A DNA stretch of 64,000 nucleotides, from NCBI GenBank assembly GCA_902780455.1, contig CACZFO010000002.1, forward strand, positions 23,493 through 87,492, read 5' to 3'. Shown here piece after piece: positions 1-64,000 of the stretch. Made by a program: the position numbers and the translations under genes. The DNA comes from an uncultured Bacteroidia bacterium. Its GTDB lineage: Bacteria; Bacteroidota; Bacteroidia; Bacteroidales; UBA932. The notes under the pieces are model-generated. The model ran no database searches. It was given only the letters and a program-made list of their open reading frames with translations, and had not been told where the DNA came from. Positions within the stretch are counted from its first letter, which is position 1. The number at the start of each line of letters is the position of its first letter.

Positions 1-886
1 GCTTGCGCACCGTCGTATAGGAGTCCATGTCAAACAGGTCATCCAGGATGCTGCGGCTTCTTTGAGGCCTGTTCAGTACCTCCACAATGCAAACCATTTC
101 AGAAGGATCGATGGAAAGGTTACCTGTCTGCTGAGGCATGAGCATGTAACGGCGGATGACAGCACTCTGGTAAATCTGGTTGCCAACCTTTTCGCGAGTG
201 AAATTCAGATTCATCGGCGCCTCTGTCTCCTCGCTCCAGAAACCGTTGAAAACTGGCCATTTGATATCTTCAAACCCCCTGATATTGGACCTCGTATAGA
301 TCTTCAGCGTAGCAATTATAGGCTCACCTCTTACAACCTTGGTCTTGTTGAGAGACATCCTCAGGAACAGGTCGGCCTTGCCGTAAGATACTGCGGAATC
401 ATCGTCATCTGAAAAGGCGGATGAGCCCTGCTGGTTGTTCTGGCCTGAAGACTGTCCTGTCTGCTGGGCCTGTTGGCTCTGTGTAGTCTGATTGGAAGCA
501 TTTTCAACGATTTCAATGGAAACCGGCTTGGTGGTATAGGTACTTCCTTCTATTTCTGCCGTTGCCGCTGAAATGTTTATGTTTCCCTGACCGGAAGCCT
601 CCAGCACATAGGTATATGTGACATTATAGGAACTTGTCCTCTTCCCGTTTACTATAGACGTGAAGCTGGAGGTAGAAGTTGTTGGACCGGCAATTACATC
701 GGCACCGGAAAAGGTCGGACGGTTGAACGAAGAAACATCTCCGCTGGCAACAAACCTTACCAGGAAACGCTCTCCCTGCCCTACAACGTTGGGAGCCTCA
801 ACCTTGAAACTGTTCTGCGCCCATAATCCGGTTGCAACCATGAGCATGGCTGCAAACAAAGTCATTTTCAATAATCCGCTTCTCAT
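1..886 (-). CDS. batD: BatD-like oxygen-tolerance protein; the C-terminal part runs off the window edge
   Basis: I hand-translated the minus strand from the ATG at 884-886 to position 1 and found no stops: MRSGLLKMTLFAAMLMVATGLWAQNSFKVEAPNVVGQGERFLVRFVASGDV... It has a signal peptide and sits directly downstream of batB/C, as in the Bacteroides aerotolerance operon. It is missing from the ORF track only because it is truncated by the window edge. Confidence 0.8.
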   Translation of the reverse strand, partial: MRSGLLKMTLFAAMLMVATGLWAQNSFKVEAPNVVGQGERFLVRFVASGDVSSFNRPTFSGADVIAGPTTSTSSFTSIVNGKRTSSYNVTYTYVLEASGQGNINISAATAEIEGSTYTTKPVSIEIVENASNQTTQSQQAQQTGQSSGQNNQQGSSAFSDDDDSAVSYGKADLFLRMSLNKTKVVRGEPIIATLKIYTRSNIRGFEDIKWPVFNGFWSEETEAPMNLNFTREKVGNQIYQSAVIRRYMLMPQQTGNLSIDPSEMVCIVEVLNRPQRSRSILDDLFDMDSYTTVRK

Positions 887-908
887 ATCTTGAATGCCGT
901 ATGCAAAT

Positions 909-2792
909 TTACCAATTCTTATCCTTTTTCTTGCTCTTGGCCTCCAAAGCTTTTGCTTTCTTGACTTTTTCCTGAGTCTGCTTTTCTTTGTCCTGAATGG
1001 CCTGGAGCATTTGGGCAGCTGTCTGGGAACTCATTTTCTGCTGCTGAGAACCTCCTCCCTGAGGCTGTTGCTGCTGATTCTGGTCCTTGTTCTGATCATT
1101 GTTCTGATCCTGATTCTGGTCTTTGTTCTGATCCTTGTTCTGGTCCTGATTCTGGTCCTTGTTCTGGTCCTTGTTCTGGTCCTTGTTCTGGTCCTTGTTC
1201 TGGTCCTGATTCTGGTCCTGGTTCTGATCCTGGTTCTGCTGATTCTGCTGATTCTGGTTCTGCTGGTTCTGGAGCATCTTCTTTGCATAAGCCAGGTTTG
1301 CCTTGGCCGTCATGTCTGCAGGATTTCTAATCAGAGACTGCTTGTAGGCCTCTATCGCCTTATCGTACTGCTTTTGGGAAAGCAGGAGATTCCCAAGGTT
1401 GAAGAAATACTTGGACGCAGGAGTTGCCTTTCCCTGATGCTTCAGCATCGGATCTTCTTTCTTGATTTTCTCCTTTGCGCTCTGAGAAGGAAGGGTAGTC
1501 CTTACACCTTCCCATTCAGGTGTGAAAGGCAGCTTGGAGACCGTATCCGCAATTCCTGCATAAGCCTTCATCGCTCCTTCCAAGTCGTTCTGCTTGTAAA
1601 GCGAATTGCCGAGATTGTAATTTCCCTTCACGGAAAGGGAATCCTTTAGCAGACCCTTGCGGTACTCCACCTCGGATTTCTTGTATTCATTGTCCTTGAA
1701 GAAGCGGTTACCCTTGCGGACTTCCTTCTTGTCCGCCTGGGCAAATACCTGGGCAGACGAAACCATGAGAATGAAAGCTATGGCAAACAGTTTCTTTTTC
1801 ATTTTCTTGTCGCCGATTAAGAATTCCAGGAAAAGGAAGAAAAGTGCAATTCCAAGGAAGTACATGAACTGCTCATTGTATTCTTCAAACGCAATTTCCT
1901 GATATGAAGTCTTTTTAAGTTCCCTGACCTTTTCTATGATGTCACCGAGGCCGAAGTTGGTGTCTGAGGCCCTCACATAGATTCCGCCTCCCGCTTCAGC
2001 TATGCTCTTGAGGGTTTCCTCATCGAGTTTGGTTACAACTATCTGACCGTCCTTGTCCTTCATCAGGCCTCCGCCGTCATCCGGTATAGGTTCTCCCTTC
2101 GGAGTTCCCACACCTATCGTATAGACATTGATGCCTGCCTCCTTTGCGGCAGCTGCAGCCTGGACGGCATCATCCTCGTGGTTTTCTCCGTCGCTGATGA
2201 CAATGATCGCCTTGTTTCCCTTCTCCTGCATGCCCTCCATGGAGAAGCTCTGGGCGCAGGTGATTATGGCATCACCGATTGCCGTTCCCTGGACAGGAAC
2301 CGAATTAGTGTTGATTCCGGAAAGGAACAGCTTGGCTGAAACATAGTCGGCAGTGATAGGAACCTGTACGAAAGACTGCCCTGCAAAAATAACCAGGCCA
2401 ACCCTGTCGCTGTGAAGCTTGTCCAGCAGACGGGAAAGGTCCATCTTGGCCCTTTCCAGCCTGTTAGGAGAATAGTCCTTGGCTTTCATGGAGTTGGACA
2501 CGTCCAACGCAATCATTATCTCCGAACCGGTGTTGCTGCTTTCCTTAAGTTTGGCGCCTATCTGCGGACGTGAAAGTCCGATCATCAGAAACAGCCATGC
2601 CAGACTGAAGCAGGTCAGCCTGAGCCAGCCCTTGGACTTGGACCTTTCAGGCATGAGCTGGTCTACAAGCTTTGGATCTCCAAAACGGCGAAGCCTCTTG
2701 TTCCTTCCCCTGCGCCAAAGTGCGTAGAAGAGATAGAAGAAAGGTATCGCAAATATCAGAAGGAGAAAAAATGGTTTTGCAAACTGTATCAT
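909..2792 (-). CDS. batB/batC: BatB (VWA domain membrane protein) fused in frame to BatC (TPR protein), a single 627-aa ORF
   Basis: The N-terminal 330 aa have two N-terminal TM segments, a VWA domain with the MIDAS motif DVSNSM, and a C-terminal TM segment. An in-frame MKKKLFAIAFILMVSSAQVFAQ signal-like segment starts at codon 331 (ATG 1800-1802). It is followed by TPR-like repeats and a Q/N/D/K low-complexity tract. No stop codon separates the two parts. Confidence 0.8.
   Translation of the reverse strand: MIQFAKPFFLLLIFAIPFFYLFYALWRRGRNKRLRRFGDPKLVDQLMPERSKSKGWLRLTCFSLAWLFLMIGLSRPQIGAKLKESSNTGSEIMIALDVSNSMKAKDYSPNRLERAKMDLSRLLDKLHSDRVGLVIFAGQSFVQVPITADYVSAKLFLSGINTNSVPVQGTAIGDAIITCAQSFSMEGMQEKGNKAIIVISDGENHEDDAVQAAAAAKEAGINVYTIGVGTPKGEPIPDDGGGLMKDKDGQIVVTKLDEETLKSIAEAGGGIYVRASDTNFGLGDIIEKVRELKKTSYQEIAFEEYNEQFMYFLGIALFFLFLEFLIGDKKMKKKLFAIAFILMVSSAQVFAQADKKEVRKGNRFFKDNEYKKSEVEYRKGLLKDSLSVKGNYNLGNSLYKQNDLEGAMKAYAGIADTVSKLPFTPEWEGVRTTLPSQSAKEKIKKEDPMLKHQGKATPASKYFFNLGNLLLSQKQYDKAIEAYKQSLIRNPADMTAKANLAYAKKMLQNQQNQNQQNQQNQDQNQDQNQDQNKDQNKDQNKDQNKDQNQDQNKDQNKDQNQDQNNDQNKDQNQQQQPQGGGSQQQKMSSQTAAQMLQAIQDKEKQTQEKVKKAKALEAKSKKKDKNW
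1064..1272. repeat. Coding tandem repeat of about 17 x 12 nt (ctggtccttgtt / ctggtcctgatt), encoding the QNQDQNKDQN... tract of BatC
   Basis: A direct 12-nt periodicity is visible in the sequence. It translates on the minus strand as about 70 aa of (Q/K)DQN repeats near the BatC C-terminus. Confidence 0.9.
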
Positions 2793-2803
2793 AACTTACC
2801 CTC

Positions 2804-3781
2804 CTAATCCGGCAAATGCCTTGTAAACAACCTCATGAGAACCTCCAGAAGTATTGCCGCAAATGCCAGGACGGCAAACCTCATGAACAGTTCCTTGTAC
2901 TGCGGATATGAATCAACTATGGTCCTGGTCTTTTCCATCTTGTTGATTTCAGCGTATATTTCAGCCAGTTTGGTGTTGTCAGTAGCCCTGAAGTACTTTC
3001 CTCCGGTTTCCTGCGCAATCTGCTTCATGAGCGGCTCGTCAATGTCCACCTTCACCATCTGCACTCCGTACTCCGTAGGATAAGGAGCTTCTCCCATGGC
3101 TCCGATACCTATGGTATAAATCCTTACACCGTAGGTCTTTGCTATCTCGGTAGCCATTTGAGGGGAAATCTCGCCGGTATTGTTGACTCCGTCGGTCAGA
3201 AGTATGACCACCCTGCTCTTGGCATCGGATTCCTTCAGCCTGGCAACGGCGGTTGCAATTCCGTTTCCTATGGCGGTACCGTCATCTATGATTCCGCAGC
3301 TTATGTCTTTCATCATGTTTATAAGAGTCTGGCGGTCAGTGGTGAGCGGGCACTGGGTGTAACTCTCTCCTGCAAAAACAACCACTCCCATCCTGTCAGC
3401 CGGTCTCTGGGCCACGAATTCGATTGCTATCTGCTTGGCTGCATTTATCCTGTCGGGTTTGAAGTCCATAGCCAGCATACTGGTGGAAACATCTATGCCG
3501 AGAACAATGTCTATTCCTTCCGTAGAAACCTTTTCAAGTTCTGAGGCTGAACGCGGACGGGCTATGGCAAGCACCAGTGCAGCCAGGGCCACGCACCTCA
3601 GAACGAACGGTATATGACGGGCCACACGCTTTACCAGCCCGTCTTTTCCCATTTTCCATGGGGTTATATTTGAAACTGTGATGTATGGATGCCTGCCCTT
3701 GAGTTCCCTCCAGACATATATCAACACAGCCAGAGGAACAAGGAGCAGCAGCCACAACAGTTTTGGATATTCAAAGAACAT
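2804..3781 (-). CDS. batA: BatA, VWA-domain membrane protein of the aerotolerance operon
   Basis: 325 aa. It has an N-terminal TM pair, a VWA domain with MIDAS DVSTSM, and a C-terminal TM segment. Its operon position is upstream of batB. Confidence 0.85.
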   Translation of the reverse strand: MFFEYPKLLWLLLLVPLAVLIYVWRELKGRHPYITVSNITPWKMGKDGLVKRVARHIPFVLRCVALAALVLAIARPRSASELEKVSTEGIDIVLGIDVSTSMLAMDFKPDRINAAKQIAIEFVAQRPADRMGVVVFAGESYTQCPLTTDRQTLINMMKDISCGIIDDGTAIGNGIATAVARLKESDAKSRVVILLTDGVNNTGEISPQMATEIAKTYGVRIYTIGIGAMGEAPYPTEYGVQMVKVDIDEPLMKQIAQETGGKYFRATDNTKLAEIYAEINKMEKTRTIVDSYPQYKELFMRFAVLAFAAILLEVLMRLFTRHLPD

Positions 3782-4747
3782 TTACTTTCCCTCCTTTAGG
3801 TTAGATTCATTCTGTTGAAGTTGCTGCATGTACGCAAAGTTCACGAAGTTGACGGCAACCGGAATAGCCTTCTCGCTTTCCTGCTCGGTAGGAACATGCT
3901 TGGCAAACTTTACAAGGTCCGCCAAAGAAAACATTTCTCCAAGGTCTGAAAGCACTTTCTCGTCTATCTGCTTGTCTTTCAGACTGTCCATTATCTCGGA
4001 AGAAGTCTTTTCCATGGCTCCGAAAGCATATCTGCTCTCTATGTATTCCCTTACTGTATCTGTAATTCCGGTATAGTAAGCCTTATACTTTCCACTCTGC
4101 CAGAGCTTGTCGGAACGTATCTTCTCCAGCTTCTTGAGGGCTGCGATATGAGGCGGATCCACCTGGATTTTCTTTCCGAAGAAATTCCTGTTCTTCTTTT
4201 TCATCGCGATGAACCTGAGGATTCCCCAGATGATCAGAAGAACCAGTACTCCAAGGAGGATCCATGGCAGCACCTCTCTGAATGTGACGGGATAGGTCTC
4301 CTGCCCCTTGATATCGTAAGGCTGGAAAGATGCGGTGTCTATAGGAATTGTATTCACGTAGAGCGTAGGAGGCTCTATCTTGAGAGTGTCAGGCTTTCCA
4401 TTGGCTGAGTACACTATGATCGGCGACGGAAGGGTGTAGGATCCGCTGTCAAACGAAGTCAGCAGGACTCTTGCCCTCAGGTTTGCAATGCCGTTCTTGA
4501 CGCTCAGCGAATCCAGAGCCATCTCACTCACAGCCTCCACCCTGCCCTGGATGGTAGTGTCAGATGCCAATATTGCGGAGTACTGCCCGACTCCGATAGG
4601 ACTGCCTTCAGGAATCGTAAAATCAAAAGACCAGACAACCTGGTCTCCGATCAGCACGGAGTCTGCAGAAATCCGCGAATTGCTCACCTTCTGCCCCCAT
4701 GCAACGGAACCGCATGCAATTGCCAATATCAACAAAATCTTTTTCAT
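3782..4747 (-). CDS. Exported, single-TM protein of the MoxR/Bat operon (orf3 position); function unknown
   Basis: 321 aa with signal peptide MKKILLILAIACGSVAWGQ and a central TM segment LPWILLGVLVLLIIWGILRFIAM. Its stop abuts the batA start (3781/3782). It lies between DUF58 and batA. Confidence 0.7.
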   Translation of the reverse strand: MKKILLILAIACGSVAWGQKVSNSRISADSVLIGDQVVWSFDFTIPEGSPIGVGQYSAILASDTTIQGRVEAVSEMALDSLSVKNGIANLRARVLLTSFDSGSYTLPSPIIVYSANGKPDTLKIEPPTLYVNTIPIDTASFQPYDIKGQETYPVTFREVLPWILLGVLVLLIIWGILRFIAMKKKNRNFFGKKIQVDPPHIAALKKLEKIRSDKLWQSGKYKAYYTGITDTVREYIESRYAFGAMEKTSSEIMDSLKDKQIDEKVLSDLGEMFSLADLVKFAKHVPTEQESEKAIPVAVNFVNFAYMQQLQQNESNLKEGK

Positions 4748-4829
4748 ATACCTTTATATCCGCATATGATATTGCTGCTTGAACTACGCTTCACTATGTC
4801 TGCTCAGCAACAATCTTATGCTGTTTTTG

Positions 4830-5708
4830 TTACTTGTTCTTGAAAAAGCCTATGAGACTCTTCACGTAATCATCTTCAGTGGATATGCTTACCGTATCCA
4901 CCTTGTAACGGTTGAAAAGCCGCTGGGCTGCAGCAAGCACTCTCCGCCCCCACTGCCTGTAGCCGTCCCTGACGCTGCGGCTGGAAGTGTCTATCCAACC
5001 CTCTGAGCCGCTTTCAGCATCCCTGACCCTGACCAGTCCAAGGTCAGGAATCTCCCTCTCCCTCGGATCGTAGATGTTGATGGCTGAAATCTCGTGGCGG
5101 TTGGCAGCAAGCTTGAGAGCATCCTCATAACGAGGGTTGCCGTCCTGGTCTACATCCAGCAAATCGCTGAGCAGAAAGGCAGTGCATCTTTTCTTTATGG
5201 CACGTGAAAGGAACCTCAGAGCCTCTGATATATCGGTTCCGCCCTGTGTGGGCTTGAACTCCAGAAGCTCGGAGATTATCCTCAGCAGATGGCTTCTCCC
5301 CTTCTTCGGGGGGATGAATTTCTCCACCTTGGACGAAAAGAAAAGCGCCCCCACCTTGTCGTTGTTGATTGAAGCTGAGAACGAAAGCACGGCTGCAATC
5401 TCGGCCACCAGTTCCCTCTTGGTCTTGGATGAAGTTCCGAAAACACTGGATGATGACACATCTACCAGAAGGACTACCGTGAGTTCCCTCTCCTCCTCAT
5501 AAACCTTTATGTAAGGAGAACGGAGCCTTGCGGTAACATTCCAATCCATGTTGCGCACATCGTCTCCGAACTGGTACTCCCTCACCTCGGAAAACGCCAT
5601 ACCCCTCCCCTTGAAGGCGGAATGGTATTCTCCTGCAAAGATCTGGTGGGAGAGACTCCTGGTCCGGATCTCAATCTTGCGCACTTTCTTTAACAGATCG
5701 TTGTCCAT
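4830..5708 (-). CDS. DUF58 family protein (VWA-like partner of MoxR)
   Basis: 292 aa. The motif AGEYHSAFKGRGMAFSEVREYQFGDDVRNMDWNVTAR is typical of DUF58. It sits immediately downstream of the MoxR ATPase. Confidence 0.85.
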   Translation of the reverse strand: MDNDLLKKVRKIEIRTRSLSHQIFAGEYHSAFKGRGMAFSEVREYQFGDDVRNMDWNVTARLRSPYIKVYEEERELTVVLLVDVSSSSVFGTSSKTKRELVAEIAAVLSFSASINNDKVGALFFSSKVEKFIPPKKGRSHLLRIISELLEFKPTQGGTDISEALRFLSRAIKKRCTAFLLSDLLDVDQDGNPRYEDALKLAANRHEISAINIYDPREREIPDLGLVRVRDAESGSEGWIDTSSRSVRDGYRQWGRRVLAAAQRLFNRYKVDTVSISTEDDYVKSLIGFFKNK

Positions 5709-5719
5709 GATGCCTCCGA

Positions 5720-6712
5720 TTAAGGAACTGCAACTACGTTAACTATTTCAGTGATAAGGTTTTCAGTTGTAATATCCTCGGCTTCTGCCTCGTAAGTCAG
5801 ACCGATACGGTGGCGCAGCACCTCGTAGCATACGGCCCTTACGTCTTCAGGAATGACATATCCCCTTCTCTTGATGAAAGCGTATGCCTTGGCAGCCTTT
5901 GCCAGGGAAATGCTGGCTCTCGGGGAAGCTCCGTACTGGATCATGTTCTTGATCTTGCCCAGTCCGTACTCTTCCGGTGTACGGGTTGCATAAACTATGT
6001 CAACTATGTATCTTTCTATCTTCTCGTCCATGTACACATCCTTTACGACGCTTCTGGCCCTGATGATATCCTCCGGCTTGAGAACCGTATTGGCCTTAGG
6101 GAAGTCCTGTGCGTTGTGCATCTTGATGATCTGCTTCTCTTCTTCCTTCTTTGGATAGTTGACGATGACCTTGAGCATGAAACGGTCCATCTGTGCCTCA
6201 GGCAGAGGGTATGTTCCTTCTTGCTCTATCGGGTTCTGGGTAGCCATTACCAGGAACGGCTTAGGAAGTTCGTAAGTCTGGTCACCTATTGTTACGGCCC
6301 TTTCCTGCATGGCCTCCAGCAGTGCACTCTGAACCTTGGCAGGAGAACGGTTGATCTCATCCGCAAGGACAAAGTTTGCGAACACCGGACCCTTCTTCAC
6401 CTGGAACTGCTCGTTCTTCTGGCTGTAGATCATTGTACCTACGATATCTGAAGGAAGAAGGTCTGGAGTAAACTGAATCCTCTGGAATTTGGCATCGATG
6501 ATATCGCTGAGAGTGCTGATGGCAAGGGTCTTTGCCAAACCAGGCATACCTTCGAGCAGAAGATGTCCGTCTGCCAGCAGACCTATCAGAAGGTCTTCCA
6601 CAAGATGTTTCTGCCCTACGATCACCTTGTTCATTTCCATAGAGATGATGTCTACGAAGGCGCTCTCTTTCTGAATCCTGTCGTTCAGTTCTTTAATGTT
6701 TAAGTTCTCCAT
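5720..6712 (-). CDS. moxR: MoxR-family AAA+ ATPase
   Basis: 330 aa with Walker A GMPGLAKT and Walker B FVLADEINR. It is the first gene of the Bat-type operon. Confidence 0.9.
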   Translation of the reverse strand: MENLNIKELNDRIQKESAFVDIISMEMNKVIVGQKHLVEDLLIGLLADGHLLLEGMPGLAKTLAISTLSDIIDAKFQRIQFTPDLLPSDIVGTMIYSQKNEQFQVKKGPVFANFVLADEINRSPAKVQSALLEAMQERAVTIGDQTYELPKPFLVMATQNPIEQEGTYPLPEAQMDRFMLKVIVNYPKKEEEKQIIKMHNAQDFPKANTVLKPEDIIRARSVVKDVYMDEKIERYIVDIVYATRTPEEYGLGKIKNMIQYGASPRASISLAKAAKAYAFIKRRGYVIPEDVRAVCYEVLRHRIGLTYEAEAEDITTENLITEIVNVVAVP

Positions 6713-6804
6713 AACTGAAAATTACTTTATGTCTTTATTCTTCATAATATTTCTCGCGATTTGCACCGTCTTTTTCGGCCCGTTCATTATCTTTACGGTC
6801 TGTT

Positions 6805-7596
6805 ATGAAATACTTCATAAAACTATCATACGACGGCGGCCCGTTCAGCGGCTGGCAGATCCAGAAGAATGCACCAAGCATCCAGGAGGAACTCCAGAAG
6901 GCTTTTTCACTTTTGCTGGGGGAAGATATCGAGATTACCGGATGCGGCAGGACAGACAGTGGAGTGAATGCCGTAGGCTATATCGCGCACACTGAAATCT
7001 CTTCCAATACAGCTTTAGGTGGAAAATCCAAGCAGCAATTCTTATACAAATTAAATGCCATTCTGCCTAAATCCATAAAGGTTTTTGGACTGTATAAAAT
7101 GCATCCCCAGGCCCATGCCAGGTTTGATGCCACAAGCCGCACATACAAGTATTTCCTGACTACCGTACCGTCTCCTTTTGACGGGCCTTACACATGGTAC
7201 CTCAAGTGCCGCGAACTTGACATTGAGGCCATGAACAAAGCTGCCTCATACTTTATCGGAACCCGCGATTTCACCAGTCTGCAGAAGCTCGGAAGCGACG
7301 TTACCTCACCTGTTTGCACGGTAACCGAGGCTTATTGGAAAAAAGCCCCGCTGCCCTCTCCTTTTGCAAGGGAGAACAAAGGCTGCAGATATGTCTTTAC
7401 GGTAACAGCCAACCGGTTCCTCAGGAACATGGTAAGGGCTATGGTCGGATCCCTGCTGGAGGTAGGTCTGCACAAGAAAGACCCGGAGTGGATAGAACAG
7501 ATGCTAAAGGCAAAAGACCGGTGTGCAGCCGGAGCCAGCGTGCCCGGAAACGCCCTCTTCCTCTGCGATGTCAAATACCCTTATCCGGTCAGGTAA
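6805..7596 (+). CDS. truA: tRNA pseudouridine(38-40) synthase TruA
   Basis: 263 aa. N-terminus MKYFIKLSYDGGPFSGWQIQ and the catalytic motif GCGRTDSGVNA. Confidence 0.9.
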   Translation: MKYFIKLSYDGGPFSGWQIQKNAPSIQEELQKAFSLLLGEDIEITGCGRTDSGVNAVGYIAHTEISSNTALGGKSKQQFLYKLNAILPKSIKVFGLYKMHPQAHARFDATSRTYKYFLTTVPSPFDGPYTWYLKCRELDIEAMNKAASYFIGTRDFTSLQKLGSDVTSPVCTVTEAYWKKAPLPSPFARENKGCRYVFTVTANRFLRNMVRAMVGSLLEVGLHKKDPEWIEQMLKAKDRCAAGASVPGNALFLCDVKYPYPVR

Positions 7597-7668
7597 ACGT
7601 TGCACAGTTTTTGCTTGCTGATTAACCGTCACTGAAGAAAAAAGAAAATATATAAATAGAATAAAAAC

Positions 7669-8382
7669 ATGACACTGCTCACACTTCTACTCCAGGCAGA
7701 CACATCGGAGGCCATCAGTCAGGCCGCAGCTGCCGTAGCCACACAGGAAAAGGTTTCACTGTCCATGATAGACATGGCCGTAAAGGGAGGATGGCTGATG
7801 ATTCCTCTCATCATCCTTTCAATCCTTACCATCTACATCTTCGGAATGAAATGGTGGACCATCAGCCGCGCATCCAAAATAGACCCTAACTTCATGAACG
7901 ACATCAGGGACCTTATCCACAGCGGAAAGATAAAGGCAGCCCAGAGTCTCTGCAAACAGCATGACACCCCGGTTTCCCATCTGATTGAAAAAGGCATCGA
8001 GAGAATGGGAAGACCTCTTACAGACATCCAGGCAGCCGTTGAGAACATGGGCAACATAGAGGTAGCAAGGCTTGAGAAAGGCCTCCCCGCACTGGCTTCC
8101 ATAGCCGGCGGCGCTCCTATGATCGGATTCCTGGGAACCGTGCTCGGCATGGTCCAGGCCTTCTTCAACATGAGCCAGGCCGGAAACAACATAGACATCA
8201 CATTGCTTTCCGGAGGTATATACACTGCAATGATCACGACCGTTGCCGGCCTGATTGTCGGTATCCTCGCGTACTTTGGATACAACTACCTCACCTCCAA
8301 GGTTTCAGACCTGGTATTCACCCTCCAGAGCAACACAATAGAGTTCATGGACCTTCTCCACGAACCCGGCGGAAGCAAATAG
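7669..8382 (+). CDS. exbB: MotA/TolQ/ExbB proton-channel protein
   Basis: 237 aa with three TM segments and the conserved GGAPMIGFLGTVLGMVQAF segment. It is followed by exbD and tonB. Confidence 0.85.
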   Translation: MTLLTLLLQADTSEAISQAAAAVATQEKVSLSMIDMAVKGGWLMIPLIILSILTIYIFGMKWWTISRASKIDPNFMNDIRDLIHSGKIKAAQSLCKQHDTPVSHLIEKGIERMGRPLTDIQAAVENMGNIEVARLEKGLPALASIAGGAPMIGFLGTVLGMVQAFFNMSQAGNNIDITLLSGGIYTAMITTVAGLIVGILAYFGYNYLTSKVSDLVFTLQSNTIEFMDLLHEPGGSK

Positions 8383-8404
8383 AACGATCTTTAACAGAAC
8401 AATT

Positions 8405-8818
8405 ATGGCAATCAAGCAACGTAACAAGATAAATGCATCTTTCAGCATGTCCTCAATGACGGACATCGTGTTCCTGCTGCTCATTTTCTTCCTTGTTACA
8501 TCAACACTGATAAACCCTAACGCTCTCAAGCTGCTGCTTCCGAAAAGCACAAACCAGATTTCAGCCAAGCCGCAGGTGAGCGTCTCCATAAAGCACTACC
8601 AGGAAACCAACACCTTCTCCTACCACATCAACGGCATGAAGCAGGAAACTCCTTTCGAGCAGGTCGAAGTTTCCATCCAGGCTCTCCTGCAGAACACGGA
8701 CGAGCCTACGTTCACCATTCTGGCAGACCAGAGCGTCCCAATCGAGAAAGTGGTGGAACTGATGAACATTGCAAAGCGCAACCAGTACAAGGTTATTCTG
8801 GCAACATCACCAGAGTAA
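8405..8818 (+). CDS. exbD: ExbD/TolR biopolymer transport protein
   Basis: 137 aa with a single N-terminal TM segment (MTDIVFLLLIFFLV) and operon context. Confidence 0.85.
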   Translation: MAIKQRNKINASFSMSSMTDIVFLLLIFFLVTSTLINPNALKLLLPKSTNQISAKPQVSVSIKHYQETNTFSYHINGMKQETPFEQVEVSIQALLQNTDEPTFTILADQSVPIEKVVELMNIAKRNQYKVILATSPE

Positions 8819-8839
8819 TATTTTTATCGCGATAAAACA

Positions 8840-9601
8840 ATGTATTCCCTTACAAAACAGCAGAAGCAGACGCAGGAAGGAAAGCGTATAGGCATGGTAC
8901 TGACCATAGCCTTCCACGTAGTGCTGCTGTTTGTGCTGGGAATAACAGGATTCAAGCTCGTGTACCCGCCGCCTGCAGAAAAAGGCATACTTCTGGAAAT
9001 CCCGCTTGAGGAGGTGCCGCAGAAAGCCGTTCCTAAAAAATCTCCGGAACCGAGGGCTCCTGAGGCAGATCCTACCAAAGAGGTGAATATCGTGCAGAAA
9101 GCCAAGGCTCCGCTCCAGTCTGAAAAGAGCGATGCAGGAAAACCGGCCACGGCCCAGGGCAAGGGCGATGTTGAAATCCCAGAGCCCAAGCGTGAGATAG
9201 ACAAGAGGGCCCTCTTTCCAAGTGCTGACAACAAGAAAGATACAGGCAAACCGCAGACTGCTGAGGAGGCTTCTCCAGAACTCAAGGCCGGGCATTCAAA
9301 AGGCAACACTGAAAACGGAAAACTGAACGGCAAACCTTCGGTCAGGCTGGAAGGCCGTTCAACCTTAGGCTCCCTTCCGCTTCCGGCCTATACCGTCAAT
9401 GAAAGCGGAACGGTGGTGGTGCAGATCGTAGTAAATGAAAAAGGAATCGTCACCAACGCCATACCGGGCCAGAAAGGCACCACGACCAACAACCCTACTC
9501 TCTGGGCAGAAGCCAGGAAAGCCGCACTCAAGGCCCGCTTCTCCCCTTCCGACGCCCCTACCCAGGTCGGCTACATCACCTACGTGTTCATCCTGAAATA
9601 G
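8840..9601 (+). CDS. tonB: TonB-family energy transducer
   Basis: 253 aa with an N-terminal TM segment, a Pro/Glu/Lys-rich linker (PEPRAPEADPTKE...) and a C-terminal TonB-like domain (GTVVVQIVVNEKGIVTNA...ARFSPS). Confidence 0.75.
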   Translation: MYSLTKQQKQTQEGKRIGMVLTIAFHVVLLFVLGITGFKLVYPPPAEKGILLEIPLEEVPQKAVPKKSPEPRAPEADPTKEVNIVQKAKAPLQSEKSDAGKPATAQGKGDVEIPEPKREIDKRALFPSADNKKDTGKPQTAEEASPELKAGHSKGNTENGKLNGKPSVRLEGRSTLGSLPLPAYTVNESGTVVVQIVVNEKGIVTNAIPGQKGTTTNNPTLWAEARKAALKARFSPSDAPTQVGYITYVFILK

Positions 9602-9609
9602 ATTCAGAC

Positions 9610-11052
9610 TCAGAAAGAAACTGTCTGGTAGTCTATCATCCGCGATATTGCTCTCTGGCATACCGGGCAGAAGAGAGGATATGTGTTGTCTCTCATCCTG
9701 CAGGTCGGGAACGGCCTGTAAATGCCTTCAGAAAGATAGCCGCCTCCTTCATAAATACCTACCTTATAGTCTGATTCAACGAGCGTTGAAAACGCCGGAA
9801 GTTGCTGGTCCGGCTTTGTAACCACCTCGAATCCATTGAAACTTCCGGTTCCAAGATGAACGGTTTTCTTCCTGGATTTCTTTGCTTCTGTCCGGGATTT
9901 TCCGGTCTTCGGTTCTGCTTCTCCCGGGCATAAGAACGCATCGTCAATCAAGTCTTTCCACTTGGTGTCAAAATCCACGAGGGTGGTGATGTTGGGTTCC
10001 CACGGTTCTGTATGAAAGTCATACTGGTCTGTGCCGTCATCGTAGAAGTACTCGTCCGCCAATCCGGCAAAGCTGTGGCCGAACTCGTGCACAACCACCG
10101 GCATGGCCCAGCGGTTGTGGGCTGCTGTCAGGACGTATGAATTCAGGATTCCGCCACCGCCGTAACTATCTGTGTTGGCAAGGATTATGATATGCTCGTA
10201 AGGAACGCTGGCAAGAGCGTCGTGAAGATCGAAAAGATGCAGTGTTGTAAGATAGCGGTCAGAATAGAACGTTGAAAAACTTGAAGAGAAAGCCGTCTGC
10301 TTCCACTCACCTTTCAGCGGAATGCTCACGCCGCTTTCCTTGCTCTCAACAGGCACGGCTATGAAATTCAGTCTGTCCGCCCTGCCCTTAAAAGGTTCAT
10401 AACTGAGAATCTGGTCTGCAGTTTCCTTTGCATCGCGATAGAAAACTTCCATCTCCTCAGCTGTATAACCTTCTCCAACTATTGCTATGTCAATTGCGCG
10501 GTGGCTGTCTCCGCCTTTGTGCACATAGCGGCATCTGTCCGGAGTATAGGGAGAAACTACCGGACGTATCAGAATGTCAGACGGATCCACAAGATGGGTC
10601 ATGGAAGCCGTTACGCTGTCTCTCTTGTCCAGTATTTCGATTGTCACAAACGCCGGGGCCTCCGGCATTGGAACAAGGAACACGTTCTCAAAAGCCTTGC
10701 GGGTATGCAGGGCCTCCGGAGTGCACTGCCACTCGGAGAAAAGAGTGGAGAACGAATTGCAGTAAAGGACCTTCCTGGTGGCGGAATCCCTGACTGTTAT
10801 CTGACCGTTGCCCCTCAGCAGAAGGCGGTCCATGTTGACGGTCCTTCCCCACCAGCCTTCCAGCCTTCCCATCTTGGCAAGAGAAATTTCGGTATGGGTT
10901 GCATCACCTGAGAATATGTAGTCGAGCCTCAGAGTATAACCGGAATCTGCAGGGCCTGCAGCCATGCGGGAAGCCGCATGGACCATTGAGCCGGAAAATG
11001 AAACAAGCACCGCCAGAAGAAGGATGGCGGCTTTCCTACTGTATGTAACCAA
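9610..11052 (-). CDS. Secreted M64 (IgA-peptidase-like) zinc metallopeptidase
   Basis: 480 aa with a signal peptide and the HEFGHSFAGLADEY zinc motif that I recognise from peptidase family M64. Its 5' end overlaps the era stop by 17 nt. Confidence 0.75.
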   Translation of the reverse strand: MVTYSRKAAILLLAVLVSFSGSMVHAASRMAAGPADSGYTLRLDYIFSGDATHTEISLAKMGRLEGWWGRTVNMDRLLLRGNGQITVRDSATRKVLYCNSFSTLFSEWQCTPEALHTRKAFENVFLVPMPEAPAFVTIEILDKRDSVTASMTHLVDPSDILIRPVVSPYTPDRCRYVHKGGDSHRAIDIAIVGEGYTAEEMEVFYRDAKETADQILSYEPFKGRADRLNFIAVPVESKESGVSIPLKGEWKQTAFSSSFSTFYSDRYLTTLHLFDLHDALASVPYEHIIILANTDSYGGGGILNSYVLTAAHNRWAMPVVVHEFGHSFAGLADEYFYDDGTDQYDFHTEPWEPNITTLVDFDTKWKDLIDDAFLCPGEAEPKTGKSRTEAKKSRKKTVHLGTGSFNGFEVVTKPDQQLPAFSTLVESDYKVGIYEGGGYLSEGIYRPFPTCRMRDNTYPLFCPVCQRAISRMIDYQTVSF

Positions 11053-12028
11053 AACGCTTAAGCTCCTTTTTGTTTTCCCTCCATGAAGGGTCTACTTTTA
11101 CGAAAATCTTGAGGAAGACTTTCTTCTCAAAGAACTTTTCCATGTCCTTGCGGGCCTGGGTGCCCACTCTCTTGAGTGCCGCTCCTCTTTTTCCTATGAT
11201 GATGCCCTTCTGCGATTCACGCACAACGTTTATCACAGCCTCTATGGAATACATTTCTTCTTCCTCGATGAACTGCTCTATCACAACCTCGGCGCAGTAA
11301 GGAATCTCCTTGCTGTAATTCTCAAGGATTTTCTCGCGCAGGATTTCGGATGCAAAGAAGCGCAGGTTCTTGTCTGTAAGCACGTCGCGGTCGTACCAGG
11401 CGTGCTGCTGAGGAAGAAGTGAAACTATCTTTTTAAGAAGAATGTCCGTGTTGATCTTGTTAAGTGCGCTCATAGGCAGGATCTCCGCCTTTGGAACAAG
11501 GCCGTGCCATTTTTCAACCAGGTCCTCTACGGTATGCTCCTCATGCTTGTTCCTGCTTGCGGCATCGGCCCCCTCAGCCTTCTTGCCGGAACCGGCTTGA
11601 GCGGCATCGCCGAGCAGCTTGTCTATCTTGTTGACTACCACGATTACAGGACATGAAAGGAGGTTGAGCTTGTCCACATACTCCTTGTTCTTCTCGGAAG
11701 ACTCGTAGACATCGGTGACATAGATGATTATGTCGGCATCGCCGATGGCTGTGTCAACAAAATTCATCATGGCCTCCTGAAGTTCGTAGGAAGGCTTGAG
11801 GATTCCGGGAGTATCTGAGAACACGATCTGGTAATCGTCTCCGTTGACTATTCCCATGATCCTGTGGCGCGTGGTCTGGGCCTTGGCGGTTACGATAGAC
11901 AGTTTCTCCCCCACCAGGGCGTTCATCAGAGTGGATTTGCCCACGTTAGGGTTGCCTATGATGTTTACGAAACCAGAGCGGTTTATCTTGTCCTCCTTGA
12001 CGTCAATGCCGTTCCTATTGTCTTCCAT
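11036..12028 (-). CDS. era: GTPase Era
   Basis: 330 aa with G1 GNPNVGKST, G3 DTPG, G4 NKID and a C-terminal KH domain. About 25-30 extra residues (GDAAQAGSGKKAEGADAASRNKHEEH) follow G4. Confidence 0.9.
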   Translation of the reverse strand: MEDNRNGIDVKEDKINRSGFVNIIGNPNVGKSTLMNALVGEKLSIVTAKAQTTRHRIMGIVNGDDYQIVFSDTPGILKPSYELQEAMMNFVDTAIGDADIIIYVTDVYESSEKNKEYVDKLNLLSCPVIVVVNKIDKLLGDAAQAGSGKKAEGADAASRNKHEEHTVEDLVEKWHGLVPKAEILPMSALNKINTDILLKKIVSLLPQQHAWYDRDVLTDKNLRFFASEILREKILENYSKEIPYCAEVVIEQFIEEEEMYSIEAVINVVRESQKGIIIGKRGAALKRVGTQARKDMEKFFEKKVFLKIFVKVDPSWRENKKELKRFGYIQ

Positions 12029-12071
12029 GAGCTTGATTACTTAGAACTTATGAAGTTAATGCACTGCTTTG

Positions 12072-13415
12072 CTACTCGTAGGAGCCCATTTTAAGTATGC
12101 CGATCTCCTTCTCGGTAAGGAAACGCCACTGGCCCCTCCTGAGATTCTTCTTTGTAAGACCTGCAAAATAGACCCTGTCCAACTTGACAACCTTGTAGCC
12201 GAGGCTCTCAAAGATCCTCCTGACAATACGGTTCCTGCCGCTGTGGATCTCTATTCCAACCTGGCTCTGGTCTCCGTCTATGTAGGAAAGAGCATCTGCG
12301 CTGATCATTCCGTCATCCAGGCGTATTCCCTTGAGGATCTTGTCAAAATCACCCTGGGAGAGGTTTGAATCCAGGAAGACGTGATAGATTTTCTTCTTGT
12401 TGAAAGAAGGATGTGTCAGTTTTTCGGTAAGCTCGCCGTCGTTGGTAAGAAGAAGAACTCCGGTAGTATCCCTGTCAAGACGGCCAACCGGATAAACTCT
12501 CTGAGGACACTTTCCGGCAACCAGGTCAAGGACTGTCTTGCGGTCGAGCTCGTCGTCTGTTGTAGTTACGCAGTTCTTAGGCTTGTTCATCAGTATGTAA
12601 ACCTTCTCCTCACCCTGCAGGAGCTGGCCGTCCATCCTCACCTGATCTGTACGGAACACCTTTGTACCCAGTTCGGTAACAACCTGACCGTTGACCGTAA
12701 TGATTCCCTGGACTATGTACTCGTCGGCTTCCCTGCGTGAGCAGACGCCGGAATTTGCAATGAAGCGGTTGAGGCGGATTCCTTCTTCATCTTTAGCCTT
12801 TGGCTTCCGCGGTTTTGGGGTATAGGCCTCAGCGCGTGGCTTTCTCGCTCCTGCTATCGTTTCTCTTCCTTCCAGCTGGCTTCTTACATTTTCAAAGTCT
12901 GACCGGGTACGCTTGACTCTTGTGCTTTTTACCGGAGCCTCTGAATCTGAACGTCTTGAGTAGGTTCTCTTTGGAGCTTCTGAATCTGACCTTCTGGTGT
13001 AGGTTCTCTTTGGAGCTTCTGAATCTGACCTTCTGGTGTAGGTTCTCCTTGGAGCTTCTGAATCTGAGCGTCTGGTGTAAGTTCTCTTTGGAGCCTCTGA
13101 ATCCGAACGTCTGGTGTAAGTTCTCTTTGGAGCCTCTGAGTCCGAACGTCTTGAGTAGGTTCTCTTTGGAGCCTCTGAATCAGAACGTCTTGAATAGCTT
13201 TTTTTTGGTGCCTCTGAGTCTGAACGTCTTGAATAGCTTCTTTTTGGTGCCTCTGAGTCTGAACGTCTTGAATAGCTTCTCTTTGGTGCGTCTGAATCTG
13301 ACCTTCTTGGAGCAGATGTTCCTCTGCTCTGAGCCCTTGATGAAGGCCTTCTTGCGGATGCTGCCTTTGGTGAAGGCTTCCTGCCTGTCTTCTTAGTATT
13401 TGTGCTGCGTATCAT
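12072..13415 (-). CDS. rluB: RluB/RsuA-family 23S rRNA pseudouridine synthase with a long Arg/Ser-rich repetitive N-terminal extension
   Basis: An S4 domain (IRLNRFIANSGVCSRREADEYI) and catalytic motif GRLDRDTTGVLL are present. The ORF is open to 13457, but MIRSTNTKK at 13415 is the more plausible start because it leaves room for the divergent promoter. Confidence 0.85.
   Translation of the reverse strand: MIRSTNTKKTGRKPSPKAASARRPSSRAQSRGTSAPRRSDSDAPKRSYSRRSDSEAPKRSYSRRSDSEAPKKSYSRRSDSEAPKRTYSRRSDSEAPKRTYTRRSDSEAPKRTYTRRSDSEAPRRTYTRRSDSEAPKRTYTRRSDSEAPKRTYSRRSDSEAPVKSTRVKRTRSDFENVRSQLEGRETIAGARKPRAEAYTPKPRKPKAKDEEGIRLNRFIANSGVCSRREADEYIVQGIITVNGQVVTELGTKVFRTDQVRMDGQLLQGEEKVYILMNKPKNCVTTTDDELDRKTVLDLVAGKCPQRVYPVGRLDRDTTGVLLLTNDGELTEKLTHPSFNKKKIYHVFLDSNLSQGDFDKILKGIRLDDGMISADALSYIDGDQSQVGIEIHSGRNRIVRRIFESLGYKVVKLDRVYFAGLTKKNLRRGQWRFLTEKEIGILKMGSYE
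12938..13312. repeat. Coding tandem repeat, 10 x 39 nt, encoding RRSDSEAPKR(S/T)Y(S/T)
   Basis: Ten consecutive 13-aa units are readable in the translation. The nucleotide copies differ at scattered positions. Confidence 0.95.
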
Positions 13416-13492
13416 AATCTGTTTCGTTTCAAACACAAATGTAGACCATTTGAACAATTTTTCCTACTTTTACCCGTCTAAAATGTTATGGG

Positions 13493-14752
13493 ATGGACAG
13501 AAAGAGAACATTGAGGTGGTCTCCGGTAGTCAGGGAGAATGTGAAGGTTGCCTTAAAATCTATCAGGAGCAACAAGCTCAGGAGCGTCCTCACCATACTC
13601 ATGGTTGCAGTGGGCATAACCTCCCTGCTGGGAATTCTGACTGCTACCGAAGCCCTGAAACACCAGGTAAACGAGAGTTTTGCCTCGATAGGAAGCCAGT
13701 CATTCTACATAATGCCGGAATTCCGGTCTACGGGAGAAAGGTCCGGGAGAATCCGCAACAATCAGAGCATCAGTTATTTTCAGGCCACTTCCTTCAAGGA
13801 TATGTTCAAGCCGGATATTCCATGCGTGGTAACCGTGTTTTCCAGAAGCGGCGGAGCCATAAAAAGAGGCGAAAGGACTACAAACCCTAATTCCACCTTC
13901 TTCATGGCAGACCAGGACTACACCCTTTTCAACAACTACTCAATTGCCAAAGGAAGGGACATAAGCCCAAAGGACATCAACGAAGCGTCTTTCGTATGCA
14001 TCCTTGGAAGCGGAGTTGCTTCCACCCTGTTTGATCCCAAGGAGAACCCTGTCGGGAATACGGTAAGTGTAAACGGGGCTTCCTACAGGGTGATAGGAGT
14101 GCTGGAGAAAACCTCCACCGGCGGAATGTTCCAGAGCGTGGACCAGGGTATCATAATTCCCATAACAAACGGAAGGACAAGATTCTCTGCCAACTCCTTC
14201 TCCATAGGCATCAGGCCGCGTTCTGCCCAGTCAAATACTGAAGACCTCTACGCCCAGGCAGAAAATGTCTTCCGTTCTATCAGGAGGCTGGCACCTGAAG
14301 ACAGTTCAGACTTCTATATCAGCTTCAACGAAACAATGGCAAAGGAGGCTGACAAAACCCTCGGAACAATAACCCTGATAGCAGGAATCATCGGACTGAT
14401 AACCCTCCTCGGTGCCGCCGTGGGGCTGATGAACATAATGCTCGTGAGCGTAAAGGAGAGAACTGCTGAAATAGGCATCAGGAAGGCTATCGGAGCATCT
14501 TCCAGAATCATCCGCCAGCAGTTCCTGGTAGAGTCGGTTTCCATAGCCCAGATCGGGTGCATCCTGGGAATCGTGCTGGGAATCCTGGCCGGAAACCTGG
14601 TTGCCATGCTCATGAAGGCTCCTCTGTTCATACCTTGGATGTGGATGGTTGTTGCAGTAATAACCTGCCTGATAGTTGGAGTTGCAAGCGGTTATCTTCC
14701 GGCAAAAAAGGCGGCAGCCCTGGACCCTATCGAGGCTCTGCGATACGAATAA
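13493..14752 (+). CDS. ABC transporter permease, MacB/FtsX type
   Basis: 419 aa with an N-terminal TM segment, a large periplasmic domain and a C-terminal FtsX-like 3-TM bundle. No ATPase gene is adjacent. Confidence 0.75.
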
Positions 14753-14767
14753 GACAGATATTTTCAT

Positions 14768-14775
14768 TATCTTTG
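14768..14775 (+). promoter_or_regulatory. Candidate Bacteroides -7 box (TATCTTTG) upstream of parC
   Basis: It matches TAnnTTTG 25 nt upstream of the ATG. No clear -33 TTTG is present. Confidence 0.35.
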
Positions 14776-14799
14776 CCCGGATAGTAAAAAACAAGGATA

Positions 14800-17568
14800 A
14801 TGTCAGATTTTGATAGGGAAGACAACTTTGAAGATCCGCAGGAGGAGATGACTGAAGGGGCTGGGCAGCAGGGCGCATCTACCGCTCCTGAAGGCAAATT
14901 CACAAGGCTCATAAAAGAAGGAGACAACAAATACAGGCTCCCGGGAATGTACAAGAACTGGTTCCTGGACTATGCCTCCTACGTTATACTGGACCGTGCC
15001 GTTCCGCACATAGAAGACGGTCTGAAACCGGTCCAGAGAAGGATTCTGCATGCAATGCGCACCATCCACGACGGTTCCCTGATAAAGGTGGCGACCATCG
15101 TGGGAGAGGCCATGAAATACCATCCGCACAGCGATGCCTCAATCAAGGATGCCCTGGTCCAGATGGGTCAGAAGAACCTCCTGATAGACTGTCAGGGAAA
15201 CTGGGGCAACACCATAACCGGAGACGAGGCTGCAGCAGCCAGGTACATAGAAGGAAGGCTTTCCAACTTTGCCCTGGAAGTCGTATTCAATCCAAAGACC
15301 ACCGAGTGGATGAACTCCTATGACGGCAGGAAGAAGGAACCTGTAACCCTTCCGGTCAAGTTCCCTCTGGTCCTTCACCAGGGTGCGGACGGAATAGCCG
15401 TAGGCCTGAACTGCAAGATCCTGCCTCACAACTTCAACGAACTCATAGATGCCTCAATCGCATTCCTCAGGGGAGAGGAGTACCGTCTTTATCCCGATTT
15501 CCCATCGGGAGGAATAATAGACGTCAGCCGCTATGCAGACGGAAAGAGAGGCGGACAGGTAACCGTAAGGGCAAGGATAGTCAAGACCGACAAGAAGACG
15601 GTCAAGATTACCGAACTCCCGTTCGGCAAGACCTCTGAAGACATCCGCAAGAGCATCATAGCCGCTAATGACAAGGGCAAGATAAAGGTCAGGAAGGTGG
15701 AGGAACTCTCTACCAAGAAGGTGGAGATCGTAGTCACCCTGGCGGCTGGAGAATCTCCTGACAAGACCATAGACGCTCTCTACGCCTTTACAGACTGCCA
15801 GGTTTCCATCAATCCGAACACCTGCGTCATAAAGGATAACAAGCCGCATTTCCTTACAGTTTCTGAAGTGCTGGAATTCAGCACCCTGCGCACCAAGGAC
15901 CTCATCCGCCGGGAACTCGAGATCAAGCTCGGAGAACTGGAGGGTACATGGCATTCACTCTCCCTTGAAAAGATCTTCTTTGAAGAAGGCAAGTACAAGC
16001 TCCTGGAAGACAAGAAGACCCGCAGCTGGGACAGCCAGGTCAGCGAAATCCACAAGGCCTTGAAGGCTTACGAGCCTCTGCTGCACCAGAAGGTTACCAG
16101 GGAAGATGTGCTCAAACTGGTAGAAAAACCGGTAAGGAAGATCTCCAGGTTTGACATCAAGGAGTGCAATGCCAGGATAGACAATGTTGAGAAGGAGATT
16201 GCCAAGGTCCACAGAGACCTTGAAAACCTGACGGAGGTTACAATCGAGTACTTCCAGAGCCTGAAGGAAAAATACGGTGAGGCCTTCCCTCGCTGCACCG
16301 AAATCTCCAACCTCGAAACCATACAGGTATCAAGGGTTGCAGTTGCCAATGCCAAGCTCTATGCAAACTTTGAAGAGGGCTTCATAGGCATGGACCTCAA
16401 GAAAGACGACAATGCCCAGTTCATCTGCAACTGTTCGGATATCGATGATATAATAGTCTTCCTGCAGAATGGAAAATACCTTGTCACCAAGATATCCGAC
16501 AAGGCCTTCGTAGGCAAGGGAATCATATATGCAGGAGTATTCATAAAGAACAATCTCAGAACCGTTTACAACGTAATATACAGAGACGGCAAGGGCGGCA
16601 ACAACTATGTCAAGAGGTTTGCCGTAACCTCCGTTACCCGAGACAAGGAATACGATGTAACCACCGGAACACCTGACAGCAAGGTACTGTGGTTCACTGC
16701 CAATCCGAACGGAGAGGCTGAAACCGTGAGGGTACAGCTCCGCCCTAGGCTCAAGCTCAAGAAACTGATGTTCGACTACGACTTTGCAACCCTTGCAATC
16801 AAGGGCAGGACATCAAGGGGCAACCTTCTGAGCAAGAACCCTATAAGCAAGATTACCCTCAAGGCAAAGGGTGGCAGCACCATCGGAGACAAGCCACTGT
16901 GGTTTGACAATGATGTAAACCGCCTCAACGAAGACAAGAGAGGAACCTATCTCGGAAAATTCAAGGACGAGGACAGGATCCTTGCAGTCTACAAGAACGG
17001 AACCTATGCCACCACTACCCAGGACCTGAACAACCACTACGAAGGAGAACTCCTGAAGATAGAGAAGTTTGACCCTGCAAAAATCTTTGCCGCCGTATAC
17101 TACGATGCCGAATCCCAGAAATACTACCTCAAGAGATTCAAGTTTGAGGCTAATAACAATCCGGCAAACATCTTCATCAGCGAAGCACCGGGCTCATACC
17201 TTGTAGCCATCACCGGAGCTAGCCAGAGCCAGGTTGTGATACAGTTCGGAGGCAAGCACGAGGGCCGTCAGAACGAGGCTGTCAGCGTAGATTCCTTCAT
17301 CGCTGAGAAAGGCTGGAAGGCAAAGGGAAAGAGACTTACCCAGTTTGAGGTAGAAAAAGTGGTCTTGATAGAACCTCCGGCACTGGAAGAAGACGAGGAC
17401 TTTGAAGAACCTGTCGCAGACAGTGAGCCATCTGAAGAAAGCCAGAATCCTAAGAATGCAGATACTGGCAACACGTTCTCCAATGATGACACTGACATGC
17501 CGGATGACTCAGATTTTCCTGACGGAGGAGGATTCCCGGACGGTGACGACGAGCCTACACTCTTCTGA
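14800..17568 (+). CDS. parC: DNA topoisomerase IV subunit A (GyrA/ParC family)
   Basis: 922 aa with LKPVQRRILHAM and the active-site region AAARYIEGRL. It has the Bacteroidetes-type long N-terminus and an acidic C-terminal tail. Confidence 0.85.
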   Translation: MSDFDREDNFEDPQEEMTEGAGQQGASTAPEGKFTRLIKEGDNKYRLPGMYKNWFLDYASYVILDRAVPHIEDGLKPVQRRILHAMRTIHDGSLIKVATIVGEAMKYHPHSDASIKDALVQMGQKNLLIDCQGNWGNTITGDEAAAARYIEGRLSNFALEVVFNPKTTEWMNSYDGRKKEPVTLPVKFPLVLHQGADGIAVGLNCKILPHNFNELIDASIAFLRGEEYRLYPDFPSGGIIDVSRYADGKRGGQVTVRARIVKTDKKTVKITELPFGKTSEDIRKSIIAANDKGKIKVRKVEELSTKKVEIVVTLAAGESPDKTIDALYAFTDCQVSINPNTCVIKDNKPHFLTVSEVLEFSTLRTKDLIRRELEIKLGELEGTWHSLSLEKIFFEEGKYKLLEDKKTRSWDSQVSEIHKALKAYEPLLHQKVTREDVLKLVEKPVRKISRFDIKECNARIDNVEKEIAKVHRDLENLTEVTIEYFQSLKEKYGEAFPRCTEISNLETIQVSRVAVANAKLYANFEEGFIGMDLKKDDNAQFICNCSDIDDIIVFLQNGKYLVTKISDKAFVGKGIIYAGVFIKNNLRTVYNVIYRDGKGGNNYVKRFAVTSVTRDKEYDVTTGTPDSKVLWFTANPNGEAETVRVQLRPRLKLKKLMFDYDFATLAIKGRTSRGNLLSKNPISKITLKAKGGSTIGDKPLWFDNDVNRLNEDKRGTYLGKFKDEDRILAVYKNGTYATTTQDLNNHYEGELLKIEKFDPAKIFAAVYYDAESQKYYLKRFKFEANNNPANIFISEAPGSYLVAITGASQSQVVIQFGGKHEGRQNEAVSVDSFIAEKGWKAKGKRLTQFEVEKVVLIEPPALEEDEDFEEPVADSEPSEESQNPKNADTGNTFSNDDTDMPDDSDFPDGGGFPDGDDEPTLF

Positions 17569-17589
17569 CACTAACTGATACTCAGCCGA

Positions 17590-18165
17590 ATGATAATTGC
17601 TCTGTGCGGTTTCATGACAGCCGGCAAGACTCTGGCCGGAGAAGCCCTTTCTGAAAAGACGGGCAAGAAGGTCATTGACCTGGACCGTTACATCGAAGAA
17701 AAGGAAGGAATGAAGATGGAGGACATCTTCAGCATAAAAGGCGAACAGTACTTCAGGAAAAAGGAAGAGGAGTGCCTTGGGCAAATCGTTGAAACAATGG
17801 ATGACATCATCCTCTCCCTTGGAGGCGGAACTCCCATGAACCCCGCCTGTTCAGAAATACTGCGCCAAAAGACCAGGTGTGTTTTTCTTACATGTTCTCC
17901 CAAAGTCTTGGCTGCCAGGATGCTCCTGCTTCAGGACGGCAGGCCTTTGGTAAAGGACCTGCTGAAGGGAAGCACAGCTTCCACTCCGGAAGAAAAACTA
18001 AATCTGCTTGAAGAATGGGCGGTTAAAAAGCTCAAAGAAAGGGAGCCTGTCTACAAAGCCTGCTCGGCAAAAACCGTGGACACCTCTGAATGGGACATAG
18101 AAAGAATCGTAGGCCTGATACTTGGTAACGGTCAGGATCATCAAAGCATCAAAGACGATGCATAA
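17590..18165 (+). CDS. aroK: Shikimate kinase
   Basis: 191 aa with P-loop GFMTAGKT and DLDRYIEEKEGMKMEDIF. Confidence 0.8.
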   Translation: MIIALCGFMTAGKTLAGEALSEKTGKKVIDLDRYIEEKEGMKMEDIFSIKGEQYFRKKEEECLGQIVETMDDIILSLGGGTPMNPACSEILRQKTRCVFLTCSPKVLAARMLLLQDGRPLVKDLLKGSTASTPEEKLNLLEEWAVKKLKEREPVYKACSAKTVDTSEWDIERIVGLILGNGQDHQSIKDDA

Positions 18166-18168
18166 GAA

Positions 18169-19932
18169 CTAAATGGTGGTATCTTTACCCTCTCGTATAT
18201 CCTTGATCCTGAGCTGGATATTTGCAATACTTGACCTATAGAAATTCTCGGCGATACTGTAGCATATATCTACCGGTTCGCCTGCTGCAAGATGGTCGAA
18301 GTACTCGCTCATGTTGAACGCTATCGCACTCAGCGGACGAAACGAATCGGCCTCCTGGATGAGTTCCAGTTTGAGATGGCCTCCCCTTCCTCCGACCGGA
18401 TTCCCCACTATCCTTCCGTTGCCGTTGTCGTAGACGCTGGTTGTCATGAAAACCGGAGACTGGTTGCCCGGCCCGAAAGGCTGGAACATGTTCAGCAGAC
18501 GGAAGAACCTTGGAGTTATCTGACGGAATTCAAGGAAGGCGTCTATATTTATGATAGGAGTGAGGATCTCCTTTGTAATATTCTTGGTAACAATCTCCTC
18601 AAACCTCTTGCGGAATGCTTCCAGGTTTTCCTCCTTGAGTGTCAGACCGGCCGCATACGTGTGCCCTCCGAAGTTTTCAAGGAGGTCTGCACAGCCTTCG
18701 ATTGCATCGTAGAGGTCAAAACCGGCTATGCTTCTTGCGGAACCGGAAATGAAGCCGTTGGAAGACTTTGTAAGAACTATCGTTGGCCTGTAAAAAGCCT
18801 CCACAAGACGGCTGGCAACTATTCCCACAACACCCTTGTGCCATTCTGGATTGTATACGACCGTGGAGTTCAGCGAATTGAACTGAGGATGGTTGCGCAC
18901 TATCTCAATGGCCTGCTGGGTAATGGCCCTGTCTATGCTCTTTCGCTCGTTGTTATGGTCGTTGATCTGCTTGGCTATGTGGTTGGCCTGGTTTATGTCT
19001 TCTGAAGTGAGAAGGTCCACCGCCATGCGTCCGCTCTCCATCCTGCCGGCGGCATTGATCCTCGGACCTATCTTGAACACCACGTCATCTATGGTAATCT
19101 TGTGCTTTTCCAGACCGGATAGCTTGATCATTGAAAGAAGCCCTTTCCTCGGCGATTCATTCAGCCTCTTAAGGCCGTAGTATGCCAGCACCCTGTTCTC
19201 ACCGGTAACGGAAACAAGGTCTGCTGCAATGCTCACTGCCACGAGGTCCAGCAGGGTCTCTATCTTCTCAAACGGTATCCCGTACTTCTGGGCATAACCC
19301 TGAACCAGCTTGAATCCCACGCCGCATCCGGAAAGGTCGTCATACGGATAATGGCAGTCTTCCCTCTTTGGATCGAGTGTGGCAACTGCTGGCGGAAGTT
19401 CTTCGCCCGGAAGGTGATGGTCGCAGATTATGAAGTCTATGCCCTTGGCCTTGGCATACCTTACAGCCTCAGCTTCCTTGATTCCGCAGTCCAGCGCAAT
19501 AACAAGGGAACAGTTCCGCTGGGCAGCCCAGTCCACGCCGTAGAATGAGATGCCGTAACCTTCATCGTATCTGTCTGGAATGTAATAATCTATGTTTGAA
19601 GTAAGCCTCCTGAGGAACGAAAAGACAAGTGATACTGCGGAGGTACCGTCTACGTCATAGTCTCCGTATACCAGAATCTTCTCCTTGGCCACAACGGCCT
19701 TGTGCACCCTCTCCACGGCAACGTCCATGTCTTTCATCAGGAACGGGTCATGAAGGGCGGAAAGAGAAGGATGGAAGAACTTGCGGACTTCGTCAGAATT
19801 CTTTATACCCCTCTGGACCAACAGATTGGCAAGAACCTCGTCTATTCCGAGGTCCTGAACCAGCTGCCGGGTGTAGATCGGATTGCCCGGCTCCCTGACT
19901 ATCCACTGTTTTTCCTTGCTCTTTACTACCAT
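18169..19932 (-). CDS. recJ: Single-stranded-DNA-specific exonuclease RecJ
   Basis: 587 aa with DHH motifs [11 protein letters not shown] and ICDHHLP, plus a DHHA1 region. Confidence 0.9.
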
Positions 19933-19993
19933 AAATCCTCCGCGTTTTCGAGGGCTTGCAAATTTAGTTAATATTTATGTTATAAAAAAATGT

Positions 19994-20001
19994 TACCTTT
20001 G
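19994..20001 (+). promoter_or_regulatory. Candidate -7 box (TACCTTTG) upstream of lysS
   Basis: It matches TAnnTTTG 20 nt upstream of the ATG at 20021. The -33 element is weak (TTTA). Confidence 0.4.
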
Positions 20002-20020
20002 CCCGGAAATAGAAAAACCT

Positions 20021-21550
20021 ATGGAACTTAATCTTAACGAACAGGAACAGAATCGAAGGCAGAGCCTTCAACAGATACGAGATCTGGGCATCAATCCCTA
20101 CCCTGCACCGGAGTATGATATAACAGCCACTTCCAGGCAGGTTCTGGAGGGCTTCAATCCGGAAGCCGCAGAGGATGATCCTTCCCAGCAACAGTTCAAG
20201 AGCGTATCCATGGCCGGAAGGCTGATGAGCCGCCGCATCATGGGCGCAGCGTCATTCATCGAACTGCAGGACAGCGAAGGCAGGATCCAGGCCTACGTGA
20301 AAAGAGACGAGATCTGCCCCGGTGAGGACAAGACCATGTACAACACGGTCTTCAAGAAACTCCTGGACATCGGAGACATCATCGGCATAAAGGGTTTTGC
20401 TTTTGTCACCCAGACCGGCCAGAAGTCCATTCACGTAAAGGAACTGGTTGTCCTCAGCAAATCCCTGAGGGTTCTTCCTATCGTAAAGGAAAAGGACGGA
20501 GAGGTTTTTGACGCCTTTGCAGATCCCGAGATGCGCTACCGCCAGAGATATGTAGACCTGATAGTCAACCCTGAGGTAAGGAAGGTTTTTGAGAAGCGCA
20601 CCAAGATATACAACACAATGAGGGAGTTCTTCAACTCCCACGGATACCTTGAGGTTGAGACCCCTATCCTGCAGCCTATTCCGGGAGGAGCCAACGCCCG
20701 CCCGTTCGTAACCCACCACAACGTGCTGGACATGGACCTGTACCTGAGGATTGCCGACGAGCTTTATCTCAAGAGGCTCATAGTTGGCGGGTTCCCTGGC
20801 GTTTACGAGTTCTCAAAGAACTTCCGCAACGAAGGCATGGACCGCACCCACAACCCTGAGTTCACGGCAATGGAAATCTACGTAGCCTACAAAGACTACT
20901 ACTGGATGATGAACTTTACGGAAAAGATGCTTGAGAAGATTGCAGTTGCGGTAAACGGCACCACAAAGGTTACCATCGGCGAACATGAAGTTGACTTTGC
21001 CGGCCCTTACAAGAGGCTGCCTATGCTGGAGGCCATCAAGCAGTATGCCGGGGTAGACGTAGAAGGCATGAGCGTCGACCAGCTCAGGGAAACCTGCAAG
21101 AAGCTCAACGTTCCAACCCAGCCAAGCTTTGGAGAAGGCAAGCTGATAGATGCCATCTTCGGAGAATTTGTAGAAGGCAACCTTATCCAGCCTACCTTCA
21201 TCATCGATTATCCGGTTTCACTCTCACCTCTGACAAAGCGCAAGAGAGACAACAACAACCTGGTGGAAAGGTTCGAACTCTTCGTATGCGGCAAGGAGTT
21301 GGCTAACGCCTATTCAGAGCTGAATGACCCTATCGACCAGCTCGGCAGGTTCCAGGACCAGCTCAAGCTCAAGAACGGAGGAGACGACGAGGCCATGTAC
21401 ATAGATTACGACTTTGTCCGCGCCCTTGAGTACGGCATGCCTCCTACCAGCGGAATGGGAATCGGAATGGACCGCCTGGCCATGTTCATGACCAACCAGG
21501 TATCCATCCAGGACGTGCTCTTCTTCCCGCAGATGAAAAGAGAGCAGTAA
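20021..21550 (+). CDS. lysS: Lysine--tRNA ligase (class II)
   Basis: The start is chosen at [16 protein letters not shown]. The track ORF begins at 19883 but overlaps recJ, and that stretch does not look like LysS. Class II motifs and an OB anticodon-binding domain are present. Confidence 0.9.
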
Positions 21551-21574
21551 GAGAAAAAGCTGCTTCAAGTTGGC

Positions 21575-22501
21575 TTGCAACACATAGCGGTGCGTAGTGC
21601 AAAAGTCACTGAAGCAGATGTAAACATGAGCACAATGAAAGACCTGTCACAGAATAGAATAACCTCCTTGCAGAACCCTAAGGTCAAGGAGGTTGTTTTA
21701 TTGCAGGAAAAGGCCCGCGAAAGAGAAAAGACCGGACTGTTCCCGGTAGAAGGCCAGAGGGAAGTTTCCGCCTGCATCAGTTCAGGTTTTGAGATACAGT
21801 CTGTCTTCCTCTGCGACCATATACTGGAAGCAGACCAGAATCTTTCAGGCAAAAATCTGGTTGGAACTGAGATTCTGACTGTTGAAGACATCATCAAGGA
21901 CATCGGGGGAGAAAGAATCTTTTCAGTATCACCTCAAGTTTACGAGAAGATAGCCTACCGCTCTTCTACCGAAGGCATCCTGGCCGTAGCCAAGGCCCGC
22001 CACACAACGCTGGATGACCTGGGCAGGATTCTTGACTCTCTCTCCCAACCTCTTATCCTTGTTGCTGAAGCGGTTGAAAAACCGGGCAACCTGGGAGCCA
22101 TCCTAAGAACCGCAGATGCCGTCGGCGCCACGGCAGTAATATTTGCAAACCCCAGGACAGACCTCTACAACCCCAACCTGATCCGAGCAAGCCTTGGTGG
22201 AGTTTTCACACAGACCATCGTCTGCTGCAAAAGCGAGGAAGCCATAGACTTCCTCAAGTCTCACAATATCAGAATCTACACCGCCCAGCTCCAGGATTCC
22301 GTTCCATACTACGGCACAGATATGAGAGAATCCTGTGCAATAGCCTTGGGAAGCGAGGCTGACGGTATCTCCGACATCTGGAGAAAGGCTTCTGACCGCA
22401 AGATCATGATTCCTATGCTCGGAAGGCTGGATTCTCTCAACGTATCCGTCTCCGCCGCCATACTCTGCTACGAAGCCCTCCGCCAACGCTCCTCCAGATG
22501 A
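21575..22501 (+). CDS. SpoU/TrmH-family RNA 2'-O-methyltransferase
   Basis: Motifs GNLGAILRTADAVGA, ALGSEADGIS and IPMLGRLDSLNVSVSAAI. Alternative starts are at 21626 and 21635. The stop overlaps the aroE start (ATGA). Confidence 0.8.
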   Translation: MQHIAVRSAKVTEADVNMSTMKDLSQNRITSLQNPKVKEVVLLQEKAREREKTGLFPVEGQREVSACISSGFEIQSVFLCDHILEADQNLSGKNLVGTEILTVEDIIKDIGGERIFSVSPQVYEKIAYRSSTEGILAVAKARHTTLDDLGRILDSLSQPLILVAEAVEKPGNLGAILRTADAVGATAVIFANPRTDLYNPNLIRASLGGVFTQTIVCCKSEEAIDFLKSHNIRIYTAQLQDSVPYYGTDMRESCAIALGSEADGISDIWRKASDRKIMIPMLGRLDSLNVSVSAAILCYEALRQRSSR

Positions 22502-23292
22502 AAAAGTTTGCCCTCATAGGAAATCCGATCTCCCACTCCAAGAGCCCCGAGCTTTTCCGCAAGGCTTTCCCCGGCAGCGGCATGTCATACGACCTTATTG
22601 AAAGAGACACCGTAGAGCAGTCCATCGCCTGTCTGAAAGAAAAAGGCTACGGCGGAGCAAACGTCACCGCCCCTTTCAAGGAGAGCGCAATGCAGTTTGT
22701 CACCGATCCCGACCCTGTTTCAAAGGCAATTGGCGCCACCAACCTCATCCTCTTCAGAAATGACAAGGTCTTCAGCTACAACACTGACTACCTGGCTGTA
22801 AGGAGAATGGTCCGGGAACTTAGGACCCGCCTTTGCAAATCAGATTATACTGCAGCTGCTGTCATCGGTTGTGGCGGAGCGGGAAAAGCCGCAGCCCTGG
22901 CCTGCCTCGACGAAGGCCTGCATACCTTCATTTCCAACCGCACAATGAAAAAGGCCGAAGATTTTGCAAGAACCATTTCAGGATACCTTCACGAGTTGGA
23001 GACCATAAGCATCGCCGAGGCTGACAGCATGCTGAAAAATGCAGACGGCAGCTTCCTTGTCATCTACACCATCCCAGCTCCCGACGGAGTTCTCAGTGAG
23101 GTTCTCAAAAGTTACTCACAGGCCGATCAAGAACCAACATGCAACAATCCGGACAGCAGAATTACAGTCATCGAGGCAAATTACAAGAATCCTTGCCTGA
23201 ATCCAGAAAGCGGCATCAGGTGGCTCAAGTACCAAGCCGTGGAGAGTTTCAGACTGATGACCGGAATTGCCCCGGACGAAAGCAGGTTTTAG
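22498..23292 (+). CDS. aroE: Shikimate dehydrogenase
   Basis: 264 aa with IGNPISHSKSP and an NAD(P) site GCGGAGKAAA. Confidence 0.85.
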   Translation: MKKFALIGNPISHSKSPELFRKAFPGSGMSYDLIERDTVEQSIACLKEKGYGGANVTAPFKESAMQFVTDPDPVSKAIGATNLILFRNDKVFSYNTDYLAVRRMVRELRTRLCKSDYTAAAVIGCGGAGKAAALACLDEGLHTFISNRTMKKAEDFARTISGYLHELETISIAEADSMLKNADGSFLVIYTIPAPDGVLSEVLKSYSQADQEPTCNNPDSRITVIEANYKNPCLNPESGIRWLKYQAVESFRLMTGIAPDESRF

Positions 23293-23301
23293 TTATCTTT
23301 C

Positions 23302-23333
23302 TTTGTAGCAAAAGAGTTTTTTTCCTATATTTG
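23302..23333 (+). promoter_or_regulatory. Consensus Bacteroides promoter for micro-ORF 1 / lipoprotein 1
   Basis: -33 TTTG (23302-23305) and -7 TATATTTG (23326-23333) with a 20-nt spacer. It matches the published TTTG / TAnnTTTG consensus. Confidence 0.65.
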
Positions 23334-23417
23334 TAACAGTTGAATTACTCCCTCCCTTATAGAGAGGGAAAATGTGTTGAAAATTAACAAAATTAACAAA
23401 TTACAGCCTTACTACAT

Positions 23418-23546
23418 ATGAAAAACAAGAAATTATATCTTGCTCCTGAATGTGAGTTTCAGGAGCTGGAACCGGAAAACAGCCTGCTTACGGGCAGCAC
23501 TACGGAAGGCATCGAGATACCCGTCAGTGATGAAGAAGATTTCTAA
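23418..23546 (+). CDS. Micro-ORF 1, 42 aa, acidic: MKNKKLYLAPECEFQELEPENSLLTGSTTEGIEIPVSDEEDF
   Basis: Hand-translated. It ends 7 nt before the lipoprotein ORF. It shares a fixed framework with three other micro-ORFs in the same relative position. Confidence 0.6.
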   Translation: MKNKKLYLAPECEFQELEPENSLLTGSTTEGIEIPVSDEEDF

Positions 23547-23553
23547 CCTTTAA

Positions 23554-24453
23554 ATGCGCACAAAAATGAAACTTACAAGATTATTTCTCGGAATTTGCTG
23601 CGCAGCCGCAGCTCTGGCAGCCTGCAGCAAGGCAGAAAAAGTAACCAAAGAGGCTCCAACCCGTCCGATGACCATCACCCTCAGCACAGATGAGCCTTCT
23701 ACAAAAATCTCTGTCGATTACAACGGCACAAACAAGTACACCCACAAATGGCAGACCGGAGACGCCCTCTCTGTTCTTATCGTTGTAGATGGAACTGGAT
23801 ACAACGACAAATTCGAGCTCGTTTCAGGAGCCGGAACCAACACCGGTGTATTCTCCTGTGCAACCAGCCACATACCTGCTTTAGGAAATATTGATGTAAC
23901 CTACATTTATCCTTATACCACGGAAAAAGATGGTGATAGCTGGTGGAAAAGAAGCATTGAAAACCAGGGGAACGGAAGCCTGGCCAATCTCGGCAAATAT
24001 GATATGCTCGCTGCTCGAGCAGCATATACTGATGGTGTTTACTCTTATTATATGTCAGGAGGAACCCCGGATTTTCAAGTGTTTTTCTTAAAACTTCCGG
24101 CAGGACTTCAGCTGGTAGGCAACTCCACCGGCAACCATTCGGTAGATATCGAATTGAGCGGCACAGGCGCTACCGATATTAACATCGATTTTCTCAACCA
24201 TATAAACCTTAAGACTGCGACTACAAATACAGGAACCATCAAGCTTACGAGTGTGGCCCTTTCAGATGGCAAACTCGTTTCAGATACATATATTGCGTGC
24301 GGTACTAACTATGGTTCAGACCGGACTTTTTCCCTGTCAGTTAAGGAAGGTTCTTCAAGCGTAAGATATGACCTTACCCATCCAGGGAGGTTATATGTAG
24401 GGAATGTGTACAAGCTTTCCCAGACCCATTTCTCTCCGGTAAAGAACTTTTAG
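23554..24453 (+). CDS. Fimbrillin/Mfa-like surface lipoprotein 1
   Basis: 299 aa with lipobox signal MKLTRLFLGICCAAAALAAC (alternative start 23566). It carries the motifs W-x-x-G-D-A-L-S and IYPY shared with the three downstream paralogues. Confidence 0.7.
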   Translation: MRTKMKLTRLFLGICCAAAALAACSKAEKVTKEAPTRPMTITLSTDEPSTKISVDYNGTNKYTHKWQTGDALSVLIVVDGTGYNDKFELVSGAGTNTGVFSCATSHIPALGNIDVTYIYPYTTEKDGDSWWKRSIENQGNGSLANLGKYDMLAARAAYTDGVYSYYMSGGTPDFQVFFLKLPAGLQLVGNSTGNHSVDIELSGTGATDINIDFLNHINLKTATTNTGTIKLTSVALSDGKLVSDTYIACGTNYGSDRTFSLSVKEGSSSVRYDLTHPGRLYVGNVYKLSQTHFSPVKNF

Positions 24454-24514
24454 TTAATCTCAACGTTTGCCGGGAAAGATACATCGCTGAGCCTTGGCAA
24501 AACTATAATACATG

Positions 24515-24541
24515 ATCCGGCTGTACCCCAGCCGGATTTTT
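24515..24541 (+). terminator. Rho-independent terminator after lipoprotein 1
   Basis: 9-bp stem atccggctg/cagccggat, a 5-nt loop and a T5 run. Confidence 0.8.
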
Positions 24542-24568
24542 GTTCCCCAGGATTTTTTTATATCTTTG
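24539..24568 (+). promoter_or_regulatory. Consensus Bacteroides promoter for micro-ORF 2 / lipoprotein 2
   Basis: -33 TTTG (24539-24542) and -7 TATCTTTG (24561-24568) with an 18-nt spacer. Confidence 0.6.
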
Positions 24569-24643
24569 TAAGCAAGGAATTCTCTCCTCTTTATAGAGGG
24601 GGGGGAATGCATTGAAAATCAACAAATTATAGCCTCATAAATT

Positions 24644-24778
24644 ATGAAAGACAAACTTCCTTACAAAGCTCCGGTATGCGAAGAAGACATTCTTGAGCCG
24701 GAAAACAGCCTGCTGGCAGCCAGTCCGCTGGACATCAATTATGACCTCCCTGATCCCGATGATGAAAAAGATTTCTAA
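24644..24778 (+). CDS. Micro-ORF 2, 44 aa, acidic: MKDKLPYKAPVCEEDILEPENSLLAASPLDINYDLPDPDDEKDF
   Basis: Hand-translated. It ends 6 nt before the lipoprotein ORF. It is a paralogue of micro-ORF 1 (shared LEPENSLL and a C-terminal DF). Confidence 0.6.
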   Translation: MKDKLPYKAPVCEEDILEPENSLLAASPLDINYDLPDPDDEKDF

Positions 24779-24784
24779 CCTTAA

Positions 24785-25687
24785 ATGCGCGCAACCATGA
24801 AACTCACAAGATTTTTAGTCGGTATCTGCTGCGCAGCGGCAGTGCTTACCTCCTGCAGCAAGGATGAGAACGTAAAAGTTGAAGAAACCTCTCCTGTAAC
24901 CATAACCATCAGCACTGATGACCTGGCTACCAAGACCGTCATCGGACGCGATGACGAATCCGGGAAATACACCCACACCTGGAAAGACGGCGATGCCTTG
25001 AGCTGCATCATAGCACACAGTAGTACAGAGTATTATATGGACAAGTTCGTACTGGTTTCCGGAGCCGGAACCAAGACAGGAACCTTCTCCTGCTCCAACA
25101 GCCATGTCAAGGCAGAGGGATATACTTATCCTGTAATAATCTATCCTTACTCGGATGAAGAAGCCGGCGGCTGGTATAACTGGTCCTGGGAAAACCAGGA
25201 AGGTGGAAGCCTGGAAAACCTGTCAAAATATATTGTACTTTATGCCAGGGCCACCTTCCAAGACAAGGTTTTCAAAGGATGGAACGAAAAGCCAGTATTC
25301 GTTTCTGATTCATATTTCCTGAAATTCCCTCAAGGCTTGCAGATTGTAGGCAACGCTCCAGGAAACCACACTGTAGATTTGACCTTCAGTGCATCAGGAA
25401 GTTCCACTGTAAAAAACCGCCAACAATATGCAAAAAATTATTATTCGGGTACTTCTGTTGACGGAAGCATAAAACTTACAGGCGTGGCTCTGACAGACGG
25501 TAAACTTGCAAAAGACACTTATATGTATGTCAGGGCAAGCCGTGAACCAGGCTCCACTTTCACACTTGAAGTAAAAGAAGGCACAAACTCTGTAAGCTAC
25601 ACCTTGACAAGTGGTTCCAGCCACAAGAGCACAGGAGGTGTATACAAACTTAACCAGAGCAACTTCACTCCGATCCTGGATTTCTAG
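24785..25687 (+). CDS. Fimbrillin/Mfa-like surface lipoprotein 2 (paralogue of lipoprotein 1)
   Basis: 300 aa with lipobox MKLTRFLVGICCAAAVLTSC (alternative start 24797). It is collinear with lipoprotein 1 at roughly half identity by eye. Confidence 0.7.
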   Translation: MRATMKLTRFLVGICCAAAVLTSCSKDENVKVEETSPVTITISTDDLATKTVIGRDDESGKYTHTWKDGDALSCIIAHSSTEYYMDKFVLVSGAGTKTGTFSCSNSHVKAEGYTYPVIIYPYSDEEAGGWYNWSWENQEGGSLENLSKYIVLYARATFQDKVFKGWNEKPVFVSDSYFLKFPQGLQIVGNAPGNHTVDLTFSASGSSTVKNRQQYAKNYYSGTSVDGSIKLTGVALTDGKLAKDTYMYVRASREPGSTFTLEVKEGTNSVSYTLTSGSSHKSTGGVYKLNQSNFTPILDF

Positions 25688-25743
25688 AAGAAACTCTGGA
25701 GTGGCGTTTATTATCAGTTATAATCGCCTATCACAAATATGTT

Positions 25744-25772
25744 ACGGCAGGACAGTCTCCTGCCGTTTTTTT
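25744..25772 (+). terminator. Rho-independent terminator after lipoprotein 2
   Basis: 9-bp stem acggcagga/tcctgccgt, a 5-nt loop and a T7 run. Confidence 0.8.
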
Positions 25773-25858
25773 GTTTATCGTGATAGAAAACACCCCTATT
25801 CTAGGTTCATTATAGTTCATAATCTATTCTCTCCCTGGAATTATAAAAATTCTTAATA

Positions 25859-25894
25859 AATAATTGCAATTATTGATTATTCTTAATAATTTTG
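25859..25894 (+). promoter_or_regulatory. Candidate promoter (-7 TAATTTTG, 25887-25894) with a perfect 16-bp palindrome AATAATTGCAATTATT (25859-25874) over the -33 region
   Basis: The palindrome was verified by reverse-complementing. It is flanked by the direct repeat ATTCTTAATAA. The region is AT-rich, so chance occurrence is not negligible. Confidence 0.4.
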
Positions 25895-25919
25895 CGCGAA
25901 TTTGCATAATTAGGGTCAT

Positions 25920-26057
25920 ATGAATATGAAAATTAACTATCTGAGCCCTCGGATTACGGTTATAGGAGTAACCATGACCAAAGGAATCCTGACTGTATCC
26001 GGCGGCGATTATGAACATCCGGAACCAGGAGACCCAATAGGTTCCGACGAAGACTGA
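25920..26057 (+). CDS. Micro-ORF 3, 45 aa: MNMKINYLSPRITVIGVTMTKGILTVSGGDYEHPEPGDPIGSDED
   Basis: Hand-translated. It ends 15 nt before lipoprotein 3. It has the same Y-x-x-P ... IL-x-x-S framework and an acidic tail. Confidence 0.5.
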   Translation: MNMKINYLSPRITVIGVTMTKGILTVSGGDYEHPEPGDPIGSDED

Positions 26058-26072
26058 CAGGAGGATGGTATC

Positions 26073-27773
26073 ATGAAAAGATTATTCAGAGTTCTGAGTT
26101 ACGCCACCCTCGTGGCATTGGTGTTTTCCTGCAGCAGCAAGGAGGACGGACTGTTCGTTCCTGCCCAGAAGGATAACACAATCATTACCGTTTCGGCCTC
26201 TGTAGAGAGTTCTCCAACCAAGACTACCCTGCAGGACGACCTTTCGATTATCTGGAATGCTGAAGATGCCATTTCACTCCTGGCTTCCGGTGTAAACTAT
26301 GAGTTCAAGACAAGCTCTGCAAAACTGAAGGACGGCGGTCTGAGGGCTAATTTCGACCATGAAGGCGAAATCCCTCAGCAGAGTTACTACGCCATTTATC
26401 CATTCAACAGCGGCGCACTCCTCAACGGAAGCGTTATAACTACCCAACTCCCTGCCATCCAGACGGCCGCAGCAAACTCCTTCGGTCCCGGTGCCAACCT
26501 GGCCGTTGCATACGCAGACTGGGGTCAGCCGTTCAAGTTCAGGAATGCTGCTGCCATGATCAAGGTCAGCTTCAAGACCACCGATGCCGATGCTGCCATC
26601 AAGTCCATAACTTTCCGCAGCCTCAATAGCAGCATCCTGCTTTCAGGAACCGTACAGCTGACACCTACCGTTGAAGACGGAGTGGTTACCAATGTGGCTA
26701 TGACCGTTACAAGCGGCCAGCCTTACGTTACCCTCCAGGCTCCTGACGGACAGTATCTCCAGCCAAATACAGAGTATTACATCACTGCTGCTCCTGCTGC
26801 CCTTACCTCTGGCTACCGCATTGAATTCGAGACCGCAGACGGCCTGACCTTCGGCAGGTATTACAGCGATGCAACCTACAAATCTGCAGTTCTCAGTCGC
26901 AATACAATCTCTGCTACCGGAAAGAAGAACCTGGACAATTTTGAAATCACAGGATACTTCCGTGTCCGCTACGCTGAGACCAACAACCACCCTGGCATAG
27001 GTGAATACCTTGTCGTGTACAAGATGCCGGACGGCAGCTACCGCATCCTCAATGAAGATAAGACCGATACCTATATCGTAAAGGGAACTCATTTTGCCCT
27101 AAGTGGTTCACAAATGATTAATGTTTTAAGCCAAACTTTAACTGATGTTGGAAAACAAGAGTTGGAAAGAATGGTTGCTTTTGTGTTCAGAAACGCATGG
27201 CTTTCTTCTTCAAACTCTGACGATAACATTTCCTTTGCAGACGATGAACTTATAACTTCTACTTCTCCTATCGGCATTTCGGTAAACAGATACAGGTATA
27301 ACTCAAAATACTATTACTTTGCAAATGTTGTTTTATACAACCGTACTGACAACACCAATATTACTCTTACACTTGACAATCTGACTTGTAAGCTGAATTC
27401 TTCAGATTCCGGAACTGTAGATGGATTATTCAATACAAACACTTCTAGTGTGAATCCACAGGGTAATCCTAACTCCTGCTCTGATCTGGTAAATGCGCTG
27501 ATGATGCATGCAACCTTTTCAGTTCCAATATTCGGAGACCAAACGGCTACTGTTAAGAAGGGAGCTACGGATGCATTGAAAAAGGACAATGCTTTTTCCG
27601 GTGCATTCACTACTGCTTCTCACAATACTCTTGAAGGAAAACCTACTTACGAGGTTTACAAGGATCATTTCATGATCAGAACTAACGACCTATTGAGCGG
27701 CGCTTCCCTTTCCGATATCTGGATTTATAAACATGGAACTAAGAATTACGCATATTATATAAACAATAAATAA
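26073..27773 (+). CDS. Large surface lipoprotein 3: fimbrillin-like N-terminal half plus a C-terminal region of unknown function
   Basis: 566 aa with lipobox LVALVFSCSS. N-terminal motifs are IIWNAEDAIS, YYAIYPF, LPAIQ and NLAVAY. Confidence 0.7.
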   Translation: MKRLFRVLSYATLVALVFSCSSKEDGLFVPAQKDNTIITVSASVESSPTKTTLQDDLSIIWNAEDAISLLASGVNYEFKTSSAKLKDGGLRANFDHEGEIPQQSYYAIYPFNSGALLNGSVITTQLPAIQTAAANSFGPGANLAVAYADWGQPFKFRNAAAMIKVSFKTTDADAAIKSITFRSLNSSILLSGTVQLTPTVEDGVVTNVAMTVTSGQPYVTLQAPDGQYLQPNTEYYITAAPAALTSGYRIEFETADGLTFGRYYSDATYKSAVLSRNTISATGKKNLDNFEITGYFRVRYAETNNHPGIGEYLVVYKMPDGSYRILNEDKTDTYIVKGTHFALSGSQMINVLSQTLTDVGKQELERMVAFVFRNAWLSSSNSDDNISFADDELITSTSPIGISVNRYRYNSKYYYFANVVLYNRTDNTNITLTLDNLTCKLNSSDSGTVDGLFNTNTSSVNPQGNPNSCSDLVNALMMHATFSVPIFGDQTATVKKGATDALKKDNAFSGAFTTASHNTLEGKPTYEVYKDHFMIRTNDLLSGASLSDIWIYKHGTKNYAYYINNK

Positions 27774-27783
27774 TTATCAGTCT

Positions 27784-27909
27784 ATGAAAACAATTAAGGA
27801 AACTTATGAGAAACCATACTCAAAAAGCATTGAATATGAGTTTCAAGGCATTGTATGCGCCACAAACCTGGAACCTATTGACGACGAAGGAGAAATTCCT
27901 TTGGACTAG
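27784..27909 (+). CDS. Micro-ORF 4, 41 aa: MKTIKETYEKPYSKSIEYEFQGIVCATNLEPIDDEGEIPLD
   Basis: Hand-translated. It starts 10 nt after the lipoprotein 3 stop and ends 36 nt before lipoprotein 4. It has the same framework and an acidic tail. Confidence 0.5.
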   Translation: MKTIKETYEKPYSKSIEYEFQGIVCATNLEPIDDEGEIPLD

Positions 27910-27945
27910 AGGCATTTTATAGTTTAACTTTTTAAACCTGCGATT

Positions 27946-29871
27946 ATGAAAAAGTTATTGTTAGTTCTGGCTTCAGCATTGATGCTCTTTGCCTGCAGCA
28001 AGGAAGATGTTGCTCCGGAAATGGCTAAGGGTTCTGAAGGAAAGGTTTTCCACGCATCTTTTGAAGGCACCACAGATCCTGAAACTAAAGTTTATGCAGA
28101 TGAACAGCTTCGCCTCAGATGGGATTCAGAAGATTTGATAACTATCTTTGAAAGGAATACCGCTAATTCAAAGTACAAAATAAAGACCCTTTCACCCAAC
28201 GGAAATGCTTGCGATTTTACTTCAGTAGAATCCTCACAAGCAGGTGCTACTCTTCCTAACTTCTATGCCGTTTATCCTTATGCTGAAAACACATCCATAA
28301 GCGCTTCTGATCCATACAAGATTGAAGTTCTCCTTCCTAATGCTCAGGAATATAGAGAAAATTCCTTCGGAATTGGCGCTAACACCATGGTGGCTGTTGC
28401 CGATGATGATGATCTGATGTTCAAGAATGTATGCGGTTATCTCAGATTCCGTTTCTACGGAGAGGGTGTGAAAGTCAGCGGAGTTACATTGGAAGGAAAC
28501 AATGGTGAAAAACTGGCGGGAAGTGCCCTGATTACTCCAGGTGAGAATCCAACAGTAGAGATGGTTGAGTCCAGCGCCCAGAACAGTGTAGAATTAATTT
28601 GCGAACCAGCCGTTGAATTGGGTAGCGTCAGCACAGATTCCACCGTGTTCATTTTTGCTATACCTCCTACAACATTCTCAAAGGGTTTCAAGGTAATTGT
28701 CAGGAGTGAGGACGATAAAGTCTTCGAGAGGGTTATTACTTCAAAGAGTATTACAATAGACCGCAATAAGCTTAAGAGTATTCCTACCCTCAAAGTTGAG
28801 CTTACCGATCCTAATTATCAGTTAGTTAAGAATAATATTGATATCACAGATGGAGATTATGTACTTGCTTATCACAACGGAGAAGGTTTCAATCTCTTCA
28901 GCTTCACCAAGACTATGGCCAATGCTGAAACCGCAGCAAACAATGTCAAGGACGTTCACGGTCTGAGTGCCCTGCTCAGCAAGGGGTCACAGATCTATGC
29001 AACTGTTGTAGGAAAGAACTACGTAACCGTTGAAGGAAATGCCGGTGCTGATTTTATCAATATAACTGATGAAGTTGAAGCTGAAGCCAAGCTTTCCGTT
29101 ACTGGAACAGCTGACGAAGCTAACTTGACTCTTTCTAGCGGCAGCTACAGTCTCCGCCTCGACAAGGTTATAACCAACATCAACGACGACTACTCAGCAA
29201 CCCTTTCCGTTCAGCCGAATGCCCCGGATGCTCTCAACATCATGTATTCTCTCCGTGGCGGCAAGGTTGTCATCACATTCAACGAGTTGATCAACTTTGC
29301 GGTAGACCAGGCAAAGAAGGAAGGCGTTACCTTTACCCCTGAGCAGATTGCCCGCCTTCGCAGCGGCTTCTTGAAACTCTGCAAGCTTGCCAAGGAAGAG
29401 CTGGCTGAGCACAACATGGGTAACCTTATGGACATCGATCTGAATACCAATGTATTTGATGTCATTGCACAGTACTATGACAATGCTGCATCATATTCAC
29501 TTCAGATTGCTCCTGAGAAGAAGTTCGGTTGGGCAACCCCTATCGGATTCTACAAGGGTGATGACGGATTCACTGCTAACATAGCTCTGCCTCAGGCAGG
29601 ATGGTTCGACCGCGTTGCAGAATCTCTCACCAAGAATAACAGAGCAGATTTCGTTGCTTATTGGGCCCAGTATGACAGCCAGTACCATATCCTTGATATC
29701 TCAAACTTCTTCCAGAGGCTTGCCGGCAAATTCTATGATGAATTGGACCCTAGTACATATGCTCTCCTTCAGCAGGTAGACTTCAGGGCTATCGGAAGAG
29801 TTTATGGCAGATATGTCAACCGCTTCAACGACAAGCTCGAGAAGGTTTACCTCTACAAGAAGATTAAATAG
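27946..29871 (+). CDS. Large surface lipoprotein 4: fimbrillin-like N-terminal half plus a C-terminal region of unknown function
   Basis: 641 aa with lipobox LMLFACSK. N-terminal motifs are LRWDSEDLIT, FYAVYPY, LPNAQ and NTMVAVA. Confidence 0.7.
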   Translation: MKKLLLVLASALMLFACSKEDVAPEMAKGSEGKVFHASFEGTTDPETKVYADEQLRLRWDSEDLITIFERNTANSKYKIKTLSPNGNACDFTSVESSQAGATLPNFYAVYPYAENTSISASDPYKIEVLLPNAQEYRENSFGIGANTMVAVADDDDLMFKNVCGYLRFRFYGEGVKVSGVTLEGNNGEKLAGSALITPGENPTVEMVESSAQNSVELICEPAVELGSVSTDSTVFIFAIPPTTFSKGFKVIVRSEDDKVFERVITSKSITIDRNKLKSIPTLKVELTDPNYQLVKNNIDITDGDYVLAYHNGEGFNLFSFTKTMANAETAANNVKDVHGLSALLSKGSQIYATVVGKNYVTVEGNAGADFINITDEVEAEAKLSVTGTADEANLTLSSGSYSLRLDKVITNINDDYSATLSVQPNAPDALNIMYSLRGGKVVITFNELINFAVDQAKKEGVTFTPEQIARLRSGFLKLCKLAKEELAEHNMGNLMDIDLNTNVFDVIAQYYDNAASYSLQIAPEKKFGWATPIGFYKGDDGFTANIALPQAGWFDRVAESLTKNNRADFVAYWAQYDSQYHILDISNFFQRLAGKFYDELDPSTYALLQQVDFRAIGRVYGRYVNRFNDKLEKVYLYKKIK

Positions 29872-29920
29872 TAAAAGTTTTATACAGCTATTACTGAAAA
29901 ATAGCGTTGTTGTTTTTTAG

Positions 29921-29956
29921 AGACTGCCGGTCCGTTTGGGCTGGCAGTCTTGTTTT
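29921..29956 (+). terminator. Rho-independent terminator after lipoprotein 4
   Basis: A stem of about 13 bp (agactgccggtcc / gggctggcagtct, including G-U pairs), a tetraloop, then tgtttt. Confidence 0.7.
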
Positions 29957-30029
29957 ATGAGGGCCATCGGTTTTGCATATTATCATTTTTTGGAGTAACT
30001 TTACTCGGTTAAATTTTTGAATTCAAATT

Positions 30030-30548
30030 ATGTCTTTTAACAAAGTATTGATTTTAGGAAATGCCGCCGCAGCACCTGAGGTAAGGCATTTGGAAGGAGG
30101 AGCGGTTGTGGCTAACTTCCGTGTTGCAACATCAGAAGTTTTCACAGACCGCAGCGGCAACCGCCAGGAGAGGACCGAGTGGCACAACATCGTGTGCTGG
30201 AGACGTTTGGCAGAAACTGCCGAGAAATTTATCCAGAAAGGAACACAGGTATTCATTGAAGGAAGGATCCGCACACGTGAATATACAGACCAGAACAATC
30301 AGAGAAGGTTTGTAACTGAAATCTACGCAGACAACATCCAGCTCACCGGCAGGCGTCCTGAAGGCCAGGCACCGGCCCAGAACCAGGGCGGATACCAGCA
30401 GAATGGATATCAGCAGGGCGGATATCAGCAAGGTGGATATCAGCCTCAGAAGCCCCAGCAGAGTGCACCTCAGGCACCTTCTGCTCCTCAGGACTTCCCT
30501 GCAATGGATGACTTCAATTCAACTGAGGCAAATGACCTTCCGTTCTGA
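30030..30548 (+). CDS. ssb: Single-stranded DNA-binding protein
   Basis: 172 aa with an OB fold (NKVLILGNAAAAPEVRH...), a Gly/Gln/Tyr-rich linker (GGYQQ repeats) and an acidic tip ending DLPF. Confidence 0.9.
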   Translation: MSFNKVLILGNAAAAPEVRHLEGGAVVANFRVATSEVFTDRSGNRQERTEWHNIVCWRRLAETAEKFIQKGTQVFIEGRIRTREYTDQNNQRRFVTEIYADNIQLTGRRPEGQAPAQNQGGYQQNGYQQGGYQQGGYQPQKPQQSAPQAPSAPQDFPAMDDFNSTEANDLPF

Positions 30549-30658
30549 TACCGGATATTTCCTAAGTATCGCGATTATTGAGTTGTTACTCAAGTTTTAT
30601 ACTACGGTAAGAGAATTATATTTTATAGACTAAATAAATCTTAATATCTGTCTGACTT

Positions 30659-31918
30659 ATGAAAGTTGATGTGGTATTGGGCCTGCAATGGGGAGACGAG
30701 GGCAAAGGCAAGATAGTTGATGTCCTTGCAAAGAACTACCCCGTAATCTGCAGATTCCAGGGAGGTCCGAACGCCGGGCACTCCCTCCAGTTCTCCGGAA
30801 AAAGTTTTGTACTGCACTCAGTTCCTGCCGGAGTTTTCCGCAAGAACACCGTTAACGTAATCGGTAACGGAGTGGTCTTGGATCCTATTATCTTCCAGGA
30901 AGAGTGCCAGGCCATAGCCAAAATGGGAGTAGATCCTACAAAGAACATAATTATTTCCAAGAGAGCGCATCTGATACTCCCTACCCACAGGATCATGGAT
31001 GCCGCCAGCGAGGCAAGCCTTGGCAAGACCAAGATAGGTTCCACCCTCAAGGGAATCGGTCCTACATACATGGACAAGACCGGAAGGAACGGCCTCAGGA
31101 TTGGAGACGTCCTGTCAAAGGAATTCAAGAAAAGGTTCAATACACTCAAACAAAAGCATGTTGCCTATCTCAAGCAGTTTGACTTTGAGTACGATGTAAA
31201 CAAGAACGAGAAAGAGTGGTTCAAGGCCATAGAATATCTCCGGAAGTTCAAAATCGTAGACAGCGAGTATGAGCTCAACTCCCTTCTCAAGACAAAGAAG
31301 GCCCTGGCAGAGGGTGCCCAGGGAACAATGCTGGACGTTGACTTTGGAGCATATCCGTTTGTGACATCATCATCAACGATATGTGCAGGTGCCTGCACCG
31401 GACTCGGAGTTGCACCAACCAGGATCGGCAAGGTATTCGGAGTTTTCAAGGCCTATTGCACCAGGGTTGGAAGCGGACCTTTCCCTACTGAGCTCAACGA
31501 TGCAGTTGGCGAAGAAATCCGCCAGAAAGGCCACGAATTCGGAGCTACGACCGGAAGGCCGAGAAGGACCGGATGGCTGGACCTTCCTGCCCTCAAGTTT
31601 GCCATAATGGTAGACGGTGTAACCGACCTTATCATGATGAAGGCAGACGTGCTTGACACCTTTGACACAATCAAGGTTGCAACCGGCTACAAGGTAGACG
31701 GAAAGAAGACAGACCGCTATCCGTTTGACACCGCTGCTTCTATTGAGCCTCTGTACAAGGAGTTCAAGGGCTGGAAGAAAGACCTTACCAAGTGCAAGGG
31801 CGCCGATGAACTTCCGGCTGCGTTCAAGCGTTACATTGCCTTTATTGAAAAGGAACTCGGAGTCAAGATCTCTTACGTTTCAGTAGGCCCAGACCGTTCG
31901 CAGACCATAAAACTCTAA
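30659..31918 (+). CDS. purA: Adenylosuccinate synthetase
   Basis: 419 aa with QWGDEGKGKIVD and GGPNAGH. Confidence 0.95.
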   Translation: MKVDVVLGLQWGDEGKGKIVDVLAKNYPVICRFQGGPNAGHSLQFSGKSFVLHSVPAGVFRKNTVNVIGNGVVLDPIIFQEECQAIAKMGVDPTKNIIISKRAHLILPTHRIMDAASEASLGKTKIGSTLKGIGPTYMDKTGRNGLRIGDVLSKEFKKRFNTLKQKHVAYLKQFDFEYDVNKNEKEWFKAIEYLRKFKIVDSEYELNSLLKTKKALAEGAQGTMLDVDFGAYPFVTSSSTICAGACTGLGVAPTRIGKVFGVFKAYCTRVGSGPFPTELNDAVGEEIRQKGHEFGATTGRPRRTGWLDLPALKFAIMVDGVTDLIMMKADVLDTFDTIKVATGYKVDGKKTDRYPFDTAASIEPLYKEFKGWKKDLTKCKGADELPAAFKRYIAFIEKELGVKISYVSVGPDRSQTIKL

Positions 31919-31954
31919 AAAGAAGCTGCCGCTTAACTGATTATTACTCAATGC

Positions 31955-32002
31955 ATTATAAAAAGTCCCTCTCCTTAATCAAGGGGAGGGACTTTTTATA
32001 AT
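31955..32002. terminator. Bidirectional terminator between convergent purA and the first MFS gene
   Basis: A 20-bp stem (attataaaaagtccctctcc / ggggagggactttttataat, one G-U pair) with an 8-nt loop. The A5/T5 runs lie within the stem arms. Confidence 0.75.
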
Positions 32003-32044
32003 CATCTATTTACCAGCCATTTAAGCGGCAGGCAAGTTTCTGTC

Positions 32045-33466
32045 TTATTTCTTCTTGTTAGGAAGGTCAAGTTCCAGCTGAGGATTCTTCTTTGAAGAAG
32101 CCTTGAGAAGGAGGGAAACTACCACTGCAACTATTCCAAGGCCGATGAAGATGTACTCTGCCCTGACGGCAGCGGTAATCTCCTGGGCGTGGTTGCCGGC
32201 ATCGATCACATATTTCTTGAGAACTCCGCCAACGAAGATTGGAACAAGGAGCATACCCATGTTCTGGATCCAGTAAATGAGAGAGTAAGCTGTACCCAGG
32301 TTCTTCTCCGGAATGATCTTAGGAACGCTTGGCCACATGGCTGCAGGAACAAGGCTGTAGCCGATACCGAGGATACCGATTGCGGTGTATCCGGAAATCT
32401 GGCTTCCTTCCGGAGCAAAGGCTATGATAAGGTGAGCGGCAAGAACCATGCAGCTGCCCAGAATCATCCATGTCGTAGCCTTACCTATCTTGTCTACCAG
32501 GATTCCGAACAGAGGAGTACCTATTACCGTGCAGAAAGGAATCATTGAAACCATCCATGCTGCGGTTTCTACATCCAGTCCGAATCTAGGGATGATGATG
32601 GAGGTTGCAAACTTCTTGAAAGAAATGATGCAGCAGTAGAAGAATACACAAAGCAGGGATATGAGGATGTAGTGCTTGTTGGTCAGGATCTTGAAAATGT
32701 CTGAGAACTTGAACTTGTCATCCTCTGAGGTTTCCTTGGTGTCGGTTTCACCGGTCTGCTTGTCAAACTTGGCGTCCATCGTGATGAATACGCTCCACAG
32801 GATTACACCCAGAACCATTATTCCAAGGCCCACCAGAGCCGGACGGTTGGTTTCTGCAAATGTGTACAGAGCGTCTTTGGCATGCTCGCCAACAAGAATA
32901 GGAGAAAGCACAAAGGCCATGGCAGTACCAAGTCTGGCTATAGCAAGCTGGGCTCCCATTGCAAAGGCCATTTCCTTGCCCTTGAACCACTTGGCAATTG
33001 AACGCGTTACGGCAACTCCGGCTATTTCACTGCCCAGGCCGAATAGCATGCACCCCACGTATGCGAGCCAGAGAGAAGGTTTGGCTATTCCTACTGAAGT
33101 GTGCATCCAGTTTGCCAGGCCGCTGCCGTTAAAGCTGCTGGAGATTGCATAAGCCACAATGGCTGCACCACCAACCATCATTCCAACGAAGATGGAACCT
33201 GTAATCCTGACACCCCATTTGTCCAGGAGCATTCCGCAGATGATAAGGCCTCCCCATACGCACAGGAAGGAATAACCGCCGGCATAGAATCCGTAGTTCT
33301 GGGAATCCCAACCAAGCTGGAGCATTTCAGGAGTCTTGAAGATATGGCTCAGGGTAGAGAACATATCATCAAAGAAGTACGATGCAAACATCGGTACCAC
33401 AAGACACGCAAGCACAATCCACCTTGCGCTCTTGGAGTCTCTGAGTAGTTTAACTGCTTTGTTCAT
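32045..33466 (-). CDS. MFS transporter, paralogue 1
   Basis: 473 aa with about 12 TM segments. Its N-terminus RWIVLACLVVPMFASYFFDD is shared with the two neighbouring MFS genes. Confidence 0.8.
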   Translation of the reverse strand: MNKAVKLLRDSKSARWIVLACLVVPMFASYFFDDMFSTLSHIFKTPEMLQLGWDSQNYGFYAGGYSFLCVWGGLIICGMLLDKWGVRITGSIFVGMMVGGAAIVAYAISSSFNGSGLANWMHTSVGIAKPSLWLAYVGCMLFGLGSEIAGVAVTRSIAKWFKGKEMAFAMGAQLAIARLGTAMAFVLSPILVGEHAKDALYTFAETNRPALVGLGIMVLGVILWSVFITMDAKFDKQTGETDTKETSEDDKFKFSDIFKILTNKHYILISLLCVFFYCCIISFKKFATSIIIPRFGLDVETAAWMVSMIPFCTVIGTPLFGILVDKIGKATTWMILGSCMVLAAHLIIAFAPEGSQISGYTAIGILGIGYSLVPAAMWPSVPKIIPEKNLGTAYSLIYWIQNMGMLLVPIFVGGVLKKYVIDAGNHAQEITAAVRAEYIFIGLGIVAVVVSLLLKASSKKNPQLELDLPNKKK

Positions 33467-33551
33467 CTTTTATAATTTATTGAATATTTTCTGGTTAATG
33501 AGCAACGTTCATTCCTTGGAAATCCCGGTGCTGTTTGTGAAAACGCTCTTG

Positions 33552-35174
33552 TTAATCCTTGATATTAGGTTCTTCAAGGCCGTATCCTTTCTTGCGGTCT
33601 ATCCTCTTGAGGACAAAGCCCAGAAGCAGGGCAGCAACGCCGAGGAACGCCAGCATCAGAAGAGGAGCGGTATAGTCGAGCTGGGTAGGATCCTCAACGC
33701 CAGGATTTGTCTTGTCAAGAATCTTGCCTATAAGCAGAGGGAAGAGCCACAGACCAATGTTCTGAATCCAGAAGATAAGAGCGTAGGCGCTTCCTATGAT
33801 CTTTGCATCCACGAGTTTAGGAACGCTTGGCCACAGCGATGCAGGAACCAGGGAGAATGAAGATCCCAGAACCAGGATGGTTACATAAGCTATTATCACA
33901 CCGCCAACCTGGCTGCCCTTGAACATCGGAAGGATGAAGGCAAATGTAAGGTGGCAGAATATGAGAAGCAGGGAACCCAGAACCAGCATGCTGGCTGCTT
34001 TTCCCTTGTGGTCCACATAGCTTCCCAGGATAGGAGTGATACCTACTGCAAGCAGAGGGAATACGGCAAAGATGGTTTCTGCGCTCTGCCTCATGTAGCC
34101 CATGTAGCAGAATGCAACAAGAGCTATTATCGCGATTGCAAGCATGGTGTATTTCATGCCCTTGCTCTTTGAGAAGTTGCTCATGAAGGCGGCAACGGCA
34201 ACAACCAGCATTATCACATACTGGACTATGGTCACCGTGTTGGTTGCCCAGAAGGAATCCTTAGGGAGTTCAGTGAAAGTGAGGTTGCACTGGAGCATGT
34301 TGACCGCATACTTCTGGAACGGGAAAATCGCAGAATAGTAAAGCACGCAAAGAAGGGCTACGATCCAGAATCCGCTGCTTCTGAGGATAGCTCCTATATC
34401 GCTGACCTTGAAAGGATCGTCCTTTTCTTCGGCCTCTCCGGTCTGGGCATCCAGCTTCTTGTCCATGAAGAAGTAGACTATGAACATGATCAGGGCAATC
34501 ATCAGCAGCACTACTCCAAAGGCAACTGAACGGGAGACATCTATGCTTCCTCCCAGCTTGGCAAACATCGGAGAGAATATCATGCAGGTGGCAACACCCA
34601 GTCTGGCGAGAGCCATCTCGGAACCCATTGCAAGGGCCATTTCCCTACCCTTGAACCACTTGACGATACCTCGGGATACCGTGATACCGGCCATCTCAGC
34701 TCCGCAGCCGAAAATCATGAAACCAACTGCTGCAAGCTTGGCAGAAGCAGGCATGCCCCTGTAGAACGGAGAAATGCCGAGCTCGTCAAAACCCGGGATG
34801 TAGTTGAGGTTGTTGTCAAACCAGGTTGCTATTGAAGAAGAAGTGAAAGCCTCCTCAACAGCATACCACTTGATGAGTGCACCCACCAGCATCACGATTC
34901 CTGAGAGAACTGCCGTGAACCTCACACCCATCTTGTCCAGGATGATACCCGCGAAGATGAGGAAGAACACAAAGACGTTCAGGAATGTCTCGGAGCCCTG
35001 CATGGTTCCAAAAGCTGTTGAATCCCAGCCTCTTGTCTCCTGCATCAAGTCTTTGATAGGAGACAGGATGTCCATGAAGATGTAGGCGCAGAACATTGCA
35101 AGCGCAAGCAGCAGAAGTGCAGTCCAGCGCATTGCAGCCGAATCTCTCAATGTCTTTTTTAATTCTGTTGTCAT
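33552..35174 (-). CDS. MFS transporter, paralogue 2
   Basis: 540 aa, multi-TM. N-terminus RWTALLLLALAMFCAYIFMD and the motif WFKGREMALAMG. Confidence 0.8.
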   Translation of the reverse strand: MTTELKKTLRDSAAMRWTALLLLALAMFCAYIFMDILSPIKDLMQETRGWDSTAFGTMQGSETFLNVFVFFLIFAGIILDKMGVRFTAVLSGIVMLVGALIKWYAVEEAFTSSSIATWFDNNLNYIPGFDELGISPFYRGMPASAKLAAVGFMIFGCGAEMAGITVSRGIVKWFKGREMALAMGSEMALARLGVATCMIFSPMFAKLGGSIDVSRSVAFGVVLLMIALIMFIVYFFMDKKLDAQTGEAEEKDDPFKVSDIGAILRSSGFWIVALLCVLYYSAIFPFQKYAVNMLQCNLTFTELPKDSFWATNTVTIVQYVIMLVVAVAAFMSNFSKSKGMKYTMLAIAIIALVAFCYMGYMRQSAETIFAVFPLLAVGITPILGSYVDHKGKAASMLVLGSLLLIFCHLTFAFILPMFKGSQVGGVIIAYVTILVLGSSFSLVPASLWPSVPKLVDAKIIGSAYALIFWIQNIGLWLFPLLIGKILDKTNPGVEDPTQLDYTAPLLMLAFLGVAALLLGFVLKRIDRKKGYGLEEPNIKD

Positions 35175-35222
35175 TATTTGTATGTTTTGATAATATTAAT
35201 CTCGTTTCTTGCCCGAAATGAC

Positions 35223-35256
35223 TTCGCAATTTACAAAATATTGAGTAAATTGCGAA
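35223..35256. promoter_or_regulatory. Perfect 12-bp inverted repeat TTCGCAATTTAC-N10-GTAAATTGCGAA in the divergent MFS2/MFS3 intergenic region
   Basis: Verified by reverse complement. It ends 22 nt upstream of the MFS3 ATG. Confidence 0.5.
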
Positions 35257-35278
35257 CTGTTTTCAGGAAAGATAACTT

Positions 35279-36676
35279 ATGGAACAAGTCAGCAAATTGC
35301 TCAAGGATTCGTCCCGTGCAAGGTGGACGGCACTGCTTATAGTGTCGTTCGTCATGTTTGCAGCCTATCTGGCTTCCGACGTCTATTCTCCTCTGAAGAC
35401 CTTGCTTGAGGAGAACAACTCATGGACCAGTACGGAATACGGTTATTTCGGAGCAGCCCAAAGTGTATTCAACGTCTTTCTTGGAATGCTGATATTCAGC
35501 GGTTTGCTCCTGGACAAGAAAGGCATCAGGCTTACCGGAAACCTCGGTTGCATCCTCATGGTTGTGGGTTTTGCCCTCAAGTACTACGCGGTTACCTTCA
35601 TTCCTTCCTCAGCAGGTGACGTAAGCCTTTTCTGGCTGAGCATGAAGAAACAGGTTTTCTGGGCCAGCCTCGGATTCGCCATATTCGGAACCGGCTGCGA
35701 AATGGCCGGCATATCCATCAGCAAAGCCATAGTCAAATGGTTCAAGGGCAAGGAACTTGCGCTGGCCATGGCCATACAGCTTTCAATTGCCAGACTTGGA
35801 AGCGGAGTAGCCCTGATATTCTCGCCGATGATCTCGGAAAGGCTGAACAACGTTACCACAACGGTTCTCATAGGACTCGTATTCCTTGCCATAGGAATGC
35901 TGGGATTCTTTGTGTACTGCATTCAGGACAAGAAACTTGACAACCAGCTCAAAGCCATTGCAAAGGAGGAAGGGCGCACGGAAGAATCGTCTTTCTCCTT
36001 CAAGGACGTAAAGATGATCATATCCAACCCCGGATTCTGGCTGATATCCGTACTGTGCCTGATCTTCTATGCTGCAGTGAGCCCTTTCTTCAAGTTCACA
36101 TCTGACCTTATGGTTAACAAATTCAACGATGTAACTCCTTTTTATTCAGGAATATTCCCATCTCTGATACCTTTTGGATGCATATTGTTCTCCCCTCTTT
36201 TCGGAGCAATCTATGACAAGTACGGCAAGGGCACGCTGCTTATGATCATCGGTGCCTTGTCAATTACCGTGGTCCATGTAGTGTTCGGTCTTCCGGGAGT
36301 CCATCAGATCTGGGTTGCGGTAGTGCTTCTTCTGTTGCTCGGCCTGGGCTACGCCATGCTGCCTGCCGCCCTCTGGCCTTCACTGGCCAAGATAATGCCG
36401 CAGAAACAGTACGGAACGGCCATCGCCCTGGCATTCTTCATCCAGAACATAGGACTGATGCTGGTGCCGATGGTTATCGGATGGGTACTGGACAAATTCT
36501 GCGTCATGTCTTCATACGTTTCCGGAACCGTAAGTTATCCAGACAACATCAAATACGACTATACTCTGCCTCAGATCATATTTGCAGCAATGGGTGTCTG
36601 CGCCATAATACTCGCCTTCGCCCTGAAAAAGCTTGACCGAAAGAAAAACTATGGTCTGGACAAAGGAAAACAATAA
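35279..36676 (+). CDS. MFS transporter, paralogue 3
   Basis: 465 aa. N-terminus RWTALLIVSFVMFAAYLASD and the motif WFKGKELALAMA. It ends 15 nt upstream of dxs. Confidence 0.8.
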   Translation: MEQVSKLLKDSSRARWTALLIVSFVMFAAYLASDVYSPLKTLLEENNSWTSTEYGYFGAAQSVFNVFLGMLIFSGLLLDKKGIRLTGNLGCILMVVGFALKYYAVTFIPSSAGDVSLFWLSMKKQVFWASLGFAIFGTGCEMAGISISKAIVKWFKGKELALAMAIQLSIARLGSGVALIFSPMISERLNNVTTTVLIGLVFLAIGMLGFFVYCIQDKKLDNQLKAIAKEEGRTEESSFSFKDVKMIISNPGFWLISVLCLIFYAAVSPFFKFTSDLMVNKFNDVTPFYSGIFPSLIPFGCILFSPLFGAIYDKYGKGTLLMIIGALSITVVHVVFGLPGVHQIWVAVVLLLLLGLGYAMLPAALWPSLAKIMPQKQYGTAIALAFFIQNIGLMLVPMVIGWVLDKFCVMSSYVSGTVSYPDNIKYDYTLPQIIFAAMGVCAIILAFALKKLDRKKNYGLDKGKQ

Positions 36677-36691
36677 GAAACGATTTCAGTA

Positions 36692-38557
36692 ATGGAATTC
36701 AGGCTTTTAGACAAGATAGAGTCTCCAGCCGACATCAAAAGCCTTAATGTGAGGCAATTGGAAACTCTATGCGAAGAGATAAGAGAATACATGATTGAAT
36801 GCTGCGCAAGCAACCCAGGGCACCTGGGAGCATCTCTTGGCAGCGTTGAACTGGCGGTAGCCCTTCATTATGTGCTGAATACGCCGGAAGACAAGATTGT
36901 ATGGGACGTAGGTCATCAGGCCTATGCCCACAAGATCATAACGGGCAGGAGGGAGGAATTCAAATCCAACCGCAAGAAAGGCGGACTTTCCGGATTCCCT
37001 AAGATGAGTGAAAGCCCCTACGATTCATTCGGTGCCGGACATGCATCCACTTCCGTTTCTGCCGCCCTCGGGCTTGCTACCGCTGCAAGGCTCCAGGGCA
37101 AGGACACCAAGGTTGTAGCAGTCCTGGGAGACGGAGCGTTCTCAGGCGGCATGGCCTACGAGGGCATCAACAACGCCGGAGCGTCAGGAACAGACCTTCT
37201 GGTCATCCTCAACGACAACCAGATAGCCATAGACGAGAACGTAGGCGCCATGCACAACTATCTGCTGAGGATGAGCACGTCCAAGACCTACAACAGCATG
37301 AAGAACAGGATCTGGGGATTCCTGGGCAACGGATGGCTAAGGCGCAGCATCCAGAAGGTTGTCCTGAGTACCAAGAACTATTTCTTCAAGCACTCTACCA
37401 TCTTCTCAGGCTTGGGATTCAGATACTTTGGCATCATAGACGGAAACAACGTAGAGGACCTTGTCAATACGATAGGCAAGATAAAGAACCTCAAGGGCCC
37501 GAAACTTCTGCATGTACGTACCGTTAAAGGCAAGGGCTACAAGCCGGCAGAAGAGAATCAGAGCATCTGGCACGCGCCCGGAAAGTTTGACATAGAAACC
37601 GGTGAAAGGATCCGTTCGGAGGGCTCGCCGCTCAAATACCAGAACATCTTCGGCCGGACTGTCGTGCGCCTTGCCGAAAAAGACGAGAGGATAGTGGGCA
37701 TCACCCCGGCCATGCTCAGCGGGGGTCAGCTCAGCGACATGATGAAGGCCTTTCCGGAAAGGACCTTTGACGTGGGCATCGCTGAGGAACATGCAGTTAC
37801 CTTCTCTGCCGGGCTGGCGGCAAACGGCATGATACCTTTCTGCAACATCTATTCATCTTTCCTGCAAAGGGGATTTGACCAGATAATCCACGACGTTGCC
37901 CTTCAGGACCTTAAAGTGATATTCACCATAGACAGGGCAGGACTCGTAGGAGAAGACGGAGCCACGCACCAGGGAGCCTTTGACCTTGCCTATCTGAGGT
38001 TCATCCCCAACATGACGGAGATGGCCCCTATCAATGAAATCGAGATGCAGGACATGATCTATTCGGCCGCTTCCGACCAATACACCGGTCCTATATCTAT
38101 AAGGTATCCGAGAGGAAACTGCCTTGGGCTTGAACTCCCGCAGGAATTCCACATGATAGAAAAAGGAAAGGCCCGCAGGCTTACACAGGGAACGGAAATA
38201 GCCATACTTTCCATAGGTACCATCGGAAACCAGGTCATCAAGGCGCTTGAAATGCTCGGCGATGATGCGTCAAGAGTGTCGCACTATGACATGAGATTCC
38301 TCAGGCCGCTGGATACCAAGGCGGTAGAAGAGGCCGCCAACAACCACAAGGTCATCATAACCGTTGAGGACGGATGTGTTATAGGAGGTCTGTACAGCGC
38401 TGTATGCGAGTATCTTGCAGACAAGGGTGCCATGTGTACCGTAACCGGTCTGGGAATTCCTGACAAGTTCATAGAACAGGGTACGGTTGCCCAACAGTTG
38501 CAGGAGTGCGGAATCGATTCTGAGGGCATCTGCAAGGCTATAAGATACTTTTTTTAA
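36692..38557 (+). CDS. dxs: 1-deoxy-D-xylulose-5-phosphate synthase
   Basis: 621 aa with the TPP motif GDGAFSGGMAYEGINNAG and a transketolase-like architecture. Confidence 0.95.
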   Translation: MEFRLLDKIESPADIKSLNVRQLETLCEEIREYMIECCASNPGHLGASLGSVELAVALHYVLNTPEDKIVWDVGHQAYAHKIITGRREEFKSNRKKGGLSGFPKMSESPYDSFGAGHASTSVSAALGLATAARLQGKDTKVVAVLGDGAFSGGMAYEGINNAGASGTDLLVILNDNQIAIDENVGAMHNYLLRMSTSKTYNSMKNRIWGFLGNGWLRRSIQKVVLSTKNYFFKHSTIFSGLGFRYFGIIDGNNVEDLVNTIGKIKNLKGPKLLHVRTVKGKGYKPAEENQSIWHAPGKFDIETGERIRSEGSPLKYQNIFGRTVVRLAEKDERIVGITPAMLSGGQLSDMMKAFPERTFDVGIAEEHAVTFSAGLAANGMIPFCNIYSSFLQRGFDQIIHDVALQDLKVIFTIDRAGLVGEDGATHQGAFDLAYLRFIPNMTEMAPINEIEMQDMIYSAASDQYTGPISIRYPRGNCLGLELPQEFHMIEKGKARRLTQGTEIAILSIGTIGNQVIKALEMLGDDASRVSHYDMRFLRPLDTKAVEEAANNHKVIITVEDGCVIGGLYSAVCEYLADKGAMCTVTGLGIPDKFIEQGTVAQQLQECGIDSEGICKAIRYFF

Positions 38558-38574
38558 AAATTTTTGAAAAAAGT

Positions 38575-38605
38575 TTTGCTTAATAATTTAAATCTTATAC
38601 CTTTG
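38575..38605 (+). promoter_or_regulatory. Consensus Bacteroides promoter for the tRNA-tuf operon
   Basis: -33 TTTG (38575-38578) and -7 TACCTTTG (38598-38605) with a 19-nt spacer. Confidence 0.6.
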
Positions 38606-38635
38606 CAGTCCATTTTGAGAAACGCAGAATTATCT

Positions 38636-38709
38636 GCCGATGTAGCTCAGTTGGCCAGAGCAGCTGATTTGTAATCAGCTGGTCGGGGGTTCGAATCCCT
38701 CCATCGGCT
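38636..38709 (+). tRNA. thrU: tRNA-Thr (anticodon TGT)
   Basis: Manual cloverleaf: acceptor GCCGATG/CATCGGC, anticodon loop TTTGTAA, T-loop TTCGAAT. Confidence 0.9.
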
Positions 38710-38734
38710 CAGAAAAAAGACATAATTATTGGAC

Positions 38735-38817
38735 GGAGGGGTACCAAAGTGGCCAACTGGGGCAGACTGTAAATCTGCTGGCTCATGCCTTCGGAGGTTC
38801 GAATCCTTCCCCCTCCA
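38735..38817 (+). tRNA. tyrU: tRNA-Tyr (anticodon GTA), long variable arm
   Basis: Acceptor GGAGGGG/CCCCTCC, anticodon loop CTGTAAA, T-loop TTCGAAT. Confidence 0.9.
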
Positions 38818-38825
38818 CAATTATT

Positions 38826-38898
38826 GCGGAAGTAGCTCAGTTGGTAGAGCATCAGCCTTCCAAGCTGAGGGTCGCGGGTTCGAACCTCGTCTTCCGCT
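38826..38898 (+). tRNA. glyT: tRNA-Gly (anticodon TCC)
   Basis: Acceptor GCGGAAG/CTTCCGC, anticodon loop CTTCCAA. Confidence 0.9.
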
Positions 38899-38903
38899 CT
38901 AAG

Positions 38904-38975
<72 letters not shown>

Positions 38976-39024
38976 CTGCGCAATGAATTCAAAATCATTA
39001 AATTAATATATTAATTTTATCATT

Positions 39025-40218
39025 ATGGCAAAAGAGAAATTCGAAAGATCAAAACCGCATGTTAACATTGGTACGATCGGCCATGTTGACCACGGAAAGA
39101 CCACTCTGACCGCTGCTATCACTCTTACTCTTTCAAAGAGAGTTGCTGGTAACGAGGGTAAGGTAAAGTCCTTCGACCAGATTGACAACGCCCCAGAAGA
39201 GAAAGAGCGTGGTATCACCATCAACTCAGCACACGTTGAGTATGAGACTGAGAAGCGTCACTATGCACACGTTGACTGCCCGGGTCACGCTGACTACGTA
39301 AAGAACATGGTTACTGGTGCTGCCCAGATGGACGGTGCTATCCTTGTTGTAGCCGCTACCGACGGTCCTATGCCTCAGACAAGAGAGCACATTCTTCTTG
39401 CACGTCAGGTAAACGTTCCTAGAATCCTCGTTTTCCTTAACAAGGTAGACCTGGTAGACGACCCTGAAATGCTTGACCTCGTTGAAATGGAAGTAAGAGA
39501 GCTTCTCGGCTTCTACAACTTTGACGAGAACTGCCCTATCATCAGAGGTTCTGCTCTTGGAGCACTCAACGGTGATCCAAAGTGGGAAGACAAAGTCATG
39601 GAACTCATGAATGCTGTTGACGAGTACATTCCTCTTCCACTTCGTGACAACCAGAAGCCATTCCTTATGCCTATCGAGGATATCTTCTCAATTACCGGCC
39701 GTGGTACTGTTGCCACCGGTAGAATCGAGACTGGTGTCGTTCACGTAGGTGATGAGGTTCAGCTCATCGGTCTTGGTGACGAGCCTAAGAAGACCGTTGT
39801 TACAGGAGTTGAAATGTTCCGTAAACTCCTCGATGAAGGTGAGGCTGGCGATAACGTTGGACTTCTCCTCAGAGGTATCGACAAGAAAGAGCTCAAGAGA
39901 GGTATGGTTGTGGCTAAGCCAAACAGCGTAACTCCTCACAAGCAGTTCCAGGCTGAGATCTACGTTCTTAAGAAAGAAGAGGGTGGACGTCACACTCCTT
40001 TCAAGAACAACTATCGTCCTCAGTTCTTCATCCGTACACTGGATGTAACTGGAGAGATCAAGCTTCCAGAGGGACATGACATGGTTATGCCTGGTGATAA
40101 CGTTACAATCACCGTTGACCTCATCTATCCGGTAGCTATTTCCGAAGGTCTCCAGTTCGCTATCCGCGAAGGTGGTAGGACAGTAGGTGCTGGTCAGGTA
40201 ACCAAGATTCTCGACTAA
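39025..40218 (+). CDS. tuf: Elongation factor Tu
   Basis: 397 aa, [28 protein letters not shown]. Confidence 0.98.
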
Positions 40219-40250
40219 TCGGGAAATAATCAGTTTCGCTGATTAACCGC

Positions 40251-40297
40251 AAAATTCCCTGACGGCCAGAAGAAATTCAGGTCTAGGGGAATTTTTT
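40251..40297 (+). terminator. Hairpin plus T-run after tuf, abutting tRNA-Trp
   Basis: aaaattccc ... gggaatttttt, a 9-bp outer stem plus inner pairs, then a T6 run. Confidence 0.45.
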
Positions 40298-40368
40298 AGG
40301 GACATAGTTCAAGGGTAGAATAGCGGTCTCCAAAACCGTTGATGGGCGTTCGAATCGCTCTGTCCCTG
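40298..40368 (+). tRNA. trpT: tRNA-Trp (anticodon CCA)
   Basis: Acceptor AGGGACA/TGTCCCT, anticodon loop CTCCAAA, T-loop TTCGAAT. Confidence 0.9.
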
Positions 40369-40406
40369 CTCCGGAAGGAAATGTTACGATTTCCTGTCGG
40401 TTAACG

Positions 40407-40434
40407 GGAAGCCGAAAGCTTCCATTCGGCTTCC
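40407..40434 (+). terminator. Perfect 10-bp hairpin between tRNA-Trp and secE (processing or termination signal?)
   Basis: ggaagccgaa-N8-ttcggcttcc. The downstream T-run is weak. Confidence 0.3.
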
Positions 40435-40449
40435 GTAATTTTAAATTAA

Positions 40450-40644
40450 ATGAGCAAAATAGGTAACTACATCAAGGAGTCTTACAGAGAGTTGACCAAG
40501 AAAGTTTCCTGGCCAACCTGGGCGCAGCTTCAGAGCAGTGCAGCTGTAGTGATGGTGGCAACATTCATCTTTGCAGTGCTTGTATTCGTGATGGACTTTG
40601 CGTTCAAGAATCTGATGACCGGAATCTACAGTTTACTCAGATAA
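40450..40644 (+). CDS. secE: Preprotein translocase subunit SecE
   Basis: 64 aa with a single C-terminal TM segment. It occupies the conserved position before nusG. Confidence 0.9.
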   Translation: MSKIGNYIKESYRELTKKVSWPTWAQLQSSAAVVMVATFIFAVLVFVMDFAFKNLMTGIYSLLR

Positions 40645-40666
40645 AACTGTTTCAACAGACCAAGTT

Positions 40667-41233
40667 ATGAACGAGCAGAAACTTAGATGGTACATCGTAA
40701 GGGTGCAGGGCGGTAAGGAGAAGAAGGTTCAGGAATATCTCCAGAACGAAGTTCGCAGGGCCGGAAAGGAGGACATGGTTCCCCAGGTTCTGATTCCTAC
40801 CGAAAAGGTTTACCAGGTTAAGAATGGAAAGAGAGTGCTTGTCGAGAAGATATGCTACTCCCAGTACGTTTTCGTACAGGCCAATCTCACCGGTGAAATC
40901 CAGCACCTGATCTGCGATATTCCTTTCGTGTCAGGCTTCCTTACAAAGGAGTCTCCACGTTCAAAGGAAGCCAAGAGGAATCCCTACCCTCTGCCTGAGA
41001 ACGAGATCAACCAGATTCTCGGAAAGGTGGATGAGATGATAGACGTAGAGGATGAAGCTGCTCCTTCATTTGTGGTCGGAGAACCGGTAAAGGTCGTAGA
41101 CGGTCCTTTCAACGGCTTTAACGGAAACGTACTTGAAATCCTTGAGGACAAGAAGAAACTCAAGGTTGAAGTAAAGATTTTCGGAAGGCCTACAACGATG
41201 GAACTGAATTTTGTTCAAGTAATTAAAGAGTAA
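40667..41233 (+). CDS. nusG: Transcription termination/antitermination factor NusG
   Basis: 188 aa with an NGN domain (WYIVRVQGGKEKKV) and a KOW motif (GEPVKVVDGPFNGFNGNV). Confidence 0.95.
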   Translation: MNEQKLRWYIVRVQGGKEKKVQEYLQNEVRRAGKEDMVPQVLIPTEKVYQVKNGKRVLVEKICYSQYVFVQANLTGEIQHLICDIPFVSGFLTKESPRSKEAKRNPYPLPENEINQILGKVDEMIDVEDEAAPSFVVGEPVKVVDGPFNGFNGNVLEILEDKKKLKVEVKIFGRPTTMELNFVQVIKE

Positions 41234-41245
41234 AAATTTTCAATT

Positions 41246-41692
41246 ATGGCTAAAGAAATTGCCGCTTTGATCAAGTTACAAATTAAAGGCGGTGCAGCTA
41301 ATCCCTCACCTCCTGTAGGACCTGCTTTAGGTTCAAAGGGCGTGAACATCATGGACTTCTGCAAGCAATTCAATGCCCTGACCCAGAATAGAGCAGGCAA
41401 GACACTTCCTGTTATCATAACCGTTTATACAGACAAATCCTTCACTTTCGTAGTAAAGGAGCCGCCTGTTGCCGTTATGATCAAGGAAGCTGCCAAGATC
41501 CAGTCCGGTTCTTCTGAATCAAACAGAAAGAAGGTTGGAAAGCTCACTTGGGAACAGGTAAGGAAGATTGCAGAGGACAAGATGCCTGATTTGAATTGCT
41601 TTACACTGAAATCTGCCATGAGCATGGTTGCAGGTACTGCAAGAAGCATGGGTGTCAAGGTTGAGGGAGAATTCCCTGCCGACGTTAAATAA
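41246..41692 (+). CDS. rplK: 50S ribosomal protein L11
   Basis: 148 aa, [20 protein letters not shown]. Confidence 0.97.
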
Positions 41693-41700
41693 GAAGTGCA

Positions 41701-42399
41701 ATGAGTAAGCTAACTAAAAATCAGAAAGCAGCCCAGGCCAAGGTTGAGCCGGGCAGACAGTACAAGTTGGCAGAGGCTTGCAGCTTAATCAAGGAAGCCG
41801 CCTTCACAAAGTTCGACTCTTCCGTCGACATTGCCATGCGTCTGGGTGTTGACCCTCGCAAGGCCAATCAGATGGTCAGAGGTGTCGTTACCCTTCCTAA
41901 CGGAACAGGTAAGACTGTCAGGGTACTTGTACTTTGTACTCCTGACAAGGAAAATGAAGCAAAGGGAGCCGGAGCTGACTATGTAGGTCTCGACGAGTAC
42001 ATAGAGAAGATCAAGGGCGGATGGACTGACGTTGATGTCATCGTCTGCACCCCTTCTGTTATGGGCAAGGTCGGTGTGATCGGTAGGATACTCGGTCCGA
42101 GAGGTCTGATGCCTAACCCTAAGACCGGAACCGTTACCATGGATATCGCTGGTGCGGTAAAGGAAATAAAGGCTGGTAAGATAGACTTCAAGGTAGACAA
42201 GCAGGGTATCGTATCTTCAAGCATCGGAAAGTGCTCATTCACAGCCGATCAGCTTGCACAGAACGCCACAGAATTCATCAACACTGTATTGAAGCTGAAG
42301 CCTCAGGCACTTAAGGGTACCTATGTAAAGAGCGTATTCCTGTCCTCTACCATGGGTCCTGGCGTTGAACTGGATATGAAATCCATCGGTGTTGAATAA
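41701..42399 (+). CDS. rplA: 50S ribosomal protein L1
   Basis: 232 aa. Called from context and sequence ([22 protein letters not shown]). Confidence 0.97.
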
Positions 42400-42423
42400 T
42401 CCTAAAGATGAGGAGGTAAAGAA

Positions 42424-42951
42424 ATGAGGAAAGAAATGAAAGCACAGATCATTGAGGATCTGACCGCCCGCATCAAGGAGAACCCTAATTTCTATGTTAC
42501 TGACATAGAAGGGCTCAACGCAGAGGCTACTGCAAAGCTCAGACGCAGCTGTTTCAAGCAGAACATCAAGATGCTGGTAGTAAAGAACACCTTGTTTGCA
42601 AAAGCATTGGAGAACAGCGGTGTCCAGGATTGCCAGGCATTTGACGGAGTACTGAAAGGTTCTTCTGCAATTATGTTCACTACCACTCCTAACGGTCCTG
42701 CAAAGCTTATAAAGTCTTTCAGTGCCGCTGAAGGTAAAGGCAAGCCTGAGCTTAAGGCTGCTTATGTTCAGGAGTGTCCTTACATAGGTGCTGAAAACCT
42801 GGATGCACTTTGCAACATCAAGTCTAGAGAGGAACTCATCGCAGACATCGTTGCATTGCTGCAGTCACCTGTCAAGAACGTTATCTCTGCTCTTCAGAGC
42901 CAGGGTGGCGGAAAACTTGCAGGCATCGTAAAAACATTATCGGAGAAATAA
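42424..42951 (+). CDS. rplJ: 50S ribosomal protein L10
   Basis: 175 aa. Called from its position between rplA and rplL. Confidence 0.93.
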   Translation: MRKEMKAQIIEDLTARIKENPNFYVTDIEGLNAEATAKLRRSCFKQNIKMLVVKNTLFAKALENSGVQDCQAFDGVLKGSSAIMFTTTPNGPAKLIKSFSAAEGKGKPELKAAYVQECPYIGAENLDALCNIKSREELIADIVALLQSPVKNVISALQSQGGGKLAGIVKTLSEK

Positions 42952-42978
42952 TTATTAACACATAAAAAATCAAAAACT

Positions 42979-43350
42979 ATGGCAGATATTAAGAAATTTG
43001 CAGAAGAGCTGGTTAACCTGACAGTAAAGGACGTTCAGGAATTAGCTAAGGTTCTCAAGGAAGAGTATGGTATCGAGCCAGCTGCCGCTGCTGTTGCAGT
43101 TGCTGCTGCCGGTCCTGCTGCCGCTGCTGCTGAGGAAAAGACTGAATTCGACGTTATCCTCAAGTCAGCCGGCGCTCAGAAGCTTCAGGTTGTAAAGGCA
43201 GTGAAGGAATTCACAGGTCTTGGACTGAAGGAAGCTAAGGATCTCGTTGACGGTGCTCCTAAGGCTGTTAAGGAGAAGGTATCCAAGGCTGACGCTGAGA
43301 CTTTAAAGGCAAAACTTGAAGAGGTTGGAGCAGAGGTTGAGATTAAATAA
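42979..43350 (+). CDS. rplL: 50S ribosomal protein L7/L12
   Basis: 123 aa with an Ala-rich hinge and the C-terminal [13 protein letters not shown]. Confidence 0.97.
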
Positions 43351-43389
43351 GTTTGGTCTCTACTTCTCCCTGCCTGTCAGGACGTAGTC

Positions 43390-43421
43390 AGGTTTAGGGC
43401 TAAAATGCCCTAAACCTTTTT
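43390..43421 (+). terminator. Hairpin plus T-run in the rplL-rpoB spacer (attenuator position)
   Basis: 11-bp stem aggtttagggc/gccctaaacct, a 6-nt loop, then tttt. Confidence 0.65.
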
Positions 43422-43460
43422 GTCGTTTTTTTAAGTTTATATTCAACTAATTTCGTCCAA

Positions 43461-46400
43461 ATGCCTCAAAACACTAATAATCAGCGAATTTCGTTCGCAA
43501 CGTCAAAGACGCTACTAGACTATCCTGATTTTCTCGAGGTACAGCTGAAGTCGTTCAGGGAGTTCTTCCAACTGGGCACTACAGCAGAAAACAGAAAGAA
43601 TGAGGGCCTCTACAAGGTCTTCCAGGAAGCGTTTTCACAAAATTCGGAGCCATCAGGTATCAGGGACACCCGCAATAACTTCGTTCTGGAGTTCATAGAC
43701 TACACTATCGATCCTCCTATCTACACGGAGGACGAGTGCATGGACAGGGGTCTTACCTACTGCGTTCCAATGAAGGCAAAGCTAAAGCTCTCATGCACCG
43801 ATCCTGAGCATGAGGATTTTGAGCAGGTGGTCCAGGATGTATTCCTCGGAAACATCCCATACATGACACCTAGGGGTACCTTCATCATCAACGGTTCTGA
43901 GAGAATCGTGGTTTCCCAGCTGCACCGCTCTCCTGGCGTATTCTTCGGCCAGAGCATGCACCAGAACGGAACCAAGTTGTATTCAGCCAGAATCATTCCT
44001 TTCAAGGGATCTTGGATAGAGTTTACGACCGATATCAACAAAGTGATGTTCGCTTACATAGACAGGAAGAAGAAACTGCCTGTAACCACTTTGCTCAGGG
44101 CTATCGGTTTTGAATCAGACAAAGACATACTCAACATCTTCGGACTGGCCCAGGAGGTAAGGGCAGAAAGAAGTGAGCTTGAGAAACATATAGGCCAGAA
44201 GTTTGCGGCCAGGGTACTCAAGAAATGGTATCAGGACTTCATCGACGAGGAAACAGGAGAGGTTACCTACCTCGAAAGGAACATCGTCAGCATAGACAGA
44301 GGAACAGTCCTGACGGAAGAGGTGATCGACAAGGTTCTGGATTCCGGTGTGGATTACATCCAGCTTCATAACGAGGATGCGGTCTCAGCCGAATTCGACA
44401 TCATCTACAACACCCTCCAGAAGGATACCTGCAACACCCAGAAAGATGCCATCTTCTACACCTACAGGCAGCTCCGCAACTCCGAACCGCCTGATGAGGC
44501 AACTGCAAAAGACGTAATTGAGAAACTCTTCTTCTCCGACAAGAGGTACGACCTCGGAACAGTTGGAAGGTACAGACTCAACAAGAAGCTGAACCTCAAC
44601 ACTTCAGAAGAAGTCAGAGTTCTTACCAAGCAGGATATCATCGAGATTATCCGCTACCTCATCCAGCTGATCAACTCAAAGGCTACCGTAGACGATATAG
44701 ACCACCTGAGCAACAGAAGGATCCGTACCGTCGGCGAGCAGCTTTCAAACCAGTTCAGCGTGGGTCTTGCCAGAATGGCCAGGACAATCAGGGAAAAGAT
44801 GAACGTAAGGGACAACGAAGTGTTCACCCCTTCAGACCTGATCAACTCCAAGACACTGTCATCAGTGATCAACTCGTTCTTCGGAACCAGCCAGCTGTCG
44901 CAGTTCATGGACCAGACAAACCCTCTTGCCGAGATGACTCACAAGAGGAGGCTTTCAGCCCTCGGTCCTGGAGGTCTTAGCCGCGACAGGGCCGGATTCG
45001 AGGTTCGTGACGTTCACTACACACATTACGGACGTCTCTGCCCTATCGAGACTCCTGAAGGACCTAACATCGGTCTGATTTCTTCACTTTGCGTCTATGC
45101 AAGGATCAACAACCTCGGATTCATCGAGACCCCTTACCGCAAGGTAAATAACGGCGTGGTGGACCTTTCAAACGAGGGATTCGTTTACATGAGCGCAGAA
45201 GAGGAAGAAAACCAGATGGTTGCACAGGCAAACGTCAACCTCGACGACAAGGGCAACATCCTTGACGAGAGAATCAAATGCCGTTGGCAGGCAGACTATC
45301 CGGTTGTAAGCAAGGACGAGGTTCACCTCATAGACGTCGCTCCTAACCAGATAGCTTCCATAGCAGCTTCACTGATTCCTTTCCTGGAGCATGACGACGC
45401 CAACCGTGCCTTGATGGGATCCAACATGATGCGTCAGGCAATTCCTATCATCAACCCTGAGGCCCCTATCGTGGGAACAGGCCTGGAAGGTCCTGTAATG
45501 AGGGATTCCAGAACCCAGATATCTGCTGAGGGAGATGGTGAGGTTGTATTCGTTGACGCTACCCAGATACAGATCAAATACGACAAGACCGAGGAAGAGA
45601 AGTTCATCAGCTTCACTCCAGAAGTAACTACTTACAAGCTTCCTATGTACAGGAAGACCAACCAGAGCACTTCAGTTCGCCTGAAACCTATCGTAAGGAA
45701 GGGAGACAGGGTGACCAAGGGCCAAATCCTTACAGAAGGCTACGCTTCCCAGAACGGAGAGCTTGCACTTGGAAGGAACCTGAAGGTTGCATTCATGCCT
45801 TGGAAGGGTTACAACTACGAGGACGCTGTCGTTCTCAGCGAGAGGATCGTAAGGGAGGACATTCTCACCTCAGTTCACGTAGACGAATATCTCCTTGAGG
45901 TCAGGGATACAAAGAGAGGACCGGAGGAACTTACAAAGGACATCCCTAACGTAAGCGACGACGCCACAAAGAACCTGGACGAGAACGGTATCATCCGTAT
46001 CGGCGCAACAGTCCAGCCTGGCGATATCCTCATCGGAAAGATCACCCCTAAGGGAGAGACCGATCCTTCTCCGGAGGAGAAACTCCTCAGGGCCATCTTC
46101 GGCGACAAGGCCGGCGATGTAAAGGACGCTTCCCTCAAGGCTTCAGCATCTCTTACCGGTACAGTCATCGGCAAGAACCTCTACTGCAAGCCTGGCCAGG
46201 GCAAGATGACCGACAAGGAAAAGAAGAACTTCAAGGCCAAGATGAAGGAGGAGACCGAGAAGGCAAAGCAGGAGTACAACAAGAAGTATTCAGAGCTCAA
46301 GAACCTGTTCATCGAGAAGATGATGACCCTTCTTGGCAAGAAGACTTCCCAGGGTGTTACAGACATCTTCGGAACTGCAGTCATTGCCAAGGGCAGCACC

Positions 46401-47318
46401 TTCAAGAAGGAAGTTCTCGAGAGCATAGATTCCTTCGAGTACATCAATCCTTCAAAGTGGACCACAGACAAGCATACCAACGAGCTGGTAAGCATGTTGA
46501 TTCACAACTATCTTACTGAAGTCAAAGACATTACAGCCAAGTACAAGAGGAAGGAATTTGACATCCAGCAGGGTATCGACCTCCCTAACGGCGTAATGCA
46601 GGTTGCCAAGGTCTATATAGCAAAGAAGAGAAAGATCATGGTCGGCGACAAGGTTGCCGGACGTCATGGAAACAAGGGTATCGTAGCCAAGATAGTAAGC
46701 GACGAAGACATGCCGTTCATGGAAGACGGAACCATCATGGATATCGTCCTGAACCCTCTGGGCGTGCCTTCACGTATGAACCTCGGACAGATTTACGAGA
46801 CCGTGCTCGGATGGGCAGGAAAGGAACTTGGTCTCAAGTTCGCCACCCCTATCTTTGACGGTGCTTCACTGGAAGACATCTGCGAATACACAGATAAGGC
46901 AGGTCTGCCGAGATACGGTGAAACCAGACTCCGCGACGGAGGAACAGGCGAACTGTTCGACCAGCCGGCTACGGTGGGCGTCATCTACATGATCAAACTC
47001 GACCACATGGTTGAGGATAAGATGCACGCACGTTCAACCGGTCCTTACTCTCTGATTACCCAGCAGCCTCTCGGCGGTAAGGCCCAGCTCGGAGGACAGA
47101 GGTTCGGAGAAATGGAGGTTTGGGCACTGGAAGCATTCGGTGCAGCAAATATTCTCCAGGAAATCCTTACCATCAAGTCTGACGACATTACCGGAAGAAG
47201 CCGTGCCTATGAGGCTATAGTAAAGGGCGAACCGATGCCTGCACCAAATATTCCGGAATCCCTGAACGTGCTGCTGCACGAGCTCAGAGGACTCGGACTC
47301 AGCGTTCACTTGGACTAA
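43461..47318 (+). CDS. rpoB: DNA-directed RNA polymerase subunit beta
   Basis: 1285 aa with conserved blocks such as [18 protein letters not shown] and [12 protein letters not shown]. Confidence 0.98.
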
Positions 47319-47343
47319 TTGACAACTAAGAAATCATAACAAT

Positions 47344-50300
47344 ATGCCTTTAAAGAAAGATACAAAAGTTAAGAGCAATTTCAGCAAGATATCCATCGGA
47401 CTTGCTTCTCCGGAAGAGATCCTGGAGAGGTCACACGGTGAGGTTCTCAAGCCGGAAACTGTTAACTACCGTACATACAAGCCGGAAAGAGACGGTCTGT
47501 TCTGCGAGAGAATCTTCGGTCCTACAAAGGATTACGAGTGCTCCTGCGGAAAGTACAAGAGGATCCGCTACCGCGGAATCGTCTGCGACCGTTGCGGCGT
47601 AGAGGTTACAGAAAAGAAGGTAAGAAGGGAAAGGATGGGACATATCTCCCTGACCGTACCTGTTGCCCACATCTGGTATTTCCGCTCTACTCCTAACAAG
47701 ATAGGCTCGCTGCTTGGCATAAAGAGCAAACAGCTCGATGCCATAATCTATTATGAAAGGTATGTGGTAATCCAGGCCGGAGCAGCCGCTGAAAGCGGAG
47801 TGAAGGAACTGGACCTTCTCAGCGAAGACGAGTATCTGTCCCTGATGGATACCCTTCCTAAGGACAATGCGTCTCTTCCTGACGATGATCCTAACAAGTT
47901 CATCGCCGAGATGGGAGCAGGTGCCATCTACAAACTCCTTGCAAAGATAGATCTTGACGAACTCTCCTACTCACTGCGCCACTCCCTGGAAACGGAGACC
48001 AGCCAGCAGAGGAAGGCAGATGCCCTCAAGAGGCTGAGCATTATCGAGGCATTCAGGGATTCCAAGGATGTCAACCGTCCTGAGTGGATGATTCTGAAAG
48101 TGATTCCTGTTATTCCACCGGATCTGAGACCTCTCGTTCCGCTGGATGGAGGAAGATTTGCAACCTCCGATTTGAACGACCTTTACAGAAGGGTTATCAT
48201 CAGAAACAACCGTCTGAAGAAACTCATCGAGATAAAGGCTCCTGAAGTAATCCTCCGCAATGAAAAGAGAATGCTTCAGGAAGCAGTTGACTCACTGTTC
48301 GACAATTCAAAGAAGACAAACACCATAAAGAGCGAATCCAACAGGGCTCTCAAATCCCTGTCAGATTCACTCAAAGGAAAGCAGGGAAGATTCCGTCAGA
48401 ACCTCCTCGGTAAGAGAGTGGACTACTCCGCCCGTTCAGTTATCGTTGTAGGACCTGAACTTAAGATGCACGAGTGCGGACTTCCTAAGTTCATTGCGGC
48501 CGAGCTCTACAAACCGTTCATCATCAGGAAACTGCTTGAAAGAGGAGTTGTAAAGACCGTAAAGAGCGCAAAGAAGATGGTAGACCGCAAGGATTCCGTC
48601 ATCTGGGATATCCTGGAGAACGTCATGAAGGGCCATCCGGTGCTTCTGAACCGTGCTCCTACCCTCCACAGACTCGGTATCCAGGCCTTCCAGCCTAAGC
48701 TCATAGAAGGCAAAGCCATCCAGCTTCACCCTCTGGCATGTACGGCGTTCAACGCAGACTTTGACGGAGACCAGATGGCCGTGCACCTTCCACTCGGAAA
48801 TGCTGCAGTGCTCGAGGCACAGATCCTCATGCTCGGAAGCCACAACATCCTCAACCCTGCCAACGGAGCACCTATCACCGTTCCTTCACAGGACATGGTT
48901 CTCGGACTCTACTATATTACAAAGGAGAGGGCAGGCATGAAGGGCGAAGGCTCAAGATTCTACTCTCCTGAGGAAGTTATCATTGCCTACAACGAGCAGA
49001 GACTCGATATCCACTCCAAGATTTCAGTACGTCTCCCGATAGACTTCACAGATCTTTCAAAGGGCTACCACCTCGTAGATACGACAACCGGCCGTATCCT
49101 GTTCAACCAGGTGGTTCCTAAGGAAGTGGGATATCTGAACACCTTGATCAACAAGAAGGCCCTCAGAGACATCATCAGCCTCGTGATCAAGACTTGCGGT
49201 GTAATGAGGACCACCCAGTTCCTTGACGACATCAAGAACATGGGATACCTCATGGCATTCCGCGGCGGTCTGTCCTTCAACCTCGGAAACGTTATTGTTC
49301 CTGCAGGAAAGCAGAAGCTCATAGACGATGGTTACAAGAAGGCCGACGAAGTTAAGTTCAACTTTGACAACGGTCTGATTACCAACAATGAGCGTTACAA
49401 CCAGATCATCGATATCTGGACCAACGTAAACAATGAGCTCAGTAAGGTTGTGGTAAAGGAAATCTCAGCAGACAACGAGGGCTTCAACCCTGTATGGATG
49501 ATGCTGGATTCCGGAGCCCGTGGATCCAAGGAGCAGATACGTCAGCTCTGCGGAATGAGAGGATTGATGGCCAAGCCACAGAAATCCGGAGCCACCGGAG
49601 GTAACGAAATCATCGAGAACCCTATCCTTGCAAACTTCAAGGAAGGCCTTTCAGTTCTCGAGTACTTCATCTCCACCCACGGTGCACGTAAGGGTCTGGC
49701 CGATACCGCTCTTAAGACTGCAGACGCAGGTTACCTGACCAGAAGGCTCGTAGACGTTTCTCATGACGTAATCGTTACAGAGGAAGACTGCGGAACCCTC
49801 AGAGGTCTGGTAGCAACGGAAATCAAGAACAAGGACGAGGTTGTTGAAACCCTGTACGACAGAATACTCGGTAGAACAACCGTTCACGAGATTTACGACC
49901 CTACCAACGGAGAGCTCATCATTGGTGCCGGTGAGGAAATCACTGAAGAAATTGCAGCCAGGATCGAGAGCCTTCCTATAGAGGCAGTGGAAATCCGAAG
50001 CGTGCTCACCTGCGAAAGCAAGAAGGGAGTTTGCGCCAAGTGCTATGGCCGTAACCTTGCACGCAACAAGATGGTTGAAACCGGAGAGGTTGTCGGCGTA
50101 ATTGCTGCACAGTCCATCGGTGAGCCAGGTACTCAGCTGACTCTGAGAACATTCCACGTCGGTGGTACTGCAAGTGCTTCTGTAGCTGAAAACGAAATCG
50201 TATCCAAGTACGACGGAAGGCTCGAGTTTGAGGAACTCCGCACCTTGGACAAGATCAACGAGAACGGCGAGAAGCAGACCATAGTAATAGGCCGCGGCAC

Positions 50301-51639
50301 CGAGCTCAGGATTGTGAACGCAGACAGCGGAATTTCTATGTCTGAATACCGAATCCCTTACGGCTCAATTCTTTACAAGAAGAATGGCGAGCTGGTAAAG
50401 AAGGGAGACCGCATTTGCGAGTGGGATGCCTACAACGCTCTCACCCTTGCAGATGTAAACGGTAAGATTGCCTACGACCAGCTGGTTGAGAACGAGACCT
50501 ACAAGAATGAGGCAGACGAGTCCTCACACGTAGACAGGGTGGTAATCGACTCCAAGGACAAGAACAAGAACCCTGTCATCAGGATCGTAGATTCCGAAGG
50601 CAACGACCTTAAGAGCTACAACCTTCCTCTTGGCGCCCACATCATGGTAAACGACGGTCAGGAAGTTAAGGCCGGAGATACTCTGGTCAAGATTCCTAGA
50701 GCGGCTTCTTCAAAGGCCGGTGACATTACAGGAGGTCTTCCTCGTGTAACCGAGCTGTTTGAGGCACGTAACCCGTCCAACCCTGCAATCGTAGCCGAGA
50801 TCAACGGAGACGTACAGATGGGCAAGATCAAGAGAGGTAACCGCGAAATCATCATCAAGTCCCGTAAGGGCGACCAGGAGAGGCATTACCTTGTTCCTCT
50901 GACCAAGCAGATACTTGTTCAGGAGAACGACTACGTAAAGGCCGGCGATCCGCTTTCAGACGGAAGCATCGCACCTGCAGACATCCTCAGGATACTCGGT
51001 CCTACCAAGGTTCAGGAATACATCGTGAACGAGGTTCAGGCAGTGTACAGGATGCAGGGTGTGAAGATCAACGACAAGCACTTCGAGGTTATCGTAAGAC
51101 AGATGATGCGCAAGGTCCAGGTTGTGGATCCGGGCGATACCCGCTTCCTGCCTGAACAGCTCGTAGACCGTCAGGAATTCTTCAGACAGAACGACGAGCT
51201 CTGGGACAAGATGGTAGTTCTGGATGCCGGCGATTCCAAGAATCTCCGTCCGGGCCAGATAGTTACCGTAAGGGCTCTCAAGGATGAGAACTCATCTCTC
51301 AAGAGACAGGCTCTCAAGACTGTAGAGGCAAGGACTCCGGTTCCTGCAACTGCAGACCAGATACTCCAGGGTATCACAAGAGCAGCTCTGAAGACCAGCA
51401 GCTTCATGAGTGCAGCTTCATTCCAGGAGACTACCAAGGTTCTTTCCGAGGCAGCCATCTATGGAAAGACAGACACTCTGGAAGGCCTGAAGGAGAACGT
51501 AATATGCGGACATCCAATTCCTGCAGGTACAGGTCTGAGAGACTACGAAAAGATTGTAGTTACCAGCGAAGAAGAGTACCAGAAAATGATGAAGGCTCAG
51601 GCAGCCCTTGCCGCACAGGCAACCGCCGTTGAAGAGTAA
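47344..51639 (+). CDS. rpoC: DNA-directed RNA polymerase subunit beta'
   Basis: 1431 aa with a zinc-binding CSCGKY...CDRCG and the catalytic NADFDGDQM. Confidence 0.98.
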
Positions 51640-51660
51640 GTCATTTTCATAAGTTGTTTT

Positions 51661-51712
51661 TATCCCGACAGAATCAGTAACATTTTACAGTCTGTCGGGA
51701 TAATTTTTTTTA
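51661..51712 (+). terminator. Terminator after rpoC
   Basis: Perfect 11-bp stem tatcccgacag/ctgtcgggata, a 20-nt loop and a T8 run. Confidence 0.7.
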
Positions 51713-51765
51713 CTTTTGTCCTGCACTGGAAAGAAATAGATACAAACAATCATAATACACACACG

Positions 51766-52881
51766 ATGAAAAAGTTTTTTATCCTGGCGGTTGCTGCACT
51801 TGCAGCATTTTCCTGCACTGAGAAGAAAGCAGGTTATACCGTTACCGTAAATGTTGGAGATGACGACTTTACCAGCTTCATCCTCACGAATCGCGAAAAA
51901 GAAAACCCTGTAGCTGATACAGTTGCAGTTGTTGAAAAAAAGGCCGTATTCACTGGCAACGTAGACGGATTTGACGTCCGCTACATAATGGGTGTTAAAG
52001 AAGGTGAAGAACCTGAGTACCTTGGAAGACTGTTCCTTGAGAATGCAAACTACACAGTGAATTTTACCGCAGACGGTGACCACTTCCACTCAAACATTGA
52101 GTCTGACGGTCCTATCCAGATGCAGTGCGACTCACTCAACAACCTTGTAAAGGCTGTTTATGAAAAGAACAACATGCATGAACTTGAGAAACTGTACGAG
52201 GCAGGAGACCAGAAGGTTAAGGATTCAATCATGAACATTGTAAAAGGTGTTGGAGATGAGATCGAAGTTATTACCAACGACTTCTACGCAAAGAACCCTC
52301 TCTGCCCTCTGGCTTTGGAAAACGCTGCTTCAGATATAAGGTACGTAGGTCTTGATTCTGCAAGAAAACTTGTAGAGAAGTTTGCAGCCGTTCCTGCATT
52401 TGCAACAAACAGACTCTTCAAGAACATGCAGAAGGAACTCGAGAAGAAAGAAGCCCTCGCTCCTGGCAAACAGGCTCCTGACTTTACCCTGAACGATCCT
52501 GAAGGCAACCCTGTAAAATTCTCAGAGGTATATCCTAAGAACAAGGTTACCATGATTGATTTCTGGGCTTCATGGTGCGGACCATGCCGCAAATTCAACC
52601 CTACCCTTACACAGATCTACGCCAAGTACAACAAGAAGGGCTTCGGCATCCTCGGCGTTTCACTTGACAGGGAACAGGAAAAGTGGGTTGAGGCTATCAA
52701 GGCTGACAAGCTAGTTTGGCAGCACGTATCAGACCTCAAGTTCTGGGACAGCGAGGCCGGCCGGCTCTACAACATCAGCTCAATACCTCAGAGCTACTTC
52801 GTAGATTCAGAAGGCAAGATACTCCTTGCATCACCATCTGAAGACCAGATCGAGAGTTTCCTCGCTGAATACCTGAAATAA
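51766..52881 (+). CDS. TlpA/ResA-like thiol-disulfide oxidoreductase lipoprotein (thioredoxin fold with an N-terminal extra domain)
   Basis: 371 aa with lipobox LAAFSCTE and the CXXC motif WASWCGPC in the C-terminal AhpC/TSA-like domain. Confidence 0.8.
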   Translation: MKKFFILAVAALAAFSCTEKKAGYTVTVNVGDDDFTSFILTNREKENPVADTVAVVEKKAVFTGNVDGFDVRYIMGVKEGEEPEYLGRLFLENANYTVNFTADGDHFHSNIESDGPIQMQCDSLNNLVKAVYEKNNMHELEKLYEAGDQKVKDSIMNIVKGVGDEIEVITNDFYAKNPLCPLALENAASDIRYVGLDSARKLVEKFAAVPAFATNRLFKNMQKELEKKEALAPGKQAPDFTLNDPEGNPVKFSEVYPKNKVTMIDFWASWCGPCRKFNPTLTQIYAKYNKKGFGILGVSLDREQEKWVEAIKADKLVWQHVSDLKFWDSEAGRLYNISSIPQSYFVDSEGKILLASPSEDQIESFLAEYLK

Positions 52882-52898
52882 TACTCAGCGATTACGAA

Positions 52899-53060
52899 CC
52901 AGCCGGCACCAAGCGTTTGCGAGGCCGATAGGCATCAAACTTATGCGTGACCGGTAGGCACCAAGCTTATGCGTGACCGATAGGCATCAAACTTATGCGA
53001 GGCCGGTAGGCATCAAGCTTATGCGTGACCGGTAGGCATCAAGCTTATGCGTGACCGGTA
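52899..53060. repeat. Noncoding tandem repeat, 6.2 x 26 nt (consensus CCGGTAGGCATCAAGCTTATGCGTGA)
   Basis: Units fall at 52899, 52925, 52951, 52977, 53003 and 53029, with a partial seventh. The array lies between the tlpA-like stop and the terminator. Confidence 0.95.
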
Positions 53061-53082
53061 ACTTACTGGTAATCAATAAAAT

Positions 53083-53124
53083 AAGAAAACACCTGTATGC
53101 AATTCCACATACAGGTGTTTTCTT
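53083..53124. terminator. Bidirectional terminator between the tlpA-like gene and manA
   Basis: A perfect 17-bp stem (aagaaaacacctgtatg / catacaggtgttttctt) with an 8-nt loop. The A-rich/T-rich (a4/t4) segments lie within the stem arms. Confidence 0.85.
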
Positions 53125-53160
53125 ATATCGCTGAGTATCAACTACTTATTAGTCACGGCC

Positions 53161-53272
53161 TTCAAACGTTCAAACGTTCAAACGTTCAAATTTCCAAATT
53201 TCCAAATGTCCAAATGTTCAAACGTTCAAACTTCCAAATGTCCAAACGTTCAAATTTCAAAACGTTCAATGC
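53161..53272. repeat. Noncoding tandem repeat, about 14 x 8 nt (T[TC]CAAA[CT][GT])
   Basis: I split the sequence by hand into ttcaaacg x3, ttcaaatt, tccaaatt, tccaaatg x2, ttcaaacg, ttcaaact, tccaaatg, tccaaacg, ttcaaatt, tcaaaacg and ttcaatgc. The array lies between the manA stop and the terminator. Confidence 0.95.
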
Positions 53273-53293
53273 CAATTGCCAAAGTTCATAGGC

Positions 53294-54331
53294 CTACAGT
53301 TCCAGGTGGGCCTCAACAATTTGAAGACCGCCTGCAGAACGCAGTTCAACGGCTCCCAGCGCAGCAGGCAGAAGCAGCAGGTCTCCCTCAGAAACTTTCA
53401 TGCTGTCCTTGATGCACCCTCCCGGCAAACTGCTGAAAAACAGAGTACCTGAACCCGCTGTGCAAACCACTGCTGTAAAGGTTTCCCACATGGAGTTGTC
53501 CAGAAGGCAGAACTTCTCAACTCCGGAATCCTGGACATCGCTGAATCTTATGAAGTTGCTTACAAAGTGAGGACATCTGGCAAGGCTTAACATGGCCGGC
53601 CTGTTTCCATCTGTTTTACAGTCAAATACGTTCCTCTGCTTTTCTACAAAAGCTTCATGCTTCTCGTCAAAGTCTATGGCTCTCATCGCATCCTCCACAT
53701 CCAGGTGACGGCGCTTGCCTTCTATGTCAACCCTGTTGAAATCGTAGAGGCGGTAAGTGGTATCCGAAGGCTGCTGGATTTCAAGTATCCTGGTTCCGGC
53801 TCCGATGCTGTGGACGGTGCCGGCAGGAATGAAATACCAGTCTCCCTTCTTAGGAGAAAAACGGTTCAGCACGTCTTCAAGGGTCTTCTCGCCTTTCCTG
53901 ACATCTGTTTCCTTGATGGAATTATGTACTATGGCCTTGAACTCGTTTTCTGAAAACCTCTTTGAAAAGCCCAGGAGCAGTTCTGAATCTTCCTCAGCCT
54001 TAAGTACATACCACATTTCCGTCTTGCCGTTTGGCAGACCCTTTTCCCTGGCCATGCCGTCATCGGGATGAACCTGAACGGACAGCTGCTGGTTAGAGTT
54101 GATGTACTTTACAAGCATCGGGAACCTGTTCCCGAAGGCCTTCCAGACCTTTCCTCCCACAAGTTCCTCTTTATATATGTCTACAAGTTCAGAAAGGGTC
54201 TTCCCGCAATCAGGACCTTCGGAGATGCATACTGTCTGCCTTCCCTCCATGGCGGAGAGAATCCAATCCTCGCTTCCCCATATGGTACCGATGGTAACCG
54301 GTCTGAACTTTAACGGACGCATTTGTTTCAC
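53294..54331 (-). CDS. manA: Mannose-6-phosphate isomerase, class I
   Basis: 345 aa with [22 protein letters not shown] and a cupin-type GTVHSIG. Confidence 0.8.
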
Positions 54332-54346
54332 CTCTTCTATCTACGG

Positions 54347-56599
54347 TTACAAAATGTTCAACGCTACTGTAACTCCCGCCATTACAATGGAAACCATGCT
54401 CATGAGCTTGATCAGTATATTCAGCGACGGACCGCTTGTATCCTTGAAAGGATCTCCCACCGTATCTCCCACCACGGTAGCCTTATGGGCATAGGAACCC
54501 TTTCCTCCAAAGTTGCCTTCCTCGACAAACTTCTTGGCATTGTCCCAGGCTCCGCCGGAATTGGCCATGAAAACAGCCAGGACGAATCCGCTGCTGAGGC
54601 CTCCTACCAGAAGCCCAAGTACACCTGAAACCCCGAGCAGTATGCCAACGGCAACCGGTGCGGCTATGGCCAGAAGAGAAGAACCTATCATTTCCCTCTG
54701 TGCGCTCCTGGTTGAAATCTCCACGCAACGGGCATAGTCCGGAGTTGATGTTCCGTCCAGGATTCCCTTGTCTGAAGAGAACTGTCGCCTGACCTCCTCC
54801 ACCATCTTCTGGGCGGCCCTTCCAACAGAACCCATGGTAAGTCCGCAGAACAGGAATGCCAACATGGCACCTATGAATATGCCCACAAGCACCTTCGGAT
54901 TCATGAGGTTCACGTCAAACCAGGTCATGAAATCCGCAAAGCCGGCATTGTGGAGAGCTTCCTTGCTTTCCAGGGCAAGAGACTCGGTGTTGAGATTACG
55001 GACGGCCGCTTCAAGGCCTGAAGTATCGGCAACCCTCAGAAGGGCAATCTTGATTTCTTCAATGTATGAGGCCAGCAGAGCCAGGGCTGTAAGAGCGGCA
55101 GAACCAATTGCAAAGCCTTTTCCGGTGGCGGCTGTAGTGTTGCCAAGAGCATCCAGCACGTCTGTACGGTCCCTGACCTCGGGCTCAAGTCCGCTCATCT
55201 GGGCATTTCCGCCTGCATTGTCGGCTATAGGCCCGTAAGCGTCCGTTGCCAAGGTAATTCCAAGTGTTGACAGCATTCCTACAGCGGCTATGCCTATGCC
55301 GTAAAGGCCGAATGAAAGATTTTCCTTGGAAAGCAGGTCGGCTGAAAATTCAGTTGCGCAAAGGTAAGCCAGGATTATCGCCACACCTATCGTGATAACT
55401 GGAATGGCGGTAGAAATCATACCTGTTCCCACACCGGAGATGATGACAGTTGCCGGCCCGGTCTGGGCACTTTCTGCAATTTTCTTGGTTGGCTTGTAAG
55501 AATGAGATGTATAGTACTCGGTTGTCTTTCCTATTATTATTCCTGCACACAGGCCAGTCAGAACTGAGAATGAAATTCCGAGCCAGTGAGTGAGTCCCAG
55601 GGCATACAATATAATAAAGGAGAATATCGCAATCAGAACAGAGGAGAAATTGACTCCCAGGCTCAGCGATTTCAAAAGCTGACCCATTCCGGCGTTCTCC
55701 TTGGTCTTTACAAGGAATATGCCTATTACGGAAAGGAACACTCCCACTGCGGCAATGAGCATAGGAGCGAACACGGCCTTGACCTGCATCCCACCCTGAC
55801 CTATGAAGGCACTTGCCCCCAGGGCTGCCGTAGCCAGCACGCTTCCGCAGTAGGATTCATAGAGGTCTGCGCCCATGCCGGCCACATCACCTACATTGTC
55901 TCCAACGTTGTCTGCGATGGTAGCAGGATTCCTCGGATCGTCTTCCGGAATCCCGGCCTCAGTCTTGCCCACAAGGTCAGCTCCGACGTCTGCGGCCTTG
56001 GTATAGATACCGCCGCCTACTCTGGCAAACAGAGCCTGGGTTGAGGCTCCCATACCGAAAGTAAGCATGGTTGTAGTGATGATGGTAAGTTTCTGGCTGA
56101 TATCTTCAGGATTGATGAAGTAGTCCAGCACCATATACCATATAGATATGTCAAGAAGCCCCAGCCCCACAACGGTAAGCCCCATGACCGCTCCGCTGCG
56201 GAAGGCCACCTTGAGACCTTTGTTCAACGACGAGCGTGCGGCGTTGGCAGTACGGGCTGAAGCGTAGGTTGCCGTTTTCATCCCTATGAACCCTGCAAGT
56301 CCGCTGAAGAAGCCTCCGGTAAGGAAAGCAAAAGGAACCCAGCCGTTCTGGATTTTCAACCCGTAGGCCAGGAAGGCAAAAACTGCAGCAAGGACCAGGA
56401 AGACAATAACCACAACCTTATATTGCTGTTTCAGATAGGCCATTGCACCCTGCCTTACAAAAGAAGCAATTTCCTTCATCTTAGGAGTACCTTCATCCTG
56501 ACGGAGCATGTTCCGATAGAATATGTATGCGAAGAGCAAAGCTACCAGAGAAGCGGCAGGAACCAGGTAAAACAGATAACCAGTGATATCCATATCCAT
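54347..56599 (-). CDS. hppA: Membrane-bound ion-translocating pyrophosphatase
   Basis: 750 aa, about 16 TM segments. Motifs [53 protein letters not shown] and DTVGDPFKD. Confidence 0.95.
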
Positions 56600-56619
56600 A
56601 ATTTTATTTGACTTTTAAA

Positions 56620-57480
56620 TCATATACTCAAAGATACAAAATTTTTCTTTCTCAGACCACAAATTTGGCTTTCATTTAGTAAGCATGAACGCATTACCTC
56701 TTCTGTAACGTCTTCTGCAAGTTTCTTCAAAATCTCTGTATTTGAACCTGTTGTTGCTATAGTTATCTTGGGTACGCGCAGTAATCCCCCATCAGATGAA
56801 TTATCTGAAACCACAGGTTTACGCACCTTTTCAAGAAGGTTCCTGGCCCTTTTAGCCACAGCCGGTGCCGGATTGATAACGTTCAATCTGTCAGAAGCAA
56901 CCTTGCGGATGACCTTCTCCAGAAAAGGATAATGCGTGCAGCCGAGAACCACACAGTCTGCTCCCGCTTCAAGCATAGGATCTATATATTTCTTTACAAG
57001 TTGCTCTGCCTCAGGAGAATCCATCTTGCCAGACTCCACCAGTTCAACCAATCCTTCACCCACCCTTTCTATTATCTTGACATTCCTCCTGAGGGCATAA
57101 CGTTCAGAAGTTGCAAGATACAGGCTTCCCTTGAAAGTACCCTGGGTAGCCAGAACTCCTATAACGCCCGTCTTTGTAAGCGCAGCTGCCGGCTTTACGG
57201 CAGGTTCCATTCCAACAAATTGAATATCAAATGATTTCCTGAGATTCGAAACGGCTGCTGCAGTTGCAGTGTTACATGCCACCACAATAATTTCAGCACC
57301 TCTTTCAATCAGAAATTCAGATATTGCGGTGGCTCTTTTTACTACCATTTCCTTACTTTTAGGACCATAAGGACAATACGCAGCATCTGAAATATAGTAA
57401 TAATCCTCTGACGGCATTAACTTTACAAGTTCCTTCCAAACTGAAAGGCCTCCGGAGCCAGAATCAAAAACACCTATCAT
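56620..57480 (-). CDS. murI: Glutamate racemase
   Basis: The start is chosen at MIGVFDSGSGGLSV; the track ORF extends to 57603 through unlikely sequence. Motifs VVACNTA and GCTHYP are present. Confidence 0.88.
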   Translation of the reverse strand: MIGVFDSGSGGLSVWKELVKLMPSEDYYYISDAAYCPYGPKSKEMVVKRATAISEFLIERGAEIIVVACNTATAAAVSNLRKSFDIQFVGMEPAVKPAAALTKTGVIGVLATQGTFKGSLYLATSERYALRRNVKIIERVGEGLVELVESGKMDSPEAEQLVKKYIDPMLEAGADCVVLGCTHYPFLEKVIRKVASDRLNVINPAPAVAKRARNLLEKVRKPVVSDNSSDGGLLRVPKITIATTGSNTEILKKLAEDVTEEVMRSCLLNESQICGLRKKNFVSLSI

Positions 57481-57700
57481 AAAAACAACGTTTAAAGTGG
57501 GAATAAAGCTACCCCTAGCACAAATATAACACAAATGTTGCTTTTTCTTATTAAAAATATAACATTGCGCAAAAAACTTACCGGAAAATTTGTTCGATGA
57601 CATTTAAATGTGTATCTTGCACCCTAGACTAAAGCCAACCGAACAAACAAATTAATTAACAATAAACAACACTACTTAAAATTAACTAAAAATCAACCAA

Positions 57701-60700
57701 ATGAAACGAATTACATTTGTTTTGGCGTTACTATTGTTATGTGTTGGGCAATTTGCTTTCGCACAGACAATTAAAGTAACTGGAACCGTTACTGACGCTT
57801 CTGACGGCTCGACTCTTCCTGCTGCAGACGTTATCGTAAAGGGAACCACTACCGGTGTTGCTACTGATGGAAACGGACAGTTCGTCATCAACGTAAGAAG
57901 AGACGCTGTTCTCGTTTTCTCATATCAGGGATATGCAACCCAGGAGATTGCCGTAAACGGCAGGTCTGTAATCAACGTTGCTCTCCAGTCAGATAACATC
58001 GCACTGGAAGACATTATCGTGGTAGGTTACGGTACCGGTAGAAAGATCTCCACTGTCGTAGGTTCTGCGCAGACAGTTAAGGCAAAGGCTTTGAAAGACA
58101 AACCAGTCATCAACGCTGCCGACGCTCTCCAGGGACAGGTTGCCGGTCTGCAGGTCTACACCTCTTCAGGAGACCCTTCAGCTACCGTATCAATGAGAAT
58201 CAGGGGTGTGAACTCTCTCCAGGCTTCTACTACCCCTCTGTTCGTACTTGACGGAACTCCTGTTATGAGTGATATTTTCAACACTCTGAACCCTAACGAT
58301 ATCGAGAGCGTTACCGTCCTTAAGGACGCTTCCTCAACAGCTATCTACGGTTCACGTGCCGCCAACGGAGTCGTTTACATCACAACCAGGAAAGGTACAA
58401 CTGAGAAACCTGTAGTAAAGCTTTCTGCCAACTACGGTATTTCCAACCTTGCAAGGAATCCGGTCAAGCGCGTCAACTCAGAAGAGTGGTTCAGACTCGC
58501 TGAAATGGTTAACCCGGATTATCTGACAGATGCTGACTTCCAGGCAACCAAGAAGTTCAGACTCGGCAACAACTTCAACACAAACTGGATGAAGTGGGCT
58601 CTGAACGAGAACGTTCCTACCATGGGTGCAGTCATTTCAGTTTCTGGTAGAACAAAAGTTGTTGATTACTACATCTCATTGACCGCCAACAGAATGGAAG
58701 GTATTGAGCCTCTGACTGCACACAACCGTTATGCAGCACGTATCAACATGAACGTAACTCCTACAGACTGGTTCAAGTTCGGTATATCACTCGGCGTAGG
58801 CTACCAGCAGTCAAGGGAAAACCCTTACAACTCAGACTACTCTTCCGGTAACCGTAACAACTGGAACAACCCTGTAAACTTCGCTCTCTGGGCACCTACA
58901 TGGTGGACTCCTTACAAGATCAATACAGACGGTGCCGGAAACTTCACCGGTTTTGGAGAAGAGACTCCTTATATGGCAGACTTTGGCGCATACAGCCCTA
59001 AGTACCGCTACAAGTATCTGAAGGTTAAGGACAATACAGTAAGGCTCAACGGCAACATCTACGAGCAGATTTCCCCTATCAAGGGTCTGACGATCAGATT
59101 TGCACAGGGTCTGGAAGGATATGACTACAGGTTTACCCAGCGCTTCCTCCAGGACCCTGAGAACTGGATTGCCAACTATTCTCCTTACAACAACACAGCC
59201 GGCCCTTACGTAGCTCATTCATTCCAGAGATACTACAGGTTGACTTCTACCAATACTGCTGAGTACAAGTTCCAGCTTGGTGGAAAGCATAACATCACTG
59301 CCCTGATCGGTCAGGAGGCTATCATAAACAACTCCACTTCATTCAGGGCTTCCGAGCACGGCCAGCCAGATGCACGTCTTGCAACTCTGGGCAACGGTAC
59401 GCAGTTCAACCAGCCAAGTGAAGGTTATTCACAGTACAAGTTCAACTCCATTTTCTCAAGACTTTCTTATGACTACAACAACAAGTACTATGTAGACCTC
59501 TCCTTCCGTAGGGACGGTTCTTCACTCTTCGGAGCAAACAAGAGGTATGCAAACTTCTGGTCTGCAGGTGCTATGTGGAACATCAAGTCTGAGAACTTCC
59601 TCAAGGATGTAGACTGGATTGACAAGCTGCAGCTTTCTGCAAACTACGGTACTGTAGGTAACTCCGGTATTGACAACTACCTGTCACACGCTACAGTTGC
59701 TACCGGTACTAACTACATGGGTACAACTTACTACATCAACAATTCAGGTAACGAGAACCTGACTTGGGAAACTCTGGAAAGCTTGAATATCGCTCTCGAT
59801 TTCAGACTTTGGAACAGACTGGAAACCAAGTTGGAGGTTTACCGCAAGAATACAAAGGACATGCTCCTTGAAATTCCTTGGTCTTATTCAACCGGTTTCT
59901 CCGGAGGTTACGGAAACATCGGTAACATGAAGAACGAGGGTATCGAGGCTACAATCACTTACGACTGGATCCGCAACGATAACATGTTCCTGCAGACCAG
60001 CCTGAACATCTCCTATAACAAGGACAAGATCACCAAACTGTTTGACGGCCGTGATTCATTCGAGCTCCCTGACTACGGTCTGAACTACTGTGTAGGCCAC
60101 TCAGCAGGTGAACTCTGGTATGTAAAGAGTGCCGGTATAGATCCTGCTACCGGACGTCCTCTCTGGTATGACAAGGATGGCAACATCACTTCAGTTTACT
60201 CAGACGACAACCGCGTGCTCCTTGGCAAGTCAAGATATGCACCATGGTCAACCGGTCTCCAGATTGACTTCAGCTACAAGAACTTTGCTCTCCAGGCACA
60301 GTTCTCCGGAATCTTCGGAAAGTATCTGATCAACAACGACCGTTACTTCTACACCAACTCCAACTTTGCAGACAACCGTCTTGCAAGCGAGCTCCTTACC
60401 AAGATGTGGACTACTCCTGGCCAGAAGGCTAAGTATCCTAATCCTCAGTATGTAGTAAATGACGAGTGCTTTGACTCAAGACTGGTTGAGAATGCATCAT
60501 TCGTAAGACTTAAGGGTGTTACCCTTTCTTACTCTCTCGGCAAGAACGCTCTCAACAAGATGGGCGGCGTACTTACAGGTGTAAGATTCTTTGTAACAGG
60601 ACGTAATCTCCTTACTTTCACCAAGTACACAGGTTGGGATCCTGAGCAGAACATCAACCTCCAGCTCGCTGTTTACCCTAACACTAAGCAGTATGCAGCA

Positions 60701-60721
60701 GGTGTTGAGTTAACTTTCTAA
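57701..60721 (+). CDS. susC: SusC/RagA-family TonB-dependent outer-membrane transporter
   Basis: 1006 aa with a signal peptide, a carboxypeptidase-regulatory-like domain (IKVTGTVTDASDGSTLPAADVIVKG), the TonB-box region DIIVVGYG and a terminal F. No N-terminal STN signalling extension is present. Confidence 0.92.
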   Translation: MKRITFVLALLLLCVGQFAFAQTIKVTGTVTDASDGSTLPAADVIVKGTTTGVATDGNGQFVINVRRDAVLVFSYQGYATQEIAVNGRSVINVALQSDNIALEDIIVVGYGTGRKISTVVGSAQTVKAKALKDKPVINAADALQGQVAGLQVYTSSGDPSATVSMRIRGVNSLQASTTPLFVLDGTPVMSDIFNTLNPNDIESVTVLKDASSTAIYGSRAANGVVYITTRKGTTEKPVVKLSANYGISNLARNPVKRVNSEEWFRLAEMVNPDYLTDADFQATKKFRLGNNFNTNWMKWALNENVPTMGAVISVSGRTKVVDYYISLTANRMEGIEPLTAHNRYAARINMNVTPTDWFKFGISLGVGYQQSRENPYNSDYSSGNRNNWNNPVNFALWAPTWWTPYKINTDGAGNFTGFGEETPYMADFGAYSPKYRYKYLKVKDNTVRLNGNIYEQISPIKGLTIRFAQGLEGYDYRFTQRFLQDPENWIANYSPYNNTAGPYVAHSFQRYYRLTSTNTAEYKFQLGGKHNITALIGQEAIINNSTSFRASEHGQPDARLATLGNGTQFNQPSEGYSQYKFNSIFSRLSYDYNNKYYVDLSFRRDGSSLFGANKRYANFWSAGAMWNIKSENFLKDVDWIDKLQLSANYGTVGNSGIDNYLSHATVATGTNYMGTTYYINNSGNENLTWETLESLNIALDFRLWNRLETKLEVYRKNTKDMLLEIPWSYSTGFSGGYGNIGNMKNEGIEATITYDWIRNDNMFLQTSLNISYNKDKITKLFDGRDSFELPDYGLNYCVGHSAGELWYVKSAGIDPATGRPLWYDKDGNITSVYSDDNRVLLGKSRYAPWSTGLQIDFSYKNFALQAQFSGIFGKYLINNDRYFYTNSNFADNRLASELLTKMWTTPGQKAKYPNPQYVVNDECFDSRLVENASFVRLKGVTLSYSLGKNALNKMGGVLTGVRFFVTGRNLLTFTKYTGWDPEQNINLQLAVYPNTKQYAAGVELTF

Positions 60722-60734
60722 AATCGCAGAGAAT

Positions 60735-62252
60735 ATGAAAAAGATTATATTATCACTTGCAGTTTTGGCTCTCCTTGTTACAAGTTGCAACCTGGATGAG
60801 CAGCCACAGGGAGTTATTCCAAAAGAAGGCTCCATCGTTACAGTGGAAGATGCAGAGGGATGGATGAGATACGAATACGTATTTCTGAGAGCCTATACAG
60901 CCGGCTCCATGATCTACACCTCTGAGATTGCTTCAGACTTCTTCAATCCTTGTCTTGACTACGGTAACCGCGAAGGTTCAGAGTACAGGTGGGACTGGAA
61001 TTCAGGCTCTCCTTTCGTAGACATCTGGGCAGGTGCTTACAGTGCAATCAACCATGCTTGCTATGCTATAGAATCTGTAGAAGCCATGGATAAGACATCC
61101 CTGGACGCAAGCCAGGTACAGCGTCTTAACAAAGTCCTTGGCGTAGCCCATTTTGTCAAGGCTTACTTCGGACTCAAGCTCCTTGAGTACTATGCTCCTG
61201 TTTACAACTCCGCCAACAAGGACAAATACGGTATCATGCTCGTAGACTTCCACAGACCTAGCGGTGACATCAACTCATACCCTGGAAGAAGTACCGTTGA
61301 GGAATCATACCAGTGGGTGGTTGACAATGCAAAGCAGGCCGAGTCTCTTATGACCCTGTACGGAGGAAAAGTTGGCTCAGAAGAACTCACAATTGACGTT
61401 ATCCACGCTTTCCAGGCAAGGCTTGCTCTTTACATGGGCAACTGGGATGAGGCTATTGCAAAGTCAACTGCTTTGGTTGACGGCGGGAAGTATCCTCTGT
61501 GCCAAGACCAGGCAGAAATGACAGCACTCTGGACTAACGATTCAGGACAGGAATGTCTCCTCCAGCTCTGGGCCAACGCTGACCAGAACTCACTTCCTAG
61601 CACCAATGACCCTAGCTACTACGGATACACTCCTTCAACAGGCCTGTACAAACCAGACTGGATTGTCAACAAGTGGGTTGCATCAGGACTCTATGGCACT
61701 GGTGACCTCAGGTTCTCTACTTGGTTCAAGACAGGCGTAACCGTTACCGTTACCATCGGTTCTGCTTCAGGCATTACCCTGATGAACAAGTTCCCTGGAA
61801 ACCCTTCTCTTGGCAATGAGACACAGCACCTCCAGAAGATCAAACCTTTCCGTATTGCTGAGCAGTACCTGATTGCTGCCGAGGCTTTCGCCCGGAAGGG
61901 CGGTGCTGATGCCGTTGCATGCCAGTATCTCGACAAACTCGGAAGCAAGAGAATCACTTCTTACCATGAGGTATCCCTTACAGGCGACGCCCTTCTGGAA
62001 TACATCAAGGAAGAAAGAGCAAGAGAGTTCATCGGTGAAGGTTTCAGATGGTTCGACCTCAAGAGATGGGGCCAGGGCATGTCTGCAAGACCTGATCCTC
62101 AGCTCAAGGCTCTCATCCACACCGGCGGATCAAATGCTGCCGCACTCAACCTTGCAGTTTCTGCATCCGACCACCGTTGGGTAGCTCCTATTCCAGTTGA
62201 CGAGCTTGCTGCCAACCCTCAGATCAGAGACCAGCAGAACCCAGGTTACTAA
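60735..62252 (+). CDS. susD: SusD/RagB-family nutrient-binding lipoprotein
   Basis: 505 aa with lipobox LLVTSCNL, TPR-like helices and the C-terminal motif RWFDLKRWG...IP..E...NP. Confidence 0.9.
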   Translation: MKKIILSLAVLALLVTSCNLDEQPQGVIPKEGSIVTVEDAEGWMRYEYVFLRAYTAGSMIYTSEIASDFFNPCLDYGNREGSEYRWDWNSGSPFVDIWAGAYSAINHACYAIESVEAMDKTSLDASQVQRLNKVLGVAHFVKAYFGLKLLEYYAPVYNSANKDKYGIMLVDFHRPSGDINSYPGRSTVEESYQWVVDNAKQAESLMTLYGGKVGSEELTIDVIHAFQARLALYMGNWDEAIAKSTALVDGGKYPLCQDQAEMTALWTNDSGQECLLQLWANADQNSLPSTNDPSYYGYTPSTGLYKPDWIVNKWVASGLYGTGDLRFSTWFKTGVTVTVTIGSASGITLMNKFPGNPSLGNETQHLQKIKPFRIAEQYLIAAEAFARKGGADAVACQYLDKLGSKRITSYHEVSLTGDALLEYIKEERAREFIGEGFRWFDLKRWGQGMSARPDPQLKALIHTGGSNAAALNLAVSASDHRWVAPIPVDELAANPQIRDQQNPGY

Positions 62253-62276
62253 TGGATTATTAACTTAATAAATAAG

Positions 62277-63158
62277 ATGAATATGAAACTTGTTAAATAC
62301 GGATTCGGATTATTGCTTTCTGTATTGTTCGTAACATCTTGCGCAACCAAGTTCCCTGATTACAAGCTCGTAAACGAAGATGTTTCCTGGGAAACCGATG
62401 CGCTGGGTTTCGGTATGGACGAGGATGAGACACCTGTTGTCATCAAGATACAGAGAGGTATTGCTAATGAGGCTTTGGAAGTTCCAATTACCCTCACCGA
62501 CGAAAACGGCGTTTACAAAATTTCCACTACGAAGGTTACCTTTGCTCCTGGAGAATTTGAAAAGACCGTTACTCTGAGCTATGATTATTCAACTCTGGTT
62601 CCTGGTATTGAGTATATCTTCAAGCTCAGCTTCAATGATGCAATGGCCGGTCACGGATGCTTCAGCACAGTAGAAGGCAACGGAAAGATGCTCCTTGAGT
62701 ATGAAGACTACATGGATGGCTGGTATTCAGGAAGATATGAAGTTGACCTCAGTATTATGTCATTCGTCCATCTTGACGGTCCTATAGTAAGTGACCTCGA
62801 CAGTGATACCTGGAAACTCATGAGAGCAAAAGGTACTACAGCTTACTACAAGATGGTTATCTATGATGAGAAAGCCTATCTTGAATTCAAGAACCCTGGC
62901 GACGGATCATTCGTAATGGATAAGTATTCCGGTTACAATGATTTCGTATCCAAGTTCTCTGGTGGCAAGGCTGAATACGATTTCACCCACAAGGGCAATG
63001 CATATCACTTTGAGACCAGATACGGCAGATCAGAAATTGTCTGCAGCGGTGAGGAACTCGCCAGCGGCGACTACATCGAGCTCGAAGGATGGGTATCCAA
63101 GAATGGCAAATGGTTCAGTGGCGGTTACAACTGCTACATAGACTATGACGTTAAGTAA
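62277..63158 (+). CDS. Lipoprotein of unknown function in the SusE/F position of the locus
   Basis: 293 aa with lipobox LFVTSCAT (alternative start 62283). I recognise no motifs. Confidence 0.6.
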   Translation: MNMKLVKYGFGLLLSVLFVTSCATKFPDYKLVNEDVSWETDALGFGMDEDETPVVIKIQRGIANEALEVPITLTDENGVYKISTTKVTFAPGEFEKTVTLSYDYSTLVPGIEYIFKLSFNDAMAGHGCFSTVEGNGKMLLEYEDYMDGWYSGRYEVDLSIMSFVHLDGPIVSDLDSDTWKLMRAKGTTAYYKMVIYDEKAYLEFKNPGDGSFVMDKYSGYNDFVSKFSGGKAEYDFTHKGNAYHFETRYGRSEIVCSGEELASGDYIELEGWVSKNGKWFSGGYNCYIDYDVK

Positions 63159-63179
63159 TACTTGACGTATATCAGAGAT

Positions 63180-63210
63180 AAGGCTGGCCTCCGGGTCAGC
63201 CTTTCTTTTT
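63180..63210 (+). terminator. Hairpin plus T-run after the SusE/F-position gene
   Basis: A 10-bp stem aaggctggcc/ggtcagcctt (one G-U pair), a tetraloop, then tcttttt. Confidence 0.6.
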
Positions 63211-63225
63211 AGCTTGTTCCCATCG

Positions 63226-63257
63226 TTTGTGATTAGGCATTATTATTGTTATATTTG
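63226..63257 (+). promoter_or_regulatory. Consensus Bacteroides promoter for the BACON lipoprotein gene
   Basis: -33 TTTG (63226-63229) and -7 TATATTTG (63250-63257) with a 20-nt spacer. Confidence 0.6.
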
Positions 63258-63299
63258 TCATAATATTCGCGAATTTAAACGGACATAAAGTATAACAAA

Positions 63300-64000
63300 A
63301 TGAGAAGAACACTAAGAAAGACATGGCAGCTTGCCATCATGGCGGTGCTCGGAATAGTTTCACTGATTTCTGTATCTTGCGGAGGAGGCAGTAAAGGCGA
63401 CAAGCCGGGTCCTGCTCCCACAACTGAAAATTTAAGTGTCAGCCCGTCAACCCTTTCACTGGCTGCCGGAGCTTCCGGTCAGATCTCGGTCACTTCAAAT
63501 GTTGCATGGACAGTAAGCGCTCCAAGCGGATACACTGCTACCCCAACCAGCGGAAGCAACAACGGTACAATAACCGTAAAAGCTTCAGCCACGGCAGCAG
63601 GCGGAACCCTCACCGTCAAGGGAAAGAGCAAGTCTGCTAGCGTTACCCTGACTTCTACTTCAGGAACCATCACTCTTGAACCTGAAAGCATTTCAATACC
63701 GTCTGAGGCCACAGGTGTAACCTTCAAGATCAACTGTTCAGGTACATGGAGCGTAACGCTGCCAAATCCTAAGCCAACCTGGCTTACAGGAGTCACTCCT
63801 TCTTCAGGTACCGGGAATGCAACAGTTACCGTCAATACCGGCAAATACTTGGAAAAGACCAAGGATCAGACATTCCTTACCATCAAGAGCGGAAGCAACA
63901 CCAAGTACTTTACCATCACCAAGGAAGCTGCAAAGAACAATCCTCCTTCCAAGCCTACAGGCCTGAAACCTTCAGGAAGCAATGTGGAGACCATTACAAC
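63300..64000 (+). CDS. BACON-repeat surface lipoprotein, N-terminal part only (runs off the window)
   Basis: Hand-translated with no stops to the window end: MRRTLRKTWQLAIMAVLGIVSLISVSCGGG... There are two BACON-like repeats (NVAWTVSAPSGYTATPTSGSNNGTITV; GTWSVTLPNPKPTWLTGVTPSSGTGNATVTV). It is absent from the ORF track because it is open-ended. Confidence 0.75.
   Translation, partial: MRRTLRKTWQLAIMAVLGIVSLISVSCGGGSKGDKPGPAPTTENLSVSPSTLSLAAGASGQISVTSNVAWTVSAPSGYTATPTSGSNNGTITVKASATAAGGTLTVKGKSKSASVTLTSTSGTITLEPESISIPSEATGVTFKINCSGTWSVTLPNPKPTWLTGVTPSSGTGNATVTVNTGKYLEKTKDQTFLTIKSGSNTKYFTITKEAAKNNPPSKPTGLKPSGSNVETIT

Follow-up and report, generated by a model that had tools for sequence, protein, structure and literature searches.

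What is encoded by the tiny open reading frames that precede each of four surface lipoprotein genes in an uncultured Bacteroidia bacterium, and do they belong to these genes or occur there by chance? The question was raised by a first-pass annotation of a 64,000-nucleotide stretch of DNA (the window; GCA_902780455.1, contig CACZFO010000002.1, positions 23,493 to 87,492), which described an island of four fimbrillin-like lipoprotein genes, each paired 1:1 with its own acidic micro-ORF, between the core genes aroE and ssb. This analysis confirmed that the arrangement is real. Four micro-ORFs, m1 at 23418-23546 (42 aa), m2 at 24644-24778 (44 aa), m3 at 25920-26057 (45 aa) and m4 at 27784-27909 (41 aa), precede the lipoprotein genes L1 at 23554-24453 (299 aa), L2 at 24785-25687 (300 aa), L3 at 26073-27773 (566 aa) and L4 at 27946-29871 (641 aa), all on the + strand and with gaps of 7, 6, 15 and 36 nt, respectively. 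L1 and L2 have a second in-frame ATG 12 nt further on, which is the start used by their orthologues, and Pfam marks on syntenic loci identify the flanking genes as aroE and ssb. L2 is 48% identical to L1, and cassette 2 is a tandem duplicate of cassette 1 with a period of about 1231 nt.

Strong terminator-like hairpins end cassettes 1, 2 and 3+4, while the promoters are supported only as matches to the Bacteroidetes -7 consensus TAnnTTTG. In cassette 1, a promoter-like box, TATATTTG, lies at 23326-23333 (+), the equivalent of which is conserved upstream of orthologous micro-ORFs, and is followed by a 5′ leader hairpin at 23348-23369 (+) with a CU-rich and a G-rich arm, for which RNAalifold on seven cassettes gave six pairs, three of them with compensatory changes; the cassette ends in a terminator-like hairpin with a T-run at 24514-24538 (+; 10-bp stem with 6 GC pairs). 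In cassette 2, the promoter-like box TATCTTTG lies at 24561-24568 (+), the leader hairpin at 24581-24606 (+), and the terminator-like hairpin at 25744-25766 (+). Cassettes 3 and 4 have one promoter-like box, TAATTTTG, at 25887-25894 (+), and end in one terminator-like hairpin at 29920-29951 (+; 14-bp stem with 8 GC pairs), and as only 10 nt separate L3 from m4, units 3 and 4 must be co-transcribed, as had been stated.

Are the micro-ORFs genes? Within the window, 7 of 49 ORFs of at least 150 aa have any ATG-initiated ORF of 35-65 aa within 40 nt upstream, of which four are the micro-ORFs and one is SecE; moreover, the four micro-ORFs share a motif and are conserved in orthologous loci with substitutions concentrated at third codon positions. 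Comparison of orthologues gave dN/dS values of 0.07-0.17, being 0.11-0.17 for m1 against those in three loci (L001, L005 and L006; sampled loci are denoted by L and three digits) and 0.065 for m3 against that in L001, all lower than the 0.44 of lipoprotein L1 itself. An orthologue of m2 precedes the L2-like gene in L004, and a peptide identical to m4 is seen on 33 contigs. Therefore, the possibility that they are untranslated chance ORFs in 5′ leaders, suggested by their shortness and by most sources not annotating them, is refuted at the level of sequence evolution by these dN/dS values, by a motif conserved across 49 distinct members in different genomic contexts, and by family profile HMM E-values of 1e-15 to 1e-21 in 461 kb of six-frame translation without off-target hits (m1, 2.8e-19; m2, 4e-18).

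The micro-ORFs constitute an unannotated family of 37-60 aa, as searches of Pfam, NCBIfam and PDB sequences returned no hit above threshold and every source names them "hypothetical protein". Each peptide has a short basic start, followed by a conserved N-terminal module, Y-x-x-P, then x3-V-x-E-V-K-S-E-G-[IV]-I-C-x-S (K or R at the Lys position family-wide), whose alternating pattern suggests a β-hairpin. A tail rich in Asp, Glu, Gly and Pro follows, which is conserved within orthologue groups, differs between lipoprotein subfamilies, and often ends in an aromatic residue. The m3 tail, GGDYExPEPGDPIGSDED, has one change at a dS of about 1.6, while m4 has the tail motif NLEPI..GE, and relatives with the same tail motif precede LRR lipoproteins in L015, L056, L058, L060 and L064; the [NQ]LE[PTN][PI]...GE(W) tail tracks the L4/LRR lipoprotein subfamily across loci. 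The peptides have no signal peptide or hydrophobic segment, with a maximum 15-residue Kyte-Doolittle hydrophobicity of 0.45-1.6 and a net charge of -4 to -9.5. Although m1 and m2 both have a pI of 4.05, not all family members are acidic.

Is the pairing specific, and to what kind of protein? All four lipoproteins have a signal peptide plus a lipobox Cys and share W-x-x-[GE]-D-x-[LI]-[ST] and [IV]YP[YF], and the first-pass recognition of them as fimbrillin-like is supported, although none reaches a Pfam or NCBIfam threshold. The AlphaFold2 model of L1 (pLDDT 82.5) has a two-domain, type V pilin (FimA/Mfa)-like fold, and its best Foldseek matches are Bacteroides fimbrial proteins and Porphyromonas gingivalis Mfa4 (3t2l, 3sy6 and 5dhm, the last being Mfa4) at probability 1.0; for the others, the predicted fold rests on hhalign. 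L3 and L4 share the module of about 275 aa (hhalign 97.4%), each comprising a pilin-like N-terminal module plus an uncharacterised C-terminal region, while the model of L4 itself is poor (pLDDT 52). Six family homologues carry PF13149 (Mfa_like_1). Far beyond this window, in dozens of rumen Bacteroidales loci, the pairing recurs: of 49 distinct family members recovered, 45 have an ORF of at least 150 aa within 150 nt downstream, with a median gap of 13 nt (range -1 to 61 nt), and 44 of those ORFs carry a lipobox-type signal, while one micro-ORF precedes a secreted protein that is not a lipoprotein (L027). Among lipobox ORFs, 40 of 51 lipoproteins of this family have the micro-ORF upstream, against 1 of 56 others (Fisher p = 4e-18). 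Sampling that started from the lipoprotein also found micro-ORFs, including in a MAG labelled Alistipes and upstream of a protein that meets PF13149. However, contrary to what had been claimed, the pairing is not strictly 1:1. In tandem operons often only the first gene has a micro-ORF, as an L4 orthologue in L001 lacks it and only the first of three tandem lipoproteins in L058 has one, and L011 has none.

What, then, could the peptides do? The first-pass interpretation as a whole is partly supported, in the fimbrillin-like nature of the lipoproteins and the recurrence of the pairing, while of the roles it listed, a chaperone-like cofactor and a regulatory leader peptide remain possible, but a strand-donating partner is disfavoured, since the peptides lack a signal peptide or hydrophobic segment, show no profile similarity to the lipoproteins, and matched no pilin chain in the PDB. 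What the analysis itself establishes, at the level of sequence evolution and structure prediction, is that the four micro-ORFs are translated genes of a previously unannotated small-protein family with the architecture given above, whose members form the first cistron of operons encoding surface-type lipoproteins with an N-terminal type V pilin-like module; any function is an inference from sequence and context. As the peptide has no signal peptide, as no third gene is conserved in 34 loci and no exporter or modifying enzyme nearby, and as it is made from the same mRNA a few nucleotides ahead of the lipoprotein, we tentatively propose that it acts inside the cell as a dedicated factor for production of the downstream adhesin or adhesins. 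In this view, the conserved N-terminal module would dock to a common cellular component, and the subfamily-specific tail would recognise the peptide's own pre-lipoprotein, or its expression apparatus, before Sec export, so that the peptide would be a private escort or holdase, or an autoregulator, and not a surface strand donor. A review states that the chaperones and accessory factors of type V fimbriae are unknown (PMC8512630). This proposal is our best guess but less likely than not, because there is no direct evidence of any physical or regulatory interaction, the peptide is evidently not needed one per protein, about 40 aa is small for a holdase, and a conserved 'leader' with a variable 'core' is equally typical of exported peptides.

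The latter alternative, an exported leader-core peptide, is the strongest rival, though doubtful. The conserved N-terminal part would be a leader recognised by a processing or export machine encoded elsewhere in the genome, and the variable tail would be released to act as a signal, as an antagonist, or as a trans-acting strand or cap for the groove of the neighbouring pilin-like lipoprotein. It is favoured by the bipartite architecture with its hypervariable 'core', by a YxxP motif in the leader with a weak, sub-threshold resemblance to paeninodin-type lasso leaders (NF033524, E 0.01-0.14), and by four loci that carry a divergent TPR + LuxR-type regulator next to the pair, which recalls peptide-sensing regulators. 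Moreover, the lipoproteins have the predicted pilin fold and a nearly invariant Thr-Lys after the first strand, so a groove could open after cleavage, the island has no stalk or anchor subunit, and C-terminal peptides are reported to block FimA and Mfa1 polymerisation (PMC8512630). Against it, besides the absence of a signal peptide and of similarity to the lipoproteins or PDB pilin chains, no transporter, peptidase, RRE or modifying enzyme is conserved in any of about 40 loci, no consistent cleavage motif, whether GG or Thr at -2, was found, and the tails are under purifying rather than diversifying selection among orthologues.

Similarly doubtful, and slightly less favoured, is a regulatory first cistron, whose translation, or whose small protein acting on the transcription or translation machinery, would set expression of the downstream adhesin operon, possibly including cross-talk among the many paralogous operons, as UpxY/UpxZ provide for Bacteroides capsule loci. 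The micro-ORF is the first cistron after a promoter-like box and a conserved 5′ hairpin, in tandem operons often only the first gene carries it, the gaps are short, and it persists intact where its lipoprotein has been deleted or has decayed (L004 and L028). However, strong amino-acid constraint runs along the whole peptide, including the tail, which is unlike simple uORFs; no terminator or significant RNA structure was found at the junction between micro-ORF and lipoprotein gene (z from 0.70 to -0.98), an Rfam search gave no matches, and no secretion-sensing segment of the kind seen in SecM, MifM or VemP is present. Finally, lasso-peptide or other RRE-dependent RiPP precursors, suggested by the length of about 40-50 aa, the Lys-rich start with YxxP, the acidic, Pro-rich tail like that of paeninodin and the weak NF033524 hit, are very unlikely and largely refuted, since only 2 of 32 members hit that profile, at 12-13 bits against a cut-off of 27, there is no conserved Thr at -2 and no consistent G/A/S/C at position 1 with D/E at positions 7-9, and no lasso cyclase, B protease or PqqD-like gene appears in any locus.

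Among known systems, the type V pilus (Fim/Mfa) gene clusters of P. gingivalis and gut Bacteroides share with the lipoproteins the lipobox signal, the predicted two-domain fold (best PDB matches BF1858, BF1861 and Mfa4), a first β-strand followed by a conserved basic residue at the position where Fim and Mfa pilins are cut, and, in relatives, variable C-terminal adhesin-type domains (LRR, Big, Fib_succ-like), as in tip subunits. However, the island lacks an anchor (FimB/Mfa2) or stalk subunit, its proteins fall below Pfam thresholds, and a conserved small first cistron is not part of any fim or mfa cluster described in PMC8512630 or found in our literature searches. The precursors of the paeninodin (PadeA) family resemble the peptides in length, in the Lys-rich start followed by YxxP and a strand-forming leader, and in the acidic, Pro-rich C-terminal part, but the profile score is below threshold, Thr at -2, a ring-forming register and B/C/RRE genes are absent, and the obligate neighbour here is a lipoprotein. 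Private secretion chaperones, for example class I type III secretion chaperones, are likewise small acidic cytoplasmic proteins encoded next to, and specific to, their own secreted substrate; however, they are about 130 aa and form dimers with a defined fold, while the micro-ORFs are about 40 aa, the substrate uses Sec and lipoprotein processing, and no interaction has been shown. The secretion-monitoring upstream ORFs SecM, MifM and VemP are also conserved small ORFs directly upstream of, and co-transcribed with, a gene for an envelope protein, and MifM also has an acidic C-terminal stretch, but they carry a signal or membrane segment and a C-terminal arrest motif and control a structured ribosome-binding region, while here there is no hydrophobic segment, the C-terminus is the variable part, and the junction is unstructured. 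Although the UpxY/UpxZ locus-first regulators of Bacteroides capsule loci have no sequence relationship to the family, UpxY being a NusG-like protein of about 170 aa, and no evidence of trans regulation exists here, in both cases paralogous small or medium genes sit at the 5′ end of each of many paralogous surface-structure operons, which is one conceivable route to coordinated or exclusive expression.

The ORF analysis of the island reproduced exactly what the first-pass annotation had described, namely four lipoprotein genes between aroE and ssb, each immediately preceded on the same strand by a small ORF, and the observation therefore holds. The micro-ORFs are located at 23418-23546 (m1, 42 aa), 24644-24778 (m2, 44 aa), 25920-26057 (m3, 45 aa) and 27784-27909 (m4, 41 aa), and the lipoprotein ORFs at 23554-24453 (L1, 299 aa), 24785-25687 (L2, 300 aa), 26073-27773 (L3, 566 aa) and 27946-29871 (L4, 641 aa), all on the + strand and with gaps of 7, 6, 15 and 36 nt. 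However, L1 and L2 have two in-frame ATGs (MRTKMKL...; 23554-23568 and 24785-24799), and most orthologues start at the second (MKLTR...), so that the real gap to the micro-ORF may be 18-19 nt and not 6-7 nt in these two cases. The flanking genes were assigned as aroE and ssb based on the Pfam marks of syntenic loci, and the island has a lower G+C content (0.38-0.47) than its flanks (0.48-0.54). As a background rate, 7 of 49 long ORFs in the window have any 35-65 aa ORF within 40 nt upstream, four of these being the micro-ORFs and one SecE; the latter is a 64-aa ORF with one membrane segment directly upstream of a 188-aa ORF (40450-41233), which looks like the usual secE-nusG pair and served as the one genuine control for a small ORF before a gene in the window. 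An HMM search found no further micro-ORF copies elsewhere in the 64-kb window.

The transcription signals fit the described arrangement of two complete cassettes and a third unit pair sharing one transcript. Strong terminator-like hairpins follow L1, L2 and L4, and L3 and m4 are only 10 nt apart, so units 3 and 4 share a transcript, whereas promoters are supported only as matches to the TAnnTTTG consensus. A small hairpin with a CU-rich arm and a G-rich arm sits a few bases after the promoter-like box in the 5′ leader of cassettes 1 and 2 (23348-23369 and 24581-24606) and is kept in relatives in the fetched loci L001, L004, L005, L007 and L008, with 3 of 6 pairs showing compensatory changes; it could be a stabilizer of the mRNA 5′-end or a regulatory element. 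Just upstream of the promoter-like box of cassette 3 lies an AT-rich palindrome, TAATAAATAATTGCAATTATTGATTA (25854-25879), which may be an operator site. Additionally, cassettes 1 and 2 (23293-25766) are a tandem duplication with a period of about 1231 nt, wherein the best-conserved block (92%) is the junction between micro-ORF stop and lipoprotein start (23528-23553 against 24760-24785). No flanking inverted repeats were found, which rules against an invertible promoter, and a search of the island against Rfam gave no match.

The micro-ORFs of this uncultured rumen Bacteroidales bacterium are real genes as judged from sequence evolution. Syntenic aroE-ssb islands in related MAGs carry one to three cassettes, and orthologous micro-ORFs are found upstream of the L1-, L2- and L3-like genes. 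The dN/dS is 0.11-0.17 for m1 against three orthologues and 0.065 for m3, compared with 0.44 for the L1 lipoprotein, and substitutions in the micro-ORFs concentrate at third codon positions. Therefore, the peptides are translated and more constrained than their neighbours. Readthrough of the stop codon or fusion with the downstream gene was considered, but although m2, m3 and m4 are in frame with their lipoproteins, m1 and the pairs in loci L005, L010 and L015 are not.

Protein searches seeded with the peptides, a metagenome scan with the pattern [EV]V[KR][SFV]EG[IVF]IC and inspection of genomic contexts together gave 49 distinct members of this family in 461 kb of fetched DNA, and m1-m4 match the family HMM at E = 3e-19 to 9e-17. 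The family (YxxP-SEGxIC small proteins) is defined here by a match to this HMM together with a position no more than about 60 nt upstream of a pilin-like lipoprotein gene, and m1-m4 fit both. The consensus consists of a short basic start, an invariant Y-x-x-P followed by x3-[VI]-x-E-V-[KR]-S-E-G-[IV]-I-C-x-S-[GP], and a tail of 12-30 residues rich in Asp, Glu, Gly, Pro and aromatic residues. The tail differs between subfamilies but is conserved among orthologues, as exemplified by the m3 tail, which shows one change at dS about 1.6. In m1-m3, which are divergent members, LEPENSLLTGS or TKGILTVSGG replaces EVKSEGIICxS (LEPENSLL[TA]xS in m1 and m2, and TKGILTVSGG in m3). By contrast, m4 is a typical member of a subfamily whose tail motif [NQ]LE[PTN][PI]...GE(W) recurs in front of L4-like and LRR lipoproteins in other genomes, one of those being a MAG labelled Alistipes. 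Searches of Pfam and NCBIfam with all eight island proteins, and then with 10 and 32 family peptides, gave nothing above threshold, a PDB sequence search with the peptide profile gave no meaningful hit, and every source calls the peptides "hypothetical protein" or does not name them.

The pairing is specific, but it is not strictly 1:1 as the first-pass annotation had it. Of the 49 micro-ORFs, 45 have an ORF of at least 150 aa starting -1 to 61 nt downstream (median 13 nt); 40 of those pass a lipobox pattern and 4 more have a looser one, while one, in locus L027, is a secreted beta-helix-like protein with an ordinary signal peptide. The rest are a deletion remnant, a decayed gene, a fragment and a contig end. 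In locus L004 (10001-10317, the same place as L009), an intact m4-like micro-ORF is followed by a 46-aa remnant in which the signal peptide and N-terminus of an L4-like lipoprotein are fused to its last 10 residues; the micro-ORF has therefore survived an internal deletion of its partner. Across 107 lipobox ORFs in 41 non-redundant loci, 40 of 51 lipoproteins that are BLAST-linked to L1-L4 by the N-terminal 320 residues have a micro-ORF, compared with 1 of 56 other lipoproteins (Fisher p = 4e-18). As the loci, almost all from rumen metagenomes, were fetched with one or other partner as bait, the absolute fractions are biased, but the contrast with other lipoproteins in the same loci is not. 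Most family lipoproteins without a micro-ORF are second or third genes of tandem operons whose first gene has one (loci L001, L027, L033 and L058), and locus L011 has none. Therefore, the micro-ORF behaves as a feature of the operon's 5′-end at least as much as a partner for each protein.

All four lipoproteins carry a Sec signal peptide with a lipobox Cys (M-x-K..[AS]C[SK]), C24 of L1 being invariant, and share the motifs W-x-x-[GE]-D-x-[LI]-[ST] and [IV]YP[YF]; the residues after the lipidated Cys (C-S-K-[ED]-[ED]) fit the Bacteroidetes surface-export signal. The L1 model, built from 63 aligned sequences, has a pLDDT of 82.5 and a pTM of 0.75 and is predicted to adopt the FimA/Mfa two-domain beta-sandwich fold, as its best PDB matches are Bacteroides fimbrial or adhesion proteins (3t2l, 3sy6, 4gpv) and Porphyromonas gingivalis Mfa4 (5dhm), at probability 0.97-1.0, E from 3e-5 and TM 0.29-0.44. 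L2 is 48% identical to L1, and the L3/L4 family aligns to the L1 family over about 275 residues (hhalign 97.4%, E = 9e-12), although L4's own model, with a pLDDT of only 52, is too poor to confirm the fold. The C-terminal 280-350 residues of L3 and L4 (26900-27773 and 28800-29871) match no Pfam, NCBIfam or PDB sequence. The profile of the four proteins finds 119 proteins, many of which add LRR, Big_2 or DUF1566-type C-terminal domains. In the L1 model, a first strand (residues 37-44) is followed by a low-confidence loop with the nearly invariant T50-K51, a position that agrees with Arg46 and Arg49 of FimA and Mfa1, where these are cleaved to open the donor-strand groove (PMC8512630).

Inspection of the surrounding genes showed that the lipoprotein is the only conserved neighbour of the micro-ORFs, and no transporter, protease, RRE or modifying enzyme recurs near them in the loci examined. 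In the MNKEKKLYEAP subgroup, a gene for a 465-483 aa TPR + GerE (LuxR-type) regulator lies divergently upstream of the micro-ORF/lipoprotein pair (L010 4259-5707, L018 2165-3613, L033 1-525 and L034 3444-4838). On the opposite strand just downstream of the pair in L010 (6958-10339) and L018 (4888-6431) lie a radical SAM/SPASM gene and a 139-aa secreted protein made of repeats (GKIESNGVIRDKYNSQV); the radical SAM/SPASM gene is next to this separate repeat protein and is absent elsewhere, and this is probably a separate peptide-modification system. Tyrosine-recombinase-like genes sit next to micro-ORF/lipoprotein pairs in L040 (6621-7532) and L054 (3125-4048), hinting that some of these adhesin loci may be subject to DNA rearrangement.

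Based on these findings, the earlier interpretation is only partly supported, in that the pilin-like assignment of the lipoproteins and the recurrent pairing stand whereas the strict one-to-one partnership does not. What the comparisons establish is the coding constraint on the micro-ORFs, the existence of the family and its specific position ahead of these lipoprotein genes; in contrast, what the peptide does, where it acts and what it binds, as well as any cleavage of the lipoproteins at the conserved Lys, are only inferred, and all evidence is comparative. The peptides have no signal peptide or hydrophobic segment and carry a net charge of -4 to -9.5. Taken together, we tentatively favour an intracellular role, wherein the family-wide N-terminal module would contact a common component, the subfamily-specific tail would contact the peptide's own pre-lipoprotein or its expression apparatus, and the peptide would support production of the downstream adhesin or adhesins.

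Two rivals remain serious, though each appears less likely. First, the micro-ORF could encode an exported leader-core peptide, which would include the strand-donor idea of the first-pass annotation; this fits the bipartite conservation and the solitary pilin fold, but no export route is visible, and the peptide as a mimic of the lipoprotein's first strand or donor strand was rejected, as hhalign of peptide against lipoprotein profiles gave a probability below 1% and the peptide profile resembles no PDB chain. Second, and slightly weaker, the micro-ORF could be a regulatory first cistron, which fits its position at the operon's 5′-end but does not explain the strong constraint on the whole peptide. 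The readings as lasso-peptide precursors and as chance ORFs are rejected. It also remains possible, although unlikely, that the peptides are a missing component of type V pilin-family biogenesis, each being specific to its own lipoprotein, exported by an unrecognised route and inserting into, or capping, the groove of a solitary pilin-like adhesin after its N-terminal strand is removed, or alternatively that each is a leader-core signalling peptide tied to that adhesin. Either case would be a peptide-assisted mode of surface-lipoprotein assembly or communication with no described counterpart.

Type V pilin-fold lipoproteins are among the most expanded surface-protein families of Bacteroidales and carry adhesin domains that shape attachment to host, feed and other microbes, while how they are kept export-competent, assembled or regulated is poorly known, and a review states that accessory factors such as chaperones remain unknown (PMC8512630). 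The strongly constrained, unannotated micro-protein family found here at the 5′-end of these genes is a concrete candidate for such a factor. It is also a marker that improves annotation of rumen genomes, where these genes are named "hypothetical" or are not called at all. Literature searches for a small ORF upstream of fimbrillin or lipoprotein genes found no description of this family or pairing in the searchable literature, and the human-microbiome small-protein survey does not mention fimbriae or adhesins.

In comparison with known systems, the paeninodin (PadeA) family of lasso-peptide precursors is echoed only by a sub-threshold hit to the leader part of its model NF033524, at 12-13 bits against a cut-off of 27, in 2 of 32 members and in none of m1-m4. 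YxxP is invariant, but no consistent Thr at -2 or ring register, with G/A/S/C at position 1 and D/E at positions 7-9, exists in the 32-member alignment, and no lasso cyclase, leader protease or RRE appears among the Pfam marks of any fetched locus. Compared with Sec- or lipoprotein-type secreted small proteins, the micro-ORFs lack a hydrophobic h-region, as the maximum 15-residue Kyte-Doolittle mean is 0.45-0.51 for m1, m2 and m4 and 1.62 for m3, with a GRAVY of -0.34 to -0.76, and the conserved Cys is preceded by Ile, which does not fit a lipobox. Compared with simple regulatory uORFs or attenuator leader peptides, the peptide sequence is constrained, with dN/dS of 0.07-0.17, and a structured junction that couples translation is not supported, as junction folding z-scores run from 0.70 to -0.98. 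Compared with the type V pilin/Mfa-like fimbrillin superfamily, L1-L4 give no Pfam or NCBIfam fimbrillin hit (PF13149 Mfa_like_1, PF06321 and similar) even at E <= 1, although six homologues found with the family profile do carry PF13149, and a PDB sequence search with the L3/L4 profile gave no meaningful hit. Nor does the island contain the anchor and stalk or accessory subunits of such clusters, as it holds only the four pairs between aroE and ssb. These loci resemble type V pilin-family adhesin operons, of which the lipoproteins are new and divergent members of a known superfamily, while the conserved micro-protein as first cistron is new.

Follow-up and report, generated by a model that had tools for sequence, protein, structure and literature searches.

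Probable orphan RiPP-like precursor peptide genes paired with predicted pilin-like lipoprotein genes in an uncultured Bacteroidia bacterium

The question raised by this locus is whether four very short open reading frames, each encoding 41-45 aa, are genuine peptide genes and, if so, what kind of peptide they encode. They lie in a 64-kb stretch of DNA (hereafter, the window). The initial annotation described them as a family with a fixed N-terminal framework and a variable acidic tail, and proposed that selection acts at the peptide level and that the layout loosely resembles a leader/core precursor with a double-glycine-like site. All four ORFs and their sequences are as described there, so that the observation itself is confirmed. 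It was not mentioned, however, that every one of them lies immediately upstream (7-36 nt) of a lipoprotein gene. The features of the locus are listed in the table; the four cassettes form three transcription units.

Table. Features of the locus in window coordinates, with the supporting data.
Coordinates	Strand	Feature	Support
23326..23333	+	Candidate Bacteroidota -7 promoter box (TATATTTG) of unit 1	Pattern TANNTTTG; aligns with a conserved CTATnTTTGTAA block in orthologous upstream regions; the pattern itself is not enriched in the window
23349..23369	+	5' leader hairpin (TCCCTC / GAGGGA arms) between the promoter box and micro-ORF 1	Read from the sequence; folds within the minimum-free-energy structure, z = -1.85; a pyrimidine arm and a purine arm recur in most orthologous loci
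23418..23546	+	Micro-ORF 1, 42 aa, putative LPP-like precursor: leader with Y7-x-x-P10, conserved S27, acidic tail ending in DF	dN/dS 0.11-0.12; E = 4.7e-5 against the HMM of enzyme-linked precursors
23554..24453	+	LP1, 299 aa lipoprotein (lipobox ..LAAC|SKAE) with a predicted type V pilin-like fold	AlphaFold2 model, pLDDT 81; Foldseek top hits BF1861, Mfa4 and BF1858, probability 1.0
24514..24548	+	Intrinsic-terminator-like hairpin plus T run, ending unit 1
24561..24568	+	Candidate -7 promoter box (TATCTTTG) of unit 2	Pattern search and comparison of upstream regions
24579..24608	+	5' leader hairpin of unit 2	13-bp stem, -19.2 kcal/mol, z = -2.94
24644..24778	+	Micro-ORF 2, 44 aa, paralogue of micro-ORF 1 (diverged tandem duplication, period about 1231 nt)	dN/dS 0.23 versus L011; weak HMM score (E = 3.7), but fourth of 598
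24785..25687	+	LP2, 300 aa lipoprotein	48% identical to LP1
25744..25776	+	Intrinsic-terminator-like hairpin plus T run, ending unit 2
25887..25894	+	Candidate -7 promoter box (TAATTTTG) of unit 3	Pattern search
25920..26057	+	Micro-ORF 3, 45 aa (…ILTVS-GGDYEHPEPGDPIGSDED)	E = 1.1e-3 against the HMM; orthologues upstream of LP3 homologues in L012, L013 and L014
26073..27773	+	LP3, 566 aa lipoprotein, N-terminal domain homologous to the LP1 family	hhalign: probability 97.2%, E = 3e-11; 52 homologues found
27784..27909	+	Micro-ORF 4, 41 aa, starting 10 nt after the LP3 stop with no promoter box or terminator between	dN/dS 0.18 versus L011; E = 0.16 against the HMM; orthologues in L012 and L011
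27946..29871	+	LP4, 641 aa lipoprotein, N-terminal ~300 residues homologous to the LP3 family	hhalign: probability 99%, E = 7e-18
29920..29961	+	Intrinsic-terminator-like hairpin (14 bp), ending unit 3

We first asked whether the ORFs could be due to chance or could mark an RNA-level element. A regular expression for the framework (Y-x-x-P, 11-12 residues, [ILV][LVC]xx[ST], then a tail) matches only these four, both among 187 ATG-started ORFs of 30-60 aa and among 368 ORFs with any start codon, and the four are among only six ORFs with an Asp/Glu fraction of at least 0.33 in the last 15 residues. Since the expression was fitted after the fact, independent tests matter more. An HMM built only from 19 enzyme-linked relatives from other loci ranks the four as the top 4 of 598 small window ORFs. 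In orthologues the ORF remains intact and of the same length even where the lipoprotein is only 56% identical and synonymous sites are near saturation, with dN/dS of 0.08-0.23 where dS is not saturated. In one of the homologous loci, L011, DNA conservation starts exactly at the ATG of the ORF4-like gene, and changes within its conserved N-terminal coding part are mostly synonymous. No Rfam family matches the region 23000-30200. Apart from the small size of the ORFs, nothing speaks for chance or for an RNA element, and we consider this possibility already refuted by the conservation pattern.

The same data bear on the possibility that the micro-ORFs are regulatory upstream ORFs, for which only the act of translation matters (through translational coupling or protection of the mRNA) in setting expression of the downstream lipoprotein. 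Each micro-ORF is the first cistron, close to the lipoprotein start, and units 1 and 2 have a promoter box and a 5' hairpin upstream. However, purifying selection at the amino-acid level acts along the whole peptide; the sequence motif is superfamily-wide and independent of the downstream gene; some members (P0118, P0127 and that at locus L068) are not followed by a lipoprotein gene; and relatives are accompanied by dedicated peptide-handling enzymes. We regard this explanation as very unlikely. One correction concerns the tail, which is variable only between paralogue types: among orthologues it is as conserved as the front (0.72 versus 0.70 identity for the ORF1 type).

To which family do the peptides belong? 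A profile of the window peptides returned 49 proteins at E <= 1e-3 among 1.84 billion, nearly all of 35-69 aa, which share Y..P..EVIEL.E..IL.AS and a G/D/E/P-rich tail. This large micro-protein family has no Pfam or NCBIfam model; its members have a K-rich start, an invariant Y-x-x-P (although one ORF3-type orthologue, at locus L013, has lost the Pro), a beta-strand-like stretch, a conserved Ser and an acidic Gly/Pro tail. ORF3 and ORF4 lack the alternating Glu pattern. A DNA pattern for the motif returned 120 metagenome loci, from which 115 complete micro-ORFs under 100 aa (83 unique sequences) were recovered; trigger factor accounts for three false positives. The AlphaFold2 model of a family member is extended and without secondary structure, yet pLDDT is 81-85 over residues 1-20, as expected for a leader that binds by strand addition.

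The pairing with a lipoprotein gene extends well beyond the window. Of 67 unique micro-ORFs with enough flanking sequence, 58 have a downstream ORF of at least 100 aa, with a median gap of 30 nt; 46 of these downstream proteins have a lipobox, many carry the W..GD motif, and some carry Mfa_like_1, BspA-LRR or GLUG domains. The pairing is found widely in rumen and human-gut Bacteroidales metagenome contigs and is apparently undescribed. As in type V pilins of Bacteroidales (the FimA / Mfa superfamily), the partner proteins have a lipoprotein signal peptide, a two-domain pilin fold (predicted, for LP1) and a conserved T-K shortly before the W..[GE]D motif, at the position where pilins are cleaved; the cleavage role is inferred from the pilin family. 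They differ in that the window proteins give no Pfam Mfa_like_1 hit, there is no usual multi-gene fimbrial operon, and LP3 and LP4 have large additional C-terminal regions of unknown fold.

In many relatives the pair is followed by five genes, in the order PqqD-type RRE, NTP_transf_5 nucleotidyltransferase, MsbA-like ABC exporter, HprK-related kinase and S24/S26 peptidase. Of 21 pattern loci with at least 7 kb downstream, 15 carry two or more of RRE, NTP transferase, kinase and peptidase, and most carry all of these plus the ABC exporter; the remaining six have no enzymes within 7 kb. Pfam and NCBIfam identify PqqD, NTP_transf_5, ABC_membrane plus ABC_tran, HprK_rel_A/ScmC (weak) and sigpep_I_arch / Peptidase_S24; the kinase assignment rests on sub-threshold family hits plus tblastn similarity to the low-GC clusters. 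The complete cluster is present in Phocaeicola massiliensis (OY725995.1). In the low-GC loci L091 and L111 the order is kinase, RRE, peptidase, NTP transferase, peptide and then a secreted surface protein. Conversely, Prevotella sp. oral taxon 299 has a kinase-peptidase-RRE cluster for which our motif search found no precursor in the 18.6 kb examined.

This is the gene set that defines the clusters of linear polyphosphorylated peptides (LPP), RiPPs described in Bacillota (Popov et al., Nat Commun 2026; PMC13381572). The LPP precursors, LppA, and our peptides are both short, with a conserved N-terminal leader containing Y-x-x-P, a conserved Ser about 18-20 residues after the Tyr and variable C-termini; in LPP the leader is YxxPxVLxHQxIxFETxxS, the leader peptidase is SpI-like and RRE-dependent, and Ser+3 is phosphorylated. 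Both LPP clusters and the relatives of our peptides include a discrete RRE and an archaeal-type SPase-like peptidase, and both are sometimes found near capsule loci. The differences are that our host belongs to Bacteroidales, whereas the paper states that LPPs are restricted to Bacillota and never mentions Bacteroidota, lipoproteins or pilins; that the leader consensus is Y..P.hEVIEhEhE..IL.AS; that a type V pilin-like lipoprotein gene follows the precursor; and that the window copies are orphans. The distance from the Tyr to the conserved Ser is 19-20 residues here and 18 in LPP, so the cleavage and phosphorylation sites cannot be placed, and no chemistry has been shown for any Bacteroidales member.

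The leader/core reading is further supported by two strains that differ at one locus by a cassette swap (L039 and L034). They are about 100% identical through the upstream region and the leader, diverge right after the conserved Ser, through the tail, the lipoprotein (47% identity) and the RRE (54%), and return to 94-100% identity for the NTP transferase, ABC exporter, kinase, peptidase and the flanking gene. In addition, the peptide P0002, found in a close strain with only one cassette, is a chimera of the ORF1 leader and the ORF2 tail.

The interpretation in the initial annotation is thus partly supported. Its statements that the four form a family, that selection acts on the peptide, that a hydrophobic signal peptide is absent, that the layout is leader/core-like and that no maturation enzyme lies nearby all hold. 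The double-glycine/C39 analogy is not supported. Such leader peptides also lack a Sec signal, are exported by an ABC transporter and have small residues at the junction, and some members of our family have SGG after the leader; but the cluster exporters (518-552 aa) carry only ABC_membrane and ABC_tran, with no Peptidase_C39, Gly occurs at the two positions after the Ser in only 29% of members each, and there is an RRE-dependent serine peptidase instead. In the characterised LPP system, moreover, the conserved Ser is the phosphorylation site at core position +3, not the residue before the cut (PMC13381572). A lasso-peptide precursor is equally doubtful. The Y-x-x-P leader resembles the [Y/W]xxP lasso leader motif, which is RRE-binding, the C-terminal region is acidic in both, and two family members give sub-threshold hits to the leader part of the paeninodin model NF033524 (E = 0.012 and 0.068); however, the gene lists of complete clusters show no macrolactam synthetase and no B2 cysteine protease, the peptidase is of the S24/S26 type, and the acidic ring-acceptor position is not conserved in several members inspected by hand. 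We consider both readings very unlikely.

None of the five enzyme families is detectable in the window, and none lies next to any homologous ORF1/2-, ORF3- or ORF4-type cassette examined (L001-L015 and L149), so that maturation of these particular subfamilies is unproven. ORF2 and ORF4 also match the enzyme-linked profile only weakly on their own. It remains possible, though in our view unlikely, that the peptides are unmodified accessory micro-proteins of the pilin-like lipoproteins, e.g., strand-donating, capping or assembly-control peptides or small regulators coordinating paralogous adhesin loci, which in this lineage work without RiPP enzymes and resemble LPP precursors through shared ancestry only. 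Adjacency to a lipoprotein gene is the most constant feature of the family and the only association seen for the window's own subfamilies; tails are as conserved as leaders among orthologues and co-vary with the lipoprotein; and the extended predicted structure would also suit a strand-addition ligand. On the other hand, in the absence of a signal peptide and of the ABC exporter the peptide would stay in the cytoplasm while the lipoprotein is exported, the Y-x-x-P kept invariant in orphan cassettes is most simply explained by continued RRE recognition, and most sufficiently long loci do carry the enzymes.

We believe that the micro-ORFs are genuine genes for short peptides of a large, unannotated family of RiPP-type precursors related to the LPP precursors, and assign this reading a probability of roughly 0.6. 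Each peptide would consist of a leader (K-rich start, Y-x-x-P, a strand-forming stretch, then [IL][LV]xx[S/T]) and an acidic core tail specific to each type. The coding nature of the genes, their family membership, the lipoprotein pairing and the enzyme clusters of relatives rest on the analysis itself, while the processing is inferred by homology to LPP: the RRE would bind the Y-x-x-P leader as an added beta-strand, the kinase would phosphorylate the conserved Ser, the S24/S26 peptidase would remove the leader, and the ABC exporter would export the acidic core. It is likewise inferred that the four orphan cassettes are matured in trans by an enzyme set elsewhere in the genome. RiPP systems with many precursors and one enzyme, such as the prochlorosins, offer a parallel, as several paralogous precursors with a conserved leader and divergent cores are encoded there without adjacent enzymes; here, however, each precursor is paired with its own surface lipoprotein gene, and the trans-acting enzyme set has not been located in this genome. 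The role of the lipoprotein is pure inference. Since core tail and lipoprotein are inherited and exchanged together, we presume that the exported peptide acts together with its cognate pilin-like lipoprotein at the cell surface, and that the island is a strain-variable surface-variation locus.

The initial annotation had reported four micro-ORFs sharing one framework, and this observation is confirmed: all four are present on the forward strand with the coordinates listed in the table below, and their sequences are as originally described. A regular expression for the framework matches only these four, both among the 187 ATG-started ORFs of 30-60 aa in the window and among the 368 ORFs with any start codon. 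They are also four of only six ORFs with an Asp/Glu fraction of at least 0.33 in the last 15 residues, and their net charge is -4 to -9. The regular expression was fitted to the data; thus, the comparative evidence is stronger. We consider it nearly certain that the four ORFs are real, selected peptide genes.

LP1, the 299 aa protein encoded 7 nt downstream of micro-ORF 1, has 13 homologues, and a scan of the genome collection found relatives in five genomes, all of them uncultured rumen Bacteroidales MAGs. In each syntenic locus, between aroE and ssb, an ORF of 41-44 aa with the same framework precedes the lipoprotein gene, even where the lipoprotein is only 56% identical. Pairwise Nei-Gojobori estimates give dN/dS of 0.08-0.23 wherever dS is not saturated; in the other comparisons of the ORF1, ORF2 and ORF4 types pS is 0.6-0.9 against pN of 0.1-0.35, whereas the most diverged ORF3-type pairs give higher ratios, 0.5-0.8. 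In the related locus L011 the DNA upstream of the ORF4-like gene cannot be aligned; conservation starts at the ATG, and most changes in the first 31 codons are synonymous. No Rfam family matches 23000-30200. Frameshifts in orthologues or an RNA-level element, which had been named beforehand as grounds for rejecting the proposal, were therefore not found, and the RNA-element reading is refuted by dN/dS, by the intact ORFs and by the absence of Rfam hits. Chance ORFs are likewise very unlikely. One correction to the initial annotation, which described a fixed front and a variable tail, is needed: among orthologues the tail is as conserved as the front (0.72 versus 0.70 identity for the ORF1 type, and 0.67 versus 0.48 for ORF3 against its relative P0111), and it varies only between paralogue types.

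Each micro-ORF is followed after 7, 6, 15 or 36 nt by a gene for a protein with a lipoprotein signal peptide and a lipobox Cys (AAC/SK, TSC/SK, FSC/SS and FAC/SK, respectively). Candidate Bacteroidota -7 promoter boxes (TAnnTTTG) and terminator-like hairpins were located as tabulated, and nothing of either kind lies between LP3 and micro-ORF 4; we therefore read three transcription units, namely micro1-LP1, micro2-LP2 and micro3-LP3-micro4-LP4. Units 1 and 2 are a diverged tandem duplication with a period of about 1231 nt and 73-92% identity in the repeated segments detected. Both micro-ORF 1 and micro-ORF 2 have a hairpin between the candidate promoter box and the start codon, with one pyrimidine-rich and one purine-rich arm. 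Similar arms with different sequences recur in most orthologous loci, although the locus L004 lacks them; the folding z-scores are -1.85 and -2.94 in the window and mixed in other loci. It may be a stabilising element at the 5' end of the mRNA.

Coordinates of the features in the window and in the compared loci (positions are those of the named sequence)
Sequence	Feature	Position	Strand	Length
Window	Candidate -7 promoter box, unit 1	23326		
Window	Hairpin upstream of micro-ORF 1	23349-23369		
Window	Micro-ORF 1	23418-23546	+	42 aa
Window	Stretch of micro-ORF 1 considered with the chimeric peptide of L146	23466-23497		
Window	Terminator-like hairpin	24514		
Window	Candidate -7 promoter box, unit 2	24561		
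Window	Hairpin upstream of micro-ORF 2	24579-24608		
Window	Micro-ORF 2	24644-24778	+	44 aa
Window	Stretch of micro-ORF 2 considered with the chimeric peptide of L146	24692-24723		
Window	Terminator-like hairpin	25744		
Window	Candidate -7 promoter box, unit 3	25887		
Window	Micro-ORF 3	25920-26057	+	45 aa
Window	Micro-ORF 4	27784-27909	+	41 aa
Window	Terminator-like hairpin	29920		
L146	Strain with a single cassette and a chimeric peptide	831-965		
L011	ORF4-like gene and LP4 remnant	7481-7797		
L039	Locus compared with L034	1559-9042		
L034	Locus compared with L039	708-8787		
L091	Low-GC cluster	6366-8884		
L111	Low-GC cluster	3035-5858		
L143	Atypical family member P0127	8001-8357		118 aa
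L017	Atypical family member P0118	5001-5174		57 aa
Phocaeicola massiliensis OY725995.1	Peptide	5315-5431		
Phocaeicola massiliensis OY725995.1	Lipoprotein	5600-8869		1089 aa
Phocaeicola massiliensis OY725995.1	RRE	8970-9242		
Phocaeicola massiliensis OY725995.1	NTP transferase	9270-10379		
Phocaeicola massiliensis OY725995.1	ABC exporter	10383-12005		
Phocaeicola massiliensis OY725995.1	Kinase	12013-12897		
Phocaeicola massiliensis OY725995.1	Peptidase	12875-13321		
L150 (Prevotella sp. oral taxon 299 F0039, NC_022111.1 108860-127495)	Kinase, S24/S26 peptidase and PqqD RRE cluster	8752-10396		

The AlphaFold2 model of LP1 (pLDDT 81) matches the Bacteroidales type V pilin superfamily with its FimA/Mfa-type two-domain fold: Foldseek gives BF1861, Mfa4, BF1858 and BACOVA_04982, each at probability 1.0, and for the first three E is about 4e-6 with TM of 0.4-0.45. 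The N-terminal domains of the LP3 family and of LP4 are linked to it by profile comparison only (probability 97.2% with E = 3e-11 and 99% with E = 7e-18, respectively). None of the eight proteins hits a Pfam or NCBIfam model, and LP1-LP4 have no hit to Mfa_like_1 or related fimbrillin models even at E <= 1; however, some partner proteins of relatives do hit, at E = 5.6e-7 in the locus L020 (above the Pfam cut-off) and at E = 1.3e-5 in the locus L055 (just below it). Of the features connected with pilin maturation, only a conserved T-K before the W..[GE]D motif is seen; removal of the N-terminal strand and polymerisation by strand exchange would be inferred from the superfamily.

The island varies between strains. 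Related genomes carry one cassette between aroE and ssb. L011 carries an ORF2-type cassette plus the ORF4-like gene, which has a conserved front but a replaced tail and precedes a 66 aa remnant of LP4; an internal deletion in the remnant joins the signal peptide region to the last residues (KVYLYKKIK), and the start codon used in the window is mutated from ATG to ATA; it looks like a decaying cassette. A strain whose SSB is identical to that of the window over the 134 residues available (locus L146) has only one cassette, and its peptide, P0002, is a chimera of the ORF1 leader and the ORF2 tail; this is consistent with recombination between the two conserved leader ends that deleted LP1, or with the reverse duplication. 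A shufflon or inversion switch using the leader as the recombination site was considered and rejected, since the window has only direct, diverged repeats and no meaningful inverted repeats, although recombination at the leader end does occur between direct copies. The micro3-LP3-micro4-LP4 module occurs in three unrelated genomic contexts in other Bacteroidales, at lipoprotein identities of 68%, 48% and 36%, and both micro-ORFs are kept each time. The neighbouring ssb gene and the terminal DF of the peptides prompted the idea that the SSB C-terminal tail (ending in LPF) is mimicked; however, other loci lie in unrelated contexts, so the adjacency is coincidental. A secretion-monitor-type arrest peptide was also rejected, as the peptides have no hydrophobic segment and the conserved part is N-terminal.

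An exhaustive profile search with the four window peptides and P0002 returned 49 proteins at E <= 1e-3 among 1.84 billion representatives, nearly all of them 35-69 aa. Their consensus is a K-rich start, Y-x-x-P, x-x-E-V-I-E-L-x-x-E, x-x-I-L-x-A-S and then a Gly/Asp/Glu/Pro-rich tail. The Y and P of the motif, which all four window peptides contain, are invariant in the 49-sequence alignment. Pfam and NCBIfam searches with the four peptides and with ten relatives assigned no family, and the only name that any source gives to the relatives is "hypothetical protein"; a tblastn search of plasmids with a 40 aa member gave no match.

A degenerate DNA pattern for Y..P..EV[IV]E.E.E returned 120 metagenome loci; the samples include human-gut metagenomes, and some loci come from the same JGI project as the rumen-relative locus L002. 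Of the matches, 115 are complete micro-ORFs under 100 aa (83 of them unique), and three are trigger factor. Of 67 unique micro-ORFs with at least 600 nt of downstream sequence, 58 have an ORF of at least 100 aa starting within -10 to +250 nt, with a median gap of 30 nt, and 46 of these downstream proteins have a lipobox. The partner proteins range from about 300 to about 1280 aa and share the pilin-like N-terminus (W..GD motif); some carry Mfa_like_1, BspA-type LRR or GLUG modules. The tails are rich in Gly, Asp and Glu, and two thirds of them (56 of 83) have Trp, Tyr or Phe among the last three residues, with 25 ending in Trp; micro-ORFs 1 and 2 end in DF, and we cannot propose an explanation for the terminal aromatic residue. 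The loci L019 and L020 lie about 26 kb apart on the same 140 kb contig, where the same 36 aa micro-protein precedes lipoproteins of 1241 and 1242 aa; one copy lies directly after a capsule-type glycosyltransferase cluster, and L020 also carries a second pair, a 40 aa peptide plus a 462 aa Mfa_like_1 protein. Two family members are atypical: in P0127 the leader is followed by a Cys-rich extension, and the gene lies 2 kb from an ScmC/HprK-like kinase gene, while P0118 ends in …RGIWGDLWYENQ and lies just after a 682 aa protein whose C-terminus looks like a T9SS sorting domain, rather than before a lipoprotein.

The key lead came from two low-GC loci (L091 and L111, GC 0.30-0.31), in which the micro-ORF (…EVIEFELEDSIAASGDFG…) is preceded on the same strand by four genes in the order kinase, RRE, peptidase, NTP transferase. 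These encode a P-loop kinase, an 87-88 aa PqqD-like protein, a 145 aa protein with a GxSMxPF motif and a protein of about 390 aa. A large secreted surface protein with Flg_new repeats follows the micro-ORF; the L091 protein also has LTD and Big_2 domains. In L091 and three other loci of this subgroup the start of that protein overlaps or abuts the stop codon of the precursor, so a surface protein right after the precursor is not confined to Bacteroidales. The use of the four proteins as tblastn queries showed that many Bacteroidales loci carry homologues just downstream of the micro-ORF and lipoprotein pair. Pfam and NCBIfam identify the set as PqqD (an RRE), NTP_transf_5, an MsbA-like ABC exporter, an HprK-related/ScmC-like kinase (at sub-threshold scores) and an S24/S26 peptidase whose closest model is archaeal-type signal peptidase I. 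Of 21 pattern loci with at least 7 kb downstream, 15 carry at least two of the four enzyme families, and most carry these plus the exporter, while six carry none of the four; many of these loci are copies of the same cluster type, so that the count of independent cluster types is smaller. A named species, Phocaeicola massiliensis, has the complete cluster. Conversely, Prevotella sp. oral taxon 299 F0039 has a kinase-peptidase-RRE cluster, with an NTP_transf_5 gene about 7 kb away on the other strand, and our motif search found no family micro-ORF in the 18.6 kb fetched, which is the mirror image of the enzyme-less cassettes in the window.

The cluster contents bear on two further readings, both of which we consider unlikely. 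A lasso peptide precursor is not supported, since the gene lists of complete clusters contain neither a macrolactam synthetase nor a B2 protease, and the acidic acceptor (Asp/Glu at core position 7-9) is not conserved in a hand check of several members. The analogy with double-glycine leaders and PCAT substrates, made in the initial annotation, is not supported either: the cluster exporters carry ABC_membrane and ABC_tran only, with no C39 domain, and the Gly frequency is 29% at each of the two positions after the Ser.

This five-function set is the one that defines the linear polyphosphorylated peptide (LPP) RiPP clusters of Bacillota (Popov et al., Nat Commun 2026; PMC13381572). According to that paper, the precursors are 35-200 aa, with the conserved leader YxxPxVLxHQxIxFETxxS and variable C-termini; the RRE LppB binds the Y-x-x-P leader by strand addition and presents it to the SpI-like peptidase LppS, which cuts after T-1, and the kinase LppK puts several phosphates on Ser+3. 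The paper states that LPPs, whose biological role is unknown, are restricted to Bacillota, and it never mentions Bacteroidota, lipoproteins or pilins. Our literature searches for the peptide strings, for small ORFs upstream of fimbrillin genes, for ScmC and for PqqD/HprK in Bacteroidetes gave nothing relevant, and we found no description of the Bacteroidales version.

An HMM built only from 19 enzyme-linked precursors ranks the four window ORFs first to fourth among 598 small window ORFs. ORF1 (E = 4.7e-5) and ORF3 (E = 1.1e-3) are individually significant, while ORF4 (E = 0.16) and ORF2 (E = 3.7) are not; however, ORF2 is a clear paralogue of ORF1, and ORF4 holds the same position in its operon. 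The conserved Ser lies 20 residues after the Tyr in ORF1-3 and a Thr lies 19 residues after it in ORF4, against 18 residues for the phospho-acceptor Ser of LppA; this Ser is present in at least 90% of the 49-sequence alignment. None of the five enzymes was found in the window by tblastn or HMM, nor in the flanks of any homologous cassette that we could inspect (loci L001-L015 and L149); the 10 kb flanks of L149, an LP3/LP4-type cassette, contain only an NTP_transf_5 gene inside an opposite-strand capsule locus. The window cassettes are therefore orphans, the co-location that is seen in many relatives is absent here, and maturation in this organism is inferred.

Two strains carrying the same human-gut Bacteroidales locus, L039 and L034, were compared gene by gene. 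They are about 100% identical in the 400 nt upstream and through the leader, diverge immediately after the conserved Ser (KGFAVS/CGTEDYNPQPW versus KGFAVS/APDYVDRPLN), stay divergent through the lipoprotein (47% identity) and the RRE (54%), and return to 94-100% identity for the NTP transferase, ABC exporter, kinase, peptidase and the flanking gene. Core tail, lipoprotein and RRE thus behave as one exchangeable cassette behind a constant leader and constant enzymes, although it is odd that the RRE varies with the core and lipoprotein rather than with the leader it is supposed to bind. The P0002 chimera shows the same breakpoint region in the window's own lineage. This is the best evidence that the junction noticed in the initial annotation is a real module boundary, and the leader/core interpretation is to this extent upheld; the interpretation offered there is supported in part. 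The comparison also speaks for a joint function of core and lipoprotein, which remains an inference. The AlphaFold2 model of the peptide alone is extended with no secondary structure, yet confidently so over residues 1-20; it is uninformative about partners but fits a ligand that binds by strand addition.

The analysis itself establishes that the four ORFs are conserved peptide genes, that each is the first cistron before a pilin-like lipoprotein gene, that they belong to a family other members of which sit in clusters with the LPP enzyme set, and that the family has a modular leader and core. The binding of the RRE to the Y-x-x-P leader, the phosphorylation of the conserved Ser, the removal of the leader by the S24/S26 peptidase and the export of the acidic core by the ABC exporter are inferred from the LPP work, while we presume, without direct support, that the orphan cassettes are served in trans, that the exported peptide acts with its cognate lipoprotein at the surface, and that the island is a strain-variable surface-variation locus. 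We put the probability of this overall explanation at about 0.6. The main rival is that in this lineage the peptides are unmodified partners or regulators of the lipoproteins; a pure upstream-ORF role is unlikely.

The finding is more interesting than a set of chance micro-ORFs: compared with the LPP precursors, described only in 2026 and said to be confined to Bacillota, these are LPP-like precursors in Bacteroidales, coupled to type V pilin-like lipoproteins and present here as enzyme-less cassettes. It gives a family assignment to many unannotated 35-70 aa genes in gut metagenomes, and the conserved leader motif offers annotators a simple way to find them, whereas precursor cassettes detached from their enzymes, of which the window is an example, would be missed by standard cluster-mining tools. 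It is tempting, though tentative, to propose further that Bacteroidales possess a widespread, undescribed RiPP system of the LPP type, in which an exported, phosphorylated acidic peptide is matched core-by-core to a type V pilin-like surface lipoprotein, with core, lipoprotein and RRE swapped as one cassette behind a constant leader and constant enzymes, and in which genomes such as this one carry arrays of orphan precursor-plus-lipoprotein cassettes served in trans; together this would be a combinatorial mechanism for varying the cell surface, or strain-specific recognition. The occurrence of the same enzyme set in rumen and human-gut Bacteroidales, joined in many loci to a pilus-like surface lipoprotein gene, and the exchange of peptide core and lipoprotein together point to a concrete, testable role for these peptides at the cell surface.
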